Of a stretch of DNA of 64,000 nt, positions 1 through 64,000 are shown one piece after another; position 1 is the first letter of the stretch; each line of letters begins with the position of its first letter. Origin of the DNA: Alphaproteobacteria bacterium (lineage in GTDB: Bacteria; Pseudomonadota; Alphaproteobacteria; Rs-D84); the NCBI GenBank assembly GCA_017466525.1, contig JAFTTY010000038.1, positions 468 through 64,467 on the forward strand. The letters run 5' to 3'. The translations under genes were made by a program, and so were the position numbers. Under the pieces are notes generated by a model. That model had not been told where the DNA came from. It saw only the letters and a program-made list of their open reading frames with translations, and made no database searches.

Positions 1-3000
1 TGCAGACCATAAATTACACGGCAATCTGTTATCTTACTTTTACCCTTCGAAGAAGCCCAGTCAATCACCGAAACACTGCGTTCTTTCATCAATGGGTTTT
101 CTGGTTCATACCCCTGTTGCCATATTGGATACCATTCTTGTGGATAATCCGCCAATGTCATCTTATGCGTCTGTGCATCTGGGCAGGCGTTAATACCACC
201 TGTTGAACCATAGTTAATATTAACATCACCCGGACAGTAATTACCACCCAAACAAACCGTTTCCGCAGCAAACGCTTCTGCCACGTACTGACCAGCGGTT
301 GTGGTCAAATAGCACTGCGATTCTGCCGACGCCCCAACATTTGAGTTAACATAGTTTTCTGGGCACACTGTTCTTATACCGGTTTGTGCAGTACAATAGT
401 ATCCTGCGTCACACTGGACCTGACCTGTACAGGCAATTCCATCGGCACATTCTGCACCGTCCTTGATGGTATAAAATCCAGTACTTGCCGTTTTGCATTC
501 TACTTGACCTTCTTGATCTTGGTACATATTACGTCCCTGACAACTGATCGGCGTATATCCCACGTCATTTGACGTTTCGCCATATGATACCATATGCGCG
601 GTTGGTTGATACATCCCCAATTGTGCCGGCGAATACACTATATCACCCGCGGTTTCGATATAATAACCTGCCGGAACACTCATTTCGCATTGCGAATTAG
701 AATACTTACCCAATTCTATATTAGCACTATAGCCACGCGGACATGGATAATATCCACCTGTATCATTCGTTCCATCAGACACAAAGATATACACTTTGTC
801 GCCACCCGGACAAAATCCACCTGCCGGACAAATTTCCTGTCCTTGCCCCTGAAACGCCACATAATATCCCGGTTGGGTATTCAGATAGCATGACAGTGGA
901 GAATCTGAACCTGCATCCGAATATGGGTACGCATGATTCAGGTATGCGGTTGGATTTGCCTCATACTCCTCTATCGTGGCACCTGTGAAGCACCGTTCCG
1001 CACCACCTGCAAATACACCACCACCCGACTGTTCATGGAATCCATAATAGATGGTTTCCCCACCGAGACAATAATGATTTTCCGGACATATCACCTGGCC
1101 CTGGCCGGCTTCTGCCACGTACTGACCAGCGGTTGTGGTCAGATAACATTCTTGTATCACCACAGCACCAGCCCCAGAATTTGGATATTCTGCCGGACAT
1201 ACTTCTATACCCTGGGCGACATTTGGATTGTAATAAAAGTCGCGATCCGATTCATAATCTTCACCGTCGTTTCCACAATATGAACCTGCTGGGCACGATA
1301 CACACGCCGTTGCCCCCGCGGGTAAATACGTACCCGGTTCGCACGTATACTTTATTGGTGTACATGTCTGTGACAAATTCGTAATGGTCGCAGCCCCATC
1401 TGAAACAGTGTATCCAGTATTACATACACAATGTGTTGAATACGTCAAACCATCTGCATCTAATCCATATGGCTGTGCGGTTGAATTCGCCGGACATGGA
1501 TTTCTACCATCAAAGCGAACCAATCCGTTATTCGCACTGCTGGAACACCATGCAACATTCTCGTCAGCACCCGTATCGGCAATTGTCACCGTATACCCCG
1601 GGCAGTAATCAGCCACAACGTCAGAGCAATGATCAAATACGGTCACACTTTCAACCCCATCACAGTAATCAATTGATTTTCCCGCCGGCAATGTAAAGGC
1701 GCATTGATCACGCGATGTGATTGTACTTTCGGCAGACTGGAATCCCGCCGGGCACATTTCAAGACCGGTCAACCCAGGTCCCTGATATTTTTGCACACCA
1801 CCCGGGCAATAGAAACCAGTCCCCATACCATACATGGTTGCTTCTCGCTTTATTATTGCGCTGTCACATGCGGCAAGTGTCACACTGCCATTTGCCTGGT
1901 CAACCGCCACGGCATATCCCGGATCCAATTCTATATAGCACACTTTTTCATCTGCCTGACCCTGTGTTCCTTCAGATGTCGCACCTTCGTCGGATGTAAA
2001 CTTATCTGGACATTTATTCATACCCTGATTTGTACTGGAATATGAATATGAACCACCCCGACAATAATAGCCCGCTTCGCATGTTTTGCACGTCAGCGAA
2101 TTAGCCGGCAGATACGTACCCGCAACACAATTTACTGTTTTCAACGATTTACACGCATATAACGTTCCAATTGTTCCAATCGAATCCGAATCAGACTCGT
2201 ATGGCCCACCACCATCCAGTGGGAAAACCTGATTTCCAAATCCCACTGTTTCATAGTAATATTCGTCAAACACGGATGCGAAATAATCTGTGTCAAGTAT
2301 TTCATTAGGATACCATGTGGTATATTCACAATTCGGATCCAACCCCCAGTTTTCGGTAAAATTATACCCGGTTTGTGTCAGTCCCGTATCCACATACGGC
2401 ATAACACAGGTGTAATCCCGATAACACTTTAACAATCCGCCATTCGTACCAGATATATCTGTCATATATTCTGATTCATCCCCCCCATTAGAGGCAATCA
2501 TTGTGTTCATAATCACAACAACACCAGACCCACCATTTTTATCAACCTTAACCCCAGCATAACAATCCGTCGCAGGATTAGACGCCCCCGCATCTGACAT
2601 CATTAACGGCCACCCCACATCACTTATACATGTTTGCATATAACCAGAGTTTTTTATCATATCCAGTGTCGGCACATTATTCAAATAATTCGAATACGAA
2701 ACTTTGTAGTTACCGGAGCAATAATACCCAGGCGGACAAGGCAAAATCATCTTATTATCATTATTCCAGTAATTACCCGCTGTCACTCTGTAATAACAAT
2801 TATTTTGCGCGGAACAGAGTGAGTCAGACGTCATTCCCAACGGACATACGTTTTTCGAATTATTGTAACACCAATATCCCGGCTCGCACGGTTTACACGA
2901 AGCACCAGCGGCATAATACCCTGCGGCGCACGAGGTATCCTGTGTCACCGGCACAAATTCCATAGTATAGGGCTCTGTCACAAGTGCCAACGTCGAAACA

Positions 3001-5243
3001 TCCTCGCCTGGCGCAAACACACGTCCACTGTAATCACTAATATCAAACCCGCCGCTGTACGCCAACTGCCATCCAGCCAGCTTTACACCTGTCAGTTGTG
3101 CCCAACCTGTCTGTGCAAAAGTTGGCAATATACATTTACCACTAAACTGACCACAGGTTACAACAACTTCTGAACCATCGAAAATATCGGGTAGTATCAA
3201 CGCCTGAACCTCTACACCTTCTTTCAATGCATAGAACGTCAACGGTTCTTCATCGGTGGATACATACAAAAATTCATCATCCGTATATTGTGGCGTGGTA
3301 TCATATGCGCCCTGTGGATTGGGCTTGGTCGTCGACCAATAACCAGTCGCCGTAAAACCATCTTGAACCAAAACCGCCGACGGTATGAAAGAAACTTCTG
3401 TATTATAATAAACAATATATGTTCTTTGTCCAACCGTACCCAAATCACGCCAGGTCATACCATTTGAATCCAAAATTATATCACGATAACATCTTGAAAT
3501 TCCAAACGCACCGGCATCAGATGTCCAGTTTTCTGGACATGGATTTTCTGTCACACTGGTCGACCCCGCCGGACAGTAATACCCCGCAGAACACGGCGTC
3601 CAACACGCATAAAGTGTCACATTCGAAGAATATGTCGAACTAAAATCCGATGTAATTTTCCCCTCGGCATCGATACGTTCTGTACCACCACAACTTTCTT
3701 CAGTATAATAACCACTAAACACATAGCCTCCACGCTGTGGCCGCGTAATTGGGTTCGTTGTTTCCGTCATCGTCTGAGTCATTCCAGAATCCAAATAAAC
3801 CGCATCACCGAACACCGAATATATCGCCGTTGTTCCACTACTCGACCCCCCTTGACGATTCAAGGTTATTGTAATCGGCCTGCGCATCGCCGGATAATAC
3901 ACAGCATTGCTGGACGTACTGGTAACGTATTTTATATTGGTAATGGCGCCACTAACCCTGTTGCTATTAGGAACTGGAATGAATGTATACCAGCCACCCA
4001 AAACTTTGAACTGGTCACGCGACAAACCACTTGTGTCAGGAAACACGCACCCCACTTGATATTTACAACACACATCTACGCTTTGCGAACTGCTGCTGGG
4101 GGTCCATGTATGTGAATTCCCACATCCGTCTACCCATGTCAGTGTTGCACCGGTCGCACTACCCCAATTTAACGTCACATTACGAAAACACTGATTACGC
4201 GAACTGGCCGCCGCCGCCGAAGACCACAAATTATTGGTATTGGGCGTTGTTGTACCAGTATCACAGTCATATGCAGTTGTACTGGTCGACCCCGCCGGAC
4301 AGTAATACCCCGCCGCACATGGCAACCAATGCGCATACCATGTCACATTTCCCGTAATCGTGGAACCCGAACCAATATAATAACCACTGGCGTTTATCAT
4401 TTGCGTGCCACCAGCATTTGTGGCGGTATAATAACCATTAAACACATAACCTGCACGTGTTGGCACCGTAATTGGGTTTTGCGAACTGCTCATCAAATAT
4501 GACGTTGCCGCCGAATCCAAGTAAATACCCGTACCATACTTTGAATAAATCGTCACAGTACCTGCAATACCCGATGTGTCACCGTTTTTTTGCGGGCTTA
4601 ATGTCACGGCAATCGGGGCCGACGTATGTGCCGGAAACAATATCCGTGTCGTATTATTGTCATCAAATGTAAATTCTGTCGTTGTTCCACCTGTTGAATC
4701 AGAAGCCGACGTCACCCAACCACCCGTATATCGTACATATGGATTATACAACGCATTATTCGTTGTTACTGACGTTGACGACTTTTGCGTTACGGTTGGC
4801 AACTTACACGATATGCCATAATAACACTGTACCGTTAAATTAGACGTACCTGTTGCCGTACGTGTCACACCATCAACCGGATTGACCATTGACAATGTAC
4901 CATTACCGGTAACACCATTGCTAAGTTTACGCATTGTAACAGATGTATAACATTCAGAGCGCGACTTTGCCCCCGCCAACGATGTCCATACACCATCTGA
5001 CGAAATCGCCGTACCCGTATCACAATCAAATTTGTTTTGTAGCCCCCCCGCACAATAATACCCAGCAGGACACGACACGCATGAATTCGACCCATCTACT
5101 GAAAGACTTAAATAATACCCCGGTTTACACGACGTATACTTTTTCAAAGCCGGACATGTATACCCCGCACCAAACGCATCAACGGTAAAAAACGAAACGA
5201 TTAAAATCGCGCAAAAGCGCAGAAATCTTGAAAATCTTCCCAC
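1..5243 (-). CDS. Giant secreted cysteine-rich repeat surface protein; N-terminal ~1747 codons only, C-terminus lies beyond the left window edge
   Basis: GTG at 5243 follows AGAGGAAG (SD-like). The N-terminus MGRFSRFLRFCAILIVSFFTVDAFG looks like a Sec signal. Hand translation in this frame is open and sensible at 5243, 4460, 3608, 2945, 1148, 314 and 59-3. It is absent from the ORF track, presumably because there is no stop inside the window. Recurrent C-x-AGYYCPAGSTS-type cysteine motifs alternate with units such as GYVFNGYYTATNAGGTQMINASGYYIGSGSTITGNVTWYAHW, which resemble Listeria-Bacteroides (Flg_new) repeats. Confidence 0.75.
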   Translation of the reverse strand, partial: MGRFSRFLRFCAILIVSFFTVDAFGAGYTCPALKKYTSCKPGYYLSLSVDGSNSCVSCPAGYYCAGGLQNKFDCDTGTAISSDGVWTSLAGAKSRSECYTSVTMRKLSNGVTGNGTLSMVNPVDGVTRTATGTSNLTVQCYYGISCKLPTVTQKSSTSVTTNNALYNPYVRYTGGWVTSASDSTGGTTTEFTFDDNNTTRILFPAHTSAPIAVTLSPQKNGDTSGIAGTVTIYSKYGTGIYLDSAATSYLMSSSQNPITVPTRAGYVFNGYYTATNAGGTQMINASGYYIGSGSTITGNVTWYAHWLPCAAGYYCPAGSTSTTAYDCDTGTTTPNTNNLWSSAAAASSRNQCFRNVTLNWGSATGATLTWVDGCGNSHTWTPSSSSQSVDVCCKYQVGCVFPDTSGLSRDQFKVLGGWYTFIPVPNSNRVSGAITNIKYVTSTSSNAVYYPAMRRPITITLNRQGGSSSGTTAIYSVFGDAVYLDSGMTQTMTETTNPITRPQRGGYVFSGYYTEESCGGTERIDAEGKITSDFSSTYSSNVTLYACWTPCSAGYYCPAGSTSVTENPCPENWTSDAGAFGISRCYRDIILDSNGMTWRDLGTVGQRTYIVYYNTEVSFIPSAVLVQDGFTATGYWSTTKPNPQGAYDTTPQYTDDEFLYVSTDEEPLTFYALKEGVEVQALILPDIFDGSEVVVTCGQFSGKCILPTFAQTGWAQLTGVKLAGWQLAYSGGFDISDYSGRVFAPGEDVSTLALVTEPYTMEFVPVTQDTSCAAGYYAAGASCKPCEPGYWCYNNSKNVCPLGMTSDSLCSAQNNCYYRVTAGNYWNNDNKMILPCPPGYYCSGNYKVSYSNYLNNVPTLDMIKNSGYMQTCISDVGWPLMMSDAGASNPATDCYAGVKVDKNGGSGVVVIMNTMIASNGGDESEYMTDISGTNGGLLKCYRDYTCVMPYVDTGLTQTGYNFTENWGLDPNCEYTTWYPNEILDTDYFASVFDEYYYETVGFGNQVFPLDGGGPYESDSDSIGTIGTLYACKSLKTVNCVAGTYLPANSLTCKTCEAGYYCRGGSYSYSSTNQGMNKCPDKFTSDEGATSEGTQGQADEKVCYIELDPGYAVAVDQANGSVTLAACDSAIIKREATMYGMGTGFYCPGGVQKYQGPGLTGLEMCPAGFQSAESTITSRDQCAFTLPAGKSIDYCDGVESVTVFDHCSDVVADYCPGYTVTIADTGADENVAWCSSSANNGLVRFDGRNPCPANSTAQPYGLDADGLTYSTHCVCNTGYTVSDGAATITNLSQTCTPIKYTCEPGTYLPAGATACVSCPAGSYCGNDGEDYESDRDFYYNPNVAQGIEVCPAEYPNSGAGAVVIQECYLTTTAGQYVAEAGQGQVICPENHYCLGGETIYYGFHEQSGGGVFAGGAERCFTGATIEEYEANPTAYLNHAYPYSDAGSDSPLSCYLNTQPGYYVAFQGQGQEICPAGGFCPGGDKVYIFVSDGTNDTGGYYPCPRGYSANIELGKYSNSQCEMSVPAGYYIETAGDIVYSPAQLGMYQPTAHMVSYGETSNDVGYTPISCQGRNMYQDQEGQVECKTASTGFYTIKDGAECADGIACTGQVQCDAGYYCTAQTGIRTVCPENYVNSNVGASAESQCYLTTTAGQYVAEAFAAETVCLGGNYCPGDVNINYGSTGGINACPDAQTHKMTLADYPQEWYPIWQQGYEPENPLMKERSVSVIDWASSKGKSKITDCRVIYGL

Positions 5244-5295
5244 TTTTCTTCCTCTTTATACCCGTATCATAGAAAAAAGCAAGGGGGGTACACAA

Positions 5296-5325
5296 GTAAA
5301 AAATCCGGTGTCACCGGATTTTTTT
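5296..5325 (-). terminator. Rho-independent terminator after the M14-like peptidase gene
   Basis: Hairpin TCCGG-tgtca-CCGGA flanked by an A-run and a T-run, directly after the TAA at 5324-5326. Confidence 0.7.
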
Positions 5326-6478
5326 ATCGTGACAGACGATTCGTCATATCATGAAACAAAACATTTACATTTTTTAACGCCGCATTACGCCAACGGACAT
5401 CCGATGGATACCAACTTTCCGTCAGGTTTTTCCATGTCTGGGGATTAATTTCACCATAATTTAGTAAATCATATCGCGCATCCCCCATATCCATACGCTT
5501 ATAAATCGGGGACATTATTGGGAACTCGCCGGTTCCAACCTCAAAATCAGCAGTATAAACCGGACGATTTGACGTTGCATAACGATTTTCCAGACAATCA
5601 ACCAAATCGCCCAGCAATGACGGACCATTAACAGCTTTTTCATCTGGGACAATCGTCGTATTCGGGGTCAAACCCGCAAAAAACCGGGTGTTTTTATGTG
5701 CCCCTGGGTGCGAAACCAACATTTGCGACGTCACACGACCAGACTTTCTGTAAAAACGCCCCAAACCGGTATGCATGCCAATGGAAATCAAAGAATCAGC
5801 ATCATGCATAATCTCATCATAAATTGACATCGTCATCAAATTTTCAATCATCGGCGTCGAACCACCATAAAACAGCCCGTACGGTTGAGTATACTGCCCA
5901 TAACTGATCGCGTCCCATACACCGTCATCCAAATGCACAGCACGAAATTCTTTTATCGCGTTCTTTTTTACAACTTTGTCCGGCTTTGACAATAACAAAT
6001 CATGCGCCAATTCATATTTTGGGTTCTGGGGCAGGGCATCAGGCCGACTAAAATCAACCCCAAAATTGCGATTTAAATCGACCAAGCCACCATGCTTTTT
6101 ATCGCGCACCTCTCTCATACGGTTTTGCATACCCCAACCGTTGATAATATGTATCAAAACAAAAGTGTATTTTTTCAATAGTTCTGGGGATAAATTTGGC
6201 ACAATCTTATCAAGAAATAATAATTGTGCAGCGCTGCCAAAATAACCCTCTATCCCATGAACACCAGAATTTATAACGACCTTGTGCGGACCTGTGCCAA
6301 TTGAAACATATGGAATGTCAAATTTATGCCCCGGCGCAACACACCAACGCAATTGCCCACACTTTACAGCATTTTGACAGAATTTTTCAGTTGCCTGATA
6401 CCAATTTTCAGAATAATAATCTCGTCGCATTTTTTTGCCTTTGGTTTTTTCTCTCTCACGCCCCGCCGGCCCCGACAT
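5324..6478 (-). CDS. M14-like zinc carboxypeptidase family protein (DUF2817-like)
   Basis: 384-aa ORF with NSGVHGIEG (HxxE zinc motif) and DLNRNF, both typical of the M14/DUF2817 fold. ATG at 6478 lies 4 nt after the tolA stop and follows AGGA. Confidence 0.65.
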   Translation of the reverse strand: MSGPAGREREKTKGKKMRRDYYSENWYQATEKFCQNAVKCGQLRWCVAPGHKFDIPYVSIGTGPHKVVINSGVHGIEGYFGSAAQLLFLDKIVPNLSPELLKKYTFVLIHIINGWGMQNRMREVRDKKHGGLVDLNRNFGVDFSRPDALPQNPKYELAHDLLLSKPDKVVKKNAIKEFRAVHLDDGVWDAISYGQYTQPYGLFYGGSTPMIENLMTMSIYDEIMHDADSLISIGMHTGLGRFYRKSGRVTSQMLVSHPGAHKNTRFFAGLTPNTTIVPDEKAVNGPSLLGDLVDCLENRYATSNRPVYTADFEVGTGEFPIMSPIYKRMDMGDARYDLLNYGEINPQTWKNLTESWYPSDVRWRNAALKNVNVLFHDMTNRLSR

Positions 6479-6482
6479 TTTC

Positions 6483-7292
6483 CTACATAACTTTACCCTG
6501 GGTTGGATAGAAAGTTAACTGTATCTTTTTCCATTTTTCAAATTCATTTGTTGGCAACATACGCAATGGCTGACACGTGTCAATCGCCGCCCGTATTGTA
6601 TCCAACACATACGCAAATGCCGGATCTGTTTCCGCACGCGATTCTGATTCAAACCAAACGTCTTGAACCGTACCGTTTTTTCGCATCGTCAGATGTGCCA
6701 CCGCACGAATATCTGCAATATCTGGACGCTTTGTATCGACAACCCAACAACGCGTCATCGCAACACGCAACGCGTCAACAACAGATATCGTCAAGGTTCT
6801 ATCCAGTGATAAAACCTCACGATTGACACGCACAACTTTCTTTTTCTTTGGCGCGGCCGGCGCATCCGTGACAGGTTTTGACACCTCTTTTGATTCTTCT
6901 TTCTGTGGCTCTGGCTTTTTTTCCGGCTCTTCCACCTTTTCATCTGGTTCCGGTTCTGGTTCCGGCTCTTCAACCAATGTTGGTGTTTCTATCTCTACCT
7001 TTTCTGGTTCTTCTGCCTTTACTTCCTTGGTATCTGGTTTTGCCACTGGGGCAGGGGTAGGCTCTTCCTCTTTCTGTTCAACAACCTGACCAACATTATA
7101 AAGTTTTGTTTCATCACCAGACACAACAACCTGATTCAAATCAATTTCAATAATTTCAATCCTGTCTGGCGTCACCAGGCGCGCACGGTTAACAACAATC
7201 GCAAACGATGTTATCATAATTGCAACCAACGCCAAATGTCCGCCAACAGACATCAACAAGTTTTCTGATGAAAATTGATTAAACTTCGCCAT
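6483..7292 (-). CDS. tolA: TolA-like cell envelope integrity protein
   Basis: N-terminal TM helix, Glu/Pro/Lys-rich linker (EEPEPEPEPDEKVEEPEKKPEP) and a TolA/TonB-C-like C-terminal domain. Lies directly downstream of tolQ-tolR. Confidence 0.7.
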   Translation of the reverse strand: MAKFNQFSSENLLMSVGGHLALVAIMITSFAIVVNRARLVTPDRIEIIEIDLNQVVVSGDETKLYNVGQVVEQKEEEPTPAPVAKPDTKEVKAEEPEKVEIETPTLVEEPEPEPEPDEKVEEPEKKPEPQKEESKEVSKPVTDAPAAPKKKKVVRVNREVLSLDRTLTISVVDALRVAMTRCWVVDTKRPDIADIRAVAHLTMRKNGTVQDVWFESESRAETDPAFAYVLDTIRAAIDTCQPLRMLPTNEFEKWKKIQLTFYPTQGKVM

Positions 7293-7298
7293 TTACGA

Positions 7299-7697
7299 TT
7301 ACTCTGGTTGTGTACGCAGTCCAACTTTTTGAAAACCAACATCTTTTAATTTACCCATCATAGACATAACCGCACCATAATCAGCATGGGTATCACCACT
7401 AATCATAATCGTCAGGTTTGGATTTTCACCACGCATTGCAATTGCACGCTTTACAACCTCGTCCCGGGGTAATTCCATTTCTGACAAGAAATAACGCCCA
7501 CGCGCATCAACGCTAATCTGAATTGCATGATCATTGCCCGTCATCGCAGATGCACCTGCACGTGGCAATTCCAAATCAATCCCCGTTGTCATCATTGGTG
7601 TTGTCACCATAAATACCGCCAACAACACCGTCATAACGTCAATCATTGGCGTTAACTGAATTCCAGAATCAGATTGTCTGCGACGCATACGTGACAT
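7299..7697 (-). CDS. tolR: TolR/ExbD family protein
   Basis: MSRMRRRQSDSGIQLTPMIDVMTVLLAVFMV is the ExbD/TolR signature. I use the internal ATG at 7697 because the track start at 7814 would overlap tolQ. Confidence 0.85.
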   Translation of the reverse strand: MSRMRRRQSDSGIQLTPMIDVMTVLLAVFMVTTPMMTTGIDLELPRAGASAMTGNDHAIQISVDARGRYFLSEMELPRDEVVKRAIAMRGENPNLTIMISGDTHADYGAVMSMMGKLKDVGFQKVGLRTQPE

Positions 7698-7707
7698 TAT
7701 AATATCC

Positions 7708-8199
7708 TTATTTTTTCGAATTAAATTCACGACGCACATCGTCCAGACGGTCGTATAAATCATCAGCCTTTTTCGCAAAAACCTGATGCGCAATCGCCGC
7801 AGGCACCGCCGCAATCAACCCCAACGCAGTTGTCCCCAACGCAACCGCCAGTCCTGGTGCAATAACGCCAATGCTAACCGACTGATTAATTCCAATCGAC
7901 GCGAAAGAATCCATAACGCCCCAAACTGTACCGAACAAACCAATAAACGGCGAAATATATGCGACCATCGCCAAGAACCACAAATTCTTGTCAAACGGAC
8001 GAACCAAGCGTTCCGGCGCAACCGCCATGTTATCAGACGCCTTTAATCTAACTGGATTTCTTTTGACCATTTTCCACAGACGGATTTTTTCAATAATAAC
8101 CGCCCATGACATAACACTAAATATCACCAAGACAATCGACACAAAGATTGTCATAATATCGCCTGTAAACAAACTTAACAGCGAAAAATTACTTTCCAT
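7708..8199 (-). CDS. tolQ: TolQ/ExbB/MotA family proton channel (short, 163 aa)
   Basis: Conserved C-terminal TM pair FIGLFGTVWGVM...GLAVALGTTALGLIAAVPA. Context is ybgC-tolQ-tolR-tolA. Confidence 0.85.
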   Translation of the reverse strand: MESNFSLLSLFTGDIMTIFVSIVLVIFSVMSWAVIIEKIRLWKMVKRNPVRLKASDNMAVAPERLVRPFDKNLWFLAMVAYISPFIGLFGTVWGVMDSFASIGINQSVSIGVIAPGLAVALGTTALGLIAAVPAAIAHQVFAKKADDLYDRLDDVRREFNSKK

Positions 8200-8226
8200 T
8201 TTTTCCTTCCTTTCTTTTGTTAATAA

Positions 8227-8601
8227 TTACACCAATTGCTCTATAAATTCCGCAGGAATACGTTTTGGACGCATATCCACACCCAAATACGCAACCTTTA
8301 AGTTTATTATAGCACAAACATTCCCATCTTTCACGAACTTTTGCTCAATTTTTACCGTTGCCACCCCAACATCTGTCATAACTGTTTTTACGACAAAATC
8401 ATCTGCCGCCTTTAATGGTTGTAAATACTTAATATTTAATTCACGAATAACAAATCCGATATCATCACCAACCACAACATGCCCACGCAACCAATTCATA
8501 CGTGCGCGTTCCGCAATTTCCAGATATCGCGCATGATACACAATTCCTTCGGCATCCGTGTCCGCATACGCAACTGTAAATGGATAAACATGTTCTTTCA
8601 T
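8227..8601 (-). CDS. ybgC: YbgC-like 4HBT acyl-CoA thioesterase (copy 1)
   Basis: FTVAYADTDAEGIVYHARYLEIAERARMNWLR hotdog-fold motif, directly upstream of tolQ. Confidence 0.8.
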   Translation of the reverse strand: MKEHVYPFTVAYADTDAEGIVYHARYLEIAERARMNWLRGHVVVGDDIGFVIRELNIKYLQPLKAADDFVVKTVMTDVGVATVKIEQKFVKDGNVCAIINLKVAYLGVDMRPKRIPAEFIEQLV

Positions 8602-8649
8602 TTACATCTATCTCTGCTTATCTGTAACACTCATCATTTCTTTACGCAA

Positions 8650-9003
8650 TTATTCGGGGATACTCTTTAAACGCAAATCCGGTCCAATATATGCGACACG
8701 ACTATTCATCGTTGCACAGATTTTATTTTCTGGATTCAAGAAATACTGTACCGTATCCAGGAACACATTGCCGACCTTTAACACTTCTGTTTCGACACAA
8801 ATATCTTCGCCCAACTTTAATGGAAAGCTATAATTTACGTTTAAATTTTTAATAATAAAATTATCGCCCCTTGGAATCTTTTTACCACGCATCCAGTTCA
8901 TACGTGCACGCTCTGCAATTTCAATATAGCGCCCATGATACACGATTCCCCCCGCATCAGTATCCGCATAGGCAATTGTAAAATTATACTTATGTCTTGC
9001 CAT
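8650..9003 (-). CDS. YbgC-like 4HBT acyl-CoA thioesterase (copy 2, tandem paralogue)
   Basis: FTIAYADTDAGGIVYHGRYIEIAERARMNWMRG is clearly paralogous to the neighbouring gene. Confidence 0.8.
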   Translation of the reverse strand: MARHKYNFTIAYADTDAGGIVYHGRYIEIAERARMNWMRGKKIPRGDNFIIKNLNVNYSFPLKLGEDICVETEVLKVGNVFLDTVQYFLNPENKICATMNSRVAYIGPDLRLKSIPE

Positions 9004-9021
9004 GTTTTACTTTTTCCTTTT

Positions 9022-10011
9022 TTATTTTTCCAACCCCAAATGTGCATAACCCGCATCTGTTATTATTCGACCACGCGGTGTACGCTGCACAAACCCCAGT
9101 TGCATTAAATACGGTTCTATGACATCCTCTATCGTATCTGTTGGTTCAGATAGTGCCGCAGACAGATTTTCAATTCCAACAGGCCCACCTGCATAGAACT
9201 TTATAATCATATTCATATATTCGCGATCGATTTCATCCAACCCGCATTCATCGATATGTAACTGGAATAGGGTAGTTTTAATCGTATCTACTGTAATCTG
9301 CGCTTTTCCCAATGCACACGCAAAATCGCGAGCCCGTTTTAATAAACGATTTGCAATACGCGGCGTCCCACGCGCAGATTTTGCCAACATCAGTGCACCA
9401 TCTGCATCGATTGGCATACCCAAAATATTCGCACTGCGCATAATAATCTTAGACAAATCCGCCGGCGAATAAAATGTCAGACGTAAATCGATTCCAAATC
9501 TATCACGCAACGGATTGGACAGCAAGCCTGTTCTGGTTGTCGCCCCAACCAACGTAAATGGGGGCAGGTCGATACGAACACTTTTTGCGCTGGGGCCTTC
9601 GCCCAACATGATGTCCAACTTAAAATCTTCCATTGCAGAATATAAAACTTCTTCGATTGCCGTCGGCAGACGATGAATTTCATCAATAAACCATACGTCC
9701 ATCGGTTCCAAAGCCGTCAGAATTGCCGCCAAATCGCCTTGCTTGGTCAACATTGGTGCCGCCGTTGCACGAAAATTTGTCCCCAATTCATTCGCAACAA
9801 TATGTGCCAAGGTTGTTTTTCCCAACCCCGGGGGACCATACAGCAATACATGATCCATTACCTCGCCCCGATTACGCGCACCAGACACAAACACAGACAA
9901 ATTCTGTTTTAAACTTTCATGCCCAATAAAGTCAGACAATGAACGTGGTCGAATTGACGCAACCATATCATCTGGAATATTTACATCTAAAAATCTTTCT
10001 TTGTTCTGCAT
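9022..10011 (-). CDS. ruvB: Holliday junction branch migration ATPase RuvB
   Basis: LLYGPPGLGKTTLA Walker A, IDEIHRL Walker B/sensor, and full-length RuvB-like sequence. Confidence 0.97.
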   Translation of the reverse strand: MQNKERFLDVNIPDDMVASIRPRSLSDFIGHESLKQNLSVFVSGARNRGEVMDHVLLYGPPGLGKTTLAHIVANELGTNFRATAAPMLTKQGDLAAILTALEPMDVWFIDEIHRLPTAIEEVLYSAMEDFKLDIMLGEGPSAKSVRIDLPPFTLVGATTRTGLLSNPLRDRFGIDLRLTFYSPADLSKIIMRSANILGMPIDADGALMLAKSARGTPRIANRLLKRARDFACALGKAQITVDTIKTTLFQLHIDECGLDEIDREYMNMIIKFYAGGPVGIENLSAALSEPTDTIEDVIEPYLMQLGFVQRTPRGRIITDAGYAHLGLEK

Positions 10012-10014
10012 ACC

Positions 10015-10674
10015 TTACAACAACTTATCTTCTTCGTTTTCACGACCAACATAGGCCTTTAAATCATTATACATTTGTCGCAAATCCGCAGGCTGGCTAT
10101 ACATTGCATCTGCGCCCCTGATACGAATTGTTTCCAAATCGATTTGCGCCTGTTTTTTCAAGATCTGGGTCAAATGTGTTGCGAATGCACGTGCCTCATC
10201 AGATTCTGCCGCCCCCTGTAACAACAATCCACGATTTGGACGCGGTGACAAAAACGCAAAATCAGATACTGTTGAATCAGGCGACACCAATGCAAAACCT
10301 GACACCTCTGGTCGACGCATCATTGCCTGCAATACATACCATGCCCCCAATTGGTGACCTGCCAACCAAATCTTGTCGCTATCTTCATTATGATTTTGAA
10401 TCCAGTCTATAACCGTTGCGATATCCAGCATATTTTCAGACGTTGTGCCAATCACCCCCTCAGAATCGCCAACGCCACGATAGTTAAAGCGCACGACGGA
10501 AAAACCAATATCCATAAACGCACGAACCATTGCATACGACACACGGTCGTTCATATGATACTTTTGCCGCGGATTTCCAGATAAAATCACCGCCAGGGGC
10601 GCCGCCTCTTGTGCAGACTTATGATACACCGCGTGCAACTTACCAGATTCACCTGAAATAATAATATCGACCAT
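10015..10674 (-). CDS. Alpha/beta hydrolase family protein
   Basis: FNYRGVGDSEG and LAGHQLGAW (GxxxG nucleophile-elbow-like). Sits 3 nt upstream of ruvB. Confidence 0.55.
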   Translation of the reverse strand: MVDIIISGESGKLHAVYHKSAQEAAPLAVILSGNPRQKYHMNDRVSYAMVRAFMDIGFSVVRFNYRGVGDSEGVIGTTSENMLDIATVIDWIQNHNEDSDKIWLAGHQLGAWYVLQAMMRRPEVSGFALVSPDSTVSDFAFLSPRPNRGLLLQGAAESDEARAFATHLTQILKKQAQIDLETIRIRGADAMYSQPADLRQMYNDLKAYVGRENEEDKLL

Positions 10675-10755
10675 ATGATTCCCCTGTAATTATTTTTAGT
10701 TCGTACATTAAAATACAACAAAGCAATTAAAAATTTCAATAAAAATATTTTTGTT

Positions 10756-10785
10756 TTGACACAATAATCCAAAATGTTCTAAGAT
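10756..10785 (+). promoter_or_regulatory. Candidate sigma-70 promoter for the 10813 operon
   Basis: TTGACA (10756-10761), an 18-nt spacer, then TAAGAT (10780-10785), about 28 nt upstream of the ATG at 10813. Confidence 0.3.
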
Positions 10786-10812
10786 TTGAAAGAGAGAACC
10801 AAAGGCAACATC

Positions 10813-11739
10813 ATGTTTAAACCTATTTCTATGACTTTTTTCGCTGTTTTCTGTGCATTTTCTGCACACGCCATGGATAACATGGGGTACGAAGAATTTC
10901 AAACGATATACACAGAAACACCAGTACAGTCTTATTATGCATACCCAGATGATCCGAATTTTATTCCAGAATCAGAATTCATGGAACGCGCGGACAGCCT
11001 GGATTATGACCAGAACATAATTGCTGCACGCGAAATTGAGTCACAAAAACATCCTGGTGTTATGTTTGCTGATAAACCAATGGTTATCTGTCGCAATTTT
11101 GGTTGCACACGTCTGAACGACCGTATAACCCGCACATTTTTATTTAACAGCTTGGCAAACATGTTCATGATGAACGCCCATTCACGCGTTTATATTTGCG
11201 AGGCAGACCCATTCTCACGCGATTGTTTGCAATCTGGAATATCATTTCCTGTACGCAGTGGTATTGCCAATGCGATGGTAAAAATTCCAAAGGCAACAAT
11301 ATCACAGGTTAACGTTTCCACCGGATTATCCAAGGCAACCGTTGGTATGACATACGAATTCTTGGTAAACGGCATCGATCGACGTTGCGAACCAACCGTT
11401 ATGGACATTATGGTTCCAATTAATTCCCAGGCAACACTGTCCAACCGTGAATTTGCCTGCAACATGACCAGTGACGGGTTCAGCAATGTATCATTGATGG
11501 TCAGTATTGACTACATCGACCTGGACTATGGCATTTTGGGCGGTTATTATTCCCTGGGCATGCAAGGTCCAACCACAGGCGGTGGCACAGGCTATGCATT
11601 ATTCAAGACAGAATTTGCAACATCTGGCATGCAATTCCGTGCCGCAACGTATGACGAAGAAGAAGATATGCAAGGTGCCAATAACGCCATGCGCACAATT
11701 CAACCCGGCGAATATGCCGTTGAACCATTAAATAAATAG
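10813..11739 (+). CDS. Secreted hypothetical protein, first gene of the two-component-system operon
   Basis: Signal peptide MFKPISMTFFAVFCAFSAHA from the internal ATG at 10813. No motif I recognise. Stop lies 4 nt before the response regulator. Confidence 0.6.
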   Translation: MFKPISMTFFAVFCAFSAHAMDNMGYEEFQTIYTETPVQSYYAYPDDPNFIPESEFMERADSLDYDQNIIAAREIESQKHPGVMFADKPMVICRNFGCTRLNDRITRTFLFNSLANMFMMNAHSRVYICEADPFSRDCLQSGISFPVRSGIANAMVKIPKATISQVNVSTGLSKATVGMTYEFLVNGIDRRCEPTVMDIMVPINSQATLSNREFACNMTSDGFSNVSLMVSIDYIDLDYGILGGYYSLGMQGPTTGGGTGYALFKTEFATSGMQFRAATYDEEEDMQGANNAMRTIQPGEYAVEPLNK

Positions 11740-11742
11740 TTA

Positions 11743-12399
11743 ATGACAAACAAAGTGATTCTTATTATTGACGACGACGATATTTTACGCAACGCCTTGG
11801 CCAAGGGCCTGCGCAAAGATGGTTTCGACATAATAACATCACCATCTGCCGAAAATGCAACAGACATTTTAAAACGCATTCGTGTCAATGCGATTGTACT
11901 GGACAGAATGATGACCGGCATGGATGGTCTGACATTCTTAAAAAAAATCCGTGGTACAGGAGACACAACACCCGTGATTATGTTAACTGCAATGACTGGC
12001 GCAGAAAACGCAATTGACGGTCTGTCTGGTGGGGCGAATGATTATCTGGCCAAACCGTTTCAAATACGCGAATTAGTTCTGCGTTTAAACAATATCATCA
12101 AAAACGCCCCCAGTGTTGAACCAACGGCACCAAATGGTATGACGTTCATCAATAATGAATTTTATATCTCTGACCCAACAGACACCACCAGTCCAACAAA
12201 AATATTGGCACTGTCTGGCGAAGAGAAGAAATTATTACAGCATTTAATCACACCAATTGGCAATATCGTTCCTGCATCACCAATGGTTGCAAAACGCTTG
12301 CGCAACAAAATAAATGTTGTATTATCAAACCTAGATATAATAACAATTCGTGGTCGCGGATATAAGTTAGTCGACAAAACCACACAAACGAATAACTAA
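11743..12399 (+). CDS. OmpR-family response regulator
   Basis: Receiver domain (ILIIDDDD...VLDRMMTGMDG...AKPF) plus a C-terminal winged-helix (RGRGYKL). Confidence 0.9.
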   Translation: MTNKVILIIDDDDILRNALAKGLRKDGFDIITSPSAENATDILKRIRVNAIVLDRMMTGMDGLTFLKKIRGTGDTTPVIMLTAMTGAENAIDGLSGGANDYLAKPFQIRELVLRLNNIIKNAPSVEPTAPNGMTFINNEFYISDPTDTTSPTKILALSGEEKKLLQHLITPIGNIVPASPMVAKRLRNKINVVLSNLDIITIRGRGYKLVDKTTQTNN

Positions 12400-12414
12400 C
12401 AAAGGCACTTTGGC

Positions 12415-13695
12415 ATGAGATTGACACCACGCAGTTTTTTATGGCGCACGATATTAATGATATTAGTTCCACTGGTCGTTGCGCTGGTTATTATTGCCAA
12501 CGTATTTTTTGGCAATCACTGGTCACGTGTACACGACACGCTTGCACGTACTTTGGCGGGCGAAATTACGACCATGATGAACTTTATGGATGCCGGCAAC
12601 CCAGAATCTGCTCAGCAAATGGCACGGGACATTGGCATCAACGTCACAATAAACGAACATCTTAATCGCCCTAAAAAGAACGATAACAACTCGCACGAGG
12701 CTGGAAAACTGGCGTCAGAACTGTCTAAACGCCTGAAACGTCCTGCAAAATTGTATATTGACAAGGGCAAACGTCTTGTCTTTATTGACGTTCCGACCAA
12801 GGATAACAAAACAGCAACATTTGGCACATCATTGTATCGTATCTATTCAACCAGTACCGAAGTGTTTATCATCTGGTTATTGGGTTCAATCTTAATCGTA
12901 TCAATATTGATATCGCCATTTATTATCATGCACACACGCAGTATACGCCGCATTGCCAAGGCTGCAAACCGTTTTGGTCGCGGTCTGGACGCGCCAGGCT
13001 TTGAACCAACCGGGTCCAAGGAAATCCGTGACGCCGCAAAATCAATGATTACAATGAAGGAACGTCTGGACAGATATAATCGCACACGTACAGATATGCT
13101 AAACGCGGTCAGCCATGACTTAAAGGCACCGCTGACACGTATGCGTCTGGCGATTGAAACGGAAACTGCAACAAACGACGATTTAATCCGCGACATTGAC
13201 AGAATGACAGAAATGGTAAACGGATATCTGGCGTTTGCACGTGGCGAAAACCCAGAAATAGAGCAGGCAACCGAATTACCGCCAATGTTAACACGCATTG
13301 CCCGTGATGCGGCCGGCAACAAAAAAATCATCACAGATTTCCCAGAAACACCGGCCCAATTCTATGCCCGTCCGATGGCGCTGGCGCGCGCATTCAGCAA
13401 CATCATTGAAAATGCGGCCCGATATGCAAATAAAAACATTCGCATCGTTGAACACGACGGTCCAGAATCTGTTGAAATTATAATCGAAGACGACGGTCCT
13501 GGCATTCCAGACGAACGCAAGAAAGATGCACTGCGTCCATTCGTACGCCTGGACGACGCACGACGTGCCGACACAGGCGGCACAGGATTGGGATTATCAA
13601 TCGCCCAAACCGCCATTGAAAACCACGGCGGTCAAATGTTCCTGGAAGACAGCGAACTGGGCGGATTAAAAGTTAGAATTGTTTTACCGATATAA
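12415..13695 (+). CDS. EnvZ-like sensor histidine kinase
   Basis: Two TM segments, HAMP region, H-box SHDLKAPLTRM, and N/G boxes (IENAARYA, DDGPGIP, GGTGLGLSIA). Confidence 0.9.
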   Translation: MRLTPRSFLWRTILMILVPLVVALVIIANVFFGNHWSRVHDTLARTLAGEITTMMNFMDAGNPESAQQMARDIGINVTINEHLNRPKKNDNNSHEAGKLASELSKRLKRPAKLYIDKGKRLVFIDVPTKDNKTATFGTSLYRIYSTSTEVFIIWLLGSILIVSILISPFIIMHTRSIRRIAKAANRFGRGLDAPGFEPTGSKEIRDAAKSMITMKERLDRYNRTRTDMLNAVSHDLKAPLTRMRLAIETETATNDDLIRDIDRMTEMVNGYLAFARGENPEIEQATELPPMLTRIARDAAGNKKIITDFPETPAQFYARPMALARAFSNIIENAARYANKNIRIVEHDGPESVEIIIEDDGPGIPDERKKDALRPFVRLDDARRADTGGTGLGLSIAQTAIENHGGQMFLEDSELGGLKVRIVLPI

Positions 13696-13722
13696 TTACA
13701 AACATATAAAGAGTATATAAAA

Positions 13723-15429
13723 ATGAATCTATATAAACACGTATCAAACGCGATAAATGAAAAATTGGGGGTCAAGGTTAATTTAGAGGTTCCACGCAAC
13801 CGCGACTTTGGCGATTTTTCAACAAACGCCGCCATGGTAATGGCAAAATCCGCCGGAAAAAATCCACGCGAATTGGCGGCCGAAATTGCACCCAAACTGG
13901 CAGAGCTGGACTTTGTTGCCGAAACATCCGTTGCCGGCCCTGGATTTATTAACATTAAATTAAAAGATGATTTTATTTGGGAATCTGCATGCCAAGAACA
14001 ATCACCACGTACTGATGCGCCACAAACAATTGATTTAGACTATGGCGCATATAATGTTGCAAAATCTCTGCACATTGGGCATTTGCGCACATCGATTGTT
14101 GGCGATACATTTAACCGCATTGCGCGTCTGTTGGGGCATAAAACATATTCTTGGAATCATATTGGCGACTGGGGCAAGCCAATGGCATTGGTTATCGCAT
14201 GGATTGAACGCCTGCACCCAGAATTGCCATATTTCAGTGATAATTTCGACCCAAACACACCAGTTGATTTTGACATCAACCCCACAGAATTAAATACCTA
14301 TTATCCATTGGCCAGTTCTTTTGCCAAAGAAAATCCGGATTTCCAGGCACACGCCCAGGATATCAAGGCAAAATTCCAAAACGGCCATGCTGGTTATTTT
14401 GCCCTGTATGAAAAGTTCTTAAAAATATCTATGCAAATGATGCAAGAAACGGTCAACAGACTAAACATATTGCCATTTGATTATGATTTAGGCGAACGCA
14501 ACGCAGCACAATATCTGGATGACGTAGAAAAGATTTTGCGCGCCAAAAATTTAATTATCGAAAGTGACGGTGCCCAGGTCATCGTTGTAAAGCGCGACAC
14601 CGACAACAAACCCATGCCACCATATATGTGGACAGATTCACGTGGCGCAGACACATACGATTCAACAGACTTGGCGGCAGTTTATTGTCGCAAACAGACC
14701 GACAACCCAGACAGAATCATTTACTTTACAGACCTGCGCCAAGGATTACATTTTGAACAATTATTCCGTGCATCTGAAATTTCTGGGATATTTGACTACA
14801 ATAATTTAGAACACATCGGATACGGCACAATCAACGGTCGCGACGGGAAACCGTTCAAGACACGTGACGGCAACGCTGCTGGTCTGGACGATATTATTGA
14901 CGCAGTAAACATTGCCGTTCGCGAACGCGTATCAGAATCTGGAAAAACGCTGGACGAAGACACAATTCGCGCAATTGCACTGGCCGCGGTTAAATTCAAC
15001 GATTTGATGCACGACGTTCGTTCTGATTATATCTTTGACCCTGCATCCGTCACCAGTTTCGAAGGGCGTACAGGTCCATACATTCTGTATACAGCAGTAC
15101 GCTTAAACAGTGTTTTGAAACGCGCGACATTTGATGCAGACGCATCATATATGCCAATGACCACAGACGAACGCAACTTGTTAATTGGTGTATTGGATTT
15201 TGAACGCACTGTACACTGTGCATTTGAAAACCGTGCCACAGATATGATTGCCAACTATGCATACGATTTGTGTCAGTTGATTAACACATTCTATCACAAC
15301 TGTCCAATTCTGCGCGATGACGTTCCGTCAAATATCAGGGCAGGGCGCTTACATATTGTAAACGTTGCACGCGACACATTGGCAAAAACGATTGATTTAA
15401 TGGGGCTAAAAATCCCGAACGAAATGTAA
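13723..15429 (+). CDS. argS: Arginine--tRNA ligase
   Basis: 568 aa with HIGH-type motif (SLHIGHLR) and overall ArgRS architecture. Confidence 0.96.
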   Translation: MNLYKHVSNAINEKLGVKVNLEVPRNRDFGDFSTNAAMVMAKSAGKNPRELAAEIAPKLAELDFVAETSVAGPGFINIKLKDDFIWESACQEQSPRTDAPQTIDLDYGAYNVAKSLHIGHLRTSIVGDTFNRIARLLGHKTYSWNHIGDWGKPMALVIAWIERLHPELPYFSDNFDPNTPVDFDINPTELNTYYPLASSFAKENPDFQAHAQDIKAKFQNGHAGYFALYEKFLKISMQMMQETVNRLNILPFDYDLGERNAAQYLDDVEKILRAKNLIIESDGAQVIVVKRDTDNKPMPPYMWTDSRGADTYDSTDLAAVYCRKQTDNPDRIIYFTDLRQGLHFEQLFRASEISGIFDYNNLEHIGYGTINGRDGKPFKTRDGNAAGLDDIIDAVNIAVRERVSESGKTLDEDTIRAIALAAVKFNDLMHDVRSDYIFDPASVTSFEGRTGPYILYTAVRLNSVLKRATFDADASYMPMTTDERNLLIGVLDFERTVHCAFENRATDMIANYAYDLCQLINTFYHNCPILRDDVPSNIRAGRLHIVNVARDTLAKTIDLMGLKIPNEM

Positions 15430-15439
15430 CCAAACAAAT

Positions 15440-15463
15440 AAAACGCCCAAACGGGCGTTTTTA
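15440..15463. terminator. Bidirectional terminator between convergent argS and the protease gene
   Basis: CGCCC-aaac-GGGCG followed by TTTTT, with an A-run on the other side. Confidence 0.75.
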
Positions 15464-15466
15464 TTA

Positions 15467-17629
15467 CTACTTATCTTCTTCGCTTTTATCTTTATTAATC
15501 AGCAGGTTTCCAACCGCACCACCAATCGCACCCGTGGCGGTCAGGGCGGTACCCGTCTTTTTATCTTTGGACGTTTCACCTTTCTGGGCCGCCCACTTTT
15601 TCGCATCTTCACTGTTCGGATCACTTAACGCACGTGCCAGTGACGCATACGCACCGCCCGTCTTGCCCAACGCAACATCGTCATATAAGCCAGACGTCGC
15701 ACCGTCTAGTATCGCCTCGCTCTCTATCCCAGGTTGCATTCCCAACGCTGCCTTTCGAACCTTCAAATCATTCGCCAACGCAACATATTCTGTATACAAC
15801 GGCATCAGCGAATTCGCACCAGGTAATTCAACCTCTTTTTCACCACCCTTTACGTTTTTACCCGGCGCATAGTTACAGTGCATCGTCGCAAGATACGCCG
15901 CCATATCCAGTTCTGCTGCCTCGTCCGCTTTTTGTTCCGCCGCCGCGGCCAGTGTTTTACTTAATCCGGCGCCAGTTAACCCAATCGCAGCCGCACCCAA
16001 CAGTTTATTTTCCATAGACTGTTCACGCTCTTTGGCCTTCTTATAGTCTTGTTCCAATTTGGCATACCCAACCATACCATCCAAGAAACCCAAGAACTGT
16101 TCTGGATTCATATCTTCCAAATCATCAATCTGTCCAACCAATTCAGCCCCAGTCGTTTCCATTTCCTTTTCTATCACACCGCTATCAACACCTCCTTGCG
16201 TCGGCACCTGCTGCGACACGACCACAGGTTGAGATTGTTCTTGCGCCTGGGGTTCCTGTGTTGTCGGTGTCGATTCCGGCTGCGTCGCTGAATTACCGGG
16301 CGCCGGATCTACGTTGACTTGTTCAGTAACATTAGTCTGCGTATCTGGATTTTCTGCAATAACCGTTTCAGTTCCTTGCTTCTGTTCCCCTTGGGCAGGT
16401 TCTACATCCGTTGTTACAACTGATTGTTGTTCTTGCGCAGACGCCTGTGACGACGCGGTATCCTCCTGAGGTTGTTCTTGCGCCTGAGGTTCCTGTGTTG
16501 TCGGTGTCGATTCCGGCTGCGTCGCTGAATTATTTACGTTCGAATCTGCATGAACATCTATCGAAGGATCTGTTTTTGTTTCAACTGTTGGTTCCACCTT
16601 CGACACAGGTGATTCAACAGGCAAAGGATTAGCCTCTATGATCGGCGGCACCCCTGCAAATTCCCGAACCCCATTGCGCCAGCTATCCACGCCAGCAAAG
16701 TCAGCGCCCGTTCCGCCCTTAAAACCATTGGACCCCTTAGACAAAACACCATACAAATTATTATTCACAAAGAAAGGCCCACCAGAATTACCAGAAAAAG
16801 TATCACAATCTGTATCCAACAAATTATTTTTTATAGATTTAACACGACAACGACTTCTCTTTAATTTATCCCCTTCTTCCTCAGACGTCAACGGCTTATC
16901 CCCCAAACGGTCATTTATATTATCCAACGCCCCAACTAAACATGTTGTAATATAATTTGCATCTGCCGTTTGCTGTGAACGCAACGTTTCTTTTCCTTTC
17001 ACAAAAGAATCATAGTCTTTATTACAGACCTTACGCGTTTCATCTATAACGATTTGCTTTATGTTAACCAATTCATCGTCACGTATAACACGCATACTAC
17101 CAAAACCCCAATTTTCACCAGTTAACCCAACAGAAGCAGTATTACTAACATCAAAATAAGAATCTGATTTTATTGCAGGACTCCCAGCAGGGATGCGCAA
17201 CAACAGCCAATCTTGGGCAGCAACCGCTGGTTCATCAAATTTATCATAATCCCAATTTCCTTTTTTTACAGTGGTTGTTCGCACCCTCAGATACTTACCC
17301 GTTGCGGTAATAATATCCGTATCCAAAACATCTTGATTTATAAGATGTTGAACACAATGATGTGCGGTCAAAATCAAATCGCTACCAACGTATTGTCCGG
17401 TACATACCGCATACTGTTGGTCACTATAAATACGCAACTGAACAATATTGTTATATGGGAATTTCTGCCATTCGTCTTGTTTCACATATTCACGGGAATC
17501 ATGCTCGCCCATAATACCCCACAGGGTGGGGCAATAAAACATACACACCAATGAAAAACATAAAACCTTTCTTAGCATATCCCAAAACGCCCGAACACTT
17601 GATTTAAAAGACGCCATTCTCCTTGTCAT
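15467..17629 (-). CDS. Secreted trypsin-like (S1) serine protease fused to a Pro/Thr/Gln-rich repeat linker and an unknown C-terminal domain
   Basis: LTAHHCV (His), DWLLLRI (Asp) and GNSGGPFF (Ser) form the catalytic triad. A hydrophobic N-terminus is present; the true start could be ATG 17617 or 17578. The 20-aa unit NSATQPESTPTTQEPQAQEQ occurs twice. The C-terminal ~200 aa is Ala/Gly/Lys-rich. Confidence 0.75.
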   Translation of the reverse strand: MTRRMASFKSSVRAFWDMLRKVLCFSLVCMFYCPTLWGIMGEHDSREYVKQDEWQKFPYNNIVQLRIYSDQQYAVCTGQYVGSDLILTAHHCVQHLINQDVLDTDIITATGKYLRVRTTTVKKGNWDYDKFDEPAVAAQDWLLLRIPAGSPAIKSDSYFDVSNTASVGLTGENWGFGSMRVIRDDELVNIKQIVIDETRKVCNKDYDSFVKGKETLRSQQTADANYITTCLVGALDNINDRLGDKPLTSEEEGDKLKRSRCRVKSIKNNLLDTDCDTFSGNSGGPFFVNNNLYGVLSKGSNGFKGGTGADFAGVDSWRNGVREFAGVPPIIEANPLPVESPVSKVEPTVETKTDPSIDVHADSNVNNSATQPESTPTTQEPQAQEQPQEDTASSQASAQEQQSVVTTDVEPAQGEQKQGTETVIAENPDTQTNVTEQVNVDPAPGNSATQPESTPTTQEPQAQEQSQPVVVSQQVPTQGGVDSGVIEKEMETTGAELVGQIDDLEDMNPEQFLGFLDGMVGYAKLEQDYKKAKEREQSMENKLLGAAAIGLTGAGLSKTLAAAAEQKADEAAELDMAAYLATMHCNYAPGKNVKGGEKEVELPGANSLMPLYTEYVALANDLKVRKAALGMQPGIESEAILDGATSGLYDDVALGKTGGAYASLARALSDPNSEDAKKWAAQKGETSKDKKTGTALTATGAIGGAVGNLLINKDKSEEDK

Positions 17630-17785
17630 TATATGATATCAGATTTTCGCAATACGATTCCAGCAAAAAAAACGCCACCATATTCATTGCGGTACAATAA
17701 TACCATATCGATTTTTCTTGACATTTCCATAGGTTTCCGTAATAATATCCACCGCTATAACAATAGAAAACAAGGAAAAACAAAA

Positions 17786-18259
17786 ATGGCAGCGACAAAA
17801 TCGTTAAAAAAATGCGAATTAGACGCCAAATGGTATCTGATTGACGCAACTGATTGCACGCTGGGACGTTTAGCGGCATATACTGCGAACATCTTGCGTG
17901 GCAAGCATAAGCCAACATGGACACCAAACATGGATTGCGGTGACCACGTTATCATCATCAACGCGGACAAGGTTGCATTATCTGGTCACAAGGCTGATAA
18001 AGATCGTTTCTTTTGGCACTCTCTGTGGACAGGTTCTTTGAAATCACGCACATTGGGTCAGATGCGTTCTGAAAAACCAGAAAAATTGGTTTTCAACGCT
18101 GTAAAGCGCATGATGGGTCGTCGCACTGCGGTTGCATTGGCAAACCAACGTTTGACTAAATTGCACGTTTATGCAGGCGCAGAACACAAACACGAAGCAC
18201 AGAAACCAGTTGTTATTGATTTCGGTGGCTTGAACCGTAAGAACAAAAGGGGCGAATAA
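17786..18259 (+). CDS. rplM: 50S ribosomal protein L13
   Basis: [47 protein letters not shown] use the internal ATG at 17786 because the track extension is non-homologous. Confidence 0.95.
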
Positions 18260-18744
18260 TGGCAGAAGCAAAAAAAACAGCAACAAAGACAGTTAAAAAA
18301 GCTGCCCCTGCAAAAAAAGCAACTGCAAAGAAAGCACCAGTTGCTGCACCAAAGTTGACAGACGCAACATACGCAACAGGTAAACGTAAAGATTCCGTTG
18401 CACGCGTATACTTGGTCCCAGGCAAGGGCAACATCACAGTTAACGGCAAACCATCCAACGAATACTTCCGTCGTGCAGTATTACAGATGATTATCGCACA
18501 GCCATTCGGTGTCACAAAACGCGAAACCGCATACGACATCGTTGCAATGGTCGAAGGTGGCGGTTTATCTGGTCAGGCAGGTGCCGTAAAACACGGTATT
18601 TCCAAGGCATTGGAAAAAATCGAACCAGAATTACGCGCTGTATTGAAGTCTGCAGGCTTCTTGACACGTGACAGCCGTGTTGTTGAACGTAAACACTACG
18701 GTTACCGCAAGGCACGTCGTTCTACACAGTTCAGCAAACGTTAA
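18259..18744 (+). CDS. rpsI: 30S ribosomal protein S9 with a Lys/Ala-rich N-terminal extension
   Basis: [14 protein letters not shown]...[19 protein letters not shown]...[12 protein letters not shown]. Confidence 0.95.
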
Positions 18745-18880
18745 GTTTGCGGAACAAAAAACCGTTCACTCGAACGGTTTTTTTATTGCGTCATCAAACC
18801 GATGATGCAATTTGTCATTCCGGGCATGCAAAATTGCATGGGAACGGAATCAGCAAACGTTAAGTTTGCGGAACAAAAAA
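18731..18880 (+). repeat. 31-nt direct repeat of the rpsI 3' end (18731-18761 and 18850-18880), each copy followed by a different terminator
   Basis: TCAGCAAACGTTAAGTTTGCGGAACAAAAAA occurs twice, 119 nt apart. The intervening segment holds a 9-bp inverted repeat: ATGCAATTT (18805-18813) and AAATTGCAT (18831-18839). Confidence 0.85.
18756..18786 (+). terminator. rpsI terminator 1
   Basis: ACCGTTC-actc-GAACGGT followed by TTTTTTT. Confidence 0.8.
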
Positions 18881-18905
18881 TCCCGCCCCGGCGGGATTTT
18901 TTATT
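18875..18905 (+). terminator. Second terminator after the duplicated rpsI tail
   Basis: TCCCGCC-cc-GGCGGGA followed by TTTTTT. Confidence 0.7.
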
Positions 18906-18968
18906 ATTGCGCTTTGCAAAAAAACTTTGTATAGTCAGACAGCAAATTGTATACAAAGGGAATTTAAT

Positions 18969-20276
18969 ATGTTCAAAAAAGAAAAAATCAAAGATTTACA
19001 CTATTCCGTTAACGGCGTAATTCCAGCCGATAAATTACAGGCAGCCGCCGATGAAATCTTGCTGGAATACGGAAAAAAGGTTAAAATGCCAGGTTTTCGC
19101 ACAGGCAAGGTTCCATTAAACATCCTGCGTCAAAAATACAACGCATCTGCATACGGCGAAGCAATTGATAAATTAATGAACGATGATTTAAATAATTATA
19201 TCGCCGAAAAGAAAATCCGCCTTGCTGGCGCACCAAAGGCAGACTTGGCCGGCTGGGAAATCGGCAAAGACGCAGAATACAGCATGGAATTTGATATTTT
19301 GCCAACATTGCCTGCAATTGATTTGGAAAAATTCACAATCACCAAGAAAGTTGCAGAACTGGACGAAAAAGAAGTTGAAACAGCATTGGAAAACATCCGC
19401 AAATCACGCAGTATTGCAGAAAAACAAGACGAAAAATACAAGGCTGCAAACGGCGACGTCGCTGTAATTGATTTCAAGGGCTTTGTCGGCGACGAAGCAT
19501 TCGAAGGTGGCGAAGCAAAGAAACATCATTTGATTTTGGGATCCGGCGCATTTATCCCAGGCTTTGAAGATCAAATTATCGGCCATAAAATCGGTGACAA
19601 GTTTGACGTTAATGTCAAATTCCCAACCGAATATCACGCAGCTAACCTGGCGGGCAAAGATGCGCGTTTCGAAGTTGAAATCCACGAAATTCGCAAACAT
19701 ATCTTGCCAGAATTAAATGACGAATTGGCAAAACAGGTTGGTCAAGAATCTGTTGATGCATTGAAACAACATATTCGCAACATCTTGACAGAACAATACA
19801 ACGATGCTGCACAACGCGAAATGCGCAACGAATTGCTAGACATCTTGGGCGACAAGGTAAAATTAGACCTGCCAGAAACATTGGTTGAACAAGAATACAA
19901 CATGGCCAAGGCTGAATTCGATCGTAATCATTCACACTGCCATGACGAAAAATGCGACCACAAATGGGACGAAAAATCCGAACGCAAAGATGCCGAACGT
20001 CGCGTAAAATTGGGCTTAATCTTGGCAGAGTGGGGCACCCAGAACAAAGTAGAAGTATCACGCGATGACCTGCAACAAGCCATCTGGGCCGAGGCTGCAC
20101 GCTATCCAGATCCAAAACAGGTATTTGAATTCTATAACAAGAATCAAAACGCCGTAGCAATGTTGCGTGGCATGCTGTTTGAACGCAAAGCATTGGACGC
20201 AATGCTGACACACGTCAAGACCAAAGAAAAAAAGGTCAAAGCAGACGATTTGTTTAAACAGGCATCTGTACGATAA
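18969..20276 (+). CDS. tig: Trigger factor
   Basis: KMPGFRTGKVPLNILRQKY ribosome-binding motif, central FKBP domain (IDFKGFVGDEAFEGG) and C-terminal arm. Start is the ATG at 18969. Confidence 0.92.
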   Translation: MFKKEKIKDLHYSVNGVIPADKLQAAADEILLEYGKKVKMPGFRTGKVPLNILRQKYNASAYGEAIDKLMNDDLNNYIAEKKIRLAGAPKADLAGWEIGKDAEYSMEFDILPTLPAIDLEKFTITKKVAELDEKEVETALENIRKSRSIAEKQDEKYKAANGDVAVIDFKGFVGDEAFEGGEAKKHHLILGSGAFIPGFEDQIIGHKIGDKFDVNVKFPTEYHAANLAGKDARFEVEIHEIRKHILPELNDELAKQVGQESVDALKQHIRNILTEQYNDAAQREMRNELLDILGDKVKLDLPETLVEQEYNMAKAEFDRNHSHCHDEKCDHKWDEKSERKDAERRVKLGLILAEWGTQNKVEVSRDDLQQAIWAEAARYPDPKQVFEFYNKNQNAVAMLRGMLFERKALDAMLTHVKTKEKKVKADDLFKQASVR

Positions 20277-20280
20277 ATAC

Positions 20281-20307
20281 ATAGCGCGCCATTGGCGCGC
20301 TTTTTTA
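20281..20307 (+). terminator. tig terminator
   Basis: AGCGCGCC-att-GGCGCGCT followed by TTTTTT. Confidence 0.8.
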
Positions 20308-20331
20308 TCACAAGAAAAAAAGGAATTACAT

Positions 20332-21138
20332 ATGACTACACAAAAATACAATCCAAAATACTGGCTATATGAACTAATCAAAAACCTGGCCCCGAAAACC
20401 CAGAGTTGTATTATCAAACATGGCGCACATCAATACAATTTAGACCGCAGAACCACCGCGTCCAATCAGCAACTAACACAAACCGAAGTTCATGACATAT
20501 TGGCATATCTGATACACATATACACAAAATATTATTTACCAGAACAACGAAAATCACCACACTGGCAAGACATAATTGACGAACAAAAATACAAACAAAT
20601 TCCACGCAGATACCATGGCATATATCGACCGCTGGGCGATGGGAAATACTGCATCAAGAAATCATTCTATAATGTATGCAAAACAAATTGGTGCCATACC
20701 CCAAATGCCAGCGTACTGGCAAACCCAGGTACAGACAAAAACAAATTAAAAAAATTGATAACACAACTACATCCATATACCAGTGTCTTTTATGAATACG
20801 ATTTCGAAAAAATACGCGAAATTCTAGTTCAATTAATTGATATGACACATGTACTGCATGTTCCAACCCCACAAACAGAATATGGCGCATTTGGCTGTAT
20901 AACAGTTATACCAAAAGACCCTACATATCATGAATATATCACGGAACAAGCAACACGAAACAGCAAACTACGCGCATTAAAAGAACTACAAGGCATACGC
21001 GACTCAAACGAACACTTAATTAGCCTTGAAGACGAACGACACAAACACAACAAAAAAATGCTGGCCAACGAATTTGAAAATAAAAAATCTAAATTTTTCA
21101 AAAAGGCACGCTCTCCTTTCTCAATAAAAACCCGTTAA
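20332..21138 (+). CDS. Hypothetical cytoplasmic protein (268 aa), no recognisable motif
   Basis: Good SD (AAGGA) before the ATG. Sits 12 nt upstream of thyA. No signal peptide. His/Tyr/Lys-rich. Confidence 0.5.
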   Translation: MTTQKYNPKYWLYELIKNLAPKTQSCIIKHGAHQYNLDRRTTASNQQLTQTEVHDILAYLIHIYTKYYLPEQRKSPHWQDIIDEQKYKQIPRRYHGIYRPLGDGKYCIKKSFYNVCKTNWCHTPNASVLANPGTDKNKLKKLITQLHPYTSVFYEYDFEKIREILVQLIDMTHVLHVPTPQTEYGAFGCITVIPKDPTYHEYITEQATRNSKLRALKELQGIRDSNEHLISLEDERHKHNKKMLANEFENKKSKFFKKARSPFSIKTR

Positions 21139-21150
21139 AAAGGATATAAA

Positions 21151-22119
21151 ATGAAAGCATATTTAGACATACTGGGCGACATTTATAAAAACAGAACAGA
21201 CATTCGCAACAACCGCACCGGCATTCATGACATCGGAATTGGTCACGGTGCAACATTTGTTCACGACATGGACATGGGTTTCCCACTGATTACGACCAAA
21301 AAAATGGGACTAAAAAATATCGCAACAGAATTAGAATTTTTCCTATACGGAATAACCGACAAAAAATGGCTGACCGACCGCAACTGCAAAATCTGGAACG
21401 AATGGGCAAATCCAATCAAAGTCGAACAAGAATACAACACGCGAATGGACGCGCTAAAACACCTTAACATAACACCACCCGACAAGAGCAAACAAATAGT
21501 CCGCAATTCTATCATGGACAAAGAGCGCGACCTGGGGCCAATCTATGGATTCCAATGGCGTCATTTTGGCGGCGAATATCAGTGGGACCAAAATCGCATA
21601 GAACGCGACCCGACCGACAACTTTAACCCACAAAAACCAGGCATCGACCAAGTCGCAAACGCAATTGATAAAATAAAGAACAACCCAAACGACCGTCGCA
21701 TTATTGTATCTGCATGGAATCCGGTTGATTTTCCACAAATGGCATTGCCACCATGCCATGTCATGCACCAATTAATCGTGCGCGACGGCAAACTAAATCT
21801 AATCTGGACCCAACGTTCATGCGACATGTTCTTAGGGATTCCTTATAATATTGCCAGTTACGCATTATTATTACTGCTTTACGCAAAAGAGGCAGGTTTA
21901 AAGCCCGGCATTCTAAAAGGCGAATTACACGACGCACACATTTACACAAACCATCTGCCCCAGGTTGCAACACAATTGCAACGCAAACCACATCCATTGC
22001 CAACCGTTGAAATACCTGATGAAAATTGGCACGGCATGTTAAAGTGGCATGCAAATGATGGTTTTAAATTAAAAGACTATGTCTGTCATGAACGCCTGCG
22101 TGGCGACGTCGCCCGATAA
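21151..22119 (+). CDS. thyA: Thymidylate synthase (long form with internal insertion)
   Basis: RTGIHDIG..., LGPIYGFQWRHFG, DRRIIVSAWNP, ALPPCHVMHQL (catalytic Cys) and SCDMFLGIPYNIASYALL. Confidence 0.95.
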   Translation: MKAYLDILGDIYKNRTDIRNNRTGIHDIGIGHGATFVHDMDMGFPLITTKKMGLKNIATELEFFLYGITDKKWLTDRNCKIWNEWANPIKVEQEYNTRMDALKHLNITPPDKSKQIVRNSIMDKERDLGPIYGFQWRHFGGEYQWDQNRIERDPTDNFNPQKPGIDQVANAIDKIKNNPNDRRIIVSAWNPVDFPQMALPPCHVMHQLIVRDGKLNLIWTQRSCDMFLGIPYNIASYALLLLLYAKEAGLKPGILKGELHDAHIYTNHLPQVATQLQRKPHPLPTVEIPDENWHGMLKWHANDGFKLKDYVCHERLRGDVAR

Positions 22120-22120
22120 A

Positions 22121-22147
22121 CAAATCCCCCATTCGGGGGATTTTTTA
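22121..22147. terminator. Bidirectional terminator (thyA / 22145 gene)
   Basis: ATCCCCC-attc-GGGGGAT followed by TTTTTT. It overlaps the TAA of the minus-strand gene. Confidence 0.8.
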
Positions 22148-24382
22148 TTTCATCGGTTCAAAACATTCACCTGTACTTTCTGCACAACACAGCCCATCCA
22201 TGAAATTTTCACCTGCACAGCAACCATTCATATCTGGCGCATTTCCGTCGGAACACATCTGTTGTTCTTCTTCAAGGATTTCCGCTGCACCAACAATCGC
22301 TGGCTCAGAATATTCCACAACTGGCGCATCTACATCAACTTCCTCTTCGACAACTTCTTCTGCATCTGTTTCATATTCTTCATCGGCGACAAACATTTTT
22401 TCCTGTTGTGAAACATTATAAACCGGTTTTACCGCAATTATATCCGCCACAGATTTAGTCTCAGCCGGCGCAACAACCTCATCTGACAAAAATGGGGAAT
22501 CTGTTGCTGTCTCTTCCTCTGCCACGACGGATTCTTCAATATCCTTTTCTGGTTCCGGCGCAACCTGCACAGCAACCGGTTCAATATCTGGAAATACTGC
22601 TGCGTCAATATCAATATCGTTAATTTCTACGTCTGCGAGCTCCTCAACAACAGGTGTAACATCCACTTCTTCTGTTTCCTCTACAACTGGTTCAACAGCA
22701 ACTGCTTCCTGTACTTCTGTTTCTTTTTCAGTACTATCATCATCAACGACCGTTAAATCAATAAATGGTGATGGCACATCTGTTTTTTCTTCTGCAACAG
22801 CTTCTGCTTCTTTTTCATCCGCTTTGTCTGCATCCGCTGTCACATCTTCTGACTTTTCTTCAGCAACAGCAACCTGGACATCTAATACAGGCATCGCCGT
22901 ATCCGGAGCAGACTTCTGATAGAACCACAGCGTAAACACAGACAATACAATTAATATTATCAGCAAAATATAATATAACATCGTGGGCTTACGACGAACA
23001 GCCGTCACAGGCGACGTTGCGCCCGTAATTGGCGATACGGGCCGCGTTTCAGGCGCAGTTGGCGCTTCTTCTATTTCTGGCATCGGCGTCGGCACAGATT
23101 CTTCAACAATCTCTTGAACAGTGGGCTCTGCATACTCTGCTACTGGTGCAACCGGCACAACCGGTTCTGTCTCAACAGGCTTTTCTTCTGTCACTTCATA
23201 CGACGATTGTGACGAAACATCTGGGACATCAGAAAAACCAGGTATATCAATTGTCGCCATCAGTTCAGAATCAATCTGTTCTGCCGGCACAGTTGTCAAA
23301 GAATCCAACACAGGTGCTGGTTCCGCCGCTGGGGCAGGGGCAGGCACTTCCTCTTTCGCCACATCAACAGGTGGTACAAATGACAATGGCTGCACCATTT
23401 CTGTTTTCTCTTCTGCCACAACCGGCGCAACCTGCGTTTCCTTATTCGCATTAAAATCAATCGGCTTAAACGCAATATTCTCATCCAAGATTTCTGGATC
23501 TTCATCAAACAAGGGTTTTACTTCTTCGTCGGCCATATCTTCCGCCTTTGTTTCTGTTGTTAAATCTGTAAATTCTGGAACCACATTCATAGGCACTGGT
23601 GCAGGTTCAGTTACCGCAACATCTGTTGACGCAGGCATCGCAGGCAATGCCACAACCTGGTCATCATTTACATCTGCATCACCCAACAACGCATCCAAAA
23701 TTCCGCGTGCAACATCTGCATCATCTTCTGCTGCGATTAATCTGCGTTGCGCACTGGCCAAGCGTTTTTTTGCACGCGCCATCTTTTCATTAACCGCATC
23801 AATCTGTGCCTCTGTTCGTAATATTTTTGATGCCGACTGCTTAGTTGGCTCTTTCCCAATATCTTTACGTTGGGCAGACAACTTTGTACGCAGATTTTTT
23901 AAACGTTCTTGCAGTTCTTTGATCGTTTCTTTGGTCTTTTCGATTGTTTCACGCGCATTCTTCGCCATCACATCTGCAGCACCCAAGCGCTCAAACGCAG
24001 CATTACGCGATGCCATATTTCGAAACGCCTGTAATTTTTCGGTTGCGCCATCAACGCCATCTCCCGCAACATACGCGCGTATCAAAGCATCATAAACACC
24101 CAATCCAGAATATTCGATATCCAGTTTTTGATACTTGTTATCTTTCTTTGGGCGCACATCCTCTAAATCAACACCATAGTCGTTTGTTAAGATATCATCC
24201 CACTTACGAATTCCCACAGGATTAATCACCAACAATACATTTGGCTTTGTCGCACTAACCGCGAAATCCAAAACGAACACCAATTTATCATCTGCGTCAT
24301 AATAGGCACGCAAATAGTTGCCCGAAATATCATAATCGACAAATTTCAAAGAACCGTTAAAGTTTTCTCTCTCGTTCGACAT
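22145..24382 (-). CDS. Acidic bitopic membrane protein: N-terminal globular plus coiled-coil region, one TM, Glu/Val/Pro/Ala-rich regions, Cys-rich C-terminus
   Basis: Uninterrupted ~745-codon ORF starting 22 nt after the gcrA stop (ATG 24382; the track uses TTG 24397). TM helix MLYYILLIILIVLSVFTLWFY. Last 37 aa contain 7 Cys (CSDGNAPDMNGCCAGENFMDGLCCAESTGEC). Confidence 0.65.
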   Translation of the reverse strand: MSNERENFNGSLKFVDYDISGNYLRAYYDADDKLVFVLDFAVSATKPNVLLVINPVGIRKWDDILTNDYGVDLEDVRPKKDNKYQKLDIEYSGLGVYDALIRAYVAGDGVDGATEKLQAFRNMASRNAAFERLGAADVMAKNARETIEKTKETIKELQERLKNLRTKLSAQRKDIGKEPTKQSASKILRTEAQIDAVNEKMARAKKRLASAQRRLIAAEDDADVARGILDALLGDADVNDDQVVALPAMPASTDVAVTEPAPVPMNVVPEFTDLTTETKAEDMADEEVKPLFDEDPEILDENIAFKPIDFNANKETQVAPVVAEEKTEMVQPLSFVPPVDVAKEEVPAPAPAAEPAPVLDSLTTVPAEQIDSELMATIDIPGFSDVPDVSSQSSYEVTEEKPVETEPVVPVAPVAEYAEPTVQEIVEESVPTPMPEIEEAPTAPETRPVSPITGATSPVTAVRRKPTMLYYILLIILIVLSVFTLWFYQKSAPDTAMPVLDVQVAVAEEKSEDVTADADKADEKEAEAVAEEKTDVPSPFIDLTVVDDDSTEKETEVQEAVAVEPVVEETEEVDVTPVVEELADVEINDIDIDAAVFPDIEPVAVQVAPEPEKDIEESVVAEEETATDSPFLSDEVVAPAETKSVADIIAVKPVYNVSQQEKMFVADEEYETDAEEVVEEEVDVDAPVVEYSEPAIVGAAEILEEEQQMCSDGNAPDMNGCCAGENFMDGLCCAESTGECFEPMK

Positions 24383-24404
24383 ACGTGTATTCCCCAATTA
24401 AATC

Positions 24405-25022
24405 CTATTTCTTTTTTGGTGGTGCAAACTGATACGCCTGTTTACAGTGTTCGTAACAATACGGTTTTCCAACAAAAACAGTTTCACCACAAAAATGAAA
24501 ATGTTCAGAATCAGGATCACCAATCGGCCAACGGCACTGATTTGGTTTTAAATTCGCCATTTCCAAAGAATGTTGAATAATTCGCTGATGCATCGCCAAA
24601 TTTTTGGCACTGGTCTTAGCAGACGACGTTTTTGTCGCAGCATCTTTGACAGGCTTTACAACATCTACTTTAACTTTTTTTGCGGACGCCTTTGATGTTA
24701 CATCCTTTTTTGCGACCGTCGTCTTTTTTGTCGCCGGCTTTTTTGCTGCATCCACGACCTTTGTTACAACCTTTTTTGTTGCGGTCTTTTTTACAGCAAC
24801 CCCTTTTATCGCCTTTTTTGCGGCTGTCTTTTTTTCTTTTACTGGTTCCGCCTTTACCGCAGCAGCACCACCAGCTTTGGCATTCCAACCCAAACGATTC
24901 AGTTTGCCAACAATCGCATTCTTAGACATACCCAAACGCTTACCAATTTCGGCGGTCGACAACCCTTTGCCAGTCAAGGCCTTCAATTTTTTTAAGGCAA
25001 TACTATCCCAACCCTTGCTCAT
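24405..25022 (-). CDS. gcrA: Cell-cycle regulator GcrA
   Basis: N-terminus WDSIALKKLKALTGKGLSTAEIGKRLGMSKNAIVGKLNRLG and C-terminus CRWPIGDPDSEHFHFCGE...PYCYEHCKQAY are the GcrA signatures. The Lys/Ala-rich linker is variable. Confidence 0.9.
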   Translation of the reverse strand: MSKGWDSIALKKLKALTGKGLSTAEIGKRLGMSKNAIVGKLNRLGWNAKAGGAAAVKAEPVKEKKTAAKKAIKGVAVKKTATKKVVTKVVDAAKKPATKKTTVAKKDVTSKASAKKVKVDVVKPVKDAATKTSSAKTSAKNLAMHQRIIQHSLEMANLKPNQCRWPIGDPDSEHFHFCGETVFVGKPYCYEHCKQAYQFAPPKKK

Positions 25023-25093
25023 TTTACAAAACCCTTGTTATACATTATGATATTAGTGTAGCATATATCCGATTCGAAAGGCAAGGGGGAAAA

Positions 25094-25564
25094 ATGTTTT
25101 TGCAAATATTTTTCATTTTTTTTATTTTGACAGCAATTTGGCTTAGCATCAAAATTTCTATCGCAGATTTCAAACGGCGCATAATTCCAGACGCCTATCT
25201 ATTTCCGCTGATGCTGATTGGATTAATATTGATTTCTTTTTATCATTTTCCAACCAATATTCAAGATGCGGTCATTGGTGCAACAGCCGGCTATTTATTG
25301 GCAACCTGTGTCGGCTGCGCGTTTGACTACTATATGCGAAAACACGGGGACAATATAACACCCCCAATTGGAATGGGCGACATAAAACTGATTGGCGTTG
25401 GCGGATTATGGCTAGGCGCAACTGGATTAGCCTATGCATTAATCATTGCCTGCATAACCGGCGCAATTTGGGCACGCATACGCCACCAAAAATACATACC
25501 TTTTGCACCGTTCTTTCTGTTGGGTGGATTTTTGTCTTTGATTGCAAACCACATTTTGCTATAA
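25094..25564 (+). CDS. A24-family prepilin peptidase homologue (CpaA/TadV-size, no methyltransferase domain)
   Basis: Polytopic, 156 aa. First Asp motif is IADFKRRIIPD and second is GMGDIKLIGVGG. Confidence 0.82.
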   Translation: MFLQIFFIFFILTAIWLSIKISIADFKRRIIPDAYLFPLMLIGLILISFYHFPTNIQDAVIGATAGYLLATCVGCAFDYYMRKHGDNITPPIGMGDIKLIGVGGLWLGATGLAYALIIACITGAIWARIRHQKYIPFAPFFLLGGFLSLIANHILL

Positions 25565-25589
25565 TACTTGTAATTAGAGGGGAACAGGA

Positions 25590-26465
25590 ATGAGAATTAA
25601 ATTACCTATATTCTTTGCAATATCTGCACTAACATTGACATACGCACACGCAAACACCCCAGCCCCATTTTCGCAATATGGGATGATTCAAAACGTGCAA
25701 AACTATTCGACTAATCCATATTGGGATCCAAACGGCCCATATAATCAGCGTTTGCCACAACCAATATATGTCCAAGGCGTACAAATCGAAACTGCCGAAT
25801 GTCAACAGGTCGTTGCCGGTTTGGTCGCGACACAATGCGCGATGCGTAATAACTGTCGTGATTCACGTATCAGTGACATCAGACCCGCAATAATGCTGCA
25901 ACTATCACAAATCCCAAATGGAAATTATGCAACGGCATGCAGTGGTTATATTGATTCTGCATTTGACAACTATGTCCAACAATACGGCTATGCAATGCCA
26001 ACAGGTGTTGTTTCATACCCAGCCCCCATTGTTGAAGAACCTGCACCACAAATTGAAATACAAAATCCATACGTCCCAATTGTTCCAGACTGGGCAACAG
26101 AAATGATGGAGCGCAAACAAGAACTGCTGGATTTACAGGCAATAAATGGCGCAAATAAAATTGAATTAAAAAAAACCGAATACCCAAAAGTATATGCTGA
26201 TCTGTCTTTTTCAGACCGCATGGAAAACGCGGCTGTTGGATATGAACCATACAAAGATAAAAAGGCATACGTTCCAATTACTATCGAAGACGAAGCATCA
26301 TATCTGGAACGCAAACAAAAATTGGCAGAGTTGCGCAAACAGAAATATTGTTTAGACCAGAAAAAAAAATATGACGAAATGGCATCTGCATTAAATGCGA
26401 TAAAAAAATGTCGCGAATCAAAAACCCCAAAGTCTAAATGCAGTGGGATCGAAAAATATTTATGA
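25590..26465 (+). CDS. Secreted hypothetical protein P1 (291 aa)
   Basis: Sec signal MRIKLPIFFAISALTLTYAHA with SD AGAGGGGA. The C-terminal ~58-aa module is shared with P4. Confidence 0.6.
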   Translation: MRIKLPIFFAISALTLTYAHANTPAPFSQYGMIQNVQNYSTNPYWDPNGPYNQRLPQPIYVQGVQIETAECQQVVAGLVATQCAMRNNCRDSRISDIRPAIMLQLSQIPNGNYATACSGYIDSAFDNYVQQYGYAMPTGVVSYPAPIVEEPAPQIEIQNPYVPIVPDWATEMMERKQELLDLQAINGANKIELKKTEYPKVYADLSFSDRMENAAVGYEPYKDKKAYVPITIEDEASYLERKQKLAELRKQKYCLDQKKKYDEMASALNAIKKCRESKTPKSKCSGIEKYL

Positions 26466-27901
26466 GAACATCAACTGTATCTTTTTTCACACTATTAGCA
26501 TTTGGTGTTTTTACCAACACCGAAATTTTTGCACTAAATTGGAACGACCCAGGGGTGAATCCTGTAATGTCCATCAGTGACCGGGCTTGGCGCGACGCAA
26601 ACACAGGAAGAAGAATTAGCATAAAAGACATGCCTAAAGACGGTCCACCCGTCGCAGGCACAAGCACGGGCACGAGCACGGGCAAGACTACTGGAACATC
26701 GTCCAGCACCACAAAAGCAAAACCCATCGCAAAAAATGACCCCAAACCGACAACAACCACCACCAGTACAACAGGAAAATCCGGCAAATTAAATGCTGCC
26801 AAGGGTGTGTTAGGCAAGGCCGCGGGGGTTGCAGGTGGCGCACTTGGTGCATATGGTGTTTATGAAAACACCGCAGGTTCACACGAACATTCCGCCGGCA
26901 ATGTTGTTGGTGGAACACTGTCTGGTATGGTAGCCGGCGCATCCATCGGCAGCATCATCCCCGCTGTTGGCACAGGTGTCGGCGCGGCTGTTGGTGCGGC
27001 TGTTGGCGGCGTAATCAGCGGATCTCAATTATTCTCTGAAACAGACTGTTTACAAGATCCGATTACAAAAAAATTTACATGTTGTAACACGCAATTTAAT
27101 TCCGGCGAACGCCAGGTTCCAATTGGCGGCTATATGTTCTGCGAAAAAAACAATGCAAATGGCACACCATTCCCAGGGGTCCGCCAATGTCTGCAAGAGG
27201 GCAGCGCCACCGAAACATCATGGTGGTCGGGCGGCGCATTCAAAGACGACCATTGGTCCGCAGAATGTTCCTATAAATGGTGTGACACCACTCCAACAAC
27301 CGAACAATTGGGAAATCCTGGCATAAAATTTGAACCAGACACAACTAACTTTTGTTATAAGTGGAGCATCGATACATCATCTACAACCACAACAACCGAT
27401 ACAAGCACCTCAACCAGCACAACCGGCACGACTGGCACCACAGGCGCAACAGGCACCACAGCCGGAACCGCAGCCGGAACCACACCTAGCACACCAGTAT
27501 CAGAACCAATAAACGACGAATACACAAACCTGGTTAATCGTATTGAACAAGAAATGACTGAACTGGAACAACAATGCGAAATATTCAATAAAAATCGCGA
27601 ATCAATAAACTATACATCTGGTGGCAGTACAACAACAGCTAATGCTCAAAACACAATAGGCACAATTGTCGCACAACCAACAACCACACAGCCAATGATT
27701 ATGGCGGTACCCGGTGCACAAGTTATGCAAATTGCGCAACCCACAACCGCTGCCCAGACCGGCACAGCCAACGCAACTAACACAACTGCCCAAACAGATT
27801 CAACCACCCAGACCGGCACAACTAACAATACACAACTAGCCGCGACCAGCACTACAAATCCCCCCAGTACAACAACAACGGCCACAACAACAACCAAATA
27901 A
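26462..27901 (+). CDS. Secreted Thr-rich protein P2 with a glycine-zipper segment and a Cys/Trp-rich central domain
   Basis: ATG 26462 overlaps the P1 stop (ATGA). Signal MRTSTVSFFTLLAFGVFTNTEIFA. Glycine zipper GGTLSGMVAGASIGSIIPAVGTGVGAAVGAAVGGVISGS (Rick_17kDa_Anti-like by recollection). Poly-Thr/Ser/Gly tracts are present. Confidence 0.6.
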   Translation: MRTSTVSFFTLLAFGVFTNTEIFALNWNDPGVNPVMSISDRAWRDANTGRRISIKDMPKDGPPVAGTSTGTSTGKTTGTSSSTTKAKPIAKNDPKPTTTTTSTTGKSGKLNAAKGVLGKAAGVAGGALGAYGVYENTAGSHEHSAGNVVGGTLSGMVAGASIGSIIPAVGTGVGAAVGAAVGGVISGSQLFSETDCLQDPITKKFTCCNTQFNSGERQVPIGGYMFCEKNNANGTPFPGVRQCLQEGSATETSWWSGGAFKDDHWSAECSYKWCDTTPTTEQLGNPGIKFEPDTTNFCYKWSIDTSSTTTTTDTSTSTSTTGTTGTTGATGTTAGTAAGTTPSTPVSEPINDEYTNLVNRIEQEMTELEQQCEIFNKNRESINYTSGGSTTTANAQNTIGTIVAQPTTTQPMIMAVPGAQVMQIAQPTTAAQTGTANATNTTAQTDSTTQTGTTNNTQLAATSTTNPPSTTTTATTTTK

Positions 27902-27908
27902 TAATACC

Positions 27909-29720
27909 ATGCATTTCATAATTCGCTTTTTTTTGTCTTTATTTGCCGTATCAACTGCATTTGCAAATGCTGATAATTATGGCTTGCCAAGTGCCACAAC
28001 AACACAAACAGAAAAACCGTCACTGGTCGCGGATGGCACAACACCCGCTGGATACGAAGACGCAATGACCGTCGACGAAATATTAATCACACCACCCGCA
28101 AAAACAGAATGCGCGACCAAGGCATTTGCAGACGCCTTGGCACAGAACGCCGGCAAAATCAAAGAATCCGAACACGAGACCGCTGTTCAAATGTGGATTC
28201 AACAAACTTTTGCGGACAAAGACACTTTAACCAAGGTTTTGGCATGCCCAGAAATTGCCGGTGCTGCAGAAGATGAAACAATTAAATTTATACCTATACA
28301 ATACAAATTTCCTGGCGGTCGCGAAATTATCGTAAATTACGAAACACAACCCAAGGTATTAAAACAACGTCTAACATTAGCAACAAAACGAGGATTGCCA
28401 TCTGACGATCCCAACCCACGTATTGGCAGCGCTGATGATACCGCCATTTGGACCAATACGGATCCTGCGTGGTATGCCATTATGGTAACCGAACACGGTG
28501 CATTAAATGAATTCGTTGGCCCAGACAAGAACAATACCATCGCCATTAATTATATCAAAGATCACATCGATGATTTTTATCCAAATGCATTACTAAACGG
28601 TGGCACATGTACCAGCCGCAGCGCGCTTTCTAGCGATGAAGACATGATTAATAAAACCGTCACAAAAACCGTCAACATGAAAGAAACTACCGGCGAAGAC
28701 GACACAAACGATTACTATGTTGCCGGCGATATAAACCTGCAATGGATTTCATATTTAGAAATCGCATTGGATGTAGTTATCACAATTGTCACATTTGGCG
28801 GTGGCACGGTCATATCTGGCATGGCCAAAGCCGCACGTGCATCAAGGGCATTAAAAGGAATGAAGACGACATTAAACACCCTAAAAGCATCTGACAAAGT
28901 TATCGATTTTGTAAAAACAACTCAACGGATTGATAAATTAACCGATGAAATCAAAATGTTGGACAAGGTAACAGACGCTGCAAAAATCGCCGAAAAAACC
29001 AAAGAACTAGATAAATTAAATGATGCCCGAAAAACATTAGACAAAGCAGACGATGTAAAAAAATACAAAGAAACCATGGACACATATAAAAAACTAAATG
29101 CATATCGCCGTAATTTACGTTTACTGCGCCCAGCACAACGTGGCAACATCATGGCACGTGCCGTAAAAGCAACAAAATCCGCATGGTCGGGAAACCGTTT
29201 AATTAAGCAAGGTGCAAAACTGGGACGTAACGGCAAATTTTCTGGCCGCGTTCGCGATTTCTTATTCAATTCAACAATGCGGAACGCCAGTCGTTTGGGC
29301 AAAATGTCTGCTGCAGGTGGCGTACTATACACCGCACTAAAATTTGCAGGCGACATGTATGACTGGACAGAAACCAGTACCGGTGAATTTACCAGTGGCG
29401 TCGAATTTGCACCATTATTATTACTGTCAGCGGACGATTTACAAGGTCAAGAAAACGTCGTCAATCACGGAATGTGGCTGATGTGGGCAGGCGATTCTTT
29501 AAGTGCTGCCGACGACGACGCCGCATATTTACAGGCCATGGATTTTGCATCCAAATTCCACGAAGACTTAATGGAAATGCAATCTGACACCAGCAGTCCA
29601 TGCAATGTTGACATCTTCGTTGTTCGCCCGATATTACGCGATCCTGGTTCCGATACCGCCGCGCTATATTATTTAGTTATGACAGATCAACCATGGACAA
29701 CCGCAGAAACTACAAAATAA
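27909..29720 (+). CDS. Secreted/membrane hypothetical protein P3 (603 aa)
   Basis: Signal MHFIIRFFLSLFAVSTAFA. Hydrophobic segment WISYLEIALDVVITIVTFGGGTVISGMA followed by a Lys-rich coiled-coil-like region. No known motif. Confidence 0.6.
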   Translation: MHFIIRFFLSLFAVSTAFANADNYGLPSATTTQTEKPSLVADGTTPAGYEDAMTVDEILITPPAKTECATKAFADALAQNAGKIKESEHETAVQMWIQQTFADKDTLTKVLACPEIAGAAEDETIKFIPIQYKFPGGREIIVNYETQPKVLKQRLTLATKRGLPSDDPNPRIGSADDTAIWTNTDPAWYAIMVTEHGALNEFVGPDKNNTIAINYIKDHIDDFYPNALLNGGTCTSRSALSSDEDMINKTVTKTVNMKETTGEDDTNDYYVAGDINLQWISYLEIALDVVITIVTFGGGTVISGMAKAARASRALKGMKTTLNTLKASDKVIDFVKTTQRIDKLTDEIKMLDKVTDAAKIAEKTKELDKLNDARKTLDKADDVKKYKETMDTYKKLNAYRRNLRLLRPAQRGNIMARAVKATKSAWSGNRLIKQGAKLGRNGKFSGRVRDFLFNSTMRNASRLGKMSAAGGVLYTALKFAGDMYDWTETSTGEFTSGVEFAPLLLLSADDLQGQENVVNHGMWLMWAGDSLSAADDDAAYLQAMDFASKFHEDLMEMQSDTSSPCNVDIFVVRPILRDPGSDTAALYYLVMTDQPWTTAETTK

Positions 29721-29724
29721 ACAA

Positions 29725-30867
29725 ATGCGTATTTGGAAATATATCTTTACAGCTTCAATAATAATTCCACACAGCGCAAACGCGATTGTGGAACTAACAA
29801 AAGTATCATACCCAAAAACAATTGCTGATGTTCCACGTGAAGTGCGAATTGAAAATGAAAAAATAGGCTATGCACCATACGCTAACACATCTGCATACGT
29901 TCCAATTGAACTAGAATCAGAAGAAGAAGCCATGGAACGTCATATCGCGCGTCTAGAAGCAATTGCGAAATTGGACGCCATCAACATGTCTCACGACGAA
30001 TACTGTGAAAAATACCCCACAGACGAAGAAAAATGCGTACAAACACCTGGCCTCGAAGAACAAATAATTGCAATAGGTTCTGCCCCAATAATTCAGATTG
30101 CACAACCCGTTGTTCCTGGGGCACCTGCTGTACAAGGTGCCACAACACCCGCAGCACCCACTCCTTCTATGCCCGGAACACCAAACGCATCTGTTGCCCC
30201 TGCGGTCGCCACCAGTGGACAATTGGTCGGATACAGCATGTCTGGTCAACCAGTATATGCGAACCCCACAATTGTTGGTGGACCATGCACCCCACCAGAA
30301 ACAGACGACACCGGATGGCCAAATAAAATATACACCAGTGGCAAATATCAATCAATTGACCAAGGTTTTGAAAAAATCATGACAATCGTATTCCGCAAAG
30401 AGGGCGCATGTGGCAACGACCCAGATGATGCCGGCGGTTTTACATGTTTTGGCATATCATCCAGGGCAAACCCAGATATTGACGTTGCGAATTTAACACG
30501 CCCAAAGGTCGAAGATATAGCATATGACAGATATTATAAAAAATACAATATAGATAAATTACCTGACTCTATACGTGACGTCGTATTCTTAACAATGTGG
30601 GGGTCGGGACCAGCATATATTAAAAAATTCCAACGCTTTCTTGGCGTGCCTGCAACAGGAAAAATTGATGACACAACTATCAATGCCGCCAAAAATTACC
30701 AAGGCGATATCAGAGAGCGATACCTAGATAACCGTCAACAACAGCTAGTCGAAGCATCAAAAAAAGGCAACAATAGAAAATTCTTAAAGGGTTGGATGCG
30801 CGGCATAAAACTGTATCGAAAAAACGGTTGCCATTATCCAACACAAAAACCACTAAAACGCGAATAA
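29725..30867 (+). CDS. Secreted GH108-type N-acetylmuramidase with a PG_binding_3-like C-terminus and a novel N-terminal extension (P4)
   Basis: Signal MRIWKYIFTASIIIPHSANA. KEGACGNDPDDAGGFTCFGIS matches the GH108 EGGyvnDPxDxGGxTxyGI motif. The tail ...KFLKGWMRGIKLY resembles PG_binding_3. Confidence 0.72.
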   Translation: MRIWKYIFTASIIIPHSANAIVELTKVSYPKTIADVPREVRIENEKIGYAPYANTSAYVPIELESEEEAMERHIARLEAIAKLDAINMSHDEYCEKYPTDEEKCVQTPGLEEQIIAIGSAPIIQIAQPVVPGAPAVQGATTPAAPTPSMPGTPNASVAPAVATSGQLVGYSMSGQPVYANPTIVGGPCTPPETDDTGWPNKIYTSGKYQSIDQGFEKIMTIVFRKEGACGNDPDDAGGFTCFGISSRANPDIDVANLTRPKVEDIAYDRYYKKYNIDKLPDSIRDVVFLTMWGSGPAYIKKFQRFLGVPATGKIDDTTINAAKNYQGDIRERYLDNRQQQLVEASKKGNNRKFLKGWMRGIKLYRKNGCHYPTQKPLKRE

Positions 30868-30931
30868 TTATTCCTGTTGTGTTTCTTACGATATTTATTT
30901 ATAATATAAATATATAAACAAGGGAGCAATA

Positions 30932-31249
30932 ATGAAAAAAATCTTATCTGCATTGCTTATCGTTATCTCAGCAATTTATACCGCCAACGCGTATCAGGTT
31001 TTGTCGTCCAAAGAACTGGGCAAGAACGACGCCAAGAATCAAAATGTTGTTGTTAAATGCACAACTGATACTGGCAAATTATCAAATCAAACATGTTCAC
31101 TGCGCCGATACGCAAAATGCACCGGCAAAGGCGATAAAAAACGTTGCAACGGTTGGCAACCATGGCGCGATTTACGCAACCCAGGCCAACAATATTCAGA
31201 CTGGAAAGCGGCAGCATCCGCGTGCTGTCGTGCCAAGGGATTAAGATAA
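30932..31249 (+). CDS. Small secreted basic cysteine-rich protein P5 (105 aa)
   Basis: Signal MKKILSALLIVISAIYTANA with SD AAGGGAG. Mature part has 6 Cys and many Lys/Arg. Confidence 0.55.
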   Translation: MKKILSALLIVISAIYTANAYQVLSSKELGKNDAKNQNVVVKCTTDTGKLSNQTCSLRRYAKCTGKGDKKRCNGWQPWRDLRNPGQQYSDWKAAASACCRAKGLR

Positions 31250-31277
31250 TAAAAAACGCCATTTTGGCGTTTTTTTA
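31250..31277. terminator. Bidirectional terminator (P5 / lpxB)
   Basis: ACGCC-atttt-GGCGT followed by TTTTTTT, with an A-run upstream. Confidence 0.8.
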
Positions 31278-32411
31278 TTTACGTATACCATCTGCAATCA
31301 ACTTACCCGCACCATCATCAGATAATTGCCATAATTTATCCGCACTTTTTAAATCATTGATCATCTTTTCGCGTTTTGATGGGATTGTTAACTGTTGAAC
31401 TGCATCCAACACATTTGTTGCCGTCGCCGCAGGCCCCAAAAATTCAGGATACACACCACAATTTAATAAAATATTCACCAGCGACACCCAACGCACATTA
31501 ATCATTTGACGCACCAACCATGTTGTAATTGGATTCATCTTGTACACAACAATCGCCGGCACGTGCAACATCGCCAATTCAGCCGATACAGTACCACTGG
31601 CAACAATTGCAATATATGTTTTTGCATATATATCATAACGTTCAGATGCAGAAACTAATTCCGGCTTTACACGCCAACGTGACGTTTCTTGTTTTATGTA
31701 TTCAGCCGTTGTTTCCACCGTTGGAATAACAAAACGATACCCCATATACCCATTTCGCGACAGCATATCAATCACATCATGCATCAATGGCAACAAACGC
31801 TTAACCTCACTCATTCTGCTGCCTGGGACCAGGGTAATAATCTTTTCTGTCTGCTTTTTGCGCGATTTATACTTTCCAATTAAATTATCTGCAATCGGAT
31901 GCCCCACCGCCACCGTTTCCAAACCGTGTTTTGTGAAATAGGGCACCTCAAACTCAAAAAAAGCATACAATTTATCAAATATTCGCGCATACTTTTTTGC
32001 ACGTCCTGGACGCCATGCCCAAACCTGGGGTGCAACAACATGATGAAACTTTAATCCCCTGGCAATTAATTCGGAACCTGTCGGACTTTTTCTAATCTGC
32101 TTTATAACGCTTTTTGCAAAGCCAGGGGAATCAATTGTTAAAACAACATCTGGTCTTTCCGCAATAATCGCATCAACCGTTTGCTTTATTCGCTTGGTTA
32201 ACGTACGCGCATGTGCCAAAACCTCTATCGCGCCCATAACGGCCAAATCCCCCATCGGGAACAGAGACTTCAATCCACACTTTTGCATATTTTCGCCACC
32301 GACACCAACGAATTCGGCGTCCGTCATTTGCGCCATAATACGCGCACCCAAGACATCACCCGAAACCTCACCTGCAATGATAAAAACTTTAATTTTTTTA
32401 CTATTCTGCAT
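31275..32411 (-). CDS. lpxB: Lipid-A-disaccharide synthase
   Basis: KVFIIAGEVSGDVLGARIM N-terminus and overall LpxB similarity. ATG 32411 overlaps the lpxA end by 11 nt. Confidence 0.9.
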   Translation of the reverse strand: MQNSKKIKVFIIAGEVSGDVLGARIMAQMTDAEFVGVGGENMQKCGLKSLFPMGDLAVMGAIEVLAHARTLTKRIKQTVDAIIAERPDVVLTIDSPGFAKSVIKQIRKSPTGSELIARGLKFHHVVAPQVWAWRPGRAKKYARIFDKLYAFFEFEVPYFTKHGLETVAVGHPIADNLIGKYKSRKKQTEKIITLVPGSRMSEVKRLLPLMHDVIDMLSRNGYMGYRFVIPTVETTAEYIKQETSRWRVKPELVSASERYDIYAKTYIAIVASGTVSAELAMLHVPAIVVYKMNPITTWLVRQMINVRWVSLVNILLNCGVYPEFLGPAATATNVLDAVQQLTIPSKREKMINDLKSADKLWQLSDDGAGKLIADGIRK

Positions 32412-33201
32412 TTTTAGATGTACCGATTCCGCGCTTTGAACGATTTTCAATAAAATCAATCGCGTCCATGGCATATTTGTTATTCTTTACTTCCTTGCGA
32501 ACCTTGGCCAAGCGTTCTGACACCGTCCCTTCGCCACCATGGAACACCGCAGAATACACAGAATGTATGGCATGCATATCTTCGTTTGTAAATCCATGAC
32601 GCATCAAACCAACACGATTAATAGTGCGATATACGGCACGTGGACTGCCATCATAAATTGCATATGGCAATACATCATTACCAACCCCAGACATACCACC
32701 AATAAACGCATTGCGCCCAATACGTGCAAATTGCAAAACCATGGCGCCACCACTGATAATTGCGAAATCTTCAACCTCTACATGTCCTGCTAATTGTACC
32801 AAGTTAGACATAACAACACTATTGCCAACCTTGCAATCATGTGCAACGTGCGCATTAACCATAATCTGACAATCATCACCAATCACCGTACCATCAGACG
32901 CAGGTGTCCCAGAATGAATTGTTGCATATTCACGAATTTTACAGCGTTTACCAATACGCACACCTGTCATTGTGCTTTCATCTTGCCATTTTAAATCCTG
33001 ACTCATCACGCCGACAACGGCAAATGGATAAACAATAGAATCATCGCCAATAGATGTCTTGCCTTCAACCACGACATTTGCAACCAATTCTACACGATCG
33101 CCCAGAACGACATTCGGTCCCACAATACAAAAAGGTCCAATTTTACAATCCGCGCCCAATTTCGCGCCATCATGAATAATTGCAGTTGGATGTATAGCCA
33201 T
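32401..33201 (-). CDS. lpxA: Acyl-ACP--UDP-N-acetylglucosamine O-acyltransferase
   Basis: IHPTAIIHDGAKLGADCKIGPFCIVGP hexapeptide repeats plus the C-terminal helical domain. Confidence 0.93.
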   Translation of the reverse strand: MAIHPTAIIHDGAKLGADCKIGPFCIVGPNVVLGDRVELVANVVVEGKTSIGDDSIVYPFAVVGVMSQDLKWQDESTMTGVRIGKRCKIREYATIHSGTPASDGTVIGDDCQIMVNAHVAHDCKVGNSVVMSNLVQLAGHVEVEDFAIISGGAMVLQFARIGRNAFIGGMSGVGNDVLPYAIYDGSPRAVYRTINRVGLMRHGFTNEDMHAIHSVYSAVFHGGEGTVSERLAKVRKEVKNNKYAMDAIDFIENRSKRGIGTSKNAE

Positions 33202-33287
33202 AATAAATTCTCGCTTGTTTTTACATTATTATCGCCAAGAATAATACATTATAGCCATACAAATTGATATTAAATAAATATAACCAA

Positions 33288-34274
33288 TTATAACAAACGT
33301 TTTGTTTCTGCCCAGAAATCAACAGAATCTGTATTCATCCAATACAAAATCCCCAAGGCGCTTATTACCGGCATAACAGTAATCAGCCCAAACAATCCCA
33401 ACATCATCGCAAACATTTTGTCCACAATCGCAGGATTAATATTCTTTGCATGCCAAACAGACAACGACGCCAGTGCACATACCGCAACCAACGTTCCCAA
33501 CATGACGGGCACCGCCTCTGTCAAAACAAATAATGCCGCCCCCAGCACACAAATCACACGTCCCAACCACTTTAATTTCACATATGCACTGCGATGGATT
33601 TTGCCACACGATTTAACATTTCGTACTGCAATCACAATCGCGGCACATACGCCCAACAATAACACCGCCAACAGATGCACAATCGTCAAATTACCCAACT
33701 GACCAAATCTGAAAAATTCTGGTTGCATCAAAATCGCAGTTGTTGTCATTAATACTATCAAAACAGTCCCCGGAATTACACGCATTTCTGACTTTGCACG
33801 ACGGCCCAAAATCACTCCCAACACCAACGCCCCAATCTGCAACAACGGTCCCCACCAGGCATGTGTATCCGATAAACCAACCAGCGCAATAACTGACAAC
33901 ACAAAGACCCTCTTTCGCCAATCCATACGGGGCAGGGGACGCGAACGCAAATGCGAAGAAATAAACAGCGCAGATAAAAACACTATCGCAGCCACCATCA
34001 TCGGCAAAACAGACAAACTATCACGTAACACATTATAATTGCCACCAAACAGCACAATCCACGCAAACGTAAACACAACCGTCCACATTGACACATGCGA
34101 CAATATATTATTACGCGTCCAGCCCAGTTTATTTAACAATGTACCTGCGCACCAATAAATTGCAATAAACAACGGCGTTGCCAACATTCCCCACCACAAA
34201 AATGCAGGCGCCCATAATGCCGCATTATTAAACGCACTAACCGCACTTTGTACAACAACAATATCTTCAAACAT
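33288..34274 (-). CDS. Polytopic inner-membrane protein of unknown function
   Basis: About 9-10 hydrophobic helices. ATG 34274 is preferred so it does not overlap the divergent gene at 34315. Confidence 0.55.
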   Translation of the reverse strand: MFEDIVVVQSAVSAFNNAALWAPAFLWWGMLATPLFIAIYWCAGTLLNKLGWTRNNILSHVSMWTVVFTFAWIVLFGGNYNVLRDSLSVLPMMVAAIVFLSALFISSHLRSRPLPRMDWRKRVFVLSVIALVGLSDTHAWWGPLLQIGALVLGVILGRRAKSEMRVIPGTVLIVLMTTTAILMQPEFFRFGQLGNLTIVHLLAVLLLGVCAAIVIAVRNVKSCGKIHRSAYVKLKWLGRVICVLGAALFVLTEAVPVMLGTLVAVCALASLSVWHAKNINPAIVDKMFAMMLGLFGLITVMPVISALGILYWMNTDSVDFWAETKRLL

Positions 34275-34314
34275 AAACTTGCCTTTTACTTTTATTGTCC
34301 TATTATAAAGGCAT

Positions 34315-34998
34315 ATGAGCACAAAACAAGAAATTTTTACCCTGATGGGTGGCCGCGTAAGAATACATCGTGGGCATTACAATCCGACATCTGACGCTGT
34401 ATGGTTGGCGGCCTTTGCGCCAAATAACGCAAGAACTGTACTGGATGTCGGAATTGGTACAGGCGGTGTATCTTTATGTTATCTGGCAAACAATCCAACT
34501 GCCGAAATAACAGGCATCGACACATCCGTTGATATGTTACATGAATGCGAACAAAACGCGATATTGAACGACGCATCGATTGAAACAATCGAACAAGACA
34601 TCAATACATGGCGAACCAATCGCACATTTGACTTGGTTTTGACCAATCCGCCATATTTTAATGGCACACCTGCGAAACATAACGCCCACCATAATGCAGA
34701 CCTGCGCACCTGGATTTCACGATGTATCGCACGCGTCCGCCCAATGGGAACATTTTGCATAATAACAGACGCCACAACCATTGCGCTGGTTATATCAGAA
34801 ATGTCACAAAAACTGGGCGACATAACGATATTTCCACTTTTTGGCGCAAAAAATACCGCAGAACGCGTTCTTATATCTGGCAAACTGGGCACCAAAGGCA
34901 TATCAATACTGCACCACGGATTACCAATGAATTACGAGCCTATTTTGCGCAACGGCTTGACTATTGCGGATACTTTGTCTACACTATCCCAGAAATGA
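34315..34998 (+). CDS. SAM-dependent N6-adenine methyltransferase (TrmN6/YfiC-like)
   Basis: VLDVGIGTGGVSL (motif I) and DLVLTNPPYF (NPPY motif IV). Confidence 0.72.
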   Translation: MSTKQEIFTLMGGRVRIHRGHYNPTSDAVWLAAFAPNNARTVLDVGIGTGGVSLCYLANNPTAEITGIDTSVDMLHECEQNAILNDASIETIEQDINTWRTNRTFDLVLTNPPYFNGTPAKHNAHHNADLRTWISRCIARVRPMGTFCIITDATTIALVISEMSQKLGDITIFPLFGAKNTAERVLISGKLGTKGISILHHGLPMNYEPILRNGLTIADTLSTLSQK

Positions 34999-36272
34999 TA
35001 AATTTTATAACACGATATTTTACGTCTTTATGGGCGTTCATAACATCACCATTCCGTGCCATTTGGCGCGTTATTGTGCGTATATTCCCACCACGTGAAT
35101 TTACCGTCATGGACACACCGCGTGGTAACGTATACACATTTAATCAAAGCAGCTTTTGGCGTTTTACCCGTTTCTGTGGCAAGATTGGATTAACCCTATG
35201 GGCGACATGGTCAACATACGTATTCGTATATCATCGTCCTTTATTACAAAAGCGTACACAGCAACTGGAAGAAGTACGCGCCACACACGCCCGCCATATG
35301 AGCGACCTGCAAACATATCTTGCAAAATATAACGATTTAACACGTGATTTAAATGTGACCGACGACAAAATATTGCGTGCCAAGGATTTAAGCGATTCTG
35401 AAAAAGAAAAATTGATGAACAGCCGCGTAAAAACATGGGGCGAACTGGACTTTTTGCGCACACGCATTGTCGAAATGTTACGCGACGAAGAATTTGAACC
35501 AGAATATACCAAACTATCTGAATTATCTGTGGAATATGAACTGACCCGCGCAGAAAACGAGGAATTAAAGCGTCGCAACATACAAATGGCTGAAACTATG
35601 GCGGCCGTCGCAGACGCCGACAACATAATCGTCGATGCAGTCGCCGCATTAACCAAAGAAAACACCGAAGAATTACACAAAAATATCAAGCGCGTCAACA
35701 GCACACTTGTTTCGCTTGGTTTAAACGAGTTGACATTGATTCGCAACGCAAACAAACACTCAAACCCATTGGTTGGTTCCGCATTCAGCCCAATTGAATT
35801 CGACAAAACACTGGACGCAAAATACCAAAAGTTGGCAGACGGCCTGGAACGGTGGAACGGATTGCGTCGTTTAAATCAGATGTTACCATTGGGAAAGCCT
35901 GTAAACGCGCGCATCACATCAAACTATGGCACGCGTAACGATCCATTCACAGGCAAACCAAAAAAACATCGCGGCATTGATTTTGCCGGCAAAATCGGCA
36001 CAGAATTGATGGCGGTCGCCCCTGGGCGCGTTGTATCTGCAGGCGAACGCGTTGGTTATGGCACAACAGTTGAAATTGATCACGGGCTGGGCTTTACAAC
36101 ATTATATGCCCACCTGTCACGCATAATGGTATCACGTGGCGATTGGGTCCGCCCCGGGACTGTAATCGGACTGGCGGGGTCATCTGGCCGTTCTACTGGA
36201 CCACACTTGCACTATGAAATCAGATACAAAGGTTCACCATTTGACCCAACAAAATTTGTAAAGGACGAATAA
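34995..36272 (+). CDS. Bitopic M23 (LytM) peptidase with cytoplasmic tail, TM and coiled coil (LmdC-like)
   Basis: ATG 34995 overlaps the preceding TGA. TM GKIGLTLWATWSTYVFVY. C-terminal HRGIDFAG...GTTVEIDHG...GSSGRSTGPHLHYEI. Confidence 0.85.
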   Translation: MINFITRYFTSLWAFITSPFRAIWRVIVRIFPPREFTVMDTPRGNVYTFNQSSFWRFTRFCGKIGLTLWATWSTYVFVYHRPLLQKRTQQLEEVRATHARHMSDLQTYLAKYNDLTRDLNVTDDKILRAKDLSDSEKEKLMNSRVKTWGELDFLRTRIVEMLRDEEFEPEYTKLSELSVEYELTRAENEELKRRNIQMAETMAAVADADNIIVDAVAALTKENTEELHKNIKRVNSTLVSLGLNELTLIRNANKHSNPLVGSAFSPIEFDKTLDAKYQKLADGLERWNGLRRLNQMLPLGKPVNARITSNYGTRNDPFTGKPKKHRGIDFAGKIGTELMAVAPGRVVSAGERVGYGTTVEIDHGLGFTTLYAHLSRIMVSRGDWVRPGTVIGLAGSSGRSTGPHLHYEIRYKGSPFDPTKFVKDE

Positions 36273-36273
36273 A

Positions 36274-36624
36274 ATGCTGGCATTTACAAACTCTACGGAA
36301 AAACAATCCCCAACCGTCATCGGCGCGGGGTGCAAAGTATCAGGCGATATAAAAACAGACCACACTGTCCAAATCCATGGCGAAGTTGTTGGTAATATTA
36401 CCGCAGACACAGTTGTTATTGGTCGTGGTGGCCGCGTCATAGGCGAAGTAAAAACACCCGTATTATTCCTGCACGGCTGTTTAGAAGGGCCTGCAACGGT
36501 TAACACCGCAAATGTTTTCAGCGCGGCACAAATGACAGGCACATTGTCATATCACACGCTGAACATCACTGGCAACACCGGTCTGGAATGTAAATTACAA
36601 AAAAGAAAGGACAAGGAAAAATGA
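36274..36624 (+). CDS. Bactofilin
   Basis: Beta-helical repeats VIGAGCKVSGDIKTDHTVQIHGEVVGNITADTVVIGRGGRVIGEV. Starts 1 nt after the M23 gene stop. Confidence 0.8.
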   Translation: MLAFTNSTEKQSPTVIGAGCKVSGDIKTDHTVQIHGEVVGNITADTVVIGRGGRVIGEVKTPVLFLHGCLEGPATVNTANVFSAAQMTGTLSYHTLNITGNTGLECKLQKRKDKEK

Positions 36625-37067
36625 ACGAAACCGTATCAAAAATCTATATCGCCGGCGATCACCGTGGGGCAGGGCTAAAATTATACCTGATTGAAATGTT
36701 GGCTGCATCTGGTTATAACGTTGTAAATCTTGGGGTTGATGATCCAAATACATCTGTTGATTACCCAGACGTTGCCGCCACATTGGCAGACGCAATGATT
36801 GACGACCCAAAATCACGTGGTATCATCATCTGCGGCACAGGTGCAGGCGTCATGATTGCAGCAAACCGCTATCGACACATTCGCGCGTCCCGTTGCAATA
36901 CACCGACCCAGGCACGCGACGACAGATTCCATGACGATATAAATGTTTTGGCATTGGCCGCGGACGACATTGATATAGAAGTTGCATTTTTATGCGTTCA
37001 AGCATTTCTGGAAAGCCCATTTGATGCAATTGAACGCCGCATCCGTCGTATCGAAAAAATATCGTAA
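36621..37067 (+). CDS. rpiB: Ribose-5-phosphate isomerase B
   Basis: IYIAGDHRGAGLK...IIICGTGAGVMIAANRYRHIRA (RpiB/LacAB family). Confidence 0.88.
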   Translation: MNETVSKIYIAGDHRGAGLKLYLIEMLAASGYNVVNLGVDDPNTSVDYPDVAATLADAMIDDPKSRGIIICGTGAGVMIAANRYRHIRASRCNTPTQARDDRFHDDINVLALAADDIDIEVAFLCVQAFLESPFDAIERRIRRIEKIS

Positions 37068-37084
37068 AAAGCATATAACAAAAA

Positions 37085-37115
37085 TAAAAATCCCCCAAAC
37101 GGGGGATTTTTTTTA
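37085..37115 (+). terminator. rpiB terminator
   Basis: ATCCCCC-aaac-GGGGGAT followed by TTTTTTTT. Confidence 0.85.
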
Positions 37116-37133
37116 CAACCCAGGATTTTATAA

Positions 37134-37289
37134 AATGGTATAGATAAAGTGAATGAGGGAATCGTAGTGTACAAACGCTACATGAGCCACCACCCACCCC
37201 CCCGCAGTGGGGTAAAATAAAAGATAATGGTATAGATGCAATTAAACCCGCAACCGCAGTGTACAAACGCTACATAAGGTTGTGGGTTT
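37134..37289. repeat. Two tandem ~92-bp units sharing identical 12-nt and 18-nt blocks; the second unit forms a 12-bp stem
   Basis: AATGGTATAGAT at 37134 and 37226. AGTGTACAAACGCTACAT at 37166 and 37258. AAACCCGCAACC (37245-37256) pairs with GGTTGTGGGTTT (37278-37289). Confidence 0.7.
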
Positions 37290-37312
37290 AAGTGCAGATA
37301 TGCCATTAGATT

Positions 37313-39706
37313 TTATTTTATTACAAAGTTAACCAGTTTCTTTGGCACCACAATCGTTTTGATTATTGTTGCACCTTCTAATTTGTTGCCGGCCGCACTT
37401 TTTGCCGCTGCAACAATAGCATCTTCATCTGCGTTCGCAGGGACAACGAAGTCTGCCGCACGCTTACCATTAACAGATACAACGATTGTCATTTCCGTTG
37501 CAATCAATTTAGACGCATCGTACGTCGGCCATTGTGCAAATACCAACATGTCCGCATGCCCCAACTTTTCCCACATTTCTTCGGTCAAGTGTGGTGCAAA
37601 CGGATTCAACATCTGCAACAATGTTTCATACGCAGGGCGGGGCATTTTACCACCAAAGGCGTTCAAATATTCCATCATCGCAGAAATTGCCGTATTAAAC
37701 TTCATATTTTCCAGACGTTCTGTCACATCTGCAATCAATTTATGCACCAAGCGTTCTTGTTCCGCCGTCATCGCATCATCGGTCAGATTATCCGACAATG
37801 CCTCTACACGTTTCAAGAAACGTTCAACGCCACGCAATGTATCTTCGGACCAGTTTGCACTTTGTTCCCATGGCCCCAGATACAATATCGCCATGCGACA
37901 TGCGTCTGCACCACTGCGTGCGACGACATCCGAACTTGGCACCGTGTTTCCACGCGACTTTGACATCTTGGAACCATCGGCCGCCATAATCAATCCGTTA
38001 CTTGTGCGCTTTTTATATGGTTCAACACCTGGGACATATCCCAAATCGGCCAATGCCTTGTACCAGAAACGCGAATACAGCAAATGACGTGTTGTATGTT
38101 CCATACCGCCATTATAATGATCGACCGGCATCCATTTATCCAACTGTGCACGCGAACAGAATTCATCATTATTCTTGGAATCAAGATAGCGCAAGAAATA
38201 CCAAGATGAACCCGCCCATTGTGGCATAGTATCCGTTTCGCGTTTCGCCGGCGCACCACAATGCGGACATGTTGTATTTACCCAATCTGTGGCACGCGCC
38301 AATGGACCTTCACCATCATCTGTTGGCTTATAATCAGACATATATGGTTGCATTAATGGCAATTCAGATTCTGGCACCGGCACCCATCCACACTTTTCGC
38401 AATAAACCAGCGGGATTGGTTCACCCCAATACATCTGACGTGAAAATCCCCAATCCTTTAATTTATACTTGGTTGTACCACGTGCAAAACCATGTTCTGT
38501 TCCATATTTAATCGCGGCTGCAATCGCTTCGTCTTTGCCCATACCATCCAAAAAGGATGAATTTATATGCTTGCCATCACCTTCCCATACCTGGTCTGGT
38601 TCACCACCGGCCAACACAGGAATGATTTCCAACCCGAACTTTTTTGCAAAGTCCCAGTCACGACTATCATGTGCAGGAACCGCCATAATTGCGCCAAAAC
38701 CATAATCTGCCAAAACATAATCGGAAATAAAGACCGGTATTTCACGACCATTAAATGGATTAACTGCCTTTATACCCTGCAATTCGACACCTGTCTTTTC
38801 GCGTGTAACGTCTGTACGTTCGATTTCTGATTTTGCACGTGCTGCTGCGATATATTCACGCACCTGATTTGGATTTGTAATTTGTCCTTCGTCCAGCCAC
38901 TTTTTCACCAGCGCATGTTCCGGCGCAATAACGCAGAATGTCACGCCAAAGATTGTATCAACGCGCGTTGTATAAACAGTCATAGTGTCGTCACCAACAC
39001 GGAAATCAACATCTGCACCATGTGAACGACCAATCCAGTTAATCTGTTCTGTTTTTACACGTTCTGGATAATCAACCAAGGCCAAATCATCAATCAATCT
39101 GTCTGCATACTTTGTAATTGCCAAATTCCATTGCAATTTCATCTTTTTTTCAACCGGCCCATGACAGCGTTCACAACAACCATCTTCCAATTCTTCATTG
39201 GTCAGATTTGTTTTACACGCCGGACACCAATTCATTGGCAATTCAGACTTATACGCCAAGCCTGCCTTAAAGAACTGAATAAACATCCATTGTGTCCATT
39301 TGATAAATTCCGGATCAGATGTCGCGACCGTTGATTCTGGGTCAAAAGACAGGCCCATAATCGAAATATCACGTTCAAAAATCTTGATCAATTCCGCAAC
39401 AGATTCACTTGGGTGTTTACCTATCTTGGTTGCATAGTTTTCAGACGAAATACCCATTGAATCGTATCCGATTGGGAACAACACATCATACCCACGCATA
39501 CGACGCCAACGCGCCAACACATCCATACCCGTATACGGCAACATATGTCCCACATGCAATCCAGAACCCGAAGGGAAGGGGAATTCAATCAAATTATAAT
39601 ATTTTGGTTTTGTTCCATCATTTTTTGGTGTAAATGCACGCGCATCCATCCATTTTTTCTGCCATTTTGATTCACGGTCATGAATTTTTTTCATATCGTC
39701 TGCCAT
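37313..39706 (-). CDS. leuS: Leucine--tRNA ligase
   Basis: 797 aa with HVGH (GLHVGHML), KMSKS and a CP1 editing domain. Confidence 0.97.
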   Translation of the reverse strand: MADDMKKIHDRESKWQKKWMDARAFTPKNDGTKPKYYNLIEFPFPSGSGLHVGHMLPYTGMDVLARWRRMRGYDVLFPIGYDSMGISSENYATKIGKHPSESVAELIKIFERDISIMGLSFDPESTVATSDPEFIKWTQWMFIQFFKAGLAYKSELPMNWCPACKTNLTNEELEDGCCERCHGPVEKKMKLQWNLAITKYADRLIDDLALVDYPERVKTEQINWIGRSHGADVDFRVGDDTMTVYTTRVDTIFGVTFCVIAPEHALVKKWLDEGQITNPNQVREYIAAARAKSEIERTDVTREKTGVELQGIKAVNPFNGREIPVFISDYVLADYGFGAIMAVPAHDSRDWDFAKKFGLEIIPVLAGGEPDQVWEGDGKHINSSFLDGMGKDEAIAAAIKYGTEHGFARGTTKYKLKDWGFSRQMYWGEPIPLVYCEKCGWVPVPESELPLMQPYMSDYKPTDDGEGPLARATDWVNTTCPHCGAPAKRETDTMPQWAGSSWYFLRYLDSKNNDEFCSRAQLDKWMPVDHYNGGMEHTTRHLLYSRFWYKALADLGYVPGVEPYKKRTSNGLIMAADGSKMSKSRGNTVPSSDVVARSGADACRMAILYLGPWEQSANWSEDTLRGVERFLKRVEALSDNLTDDAMTAEQERLVHKLIADVTERLENMKFNTAISAMMEYLNAFGGKMPRPAYETLLQMLNPFAPHLTEEMWEKLGHADMLVFAQWPTYDASKLIATEMTIVVSVNGKRAADFVVPANADEDAIVAAAKSAAGNKLEGATIIKTIVVPKKLVNFVIK

Positions 39707-39835
39707 TTTTTCTGCCTCAAATTATATTGTTATTAAAAGCACCACAAACTTTACCCACCAAGGCACAAAAATTCAAGATATTTCTTAGCTTTCATCAATT
39801 TTTATGTTATAATTCTCAAAAATCAGGAATCAGAC

Positions 39836-40255
39836 ATGAAAAAACTATTATCATCTTTATCTCTTATGCTTATTTTAACCCCGGCATTCTCAGACAATAA
39901 AATGTCATTGGATCCAACAATGAATGGTTTATCATACAGCACAGATGCCATGACATGGACGGTCACCTTTGCCGACCATACTTCATTGGGACTGGCATGG
40001 TGTTCGGGACGCGACAACCCACACGATGGCGACCACGACGGCGACACAAACAACATCAGCACAGTTGGTTTAAATTGCTGGTGCAAAATGATACAACCGT
40101 ACGAAAGTTTGATATGGGTATTCGCCCTGGATGTTGAGGATATGGGTGGCGATATAACAGACTGTCTGAAACATTGCCCCGAAAAATGCGCCCAGAATGT
40201 CACGATGGATCAGCCGACACGCGAATATCTTTACGCGACAGACTATGGTTTTTAA
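39836..40255 (+). CDS. Small secreted protein, Cys- and His/Asp-containing (139 aa)
   Basis: Signal MKKLLSSLSLMLILTPAFS. HDGDHDGD stretch and 6 Cys. No known motif. Confidence 0.5.
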   Translation: MKKLLSSLSLMLILTPAFSDNKMSLDPTMNGLSYSTDAMTWTVTFADHTSLGLAWCSGRDNPHDGDHDGDTNNISTVGLNCWCKMIQPYESLIWVFALDVEDMGGDITDCLKHCPEKCAQNVTMDQPTREYLYATDYGF

Positions 40256-40296
40256 CAATTGACCGACACCATAATTTTATATTAAAATGCAAACAA

Positions 40297-40971
40297 ATGA
40301 ACAAATTACACAAAATTTTATGGTCAATAATCAGCGGTGCAATTTGCATCCTCTATCGTTCTGAATGCATGGCAGATTGGGCAACTTCTGGCTATTGCTG
40401 TACCCGAAATGTAACGGGATACCAAGAATACACTAATAAAACACAATATGATTCATGGTTACACTTTTGCTCAGAGGCCAGCCATTATTCCTGGGTAAGC
40501 AACGATAGAGAAATATCGGCAAACCATATGGTGTTACACTATTGCCCATCGGGAACCTATCTGTCCAGTTGTATAACCAAGAACGGCCAAACGATATACA
40601 ATATAACACAAGATCAAATCAAAAATTGTTTGTCCACAAAACTATTCTGCGCTAAATGCCCATACGATGGCACACTGAGCAGCAGCACAATAATGATAAC
40701 AGGCAATAACAGCCCTCAAACACGATATTTTTGCACTACACAAAATCTGGAAACCCAGGAGGGCACACCAACGGGCACTAATTACAAACTATATACCATT
40801 GAAATTAATTGCGACCAATGCCCCACTGAACCACAAATAAAAACTATTGGCGATTGTTACATGCCAAAAACCGCCGATAATCGTAGTGATCCACAGCCCA
40901 TAATAAATTCAATATACGAAAACAAAATGGGATACTTCCATGTAATGAACGACGACTGTCACGCAAAATAA
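40297..40971 (+). CDS. Secreted cysteine-rich protein (224 aa)
   Basis: Internal ATG 40297 gives a hydrophobic N-terminus (MNKLHKILWSIISGAICILY). Motifs CPSGTYLSSC, CAKCPYDG and CDQCP are reminiscent of the giant protein at 1-5243. Confidence 0.5.
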   Translation: MNKLHKILWSIISGAICILYRSECMADWATSGYCCTRNVTGYQEYTNKTQYDSWLHFCSEASHYSWVSNDREISANHMVLHYCPSGTYLSSCITKNGQTIYNITQDQIKNCLSTKLFCAKCPYDGTLSSSTIMITGNNSPQTRYFCTTQNLETQEGTPTGTNYKLYTIEINCDQCPTEPQIKTIGDCYMPKTADNRSDPQPIINSIYENKMGYFHVMNDDCHAK

Positions 40972-40974
40972 ATA

Positions 40975-41922
40975 ATGAAACGCACACCCGACATATCAAT
41001 CATAGTATGCAACCATAATTACGCACAATACATTGGCGACGCCATAGAATCTATCAAAAACCAAAGCATCGCCGACTGGGAATGTATCATCATTGACGAC
41101 GCATCGACGGACACATCCATACCTGTAATAAAAAAGCATATCGGTCGCGACAAACGCTTTAAGTTAATCCAATTAAAACAAAAATCTGGCACCTCAATTG
41201 CCCGGAATAGGGGACTGGACAGTGCCCGTGGCGAATACATCGCATTCCTGGATTCTGACGATTGTTTTACAGAATACGCATTAGAAATGTTGCTGCACAT
41301 GGCCAAAACAACCGATGCCGATATGGTTGGTGGCGCAACAAATATGGTTCCCGACACATTCAAATACATACCATCAAAGCACCACGCCTGGAACGCAGGC
41401 ATAATCGGGGCCCGCAATAACCCATCTGCATTTGTATTAATGCCGAAAAGCAATAATTGGTGCTGGATTTGGCGCCGTATATATAAACGCAGCCTGATTG
41501 GCGACACACGTTTTTGTCCCGACTTTACCACATTTGGCGACGATTTAACCTTTATGCTAGACCTGTGCCATCGCGCCAACTTTGTTGTCGAAACGACCAA
41601 CATATCCGTATATCATCGCATACACAGCAATGCGATTACATCTTCTGCATTTAATCCGCGTTATTTCGATTGGTTCCCAAAATACTTTGAATACATCGAA
41701 AAAAATTTATTAGATAAATACGACAGTCATTTTTGGCGTATATTTTATCGAAATACATTTGGATACCTATTATACGAAACAACATTCCGCCCAAAACACA
41801 CAGGCAAATACGCAACCGAAGGACGCGACGCCTTACTTGCGTCTGTAAAACACATTCCACGTCGCTATTTAACAACAAAACAACGCATATTGTGCAGATT
41901 CTTGACATGGATAAAAAAATAA
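40975..41922 (+). CDS. Family 2 glycosyltransferase
   Basis: ISIIVCNHNYAQYIGDAIESIKNQS...IIIDDASTD...AFLDSDD (GT-A fold, DxD). Confidence 0.85.
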   Translation: MKRTPDISIIVCNHNYAQYIGDAIESIKNQSIADWECIIIDDASTDTSIPVIKKHIGRDKRFKLIQLKQKSGTSIARNRGLDSARGEYIAFLDSDDCFTEYALEMLLHMAKTTDADMVGGATNMVPDTFKYIPSKHHAWNAGIIGARNNPSAFVLMPKSNNWCWIWRRIYKRSLIGDTRFCPDFTTFGDDLTFMLDLCHRANFVVETTNISVYHRIHSNAITSSAFNPRYFDWFPKYFEYIEKNLLDKYDSHFWRIFYRNTFGYLLYETTFRPKHTGKYATEGRDALLASVKHIPRRYLTTKQRILCRFLTWIKK

Positions 41923-42863
41923 ACATTCTTTACACATTCGATACCAGATTCTGGCGATTGGCTGCCGTATCCATGTATTCACTATTAAAGAACAAAAAAC
42001 CGGACAGCGCACACACAATATATTGCATGGTCGCACCACACACACGCGGAAAACGCCAAATACAAAAAATAATTCAACGTTTTCCAAACACCAATCTGGT
42101 TTGGCGAGCAATAAAAAAACAAGAAAACCCATTTCGCAACCACGATTTTTCCAGATGGTCACCTGTGATATTTTATCGTTTGTTTGCCGGCAAAATTTTC
42201 CCAAACATTAATAAATTACTATATCTTGATTCTGACACATTAATTTACGACGACGTTTCAGAATTATACAACACAGACATATCAAAACATACGCTTGCCG
42301 CGGTCCCAGACATGGCCCCACGCGAAGACCCAAACAACCCAAACGGCAAATACGTGTCCAACTTTGCAAAAGAACACCTAAAAAATGGCACATATTTTAA
42401 CAGCGGCGTATTATTAATAAACACAAAAAAACAAACAGAAAGCATTGCGTTATTAACACAAACTAAAGTAAAACTTAAATATCCAGACCAAGACATTTTA
42501 AACGTCGCATTACAGACCCAAATAAAACCATTAGATTTAAAATACAACACTGCACCGGGTGCCCCATATATTCCGAAACACTTTTCAAAAAAGCAAGCCA
42601 CAGATGCCACAAAACACCCAATAATACATCACTTCTATGTCGCAAAGCCATATCACTATCAATATATTCCACGCGACACATATTCTGCTTTTTACAAAGC
42701 CGCAACCGCAATTGGCATGCACCCAGACGACTTTTTAAAACACGAGGTCAAACACCTGCGACGCCGGAACAAAGCCGCAAATCAACCCTCAAAAACATTA
42801 TCGCCATTACGAGTACACAACGATAAAATCACATTTTTTGGAATAACAATTATTCGCATATAA
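41907..42863 (+). CDS. Family 8 glycosyltransferase (RfaJ/LgtC-like)
   Basis: INILYTFDTRFWRLAAVSMYSLL...YRLFAGKIFPNINKLLYLDSDTLIY...YFNSGVLLIN. ATG 41907 overlaps the GT2 gene end. Confidence 0.8.
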   Translation: MDKKINILYTFDTRFWRLAAVSMYSLLKNKKPDSAHTIYCMVAPHTRGKRQIQKIIQRFPNTNLVWRAIKKQENPFRNHDFSRWSPVIFYRLFAGKIFPNINKLLYLDSDTLIYDDVSELYNTDISKHTLAAVPDMAPREDPNNPNGKYVSNFAKEHLKNGTYFNSGVLLINTKKQTESIALLTQTKVKLKYPDQDILNVALQTQIKPLDLKYNTAPGAPYIPKHFSKKQATDATKHPIIHHFYVAKPYHYQYIPRDTYSAFYKAATAIGMHPDDFLKHEVKHLRRRNKAANQPSKTLSPLRVHNDKITFFGITIIRI

Positions 42864-42901
42864 ACAAAATACAATCAATCAGATAACAGACAACATTTAA
42901 A

Positions 42902-43624
42902 CTATTTATCAACATTAAAACACGCCAAAAATTCAACATTACCACTGCCGCCACGTATCGGCGATTCCGTTACACCACACAGACTAAAACCACACCTTTC
43001 AAAAGATTCCACAACACGTCCAACCGACCATTCGTGCCATTCATCAGACTTTATAACACCATTATATTTTGACGCAACTTCCCGGGGGACTTCAAACTGT
43101 GGCTTTATCAGCACAATCACATATTTTGCACCCCACTGTGGCAAAACATCCACAATATTCGTTAACGACACAAACGAAACATCTATCACTATTAAATCAA
43201 CCGACGCCAACGGGGGCAGGGTGCGAATATCAGTCTGTTCCAAAGACACAACGCGCGAATTTTCGCGCAAATCCGACACCAACTGATTGGTACCAACATC
43301 AACCGCATAAACACGGGCCGCACCACGCTTTAACAAAACCTCTGTAAAACCACCAGTACTGGCACCAACATCCAAACACGCCATACCATCTGGATTTATC
43401 TTAAAGTAATCCAACGCGTGCTCTAACTTTAAACTGCCACGACCGCTAAAATAGGGCAAATCACACCCAACCAGCACATCCGCCTCTGTAACCATCTGAC
43501 TCGGCTTCTTGGCAACCACACCGTTAACCGTCACCAACCCTGCATCAATTGCAGCCACCGCTTTGGCACGACTGGGATATATTTTTTGCAAAACTAACGC
43601 CTGATCCAATCTCATAACTAACAT
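42902..43624 (-). CDS. tlyA: TlyA-family rRNA 2'-O-methyltransferase
   Basis: S4-like N-terminus (MRLDQALV...RAKAVAAIDAGLVTVNG) plus FtsJ fold (LDVGASTGGFTEVLL...AVDVG). Confidence 0.85.
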   Translation of the reverse strand: MLVMRLDQALVLQKIYPSRAKAVAAIDAGLVTVNGVVAKKPSQMVTEADVLVGCDLPYFSGRGSLKLEHALDYFKINPDGMACLDVGASTGGFTEVLLKRGAARVYAVDVGTNQLVSDLRENSRVVSLEQTDIRTLPPLASVDLIVIDVSFVSLTNIVDVLPQWGAKYVIVLIKPQFEVPREVASKYNGVIKSDEWHEWSVGRVVESFERCGFSLCGVTESPIRGGSGNVEFLACFNVDK

Positions 43625-44047
43625 AATACTGCATTAATACACAAAAATCAACCATCACGCAAACACCACCATAATATATAAAGCAAAAACAAAACACAAC
43701 TCTACAAAATAAAACCAATTTATTAACATCATACTCCGCCCCACCACACCATTTTTATGTAAAAACACCCCGAAAACCGCAGAAATCCGGCATTTTTTGC
43801 ATTTTTGACGGCCAAAATAGGGCATTTTTTACTTTTTTTTACCACCACAACAAACATCTCAACAAATTATTGAAAAACAACTTTAATAAAACATTTTTTC
43901 TATCTGTTTTGACAAATATATTAAAAATATATCCAGACATAAAAAACATCACACAAATGACATTTAACCACAAAAAAAAACTCACACAAACACCAACCAA
44001 AACAAACCTCTAATCACAGCAACACATAAAACCCACACATCAATACA
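43625..44047. other. Long non-coding, G-poor (A/C-rich on the + strand) spacer
   Basis: No ORF of 60 aa or more on either strand. By eye the + strand is strongly depleted in G. Confidence 0.6.
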
Positions 44048-44244
44048 ATTGCATCGGTAAGGCTAAACAAGCAAGAACTGCATATTATGTATATGTTTTG
44101 GATTGCGTCAGCAAGGCTAAACAAGCAAGAACTGCATATTATGTATACGTTTTGGATTGCGTCAGCAAGACTAAAAAACCCAGCACAAACAAGCAAGAAC
44201 AGCATATTATGCATACGTTTTGGATTGCGTCAGCAAGACTAAAC
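44048..44244. repeat. Tandem repeat, about 3.4 copies of a 54-bp unit (third copy carries a 14-bp insertion)
   Basis: ATTGCGTCAGCAAGGCTAAACAAGCAAGAACTGCATATTATGTATACGTTTTGG-like units start at 44048, 44102, 44156 and 44224. Confidence 0.9.
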
Positions 44245-44347
44245 TATACATAATATACATTATGCGCCTTTTGTGTTCGCCTTTACCCGACAAAAAAAAC
44301 AGGACTTTTTCGCCCTGCTTTTACAAAATTCAAAAACTAAAAACACA

Positions 44348-44938
44348 TTAATGCTTTGTCACTTTTTTTATTTTCTGAATCTTTTTTATTTGCCCCAGCG
44401 CGCCATCAGCAACACCAGACGCAAATTTAGTCACTTCCTTAATGCCTTTTTTCAAATCGCTTTCTTGAATTGCCCCTGTTTCAACCGGTTCTACATCAGA
44501 ACAACAAAACGGACATTTTGTCGCAGAATTACTGATATTTGATGTACAGTACGGACACGCATGCGTATTCGCAGGCTTTTTGTCGCGCATCTTGTTCATC
44601 GTACGAACAAACAAGAATATCGCAAACATCGTTATAAAGAAACTAACAATCGAATTCAAGAACAGCCCCAAATTCAACGTTGTTGCGCCTGCCGCCTGGG
44701 CCTGGGCAATCGTTTCGTATGTCGCGCCTGCTTCACCGCCGCCCAAGACAAAGAACCACTGAGAAAAATCAACACCACCAATCAACAATCCAATCGGTGG
44801 CATAATAACATCTTTTACCAACGAATTCACAACGCTAGTCATCACACTACCAACGATAATACCGACAGCCATATCGATTGCATTACCGCGCTGAACAAAC
44901 GTACTAAACTCTTTTAACAAACCAGCTTTTTTTGCCAT
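44348..44938 (-). CDS. mscL: Large-conductance mechanosensitive channel MscL with C-terminal zinc-ribbon-like extension
   Basis: KEFSTFVQRGNAIDMAVGIIVGSVMTSVVNSLVKDVIMPPIG is the MscL core. The extra ~55 aa contains CPYC...CPFC. Confidence 0.85.
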   Translation of the reverse strand: MAKKAGLLKEFSTFVQRGNAIDMAVGIIVGSVMTSVVNSLVKDVIMPPIGLLIGGVDFSQWFFVLGGGEAGATYETIAQAQAAGATTLNLGLFLNSIVSFFITMFAIFLFVRTMNKMRDKKPANTHACPYCTSNISNSATKCPFCCSDVEPVETGAIQESDLKKGIKEVTKFASGVADGALGQIKKIQKIKKVTKH

Positions 44939-44941
44939 TTT

Positions 44942-45511
44942 TTACTCCTTTTCTTTATTGTTAGAATAATCTTCTATTGCATTTAAAACCTTGGCCAAGG
45001 TTTTTCGCAAATTTTCATCGCGCGTCTGCACCGTTATATCTGCCAACGCATACGTTTCATATCTTTCGTTTATCAACTGACCCAAAATCTTACGACTATC
45101 CGCATTCAGCAACTGTGGGCGTGTATCGCGCGAATTTGTCCGTTTTACCAGCAAATCCAAATCCGCACGCAACCAAACAGACAAGGCACGCGCCAAAACC
45201 ATTTCTCGAACCGCAGGGGTTATAAAGGCCCCCTCGCCCGTTGAAATCACTTTTAACGCAGGCGGTGTATCCAGCAAGCGTTCAATCACACGCTGCTCTA
45301 CACGTCGAAATTCTTCTTCGCCATACATTGAAAAAATGTCGACAACACTACAGCCTGCCGCCGCTTCTATTTCTTTATCAGAGTCAACAAAGGGTATCCC
45401 CAAGCGGCGCGCCAACGCACGACCAACACTGGTCTTACCTGCCCCCATCAAGCCAACCATAACAATCGGCCTATCAATAAAATCTTCGTATTCTTCGTTT
45501 AAATCACTCAT
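44942..45511 (-). CDS. aroK: Shikimate kinase
   Basis: VMVGLMGAGKTSVGRALARRLGIPFVDSDKEIE. ATG 45511 is preferred over the hydrophobic track extension. Confidence 0.85.
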   Translation of the reverse strand: MSDLNEEYEDFIDRPIVMVGLMGAGKTSVGRALARRLGIPFVDSDKEIEAAAGCSVVDIFSMYGEEEFRRVEQRVIERLLDTPPALKVISTGEGAFITPAVREMVLARALSVWLRADLDLLVKRTNSRDTRPQLLNADSRKILGQLINERYETYALADITVQTRDENLRKTLAKVLNAIEDYSNNKEKE

Positions 45512-45609
45512 AACGACACTAATAATAACAAAAATCAGACCATAAACAATAAAAAAACTGGACAAACATAAAAATCGACACTATAATTTCCAAAAAAGGA
45601 TTTTGTACA

Positions 45610-46368
45610 ATGCTAGACTACGGATTAAAAGACAAAGTTGTTATCATTACCGGCGCCACTGGCGGCATCGGGCGCGCCATCGCATCAGAATTCTATGATC
45701 TGGGCGCACAAACAGTCCTAACAGGACGCAACCACGAAAAATTATTTGCAATATGCGACGCATTACACACAGACCCAAAAAAAGGCCTGGAACCACTATG
45801 CATTCCACTAGACCTGACCGCAATCGAAGCAGAAGAAACACTGATACAAGAAACACAAAAGAACTTTAATCGCATCGACGTACTAATCAACAACGCTGGA
45901 CGCGTTGACAGCCGCATGTTCTTGAAATCAGACCCTGTATTTTTACAAAACATGATACACCTTAACATGATCGTACCTTACAATTTAAGCAGACTTGCCC
46001 TGCCCCATATGCTACGCAATAAATACGGTCGCATAATCAGCATGACATCCATCGCCGGCGCAATGGGCGACGCAGCAATGTCCGCATACGCCGGCAGCAA
46101 AGGCGGAATGGCAGCATTTACAAAGGCAATTGCCGCCGAATACGGCCGCCGTGGCATTACCGCAAACTGCATTGCACCCGGCATCATCGACACAGAAGCG
46201 GCCCACACAATTCCTGCCCAACGTCGCAAAGAATTACGCGACATCAACCCAATGCGCCGCTTTGGCAAACCAGAAGAAGTCGCATATTTAGCAGCATTTC
46301 TGGCATCAGAACGCGCCGCCTATATAAACGGGCAACAAATTCACATAAATGGCGGTATTATTCGATAG
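45610..46368 (+). CDS. fabG: Short-chain dehydrogenase, FabG-like 3-oxoacyl-ACP reductase
   Basis: TGATGGIGRAI, NNAG, and YAGSKGGMAAFTKAIAAEYGRRGITANCIAPGIIDT. Confidence 0.72.
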   Translation: MLDYGLKDKVVIITGATGGIGRAIASEFYDLGAQTVLTGRNHEKLFAICDALHTDPKKGLEPLCIPLDLTAIEAEETLIQETQKNFNRIDVLINNAGRVDSRMFLKSDPVFLQNMIHLNMIVPYNLSRLALPHMLRNKYGRIISMTSIAGAMGDAAMSAYAGSKGGMAAFTKAIAAEYGRRGITANCIAPGIIDTEAAHTIPAQRRKELRDINPMRRFGKPEEVAYLAAFLASERAAYINGQQIHINGGIIR

Positions 46369-46371
46369 ACC

Positions 46372-46397
46372 AACCCCGAACCATCGGGGTATTTTTA
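46372..46397 (+). terminator. fabG terminator
   Basis: CCCCG-aaccat-CGGGG followed by TATTTTT. Confidence 0.65.
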
Positions 46398-46461
46398 TTT
46401 ATTTTTAATAACATCGTTTTTATGTTATAATCATCACATAATATCTGAGAGAGGAAATTAC

Positions 46462-47559
46462 ATGAAAACATATAAATTCGCAATTTTGCCGTCTGCATTA
46501 TTGCTTTGCGGTACTGCACACGCATTTGCACCACACACATATGCAAATTCAATAACCGCCCACAATATTGCAGCATTACAACACTCAATCACCAGCACCG
46601 CCATACAATCATTTGACGGTTCAATATCATTGGCATTACCACACAGACAATACACATCTGGCGCACCAACAATTTCCAAAAACACATCCGACCAATATGG
46701 TCGCGCGCCAATGTACGGCACAATGTCAATTTACGGCGAATATAATGACGACAGTCGCGCCGGTCGAAATGGCGGCGACACAATCAACGCAGACGCCGCA
46801 CTAAACAGCATTTGGTTCAATTGGCAGCATCTGGGCGACGACATAAATTTTAACAATTTCGAAAACCTGGAATCAGACTTCAATACATTTACGATGGGTC
46901 TGGCTGGCGGTCGCGCAAAAATGGGCAACGGCATCTCAGAATGGGGAATTTATGTTGGCTATGCCGGTGGCGACCACGAAAACAACAATATCAAAATCAA
47001 CAGCCACGGCGGGTATTTTGGCGTCTATAACGGATTTGACTGGGACAGATTCAGCATTTCAACCACAATCAACGGCGGCGCATTCAGCAATTCTGCCGAC
47101 ACACTATTTGGCACAGACGACTATTCTAATTTCTGGGTTGGTGGCGCAATCAACGCAAAATACGACATAATACTGGACAGCCAGACCGCCCTGCGTCCAG
47201 AACTGCATGCCGGATACACCTGGATACAATCCGAAGATTACACATCTGCATCTGGCGCAATAATCGACAATGACGCATTCAGCATGTTCGAACTGACGCC
47301 TGGCCTGCGTCTGATACGTCATATCGGCGCCGACTGGTACGGATCACTAAACGCCAAATACGTTGTGTTTTTTGCAAACGGTGGCGACATGGTCGTAAAT
47401 AACATAAAAGCACCAGAATTAAACGAAACAAACTTTTTCGAATACAGCATAACCATCGAAAAATCCGTATACAACCTGAATATATCTGGCAATATCGGAC
47501 GACACGAAGGCCCACGCGATGGCTGGATTGGCGGGTTAAATATCAAATATATATTTTAA
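46462..47559 (+). CDS. Outer-membrane autotransporter-type beta-barrel protein with a very short passenger
   Basis: Signal MKTYKFAILPSALLLCGTAHA. Alternating beta-strand pattern and a terminal ...GGLNIKYIF (C-terminal Phe). Resembles the autotransporter beta domain. Confidence 0.65.
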   Translation: MKTYKFAILPSALLLCGTAHAFAPHTYANSITAHNIAALQHSITSTAIQSFDGSISLALPHRQYTSGAPTISKNTSDQYGRAPMYGTMSIYGEYNDDSRAGRNGGDTINADAALNSIWFNWQHLGDDINFNNFENLESDFNTFTMGLAGGRAKMGNGISEWGIYVGYAGGDHENNNIKINSHGGYFGVYNGFDWDRFSISTTINGGAFSNSADTLFGTDDYSNFWVGGAINAKYDIILDSQTALRPELHAGYTWIQSEDYTSASGAIIDNDAFSMFELTPGLRLIRHIGADWYGSLNAKYVVFFANGGDMVVNNIKAPELNETNFFEYSITIEKSVYNLNISGNIGRHEGPRDGWIGGLNIKYIF

Positions 47560-47564
47560 ACCAA

Positions 47565-47592
47565 CAAAAAATCCCCCATGCGGGGGATTTTT
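47565..47592. terminator. Bidirectional terminator (OMP / 47591 gene)
   Basis: ATCCCCC-atgc-GGGGGAT followed by TTTTT. Confidence 0.8.
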
Positions 47593-47881
47593 AACGTTGT
47601 TTTTGGATTTTAACAGGCAATTTTTTATTCACACCCAACACCCACCGCCAGGTATCCGCGATAATCTTGTCAAATCCACCCTTTTGCTCAAATTCTACAA
47701 TCCACGATTGAACGTCTGACTGATATCTTTCAAAACTCTCATACGACTGCCAACAATTACGCAAGGTGCTGCGCTGATATCGCAACCGCTTATCATACTC
47801 GGTATACTCAACGGGGGACTTTCCATCCAACACCTTTTCACACAGAGTATAAACCGCCTTGATTGTTGCCTTGCGACGCAC
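47591..47881 (-). CDS. Small Trp-rich hypothetical protein (96 aa) co-oriented with prfA
   Basis: Starts 4 nt after the prfA stop. No known motif. Confidence 0.45.
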   Translation of the reverse strand: MRRKATIKAVYTLCEKVLDGKSPVEYTEYDKRLRYQRSTLRNCWQSYESFERYQSDVQSWIVEFEQKGGFDKIIADTWRWVLGVNKKLPVKIQKQR

Positions 47882-47885
47882 AAGC

Positions 47886-48950
47886 CTACTCCATATTTGC
47901 CAGTTGTTCTAACTGATCCGCCGCAATCAGCGCATCAATCATTTCATCCAACCCAGCGCCACCAGCCAAAATATCATCCAACTTGTACAGGGTTAATTTG
48001 ATACGATGATCTGTTACACGTTGTTCTGGGAAATTATATGTGCGTATTTTTTCACTGCGGTCACCAGACCCAACCATAGATTTACGTGACGCGTTACTGG
48101 CGTTCATCTGTTCTTCACGCTGTTTTTCGTATAATTTAGAACGCAATACGGACATGGCCGCAATTTTATTTTGCAGCTGCGAACGCTCATTCTGACACGT
48201 CACAACAATCCCCGACGGAAAGTGAGTAATACGTATCGCACTGTCTGTTTTATTAACGTGCTGACCACCGGCACCAGACGCACGGAAAATATCGATACGA
48301 ATATCCTTATCTTCGATAACTACGTCTATTTCTTTTGCCTCTGGCATAACGGCGACAGATGCCGCACTGGTATGAATACGTCCGCCAGCCTCGGTCTCTG
48401 GGACGCGCTGAACACGATGAATACCTGATTCAAACTTCATACGACCATAGGCACCTGCCCCATCAATTTTGAATACAATTTCCTTGTACCCACGCAGCGA
48501 CGTCGCGTTTTCTTCTATAACTTCTACCTTCCACCCCTGACGCAACGCATAGGATTTATATTGATTATACAAATCACCCGCAAACAACGCGGATTCTTCA
48601 CCGCCAACACCGGCACGAATTTCCATAATAACACTGTTATCATCCGCATCATCACGTGGCAATAACGCGATTTGCAAATTCTTTTCAATTTCCGGCAATT
48701 TATGATTCAGTTCATGCAACTGCTCGTTCGCAATTTCACGCAACTCCGCATCATTTAGCATTTCTTGGGCATCATTAATACCGGCCACAGTTTGAAAGTA
48801 TTCATTAATCAACGGCAGAATTTCGTTCAGGCGCGAATATTCTTTGGACAACTTGGTCAATTCATCACCTGTTGCAGTCCCAGAATTCATTTGCGCTTCA
48901 ACCTCTGCTGCGCGACTTTGAATATCTTTTAATTTCTGTTCGATAATCAT
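47886..48950 (-). CDS. prfA: Peptide chain release factor 1
   Basis: GGQ motif (RASGAGGQHVNKTDSAIRITH) and PxT-type region (RVQRVPETE). Confidence 0.97.
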   Translation of the reverse strand: MIIEQKLKDIQSRAAEVEAQMNSGTATGDELTKLSKEYSRLNEILPLINEYFQTVAGINDAQEMLNDAELREIANEQLHELNHKLPEIEKNLQIALLPRDDADDNSVIMEIRAGVGGEESALFAGDLYNQYKSYALRQGWKVEVIEENATSLRGYKEIVFKIDGAGAYGRMKFESGIHRVQRVPETEAGGRIHTSAASVAVMPEAKEIDVVIEDKDIRIDIFRASGAGGQHVNKTDSAIRITHFPSGIVVTCQNERSQLQNKIAAMSVLRSKLYEKQREEQMNASNASRKSMVGSGDRSEKIRTYNFPEQRVTDHRIKLTLYKLDDILAGGAGLDEMIDALIAADQLEQLANME

Positions 48951-48955
48951 TTTTA

Positions 48956-50257
48956 TTATGCCCCCAACACTAATTTTATTGCATCTTTAATCGGCACAAC
49001 AACCTGATTACCAGACGTCATATCCTTCAATGCCACAACTTGATTTTCTTTCTCGGTTTCGCCAATTATTGCACTGTATTTAGTTTTTATTTTATCAGCG
49101 TATTCAATTTGATTTTTGAACTTTTTATTCGCGTCTAAATACGCAACTGACGCAACATTCGCATCACGAAACGCATTCAAAACAAACATCGCATACGATA
49201 AATTTTCATCACCCATACACAGCACCGCAACATCAACCGGCGATTCAAATTGCGACAAATCAATCGCCCCAGATTCCATTAATGCCACAAAGATGCGCGA
49301 AAAACCAATCGCCGCACCAACACCAATAATTTTGGTCTTGCTAAATTTTCCGGCCAAGTCTGCATAACGACCACCACCGGCCGCCGTCCCCAGTTCTGGA
49401 TAACGCAACAACTTAAACTCAAACACCAACCCAGTGTAATATGCCAAACCACGCGTAATCGACAGGTCTATTTCTGCATTTTTTACCCCGAACAATTCTA
49501 ACGTTTTCATAAAATCATTCAGTTCCGCGACCGCCAAATCCAACTTGTCAGATTTGTTTAAGAAATCAGAATACCCATTTGTAAACACAGACTTAATTTG
49601 ATTTTCTTTGCTGACATCATTCAATGTATCAGACAGACCTTCGGCAAAGTCATCATCGCCCATTTTATCTTTTTTATCGATTAAAACGAACACATCTTTT
49701 TTCTGCCCGTCTGTCATTTCCAAATAATCAAACAACGCATCCCAGAATGGGCGCGAACCGACACGAACCGCATTATCGCCAATAAATTCAGACACAGAAT
49801 TTAACGCACGTTGAATCACAGAAATAATTTCTTCATCGTAATTCGTACTTAACTAATTTACACCCATTATATCCATATCCATCTGATAAAATTCACGATA
49901 GCGACCACGTTGCGCACGTTCCCCGCGATAGCGTTTTGAAAATTGACTTGCACGAAATGGAAACACCAAATCATTCAGATGCCCTGCAACATAACGCGAC
50001 AATCCGACCGTCCCATCATATCGCAGCCCCATTTTGGTATCGCCCTTTTGAAACAAGAACATTTGCGTTTCGATTTCATCCCAGTTATCTTTATCTGTCA
50101 AAACCTCGGCCCGTTCAATAGCAGGCAAGTCCAACTGATTAAAGCCAGACGTTTTTAACACATTCAACATACGCGCCGCGCAAAAGTCAAAGCAACGTTG
50201 TTGTGCCGGTAATAATTCTATAAAACCCGATAACGGTTTTGTTGGTTTTAAATCCAT
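48956..50257 (-). pseudogene. hisS: Histidine--tRNA ligase interrupted by one in-frame TAG (49853-49855)
   Basis: ORFs 49853..50257 (N-terminal catalytic motifs 1-2, ...REFYQMDMDIMGVN*) and 48956..49819 (motif 3 GGGRYADL plus the anticodon-binding domain) are in the same frame. Only the TAG and 11 sense codons (LSTNYDEEIIS) separate them. Confidence 0.8.
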
Positions 50258-50614
50258 TTTTAATTCCCTATTTTATTTATGGAAAAACTTTATGCACATC
50301 GTGCACACATTATATCATACAAAAAGACAATACGCTAATATTCGCCCACGTGGGCGTGATGCAATTCGGCAAAAATAAACATTTTATTTTTCATCCCATT
50401 AATAATAGGACAAAAATATTTTTTTTCAAGCAAAAACAATAAAGAAACAGGAATGCGAAATCAATTTGCAAACGCAGAAAGAAAAGCATTCTTATTAACG
50501 CATTCCACAAACCGCCGCATTCCTGTCGAATGTAATCAGCATTATTTTCGTCTGATTACATAACACAATATACCAAACAGCCCCCATAATTGCCACAGGT
50601 ACCTATTCTTAAAA

Positions 50615-51322
50615 TTAAAACCACCGATGCAGTTCACCACCATGTTGCGACAACCAGCGTTTTGCACGTTCCACCCCAAAACCATACAAATCACGAACCT
50701 GCGCCCAAAATTCTGGCGAATGATCCATATGTTTTTTATGCGCCAATTCATGCATAACAACATAACGCATAACATCCAACGGCGCAAACGCCAATCGCCA
50801 TGAAAAAGACATGGTTCCAGATGTCGAACAACTGCCCCAGCGACTGGTGGTGTCACGAATTGCGATACGTGCCGGCCAAAATTCACGTGGCGTATTACGT
50901 ATCATCTGTTTAACCTGACACAAAAATTCTGCCTTAATAAAGTCGCGCACACGCCGTTCAAACATCGAAATATCACCACCGATTATCAACGCTTCGCCAT
51001 TTTCAGAATACTTGTTTGACCGAACAGACGCATCGTGACGCAATACTATCTGCCGACCTAAAAATTCAATAACATCACCCGGTTTTAACTTTATTTTTGC
51101 CGGACATTTTTGAAATGTACATTCAAGCCATTTTTGTTTTGATTCCAAGAACTTTAACGCATACGCCGTTGAAACCAACCATGGTTTTGATATATGAATT
51201 TCACGTCTGGGAGTCATCTTGGGACGCAATGTAATATTTCGCAAACCACGTCGCGTTGTAATTATAACCGGAATTTCTTCACCCGACGACAAAGTAAAAA
51301 CATAATCAGTCGCCATCTTCAA
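50615..51322 (-). CDS. YgjP-like (DUF45/M48-type) metal-dependent hydrolase
   Basis: HELAHKKHMDHSPEFW (HExxH...) and typical size. Confidence 0.8.
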   Translation of the reverse strand: MKMATDYVFTLSSGEEIPVIITTRRGLRNITLRPKMTPRREIHISKPWLVSTAYALKFLESKQKWLECTFQKCPAKIKLKPGDVIEFLGRQIVLRHDASVRSNKYSENGEALIIGGDISMFERRVRDFIKAEFLCQVKQMIRNTPREFWPARIAIRDTTSRWGSCSTSGTMSFSWRLAFAPLDVMRYVVMHELAHKKHMDHSPEFWAQVRDLYGFGVERAKRWLSQHGGELHRWF

Positions 51323-51962
51323 CCTTTTCTATTTCCTCTTTTAACAACTTACCAACTTCTCCAAACAAAACATTATCAAATTCATTTGCCTGTTCTATCG
51401 CATAATCCAACAACTCTATTTTTTCTGCTTTGCTTTTTTTACTTTGTGCCAGCTGCGAAAAAAGACATATATAAAAATCCTGATACTTCTTTTTTATTGC
51501 TTCTATTTCAAATAAATATCGGAAAGCCCCACGGGAATTATATTCTATACCACACTCTAAATCTATCAAACAAAGTTTAACGAATTTTCGCTTTGCCTCA
51601 TAAACAGGATGTCCTGTATTTTCAGGGTTTTGCGCTGCACACAATGTACTGTACCAACCCGCCAACCAATGATCCCACTCACTACGCGAAAAATCGACTT
51701 TACCCGTTTGTAACAACGTCTGCAAAATCTTTACCTGCTCTTCATTTCCCCAATCAGAATTTAATCTACGTTCAAAATCCTGGGTAATAATAAACGACGG
51801 AATATTGTCACCATAATACCCCAATGCAAAATCAACCTGACGCCATGTAATTGCATTTTTTAGTTCTTCTTTTATTGTTTGTTCTTTTGATTCAACGCCA
51901 CATACACAGACAGGCACAAACACCATCAACACACAAAACAAAAAACGATTGAACCAAATCAT
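51306..51962 (-). CDS. Secreted hypothetical protein (218 aa)
   Basis: Signal MIWFNRFLFCVLMVFVPVCVCG. Lies 1 nt after the tkt stop and overlaps the next gene by 17 nt. Confidence 0.5.
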   Translation of the reverse strand: MIWFNRFLFCVLMVFVPVCVCGVESKEQTIKEELKNAITWRQVDFALGYYGDNIPSFIITQDFERRLNSDWGNEEQVKILQTLLQTGKVDFSRSEWDHWLAGWYSTLCAAQNPENTGHPVYEAKRKFVKLCLIDLECGIEYNSRGAFRYLFEIEAIKKKYQDFYICLFSQLAQSKKSKAEKIELLDYAIEQANEFDNVLFGEVGKLLKEEIEKVEDGD

Positions 51963-51963
51963 A

Positions 51964-53745
51964 CTATTTAATTTTGCTTTTTATATCTGCAACGATTGCG
52001 TCTACATCAAAACCCATCCGCGCATAGACCGCGTCGCCTGAACCAGACACACCAAACCTGTCAATTCCAACAACTGCATCGGCAAATTCAAACCATGGTG
52101 CAGATGCCGCCGCCTCTATCGCAACGACAAAACCACGCAACATCTGTTGTTTATATTGCAAATCTTGCATACGAAAATCTGCAACAGATAGCACAGACAC
52201 CACCTGAACCGCATCGCCCAGTTTTTCTGCAACAGCAACCGCCAACGGAACCTCACTTCCCGTTGCCAACAATGTCACAGACACGCGCGACTTTGACGCA
52301 GACCGCACCACATATGCACCGCGCGACAAATCAGCACCCAACGGCGTTGCAACCAAACCAATCAATTGACGCGACAAAACAATACATGTCGGACGCGCTT
52401 TTTCTGTTAATGCACGTCGCCATGCGTACATAACCTCTACCCCATTACAAGGGCGAAAAACATTTAAATTTGGTACCAATCGCAACGACGGCAACTGTTC
52501 AATTGGCTGATGCGTTGGTCCATCTTCACCGACCGCAACACTATCATGCGTCAAAACATAAACAACCGGCAGCCCGGACAAGGCCGCAAGGCGAATACTG
52601 GGGCGCAGATAGTCACTAAACACCAAAAACGTCGAACCAAAAACACGCAACCCAGACAACGCCATACCATTCATAATCGCGCCCATCGCATGTTCACGCA
52701 CGCCATAGTTTATATAATTACCAGCAAAATCATCCGACGTTATATCATGCGTGGCACCACTTTTTACATTCGTACTGCCACCTAAATCTGCACTGCCACC
52801 AATAACACGAACACCCGCCTTAAAAAGTTCTTCTAAACAAAGTCCAGACAATTCACGTGTCGACATAGACTTTCCAACCTCTGGCATTACAATATTTGGA
52901 ATCACAACATCAAATTTGCGCACAACAGGTTCAACATGCCCAAGCGCCAATTTCTCCCACAACATGTCACCCGTTGGTGACAAATAACGCTGAATCAATT
53001 CCATTAATTCTGCATCTGACAACGAAAAACCATGTGCCTTGTGCGATCCAGCACGACTGGACCCGCGACCAATTTCCGTTTTACATTGAATAAAGACAGG
53101 GCTATCTGATTTTTGCGCCCGGTTCAACGCACGATTAATTTGTACAAAATCATCACCATTTACCGTTATTACACGCCAACCCGCCGCCACCATACGCCCA
53201 GGCACATCAACATCCGTCAACGCAGCACCATCGATACTGACCCCATTATCATCCCACAACAAAATCAGATTATTTAACTTATACCGACCTGCAAACGCGA
53301 TTGATTCTTGGGCGACGCCTTCCATTAAATCGCCATCAGAACATAAACAATAAACACGCGAATCGGTCTTGTTTATTTTTTCCGCCATTGCCATACCAAC
53401 AGCATTTCCAACCCCCTGTCCCAACGGCCCCGTGGTCGCATCAACGCCATCAATTCCATATTCAGGATGCCCAGGCAAACCATCAATTTTACGATAAGCA
53501 TTTAAATCGCCAATGTTATACCCAGATAATTTTAACACAGAATATAACAACGCACTGCCATGCCCAACAGACATTACGAATCGGTCACGACCACGACGCA
53601 AAAAATTTGCAAAGACAGCCGTCACAACATCTGCCGCCCCCAAGACAATGCCGACATGCCCACTGCGCGCAACACGCACCGCATGCAACGCCCATGCGCG
53701 CACAGCATTTGCCATTTCTTTTAAATCTTTGGAATTATATGTCAT
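51964..53745 (-). CDS. tkt: Transketolase
   Basis: SGHVGIVLG, GHG, TGPLGQGVGNAVGMA and DGDLMEG (TPP motif). ATG 53745 is used because the longer track start overlaps rnhA. Confidence 0.94.
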   Translation of the reverse strand: MTYNSKDLKEMANAVRAWALHAVRVARSGHVGIVLGAADVVTAVFANFLRRGRDRFVMSVGHGSALLYSVLKLSGYNIGDLNAYRKIDGLPGHPEYGIDGVDATTGPLGQGVGNAVGMAMAEKINKTDSRVYCLCSDGDLMEGVAQESIAFAGRYKLNNLILLWDDNGVSIDGAALTDVDVPGRMVAAGWRVITVNGDDFVQINRALNRAQKSDSPVFIQCKTEIGRGSSRAGSHKAHGFSLSDAELMELIQRYLSPTGDMLWEKLALGHVEPVVRKFDVVIPNIVMPEVGKSMSTRELSGLCLEELFKAGVRVIGGSADLGGSTNVKSGATHDITSDDFAGNYINYGVREHAMGAIMNGMALSGLRVFGSTFLVFSDYLRPSIRLAALSGLPVVYVLTHDSVAVGEDGPTHQPIEQLPSLRLVPNLNVFRPCNGVEVMYAWRRALTEKARPTCIVLSRQLIGLVATPLGADLSRGAYVVRSASKSRVSVTLLATGSEVPLAVAVAEKLGDAVQVVSVLSVADFRMQDLQYKQQMLRGFVVAIEAAASAPWFEFADAVVGIDRFGVSGSGDAVYARMGFDVDAIVADIKSKIK

Positions 53746-53780
53746 GTGTGATATTATATCATAAAAAGGACACATATAAA

Positions 53781-54209
53781 ATGTTAAAAATTTGGACAGA
53801 TGGCAGTTGTCTTGGCAACCCCGGACCGGGGGGATGGGGCTTTGTTGCAACAGACGGCAAAAACACCGCAGAACGCAGTGGTGGCGAACGCGACACAACC
53901 AACAATCGCATGGAATTAATGGCGGTAATCCGTGCATTAACCGCCGCACGCAAACACGACGAACTGGAAATACACACAGACAGCCAGTACGTCAAAAACG
54001 GCATGCAATCTTGGCTAAAACAATGGAAGAAAAACAACTGGCGTACATCAACAAAAAAACCGGTAAAGAATCAAGACCTGTGGCAACAACTTGATGAATT
54101 GGCATCTGCGAAAAAAATACATTGGTTTTGGGTACGCGGTCATAATGGCGACGAAATGAACGAACGGGTCGACACATTGGCGCGCACCGCCGCCGAAAGT
54201 TTAAAATAA
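53781..54209 (+). CDS. rnhA: Ribonuclease HI
   Basis: IWTDGSCLGNPGPGGWG...NNRMEL...HTDSQYV...W.WVRGHNGDEMNERVD. Confidence 0.95.
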   Translation: MLKIWTDGSCLGNPGPGGWGFVATDGKNTAERSGGERDTTNNRMELMAVIRALTAARKHDELEIHTDSQYVKNGMQSWLKQWKKNNWRTSTKKPVKNQDLWQQLDELASAKKIHWFWVRGHNGDEMNERVDTLARTAAESLK

Positions 54210-54233
54210 AAAACCGCCGTTTCGGCGGTTTTT
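54206..54233. terminator. Bidirectional terminator (rnhA / rlmE)
   Basis: ACCGCCG-ttt-CGGCGGT followed by TTTTT. Confidence 0.8.
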
Positions 54234-54235
54234 GT

Positions 54236-54895
54236 TTATCCACGAAATCCCATCGCAACGATGAACATTTCAACACTATCCTTGCGCGATGATGGTGGCT
54301 TTATATGATGAACGACGTCAAATTTTTCTTTGATTTGTTTCAACAAATCCTGGGTCGTACCGCCGGTAAACGATTTGCAAACGAATGTTCCGCCCGGCTT
54401 TAATGCGCGCAACGCAAAATCGAACGCATATTCCAACAACACCATTTGACGAATATGATCTGTCTTTTTATGTCCAACGGTATTTGGTGCCATATCAGAA
54501 ACAATTACATCTGCGGTACCATTGCCCATTTCATCTGGTGCCAAACCCAACTTTTCTTCCAACCAGCGCAACGCATCATCCGATGTAAAATCACCTTGAT
54601 ATGTTTCAACGCCAACGATTGGTGATATTTCCAGCAAATCCATCGCAAAAATCTTTGATTTCGGGTACATACGCGCAATATATTGCGACCATGACCCCGG
54701 CGCCGCCCCCAAATCAACAACAATCTGACCATTACGAAGAAACTTAAACTTTTCATTCATCTCAATCAGTTTATATGCGGCACGCGCACGATAGCCTTCT
54801 TTCTGGGCACGCGCAACATATGGATCTGCCGCCTGGCGTTGCAGCCATGCGACAGAAGATTTTTTACTGGCAATTTTTTTATTTGTTATTTTCAT
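54236..54895 (-). CDS. rlmE: 23S rRNA (uridine2552-2'-O)-methyltransferase RlmE/FtsJ
   Basis: SSVAWLQRQAADPYV..., YRARAAYKL and VVDLGAAPGSWSQY. Confidence 0.93.
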   Translation of the reverse strand: MKITNKKIASKKSSVAWLQRQAADPYVARAQKEGYRARAAYKLIEMNEKFKFLRNGQIVVDLGAAPGSWSQYIARMYPKSKIFAMDLLEISPIVGVETYQGDFTSDDALRWLEEKLGLAPDEMGNGTADVIVSDMAPNTVGHKKTDHIRQMVLLEYAFDFALRALKPGGTFVCKSFTGGTTQDLLKQIKEKFDVVHHIKPPSSRKDSVEMFIVAMGFRG

Positions 54896-54910
54896 ATCTT
54901 GTCATTTAAA

Positions 54911-55432
54911 TTATTTCGCACCTGGGAAGCCACCCTGTTGCATTTTTTGCATAACAGCCTCCATTCCGCCCATACGCTGAATCATGGCCATCTGCTGTTT
55001 CATTTTTGTGTATTGCTTAATAATATGTTCAACGTCACGCACAGTACAACCCGCTGTTTCAGCAATACGCGCTTTGGCGTTTGCAAAAACCTTTTCTGGT
55101 TCTGCGCGTTCTGCCGGCGTCATGGCTTCCAGTATCTTAATCTGGGCATCAACACTGCCATCTTTGATTTTTTCTTTCATTGCAGATACCGCGCCACTCA
55201 TCCCCGGCACCATTTTTAACAGACCGCTAAAATTGCTCATCTTTTTAATTTGTTTTAACTGTGCCAACATATCATTCATATCAAATTGACCAGACATCAT
55301 GCGCTGGGCCGTTTCTTTCATGCCACTGGGCATCTTATCCATACCCAAATCTTTCTCTGCCGCCTTAACATCAGCCTCTGTCACATTGTCTGCAATAACT
55401 TTTTTTTCTTTCTTTTTACCAAAGCCAAACAT
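54911..55432 (-). CDS. SRP54/Ffh M-domain-only protein (173 aa; no NG GTPase domain)
   Basis: GQFDMNDMLAQLKQIKKMSNFSGLLKMVPGMSG and EAMTPAERAEPEKV...ARIAETAGCTVRDVEHIIKQYTKMKQQM align with the Ffh M domain, and the tail is Met-rich. ATG 55432 follows AAGGAG and lies 2 nt after the uvrA stop, which leaves no room for an NG domain. Confidence 0.72.
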   Translation of the reverse strand: MFGFGKKKEKKVIADNVTEADVKAAEKDLGMDKMPSGMKETAQRMMSGQFDMNDMLAQLKQIKKMSNFSGLLKMVPGMSGAVSAMKEKIKDGSVDAQIKILEAMTPAERAEPEKVFANAKARIAETAGCTVRDVEHIIKQYTKMKQQMAMIQRMGGMEAVMQKMQQGGFPGAK

Positions 55433-55434
55433 TT

Positions 55435-58308
55435 CTACTCCTTTTTACTCTTCTTTATTTTATTGTCTTTTGTTGTTTTGTCCAGATACTTTTGTAAATA
55501 TTTTCCTGTTTGCGATTCTGGGACACGCGCCACATCTTCTGGGGTACCGGTCGCAATAACCAGACCACCCGCAGCACCGCCCGTTGGCCCCAGGTCGATA
55601 ATCCAATCCGCTGTTTTAATAACCTCTAAATTATGCTCAATAACAATTACAGTATTGCCCTGCTCTACCAATTCATGCAAAACGGACAACAGCATTTTAA
55701 TATCCTCAAAATGCAAACCAGTGGTCGGTTCATCCAAGATATAAATTGTTTCCCCCGTACTGCGCGCTGATAATTCCTTAGATAATTTTATACGTTGTGC
55801 TTCGCCACCTGACAAGTCCAGCGAACTCTGCCCCAGTTTTATGTAATCCAACCCCACACGTTTTAACAATTCCAATTTACGGGCAATTTTTGGCACATTG
55901 ATAAAGAATCTGTACGCTTCTTCAACGGTCATATTCAAGACATCTGCGATTGATTTTCCCTTGTACTTTACCGCCAACGTTTCTTCGTTATAACGCGTTC
56001 CACGACAGCAGTCACATTCGACATACACATCTGCCAAGAAATTCATTTCTATTTTTATCTGACCATCACCTTGGCACGCTTCACACCGACCGCCCTTTAC
56101 ATTAAACGAAAAACGTCCCGACGTATAACCACGTGCCTTTGCCTCTGGCAATCCTGCAAAGAAATCACGAATATCGCCAAAAACACCCGTATAAGTTGCC
56201 GGATTACTGCGTGGTGTGCGCCCAATTGGCGACTGGTCAATATCAACAACCTTGTCCACATTTTCCATGCCACGAATAATATCATGCGCACCTGTTTCCA
56301 ATTTTGAATTATACAGCGCGCGCATCAGTGCCGGATACAACGTATTTAATAACAACGTTGATTTCCCAGACCCGGAAACACCAGTTAATGCCACAAATTT
56401 ACCCAACGGGAATTCTACTGTCACATTCTTTAAGTTATTTTCACGCGCCCCCGCAACAACAATAGACTTACCATTACCAGAACGGCGTTTTTTCGGCACA
56501 GGAATATGACGCACACCCGACAGATATTGTCCCGTAATTGAATCTTTATTTTTTATAACCTGTTGTGGTGTTCCATGCGCAATAACATTTCCACCATTGA
56601 TACCCGCCCCGCGCCCAATATCGACCAGATAATCCGCCTCTCTCATTGCGTCTTCATCATGTTCAACAACGATAACGGTATTATCCTTGTCACGCAGCAT
56701 TTTTAAGGTTTCCAACAGTTTATCATTATCACTTTGATGCAACCCAATCGACGGTTCATCCAAGACATATAGAACACCAGATAATCCGCTGCCAATTTGG
56801 GACGCCAAACGAATACGTTGCGCTTCGCCCCCTGACAAAGTGCCCGCCATGCGCGACAATGTTAAATACCCCAAACCAACATTCTGCAAGAAATACAATC
56901 TATCTGTAATCTCACGTAAAACGATACGCGCAATTTCGTTATCTTTTTGCGACAAATGATTTGGCAAATCACGGAACCATTGCAGACAATCATCAACCGA
57001 CATATCACAAACATCCATAATATCCGCATCATTTATACGCACACACAACGCATGAATATTCAATCGCTTGCCATGGCAAACTGGGCACGGCTTTTCAGAC
57101 TGATATTTTGCCAATTCTGTACGCATTGCCTCTGATTCCGATTCGCGCCATCGACGTTCAATATTTGGAATTACGCCCTCATACGGCTTTTCATAAACAA
57201 ATCCATTCCAATTTATTTTTATTGCCTCGTCACCGCTACCGTACAAAATTAAGTCTTTCTGTTCCTGGGTCAATGTATGCCATGGTTTTGATAACGGGAT
57301 TTTAAACTTTTTATGCAACGCATCCAACAGATGTTCAAATTGACTAAGCATGCCGCCACGCGACCACGGCGCAATTGCACCACCCAGAATCGATTTTGAC
57401 GGATCCGGCACAACCAAATCAGGCGACATATTTAATTGCACGCCCAATCCATCACAATTTTGACACGCACCCATCGGCGCATTGAATGAAAACAAACGCG
57501 GTTCAATCTTTGGCACTGTAAAACCACTAACCGGACACGCATAACTTTGCGAATAAAGCGTATCTTCATTCGTATCCAAACGACGCACCAATACCGAACC
57601 CGGCACCAAACGCAACGAACCTTCGAATGACGAATAAAGACGCGATTTAAAATCTTCTGTATCAGATTCTGTCGGTGGCATTTGCAATCTGTCCACAACA
57701 ACCAAAATTGTATGTTTTTTATTTTTATCCAACGGTGGCACCGCCGACAAATCAACAATTTCCCCATCTATAATTGCACGCTGATAACCCTGTTTTACCA
57801 AGAACGCCAATTCTTTACGATATTCACCCTTGCGTTCACGCACCAATGGGGCAAGTATAAAAATTTTCGTCCCAGACGGAATTTTCATTGTCCAGTCGAC
57901 CATTTCTGCAACCGTTTGTGACTTAATCGGTTTTCCCGTCACAGGCGAATATGGCACACCAATTCGCGCCCACAACAAACGTAAATAATCATAAATTTCT
58001 GTCACCGTACCAACAGTTGATCGTGGATTTTTCGACGTTGTCTTTTGTTCAATTGAAATTGCCGGTGCCAAGCCTTCGATTAAATCAACATCTGGCTTTT
58101 TCTGCATATCCAAGAATTGACGCGCATAACTGGACAACGATTCCACATACCTGCGCTGTCCTTCGGCATAAATGGTATTAAATGCCAACGACGATTTCCC
58201 AGACCCAGATACGCCAGTAAAGACCACCAATTTATTTTTTGGTATGTCTAAATCAATATTTTTAAGATTATTTTCGCGTGCACCACGAATTTTAATTACA
58301 CCAGCCAT
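55435..58308 (-). CDS. uvrA: Excinuclease ABC subunit A
   Basis: [16 protein letters not shown], two ABC modules ([11 protein letters not shown]), zinc-finger Cys clusters and LSGGE signatures. Confidence 0.97.
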
Positions 58309-58349
58309 AGCACACATAAATATAGACTAAATATTGAAAATTTCAAGAC

Positions 58350-58376
58350 AAAGGGCGAATATTCCTTTCGCCCTTT
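58350..58376 (-). terminator. Hairpin downstream of rodZ
   Basis: AAGGGCGAA-tattcct-TTCGCCCTT. The T-run on the minus strand is weak. Confidence 0.45.
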
Positions 58377-58385
58377 ATATTTATT

Positions 58386-59252
58386 TTAATTTTTAGATTT
58401 CATCAAACTTTCTGGCGTCAACAACACACCAGATTTCTTGGTATATTCTGGCCCAATTTGTGGCGCCAATTTTCTGTCGACCCACACATCAATTCCACCA
58501 GCATTACCGATTGTTGCCTTGTATTCCCCGCTATTTGGAACATAATACACATCACCAGGCATCAACACGCGGCTAAGTTCTGTACGACCACGCGCGTCCT
58601 TGATTTCAACCCACGTTCCGGCCTCTCCCGTTTTTTGATTCGCCTGCAATATTATACGTGCTTCATCACGATTATCTGTACCGAAACGTTCACGTACCGC
58701 AATATTATATTCGGGTTCATCTACAACTTTTTCAACGACCTGCGTCGCAGAATCAACACTTGTTTCCGTTTTTTCAGATGGCTGCAACATAATTACAGCC
58801 CCAATTATTAATGCAATCGCAACAATTGCACCAACAAACCAAATCCAATTCTGATAGATGAATTGGTACACCTTAACAAATGCAACCTTGCCCCAACTTT
58901 CTTCTTTTATACTGGGCATTGCACAAATACTTGCATCTTCGTCATCAACCACCGCACAATCAGAATTCAATCCCATTTCTTTCTTAATTTTTGCGACGAT
59001 TTCATCTGGATTTAACCCTAATTCCAATGCATAATTACGCGCAAAACCCAAAATATACACAGACTCTGGAATAACAGAATAATTCCCTGTTTCCAAGGCT
59101 TCTAAAAATTCTTCACGAATACACAGTTGTTTTGAAATTGTTGGAATTTCACGCTTACGACGTCCTGTTGTACGTGCATTACGCAACATTTCACCCGCGG
59201 TCAATTCAACAGGTGTTTCTACAACTTCTTTATTTTCAATATTTTCTGTCAT
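58386..59252 (-). CDS. rodZ: RodZ-like cytoskeleton protein (HTH + TM + DUF4115)
   Basis: LTAGEMLRNART...ISKQLCIREEFLEALETGNY...LGFARNYA, a central TM and a C-terminal beta domain. Confidence 0.78.
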   Translation of the reverse strand: MTENIENKEVVETPVELTAGEMLRNARTTGRRKREIPTISKQLCIREEFLEALETGNYSVIPESVYILGFARNYALELGLNPDEIVAKIKKEMGLNSDCAVVDDEDASICAMPSIKEESWGKVAFVKVYQFIYQNWIWFVGAIVAIALIIGAVIMLQPSEKTETSVDSATQVVEKVVDEPEYNIAVRERFGTDNRDEARIILQANQKTGEAGTWVEIKDARGRTELSRVLMPGDVYYVPNSGEYKATIGNAGGIDVWVDRKLAPQIGPEYTKKSGVLLTPESLMKSKN

Positions 59253-59282
59253 TTTTCACAATCCCCTAAAACTATTTTCACG

Positions 59283-60197
59283 CTAAATAATACCCCAAAA
59301 TTCACGAATTGCAACCTTTAAGGCATCAGCACTATCAATTCTATTAACTTTTATACGAAAATCCGAAGAATTCGGCATTCCTGCACTATACCATGCAGCA
59401 TGCTTTCTAAACATCGGGACAGCTGTTTTTTCACCATAATATTCCAACGCATAATCCAAATGTTTTAAAACGACATGCCCAATATTTTCCGGCACCCCAC
59501 CACCATATAATTCTGACAGCAACCACGGTCGTCCCAGAATTCCACGCCCAATCATCGCACCGCGATACCCCAACGCCTGCACACGTGATACATCATCTGC
59601 GGTTCTAATATCACCATTTGCAATAATTGGGATTGGTGCATCTGATACATTTGGCAAAACCGCGTTCCCCAAATACAACTGTGCGCGCGTACGCCCATGC
59701 AGCGCCGCAAAAGACACGCCACAATCCGCTGCAATATTTATCAGTTCACGCCAATCCATATGTTCCGCATCCCAACCCAAACGTGTTTTTATTGAAACAG
59801 GTATCTGTACTGCCCGAACAACAGACCGCATAATTTTTTCTGCCAGCCCATGATCACGCATCAAATGCGCGCCGGCACCGGCGCGTGTTGCAACCTTTGG
59901 CACAGGACACCCCATATTAATATCAATCCATTTTGCACCCTGATCTTGCAATATACGCGCAGCATCCGCCATCAGATTGACATCTGCGCCAAAAATCTGG
60001 GCGCCGACCGCCCCCTCGTTCGAATAATTATCAAAATTACGCAAACAATTTTTATGCGCCCCAACCAGCGAATGACACGAAATCATTTCTGTCACCAACG
60101 GCGCATTTGGTGAAAAATCACGAATAATACGTCGAAACGGACGATCTGTTATCCCTGCAAGTGGTGCAACAAAAATTTGGTTATTATTATCAAACAT
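59283..60197 (-). CDS. dusB: tRNA-dihydrouridine synthase (DusB/NifR3 family)
   Basis: FVAPLAGITDRPFRRIIRDF...INMGCPVPKV...LHGRT. ATG 60197 is used. Confidence 0.9.
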   Translation of the reverse strand: MFDNNNQIFVAPLAGITDRPFRRIIRDFSPNAPLVTEMISCHSLVGAHKNCLRNFDNYSNEGAVGAQIFGADVNLMADAARILQDQGAKWIDINMGCPVPKVATRAGAGAHLMRDHGLAEKIMRSVVRAVQIPVSIKTRLGWDAEHMDWRELINIAADCGVSFAALHGRTRAQLYLGNAVLPNVSDAPIPIIANGDIRTADDVSRVQALGYRGAMIGRGILGRPWLLSELYGGGVPENIGHVVLKHLDYALEYYGEKTAVPMFRKHAAWYSAGMPNSSDFRIKVNRIDSADALKVAIREFWGII

Positions 60198-60207
60198 TTG
60201 TGATATA

Positions 60208-60543
60208 ATGCCATCTATGAAGGAAAAAATCAAAAATTTATTTGGCTTTTTATCACGCGCCTGGTCCACTGGGGTTCGTGGTAAATTGGGCATTTTATTT
60301 GCATTATTTGCTGGCTTTATGTTTATTCGCATGTTTTTTGGGGATGTAACCATACAAAAGTTTGCCTATAACATATGGCATCTTGGCCAAGAACAAGAAC
60401 AATTGATAACCGAACAAAAAACACTTGATAATTTAAATCGCCACATTGAACTAATACAAAATTATAGTCCGGATTATGTCGAAGAATTAGGATTAAAATA
60501 CTTAAACATTGGCGACCCTGGCGTAAAAATATTAAAAATTTAA
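60208..60543 (+). CDS. ftsB: Septum formation initiator FtsB/DivIC family
   Basis: N-terminal TM followed by the coiled coil LGQEQEQLITEQKTLDNLNRHIELIQNYSPDYVEELGLKYLN. Confidence 0.72.
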   Translation: MPSMKEKIKNLFGFLSRAWSTGVRGKLGILFALFAGFMFIRMFFGDVTIQKFAYNIWHLGQEQEQLITEQKTLDNLNRHIELIQNYSPDYVEELGLKYLNIGDPGVKILKI

Positions 60544-60567
60544 TCCCCCAATTTGGGGGATTTTTTA
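60541..60567. terminator. Bidirectional terminator (ftsB / tspO)
   Basis: ATCCCCCA-att-TGGGGGAT followed by TTTTT. Confidence 0.8.
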
Positions 60568-61041
60568 ATTCAACAATAATATTGTCCCGTTCAAATATAA
60601 TGCAAATAACAACCACGCAATATATGGCCACACTAAATATGACGCAGCGCGACTGATTGACTTAAACGCGACCAACATCCATATAGAAACCGCAATTAAT
60701 GCAACCAAAGTCAATAATGCACCGCCAACAAAATGCAAACCAAAGAATAGATATGACCACAATGCATTCAGGCCCATCTGTGCAGCAAACAACACATATG
60801 CCTTGGATTTATTTTGTCTGGTTTTTGTGTTATTCATTACCAAGAATAACGATATTCCCAATAAAGTATACAAAATCAACCACGCCACCATAAACACCCA
60901 ACCATTCGGGGTCCACACAGATTGCGCCAATCCATTATACCATTCATTTGCCCCCGGTGACATTGGCGAAAAGAACCCACCAATAATACCTGGGACAAAC
61001 GAAATTACGATTGCTAAAACAAAAGTTAAAAATTTTTTCAC
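60565..61041 (-). CDS. tspO: TspO/MBR tryptophan-rich sensory protein
   Basis: Five TM helices. WYNGLAQSVWTPNGWVFMVAWLILY...NALWSYLFFG. Confidence 0.85.
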   Translation of the reverse strand: MKKFLTFVLAIVISFVPGIIGGFFSPMSPGANEWYNGLAQSVWTPNGWVFMVAWLILYTLLGISLFLVMNNTKTRQNKSKAYVLFAAQMGLNALWSYLFFGLHFVGGALLTLVALIAVSIWMLVAFKSISRAASYLVWPYIAWLLFALYLNGTILLLN

Positions 61042-61107
61042 TTTTTCCTCCTTTTGTTTGCAATTATATCACGCAATTTTTTTTAATATCATAGGAACGA
61101 TTGACTA

Positions 61108-61133
61108 ATAAAAAAGCCCCACAAAGGGGCATT
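61108..61133 (-). terminator. Terminator after the 61143 gene
   Basis: Minus strand reads GCCCC-tttgt-GGGGC followed by TTTTTTATT. Confidence 0.7.
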
Positions 61134-61142
61134 ATAACCAGC

Positions 61143-61484
61143 TTATATACAGGCCTCATACGCATAATAACCAATTTCTGCACGTATCAAGAATCTGTGC
61201 GCTGGCACCCCTTGCGCACAACCATCTGGAATAACATTTACATAAATAACATCCTGCTCTGCTGCCAAATCCACCAAATTAACCTGTGATGCAACGGACG
61301 CAAAAACAGAATTTACATCTTGCTTTTTAAAAACTTCCAAATCTGTTGTCATTGGACATTTCAACAAATAATCGCCATCTGCGCCTGTCGCGACATTCTG
61401 GCATTCTACCCCCATAACAGATTCTGCACTTCCATTTAAAACGACCGAAAAGACACAAAAAAAAGCAACCAAGAACTTTTTCAT
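61143..61484 (-). CDS. Small secreted hypothetical protein (113 aa)
   Basis: ATG 61484 follows GAAGGAGG. Signal MKKFLVAFFCVFSVVLNGSA. Mature part has 4 Cys. Confidence 0.55.
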   Translation of the reverse strand: MKKFLVAFFCVFSVVLNGSAESVMGVECQNVATGADGDYLLKCPMTTDLEVFKKQDVNSVFASVASQVNLVDLAAEQDVIYVNVIPDGCAQGVPAHRFLIRAEIGYYAYEACI

Positions 61485-61505
61485 ATCGCCCTCCTTCAAA
61501 AAACT

Positions 61506-61582
61506 TGGCACGCCCTACAGGATTCGAACCTGTGACCTGCAGATTAGAAATCTGATGCTCTATCCAGCTGAGCTAAGGGCGC
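61506..61582 (-). tRNA. tRNA-Arg (anticodon UCU), CCA encoded
   Basis: GCGCCCT-TA-GCTC-AGCTGGATA-GAGC-A-TCAGA-TT[TCT]AA-TCTGC-AGGTC-ACAGG-TTCGAAT-CCTGT-AGGGCGT-G-CCA. It folds as a cloverleaf, and the acceptor and D arms closely resemble E. coli argU. Confidence 0.92.
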
Positions 61583-61618
61583 ACGCCGTACATTTTACAC
61601 TATTTTTTTTAAATTTCA

Positions 61619-61639
61619 AGCCCCAGATGTTCTGGGGCT
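61619..61639 (-). terminator. Hairpin downstream of the LysR-family gene
   Basis: AGCCCCAG-atgtt-CTGGGGCT. The minus-strand tail is TTGAAATTT, which is weak. Confidence 0.45.
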
Positions 61640-61650
61640 GCCGTTAAAAA

Positions 61651-62559
61651 TTATTCAAACAATTCTACTGCGATATCATATTCTTTACAGAAATCATAAA
61701 AGAATTCCAAAAATGCATGAATTTTTTGGCTCTTTACCTTTAACGGATTAACAATGCCCGTCAATAAATATTCATAGTCAAAATCAATATTTGGAACCTC
61801 TATCAATTTGGCATTTTTATTTGTACACCATTCTGGCATCAACGCAATTCCCGCACCATCACACGTTAATTGATATATTATTGATGCAGAATCTGCCGTT
61901 GTGTTTAACTTCTTGGCACGTTTCAAAATAAAATTAAATTCTGGCAAATCCAAAAACTGCTGTCGAATACACAGATCGAAATTTTCCAGCATATCATCCA
62001 TATCTTTGGGTGCACCATGTTTTGCCAAATATTCTGGTGACGCATAAAATTTTGCCTTTGTTTTAAATTTAAACAATACCTTGCCCGGCACCTTTTGTAG
62101 CGAACGCGCATCCACAATGGTTATATCTGGGCTTGCCATATTCATATGCCGATTCGTTAAGATATCCAATCGCACCTTTGGATGTTTTGCATATAATTTA
62201 GACAACCCGGTCAACAATCCACTGCCCGCGAATCCTTCTTCGGTCCAAATTGAGATATAACCCGTCAATTCTTCGGGACCTGTTAAATTATCCAGCAATG
62301 AATTTTCAATATTTGAAATATTTTCAATTTCTGTATACAGTTGACGCGCCATATTTGTCGGCACACACCCAGCAGAACTGCGAATTAATAGCGTTGCATT
62401 AAATCGCTTTTCCAAATCTGAAATCAATTTGGACATATTTGAATGTTTTATTCCATTTCTTTCTGCGGCGGCATAGATTTGTCCAAAATCAATAACCTCT
62501 TTCAAAGCCAACAATTCACGCAACAGCGCAATTTTGGTTTTTATTGTCGCCATAAACAC
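61651..62559 (-). CDS. LysR-family transcriptional regulator
   Basis: N-terminal wHTH (FGQIYAAAERNGIKHSNMSKLISDLEKRF) plus a LysR substrate-binding-size C-terminus. Confidence 0.82.
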   Translation of the reverse strand: MFMATIKTKIALLRELLALKEVIDFGQIYAAAERNGIKHSNMSKLISDLEKRFNATLLIRSSAGCVPTNMARQLYTEIENISNIENSLLDNLTGPEELTGYISIWTEEGFAGSGLLTGLSKLYAKHPKVRLDILTNRHMNMASPDITIVDARSLQKVPGKVLFKFKTKAKFYASPEYLAKHGAPKDMDDMLENFDLCIRQQFLDLPEFNFILKRAKKLNTTADSASIIYQLTCDGAGIALMPEWCTNKNAKLIEVPNIDFDYEYLLTGIVNPLKVKSQKIHAFLEFFYDFCKEYDIAVELFE

Positions 62560-62811
62560 CCCCTTTTACTGTTATAAATAATATTATTTTCCTATATAGG
62601 CAAAAAAGCCCCCACGTCCACAAAATTTTCTCTAAGAATATATACCTTAACCAAGGAACATCTTAGTCAAAAAATCCCGAAAAACCGAACTTTTTCCGAT
62701 TCCTATCCCCTTTTTATACACTACTTTGAATAAAAAAGGTATAAAATAAAACAAAAAAGCCTATTTTATAATAAACGCGTACCAAATTCACAAAATACTA
62801 AGGAGAAAAAA

Positions 62812-63075
62812 ATGAAACATAATGAAGTCTGGTATGCAATAGACTGCTTTGCACAAGAACACAAAATGTCATGTTCTGGCCTGGCAAAATACAGCGGTCT
62901 TGACCCAACAACGTTTAACAAAAGCAAACGCTGGTCGAAATACGGTCAGCCACGTTGGCCATCAACAAACAGCATTGCAAAAATATTAGAGGCCACAAAT
63001 TCCAGAATCCAAGATTTGATAAAGTTTATCGACGTTCCGAACACCCAGCCTGGCGGGGAACGCGCACCTCAATAA
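62812..63075 (+). CDS. Small HTH (Cro/CI-like) DNA-binding protein; resembles only the N-terminal domain of alphaproteobacterial S24/LexA-like repressors
   Basis: VWYAIDCFAQEHKMSCSGLAKYSGLDPTTFNKSKRWSKYGQPRWPSTNSIAKILEAT. SD AAGGAGA precedes the start. Confidence 0.68.
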   Translation: MKHNEVWYAIDCFAQEHKMSCSGLAKYSGLDPTTFNKSKRWSKYGQPRWPSTNSIAKILEATNSRIQDLIKFIDVPNTQPGGERAPQ

Positions 63076-63081
63076 TCACAC

Positions 63082-63114
63082 AAAAAATACCGCACAATTA
63101 TGCGGTATTTTTTT
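63082..63114. terminator. Bidirectional terminator (HTH gene / ABC-F gene)
   Basis: ATACCGCA-caatta-TGCGGTAT followed by TTTTTTT. Confidence 0.8.
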
Positions 63115-64000
63115 ACCCAATTTGCACAACCGTATCTGTGTTTATATTCCGCGCAAACATTTCATCATGACTAACCAACAATATTGCACCCCGATACTGA
63201 TTCAGCGCATCTTCTAAAATCTGAATACTTTTTATTTCAAGATTATTTGTCGGCTCATCTAAAATCAATAAATCTGGCTGTTCAACATCACCCAAGACCG
63301 CTGCCAAGGTTGCTTTTAACAGTTCTCCGCCAGACAAAACACCAACAACCTTTTTTGACAAATCCCCACGAAATCCAAAGTTTGCAGCAATTGCATGTGC
63401 ATCGTGTCTAAGGACACCGGCAACATCCATAATATTTTCAACAATTGTCTTATTTTTATCCAAAACAGACAAATCCTGATTCAAATACGAAATTTTACCA
63501 AACGTTTTAATCGTTCCCGACTGTGGTATTAATTGCCCACAAATCAACTTTAACAACGTTGATTTTCCTGCCCCATTTTTTCCGGCCAAACGTACACGTG
63601 TCGCCCCATACATAACAAAATCAAAATCTTTCAAAACGCTCTTTTTATCGTATGCAAAGCACACCTCAGAAACACGCACCAATTCCTTGCTATAAAAAGA
63701 CTTATTTGGTACTGGAATTTTTATTTTTTCATCACGCATTTGCATTGATAAATCTTGTTGCAACACCAACTGTGCATCCAACTTTTTTTGAATTATTGCA
63801 CGCTTTTTTGCCTCGGTTTCTTGACTTTTTCCTTTTAATGCGTTGACCGCTATCCTGGACCCTGCCGCACTATTTGCTTTATCTTTTTTCTGTTTCAAGA
63901 CATGATGTTGACGTGTATTTTGCGCCCGATTTAATGTTCCTTGCAGACGTGCAATTTCCTTGTTTGAATCAACATATTGCGCATAAATATTTTCCTGTTC
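63113..64000 (-). CDS. ABC-F family ATPase, C-terminal part (N-terminus beyond the right window edge)
   Basis: Second ABC module with GKNGAGKSTLL, LSGGE and LLILDEPTN. Hand translation upstream of the track start (63899-64000) stays open and reads as a coiled-coil linker (EQENIYAQYVDSNKEIARLQGTLNRAQNTRQHHV). Confidence 0.85.
   Translation of the reverse strand, partial: EQENIYAQYVDSNKEIARLQGTLNRAQNTRQHHVLKQKKDKANSAAGSRIAVNALKGKSQETEAKKRAIIQKKLDAQLVLQQDLSMQMRDEKIKIPVPNKSFYSKELVRVSEVCFAYDKKSVLKDFDFVMYGATRVRLAGKNGAGKSTLLKLICGQLIPQSGTIKTFGKISYLNQDLSVLDKNKTIVENIMDVAGVLRHDAHAIAANFGFRGDLSKKVVGVLSGGELLKATLAAVLGDVEQPDLLILDEPTNNLEIKSIQILEDALNQYRGAILLVSHDEMFARNINTDTVVQIG

Follow-up and report, generated by a model that had tools for sequence, protein, structure and literature searches.

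An exported protein set without known relatives is encoded beside an A24-family protease in the gut bacterium analysed here, and the same gene order is kept in about 70–80 related species. The block big750 – gcrA – (divergent) A24 peptidase – P1 – slot gene – P3 – P5 stays together in these species while the outer flanks vary. Recurrence of one order in so many species-level genomes goes far beyond what chance would give. The reading we favour, and hold tentatively, is that the cluster encodes a cell-envelope module specific to Candidatus Enterousia and the order Rs-D84, for which the A24 protease would have been co-opted. Four unmatched exported families that are tightly conserved beside an A24-like protease in all species sampled from the lineage point to a cell-envelope module that has not been described before.

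The window, that is the whole stretch of 64,000 nucleotides analysed, comes from Candidatus Enterousia, a gut alphaproteobacterial lineage of the order Rs-D84 with tiny genomes of less than about 1 Mb. Genomes of the Rs-D84 lineage were reported to be smaller than 1 Mb and to be without flagella, and a dependence on a partner organism has been suggested for these bacteria (PMC12306168). The cluster products might form a physical complex, an envelope or surface structure that would serve such a partner-dependent lifestyle.

Table 1. Features of the cluster and its left and right borders (positions in the window)
Feature	Position	Strand	Evidence
big750, acidic protein of 745-750 aa, pI 4.1	22145..24397	-	ORF list, hydropathy, pI; start codon uncertain
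gcrA, cell-cycle regulator	24405..25022	-	Pfam GcrA, E 2.6e-27
Shared control region of gcrA and G1, 71 bp	25023..25093	.	Promoter scan, spacer conservation
G1, A24-family aspartyl membrane protease, 156 aa, TadV/CpaA size class	25094..25564	+	Pfam PF01478
P1, exported adaptor-like protein	25590..26465	+	Alignment, P1/P4 module, tail-slot covariation
P2, type A occupant of the variable slot	26462..27901	+	Alignment, slot families, DNA similarity loss
P3, conserved core membrane protein	27909..29720	+	Alignments, AlphaFold2 model, hydropathy
P4, accessory exported muramidase	29725..30867	+	Pfam GH108, E 1.4e-14
P5 promoter TTGTGT-17-TATAAT, after conserved ATTCCYRTTGT element	30877..30905	+	Conserved upstream of P5
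P5, small exported basic protein, pI 9.9, six Cys	30932..31249	+	Conservation, homologue search
Bidirectional intrinsic terminator, common to convergent lpxB	31251..31275	.	Hairpin AAAAACGCCATTTTGGCGTTTTT, 11-pair stem

The six genes from G1 to P5 lie on one strand (Table 1). As a preliminary description of this DNA had stated, and as the ORF coordinates bear out, their junctions measure 25 nt, a 4-nt overlap (ATGA), 7 nt, 4 nt and 64 nt; the borders given there, gcrA diverging on the left and the bidirectional terminator on the right, are also correct, and the spacer between gcrA and G1 measures 71 bp. Likewise, P1 to P5 carry Sec-type signal peptides, ending in AHA, FA, AFA, ANA and ANA, respectively. 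The interpretation that had been built on this layout stands in part. The genes indeed remain linked in relatives across the whole order, and the set of components maps to no named system, but a fixed six-gene operon was not found: the GH108 gene (P4) is present in 25 of 75 species, the slot occupied here by P2 is interchangeable and P5 has its own promoter. The full recurring order is G1-P1-slot-P3-(P4)-P5, with P4 optional.

Profile searches assigned G1 to Peptidase_A24 and P4 to GH108, and left the other four proteins without a Pfam match. P1, P2, P3 and P5 also had no sequence match in NCBIfam or PDB, no meaningful PHROG match and no PADLOC match; judged by these searches, they are lineage-restricted families without a known relative.

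The protease itself is a clear member of its family (Pfam Peptidase_A24, E 9e-18, 65 bits against a cut-off of 26.5) and is named 'A24 family peptidase' or 'prepilin peptidase' by PGAP. It has both catalytic Asp motifs noted before (IADFKRRIIPD and GMGDIKL), five hydrophobic segments by hydropathy and no methyltransferase domain. D25 and the Asp of GMGD are each retained by at least 95% of the 68 orthologues, and the catalytic residues are under purifying selection. In its short length, catalytic motifs, hydrophobic segments and lack of a methyltransferase domain, G1 resembles the A24 peptidases of Tad/Flp loci (TadV/CpaA), and it heads a multi-gene envelope cluster. Unlike Tad/Flp loci, the cluster has neither Flp nor another pilin, and it lacks the TadA/CpaF ATPase, the TadB/C platform and a secretin; all products encoded next to G1 have ordinary Sec leaders.

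G1 could be a conventional prepilin peptidase of a Tad or type IV system, with pilins and assembly genes elsewhere in the genome; its position would then reflect shared regulation or history, and P1 to P5 would be unrelated envelope proteins. We consider this unlikely but worth serious weighing, since G1 shows every A24 sequence hallmark at TadV/CpaA size, none of P1 to P5 has a class III leader with Gly at -1, and the window represents only about 7% of a genome of roughly 0.9 Mb. The missing leader also counts against our preferred reading, as no protein of the cluster is marked as a G1 substrate. However, G1 is the first gene of the cluster in all loci whose upstream flank reaches far enough, despite rearranged surroundings, and was never seen beside pilus genes among the related loci. 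Motif scans of the window and of 1.54 Mb of related loci found neither a pilin or Flp leader nor a secretion ATPase (T2SSE) signature, and the Pfam matches seen for the window included no secretin and no platform domain, in agreement with the earlier statement that the 64 kb contain no such genes. A published survey names type IV pili for another lineage only, not for Rs-D84 (PMC12306168). Whether the peptidase is an orphan was assessed on the window, about 1.5 Mb of related flanks and the statement of this one paper. In the envelope module that we favour, G1, as a GxGD protease, might mature or regulate a membrane-embedded component of the cluster instead of a classical pilin.

The likely core of this module is P3. 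It consists of a signal peptide, an N-terminal part, a transmembrane segment (280-303), a helical hairpin that is rich in Lys and varies in length, a weakly hydrophobic segment (466-484) and a conserved C-terminal part; the hydrophobic stretch followed by a Lys-rich helical region described before was recovered, with one strong hydrophobic segment (280-303) by hydropathy. The AlphaFold2 model is a confident one (mean pLDDT 72.8, with the globular parts mostly in the high 80s to mid 90s) and gave no Foldseek match at E ≤ 0.001 in PDB or BFVD. Homologues were limited to 140 clusters among 1.84 billion representatives. In the favoured reading, P3 would sit in the inner membrane with a domain of putatively new fold in the periplasm and the basic helical hairpin in the cytoplasm. 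The four conserved Cys residues are spread across both globular parts and fit periplasmic exposure, but the topology is uncertain because of the low hydrophobicity of the second membrane segment.

P1 combines an N-terminal domain with four Cys residues, a docking module of 40 aa (aa 191-230) that is also present in P4 (50% identity over 40 aa, E 9e-10), and a C-terminal tail that varies with the slot; invariant Cys residues and motifs are evident in its alignment. The slot is a gene-sized, replaceable position with at least four protein families (A in 35 cases, B in 13, C in 12 and D in 9), and the tail of P1 covaries with them: a 3-Cys tail is present in every type A locus with a readable tail (31 by motif, and the window by eye). 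Types A, B and C occur in the window and its closest relatives L010 and L011, respectively, and DNA similarity to the nearest relatives is lost over one gene length, exactly at 26469-27937. A candidate common AAGG motif is not conserved across the slot families, which counts against our preferred reading. P2, the occupant here, combines a signal peptide and a hypervariable Thr/Pro/Gly linker with two conserved parts, a glycine-zipper hydrophobic region and a Cys/Trp core, which confirms the earlier account of Thr-rich tracts (20% Thr), glycine zipper and core; its Thr/Gln-rich tail is unique to this genome. Possibly, P1 is a periplasmic adaptor whose docking module would attach it to the conserved core, and whose variable tail, or a direct fusion, would hold whichever slot protein is present; here this is the glycine-zipper and Cys-rich P2 with its mucin-like linker.

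Behind its signal peptide, P4 carries the P1-type docking module, a linker and GH108 with a PG_binding_3-like domain; this tail, too, had been recognised before, and PG_binding_3 scores just under the cut-off (22.4 against 24.6 bits). Where P4 is present it lies between P3 and P5, and given its presence in a third of the species it does not belong to the conserved core; it is absent in the nearest relative L010 and a remnant in L011. Long forms of P4 are a complete N-terminal P1 joined to GH108. Together with fusions of P1 to the slot protein (about 10 species) and of P3 to GH108 (P0109 and P0152), these natural fusions join P1, slot protein, P3 and muramidase physically, and the 40-aa module adds a further link. 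P4 may be optional cargo that is recruited through the docking module and would open the peptidoglycan locally.

Sequence relatives of P4 in PDB are 2IKB, 7DNP and 6V3Z/6V40. The last two are solved Sen1395/PG_binding_3 chains, linked to TtsA, a GH108 muramidase of holin/muramidase-dependent ('type 10') secretion, for example in typhoid toxin export by Salmonella Typhi. P4 resembles the TtsA type in its domains and in adjoining exported proteins, but has its own Sec signal and a P1-derived docking module, comes without holin or spanin and is dispensable in most species. Envelope-spanning machines have dedicated wall hydrolases such as VirB1, EtgA and FlgJ. Similarly, the common module or the fusion to P3 would hold the muramidase physically at a membrane complex; it belongs to a different muramidase family, and its partner is no known secretion system or flagellum.

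The gcrA gene is adjacent and divergent to the cluster in 80 of 88 fetched loci, and the spacer between them is conserved in sequence and 70-80 bp long in nearly all species. In the window it contains a promoter-like site for G1 (TTTACA-17-TATGAT at 25023-25051, 10/12 matches in the promoter scan), the ribosome-binding site AAGGGGG and a conserved CGAWTCG element that includes a GANTC site (GATTC at 25071-25075); GANTC is located 23-25 nt upstream of the G1 ATG in 59 of 64 species. A gcrA promoter probably overlaps on the minus strand. Transcription of the cluster would start in this region, and because the start region shared with gcrA carries GANTC, expression may be tied to the cell cycle. 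The lack of a CcrM gene in the sequence examined counts against this part of our reading.

The same control region would suit a cell-cycle-controlled module for peptidoglycan remodelling or morphogenesis (division, polar growth or tethering), in which P3 and P1 position or regulate hydrolases such as P4. A muramidase tethered by the P1 module or fused to P3, the predicted membrane anchoring of P3 with a cytoplasmic hairpin, and cell-shape genes nearby (bactofilin with an M23 peptidase, RodZ) are consistent with this. Nevertheless, we regard it as rather improbable: two thirds of the species have no muramidase, and a slot protein that is hypervariable, exchanged as a cassette and equipped with mucin-like linkers would be unusual in a housekeeping wall machine. 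In addition, ybgC, tolQ and tolR are located elsewhere in the window, so the cluster does not stand in for a Tol system.

P5 is the most conserved protein of the cluster (median identity 78% compared to 58% for P3), with 41 invariant and 23 nearly invariant positions in 30 representatives, and its 535 homologues all belong to this lineage. The ATTCCYRTTGT element with a perfect TATAAT precedes it in nearly all of 77 species, behind P3 or P4, and is nearly unique within the window. As P5 has this promoter of its own, within the 64-nt spacer, it is linked to the cluster by position only, which counts against our reading. In the favoured module this small, basic, disulfide-rich protein, expressed independently, might be a conserved partner in a stoichiometric or structural role.

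Slot replacement among closest relatives, glycine-zipper segments and an optional exported muramidase would also be expected of a competition or attack system, with slot protein (membrane-active) and muramidase as delivered toxins and P5 or P1 for immunity or delivery. This is very unlikely, because P5 and the N-terminal part of P1 stay constant across slot types, unlike immunity proteins, the strong conservation of P5 does not fit either, and neither a secretion machine for delivery nor a PADLOC or toxin-domain match was found. As in the variable-cassette loci of polymorphic toxins and adhesins, one position is swapped between unrelated families and the tail of the adjoining adaptor changes in step; the differences are the lack of recognisable toxin, immunity or delivery domains and conserved partners without a family match. 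A degenerate prophage lysis cassette or other phage-derived element is close to refuted: P4 matches phage endolysin families (phrog_315, E 3e-30; NCBIfam holin-associated muramidase, E 7.5e-10) and P2 matches tail lysin and tape-measure PHROGs, but the latter only in its low-complexity Gly region, the core persists in species without P4, the flanks contain no holin or phage gene, P3 has no match in 50,697 phage records or BFVD, base composition equals that of the surroundings and the place among core genes is fixed across the order.

On the far side of gcrA, 7 nt downstream and on the same strand, lies big750 (no match in Pfam or PDB). Its N-terminal domain is conserved and includes a coiled coil; further features are a single transmembrane segment (aa 474-492), an acidic linker and a C-terminal end rich in Cys. 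The gene adjoins gcrA in 79 of the 88 fetched loci, nine of those loci being this genome or duplicates of two relatives.

The six forward-strand open reading frames that the preliminary description had read as one operon, with an orphan prepilin peptidase homologue at its head and an envelope structure as its product, were found at the same coordinates by the ORF calls in the window (see the table), and the junctions between them (25 nt, a 4-nt overlap, 7 nt, 4 nt and 64 nt) were likewise as first given. Strong Shine-Dalgarno sequences are present at G1, the A24 peptidase gene, and at P1 and P5, and not at P2, P3 and P4, which fits translational coupling. The edges of the region also stood: gcrA on the reverse strand lies 71 bp to the left, and an 11-pair hairpin terminator, common to the convergent lpxB, closes the right side.

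Features of the window and median identity of the relatives' proteins to those encoded in it
Feature	Coordinates	Strand	Description	Median identity
Giant open frame	3-5255	-	at least 1751 aa, continuing past the window start	
Tol region	5324-9003	-	two thioesterase (ybgC-like) genes, tolQ, tolR	
Putative divergent TolA	6483-7292		unannotated, 269 aa	
tolR	7299-7814	-	ORF as listed, overlapping tolQ	
tolQ	7708-8199	-		
big750 and gcrA	22145-25022	-	adjacent pair	big750 45%, gcrA 66%
gcrA-G1 spacer	25023-25093		71 bp	
GATTC	25071-25075		GANTC site	
G1	25094-25564	+	156 aa	59%
P1	25590-26465	+	291 aa	47%
P2	26462-27901	+	479 aa, start ATG overlapping the P1 stop as ATGA	42%
P3	27909-29720	+	603 aa	58%
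P4	29725-30867	+	380 aa	43%
P5	30932-31249	+	105 aa	78%
lpxB				74%
M23 peptidase and bactofilin genes	34722-36624	+	bactofilin directly 3' of M23 peptidase	

The adjacency of these genes is preserved in relatives. A tblastn survey of 88 fetched loci, nine of them from this genome or duplicates of two relatives, revealed big750 (encoding an acidic protein of 745-750 aa) and gcrA on one strand and, divergently, G1, P1, a slot gene (P2 in the window), P3, sometimes P4, and P5; outside this block, gene content varies by species. What had to be given up is the fixed set of six, since only 25 of 75 species have P4, the muramidase gene, between P3 and P5, and in the other 50 P5 comes directly after P3. 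In the closest relative (L010) P4 is wholly absent, and in the other near relative (L011) only its final ~100 nt are left. All sampled species retain the block (eight genes here, seven in those without the muramidase), and in so small a genome this makes it very likely that it is central to the biology of Rs-D84/Enterousia. DNA identity to L010 and L011 is mosaic across 22000-32600, with 73-79% left of and within the cluster and ~92% from the end of P4 through P5 and lpxB, suggesting recent recombination on the right-hand side. The big750-gcrA pair adjoins the cluster in almost all species. big750 follows gcrA after 7 nt, and its product has a conserved N-terminal domain, for which profile and sequence searches of the PDB gave no match, one transmembrane segment and a Cys-rich C-terminal knob (C.DG..PD..GCCAGE...CC...CF.P); this layout is loosely reminiscent of polar scaffold proteins, to which homology was not found.

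The gene after P1 occupies a variable position in the block. The sequence features ascribed to P2 held up in the alignment, in which the glycine zipper and the Cys/Trp core are conserved among P2-type proteins and the Thr/Pro/Gly linker is hypervariable. Its standing as a fixed component did not, since this gene is a replaceable slot occupied by at least four families: clustering gave type A (P2-like, 35), type B (13), type C (12), type D (9) and two singletons. The exchange can be seen among the nearest relatives, with type A in the window, type B in L010 and type C in L011; DNA similarity to both relatives ends at the P1 stop codon (26468) and restarts within P3, 29 nt in for L010 and 111 nt in for L011. 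Type D proteins (P3') are true paralogues of P3 (~25-30% identity, E about 1e-30). The same origin was considered for types B and C and was not established (hhalign probabilities of 0.6-5% and 4-40%, respectively).

Several observations on P1 point to its role. Its residues 191-230 are 50% identical to residues 22-61 of P4 (E 9e-10), and in several species P4 consists of a whole P1, a linker and the GH108 domain. In about ten species P1 and a slot protein of type D or type A form one fusion protein, and P3-GH108 fusions occur as well (P0109 and P0152). Furthermore, the C-terminal tail of P1 differs by slot family, the recently swapped L010 and L011 being exceptions: all type A loci with a readable tail end in a three-Cys tail (31 by motif and the window by eye), many type B loci in FCKKYP...ALKDAKK, some type C loci in a hydrophobic GEILFIL end, and with a type D slot there is an IVLSYWI end or a fusion. 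Because of the module common to P1 and P4, the fusions and the change of tail with slot, P1 looks like an adaptor; it would consist of a conserved docking part, which the muramidase uses as well, and an exchangeable cargo-binding part. Neither P1 nor P2, P3 and P5 have a Pfam, NCBIfam or meaningful PHROG match, and profile and sequence searches of the PDB with these four proteins were empty.

The P3 family comprises 140 clusters within 1.84 billion representative proteins. An AlphaFold2 model from a 101-sequence alignment including the P3' paralogues reached a mean pLDDT of 72.8, with mostly high 80s to mid 90s in the globular parts (~65-275 and 495-600); it supersedes a run with 18 sequences (pLDDT 55), whose Foldseek outcome was meaningless. 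Foldseek found no match for the model at E <= 0.001 in PDB and BFVD. The top matches, ESCRT-III and Vipp1/PspA, are generic helical hairpins at E about 0.1 and were rejected as not significant. In the alignment of P3 and P3', C68, C234 and C565 are invariant and C113 nearly so. Since these cysteines span both globular parts, both parts probably face the periplasm, in which case the chain between them would form a hairpin through the membrane, with its Lys-rich helical region, which varies in length, in the cytoplasm. In some species this region (~aa 330-400 in window numbering) is longer by tandem duplication of a ~20-40 aa unit, KLTDEIK.LDKV.DAAKIA (rows P0055 and P0087 of the P3-family alignment A1), and resembles a variable-length spacer.

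That G1 belongs to the A24 family was borne out: it matches PF01478 with 65 bits (cut-off 26.5) over profile positions 3-103 of 104, and the catalytic Asp pair lies in IADFKRRIIPD and GMGDIKL, the second being the GxGD motif; at least 95% of the 68 orthologues retain both. With five hydrophobic 19-mers in its hydropathy profile, G1 is also a polytopic membrane protein, as is usual for the family. Pfam found no methyltransferase/DiS_P_DiS N-terminal domain, which is confined to the PilD/GspO subtype, and together with its length this places G1 in the short TadV/CpaA-like size class; PDB profile and sequence searches were empty. PGAP labels G1 'A24 family peptidase' or 'prepilin peptidase' and all other cluster products 'hypothetical protein'. 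With its catalytic pair and size, G1 could be a displaced pilus peptidase, a doubtful explanation that stands second in our ranking. As originally reported, no pilin, secretion ATPase, secretin or platform gene was found among the Pfam results for the window proteins or by leader motif, and none of P1-P5 carries a class III leader (Gly at -1 before a hydrophobic helix), their Sec sites being of AxA type. In addition, a Flp/pilin leader motif is missing from the window and from 1.54 Mb of related loci, and the T2SSE ATPase signature (Walker A and GE[IMVL]RD) from the window and related loci. PMC12306168 reports type IV pili for another lineage only.

A lead to a substrate comes from the P3 family, in which a basic stretch, the invariant Gly471 and a hydrophobic segment are retained, in this order and oriented as at sites that A24 enzymes cut. 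G1 may cleave P3-family proteins at the conserved K-x5-G471/V472, where the second hydrophobic segment meets the cytoplasm. The motif '[KR]..AAGG-hydrophobic' was discarded as a common G1 cleavage site; it occurs in 10 of the 35 proteins of type A, 1 of the 13 of type B and 5 of the 12 of type C, with a background of 11% of ORFs.

For P4, the proposed GH108 domain was confirmed (PF05838, 54.8 bits, cut-off 21.2), and the C-terminal PG_binding_3 match stayed below threshold (22.4 bits, cut-off 24.6). The catalytic half aligns to solved GH108-type structures, Sen1395 and PG_binding_3 chains included; this alignment continues through residues 215-361, and the EG(G/A) catalytic Glu motif FRKEGACGNDPDDAGGFTCFGIS aligns to 2IS5/2IKB. 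P4 carries its own signal peptide, and Pfam and PHROGs revealed no holin (or spanin) family or phage context in its neighbours. The exported P5 is basic (pI 9.9), has six Cys and shows 41 invariant positions in 30 representatives; all of its 535 homologues are within the Rs-D84/Enterousia lineage. It has its own promoter (ATTCCYRTTGT, ~17 nt, TATAAT), which is kept in nearly all 77 species, regardless of the preceding gene, and this is a further departure from the six-gene operon first proposed.

The spacer between gcrA and G1 is 70-80 bp long in nearly all species and kept almost base for base. It contains a promoter-like site for G1 (TTTACA-17-TATGAT), with which the gcrA promoter on the other strand would overlap, and a palindrome, CGAWTCG, with GANTC at its core. 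GANTC precedes the G1 ATG by 23-25 nt in 59 of 64 species, with a variable central base. Elsewhere in the Alphaproteobacteria, GcrA uses GANTC, the site that CcrM methylates, and thus coupling of cluster expression to the cell cycle is plausible. No ccrM gene was found in the sequence examined; across the window GANTC is rarer than expected (155 sites versus ~230 from base composition). That the cluster is a cell-cycle wall-remodelling module, with which this element and the muramidase are consistent, we consider unlikely and place third; the muramidase itself is dispensed with in most species. Even if the block served such housekeeping, P3 would be a new fold and the P1 docking module a new wall-hydrolase tether.

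The locus is present identically on four ENA metagenome contigs, and P3 relatives were found in 250 species-representative genomes. Among the 80 listed of these 250, titles name Candidatus Enterousia, uncultured Alphaproteobacteria, Proteobacteria or Rickettsiales, and sources, where titled, are animal guts or faeces; one relative (L086) has a circular chromosome of 958,618 bp. Rs-D84/Candidatus Enterousia are widespread uncultured gut bacteria with ~900 genes that have been suggested to live at the expense of partner cells (PMC12306168). Enterousia, placed in the order Rs-D84, lacks flagella and respiration, has genomes below ~1 Mb and hardly any standard transporters, and probably depends on a partner (PMC12306168).

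As stated at the outset, the component set as a whole maps to no named system, and our literature searches found no description of the cluster. Tentatively, and ahead of the alternatives, it best fits a lineage-specific envelope module, in which P3 would be the membrane anchor, P1 the adaptor, the slot protein an exchangeable and probably exposed part, P4 an optional, tethered muramidase, P5 an abundant, conserved component and G1 a co-opted A24 protease. G1 and P4 are new members of known families, and the other four families and the P3 fold are without detectable relatives. A bolder reading, which we hold to be less likely, is that an A24 (GxGD) protease was taken from pilus biogenesis to mature a non-pilin membrane complex of the Rs-D84-only P1, P3, P5 and slot protein; this might be a new envelope organelle that lets these bacteria, with their sub-1-Mb genomes and few transporters, attach to a partner or feed on it. 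In the block, a prepilin-type protease that is otherwise unexplained stands together with a probably exposed component that is rapidly exchanged and with four families without detectable relatives. If it is an attachment or uptake apparatus, it would offer a handle on the host interaction of these organisms, and the substrate range of A24 enzymes would widen beyond pilins. A competition system, which could also make use of an exchangeable part, we regard as very improbable. A phage remnant, for which the muramidase might be taken, is essentially excluded, as composition is uniform, the flanks are core genes, P3 has no match in phage records or BFVD and P4 occurs in 25 of 75 species. Anti-phage defence was likewise rejected, PADLOC returning coiled-coil noise only.

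The remaining genes in the window are housekeeping genes (rplM, rpsI, tig, thyA, lpxA/B, leuS, prfA, hisS, dxs, uvrA, rodZ, ruvB, ybgC-tolQ-tolR, argS and a two-component pair), and the uniform base composition through the region argues against a genomic island. With ybgC, tolQ and tolR all in the window, the cluster is not a Tol replacement. After tolQ/tolR follow the unannotated 269-aa protein, possibly a divergent TolA, and a DUF2817 protein. The pairing of an M23 peptidase gene with a bactofilin gene, seen downstream of the cluster, is tied to cell-shape control in other Alphaproteobacteria. In a relative with a very small genome (L005/L006) a Cas9-type gene (20670-21671; HNH and RuvC domains, 973 aa) is located ~7.5 kb downstream of its own cluster copy. 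At the start of the window, the product of the giant open frame has a signal-like N terminus and is Cys-rich, with a sub-threshold Listeria-Bacteroides repeat as its sole Pfam match; it may be a giant surface protein or adhesin, encoded in a genome of only ~900 genes.
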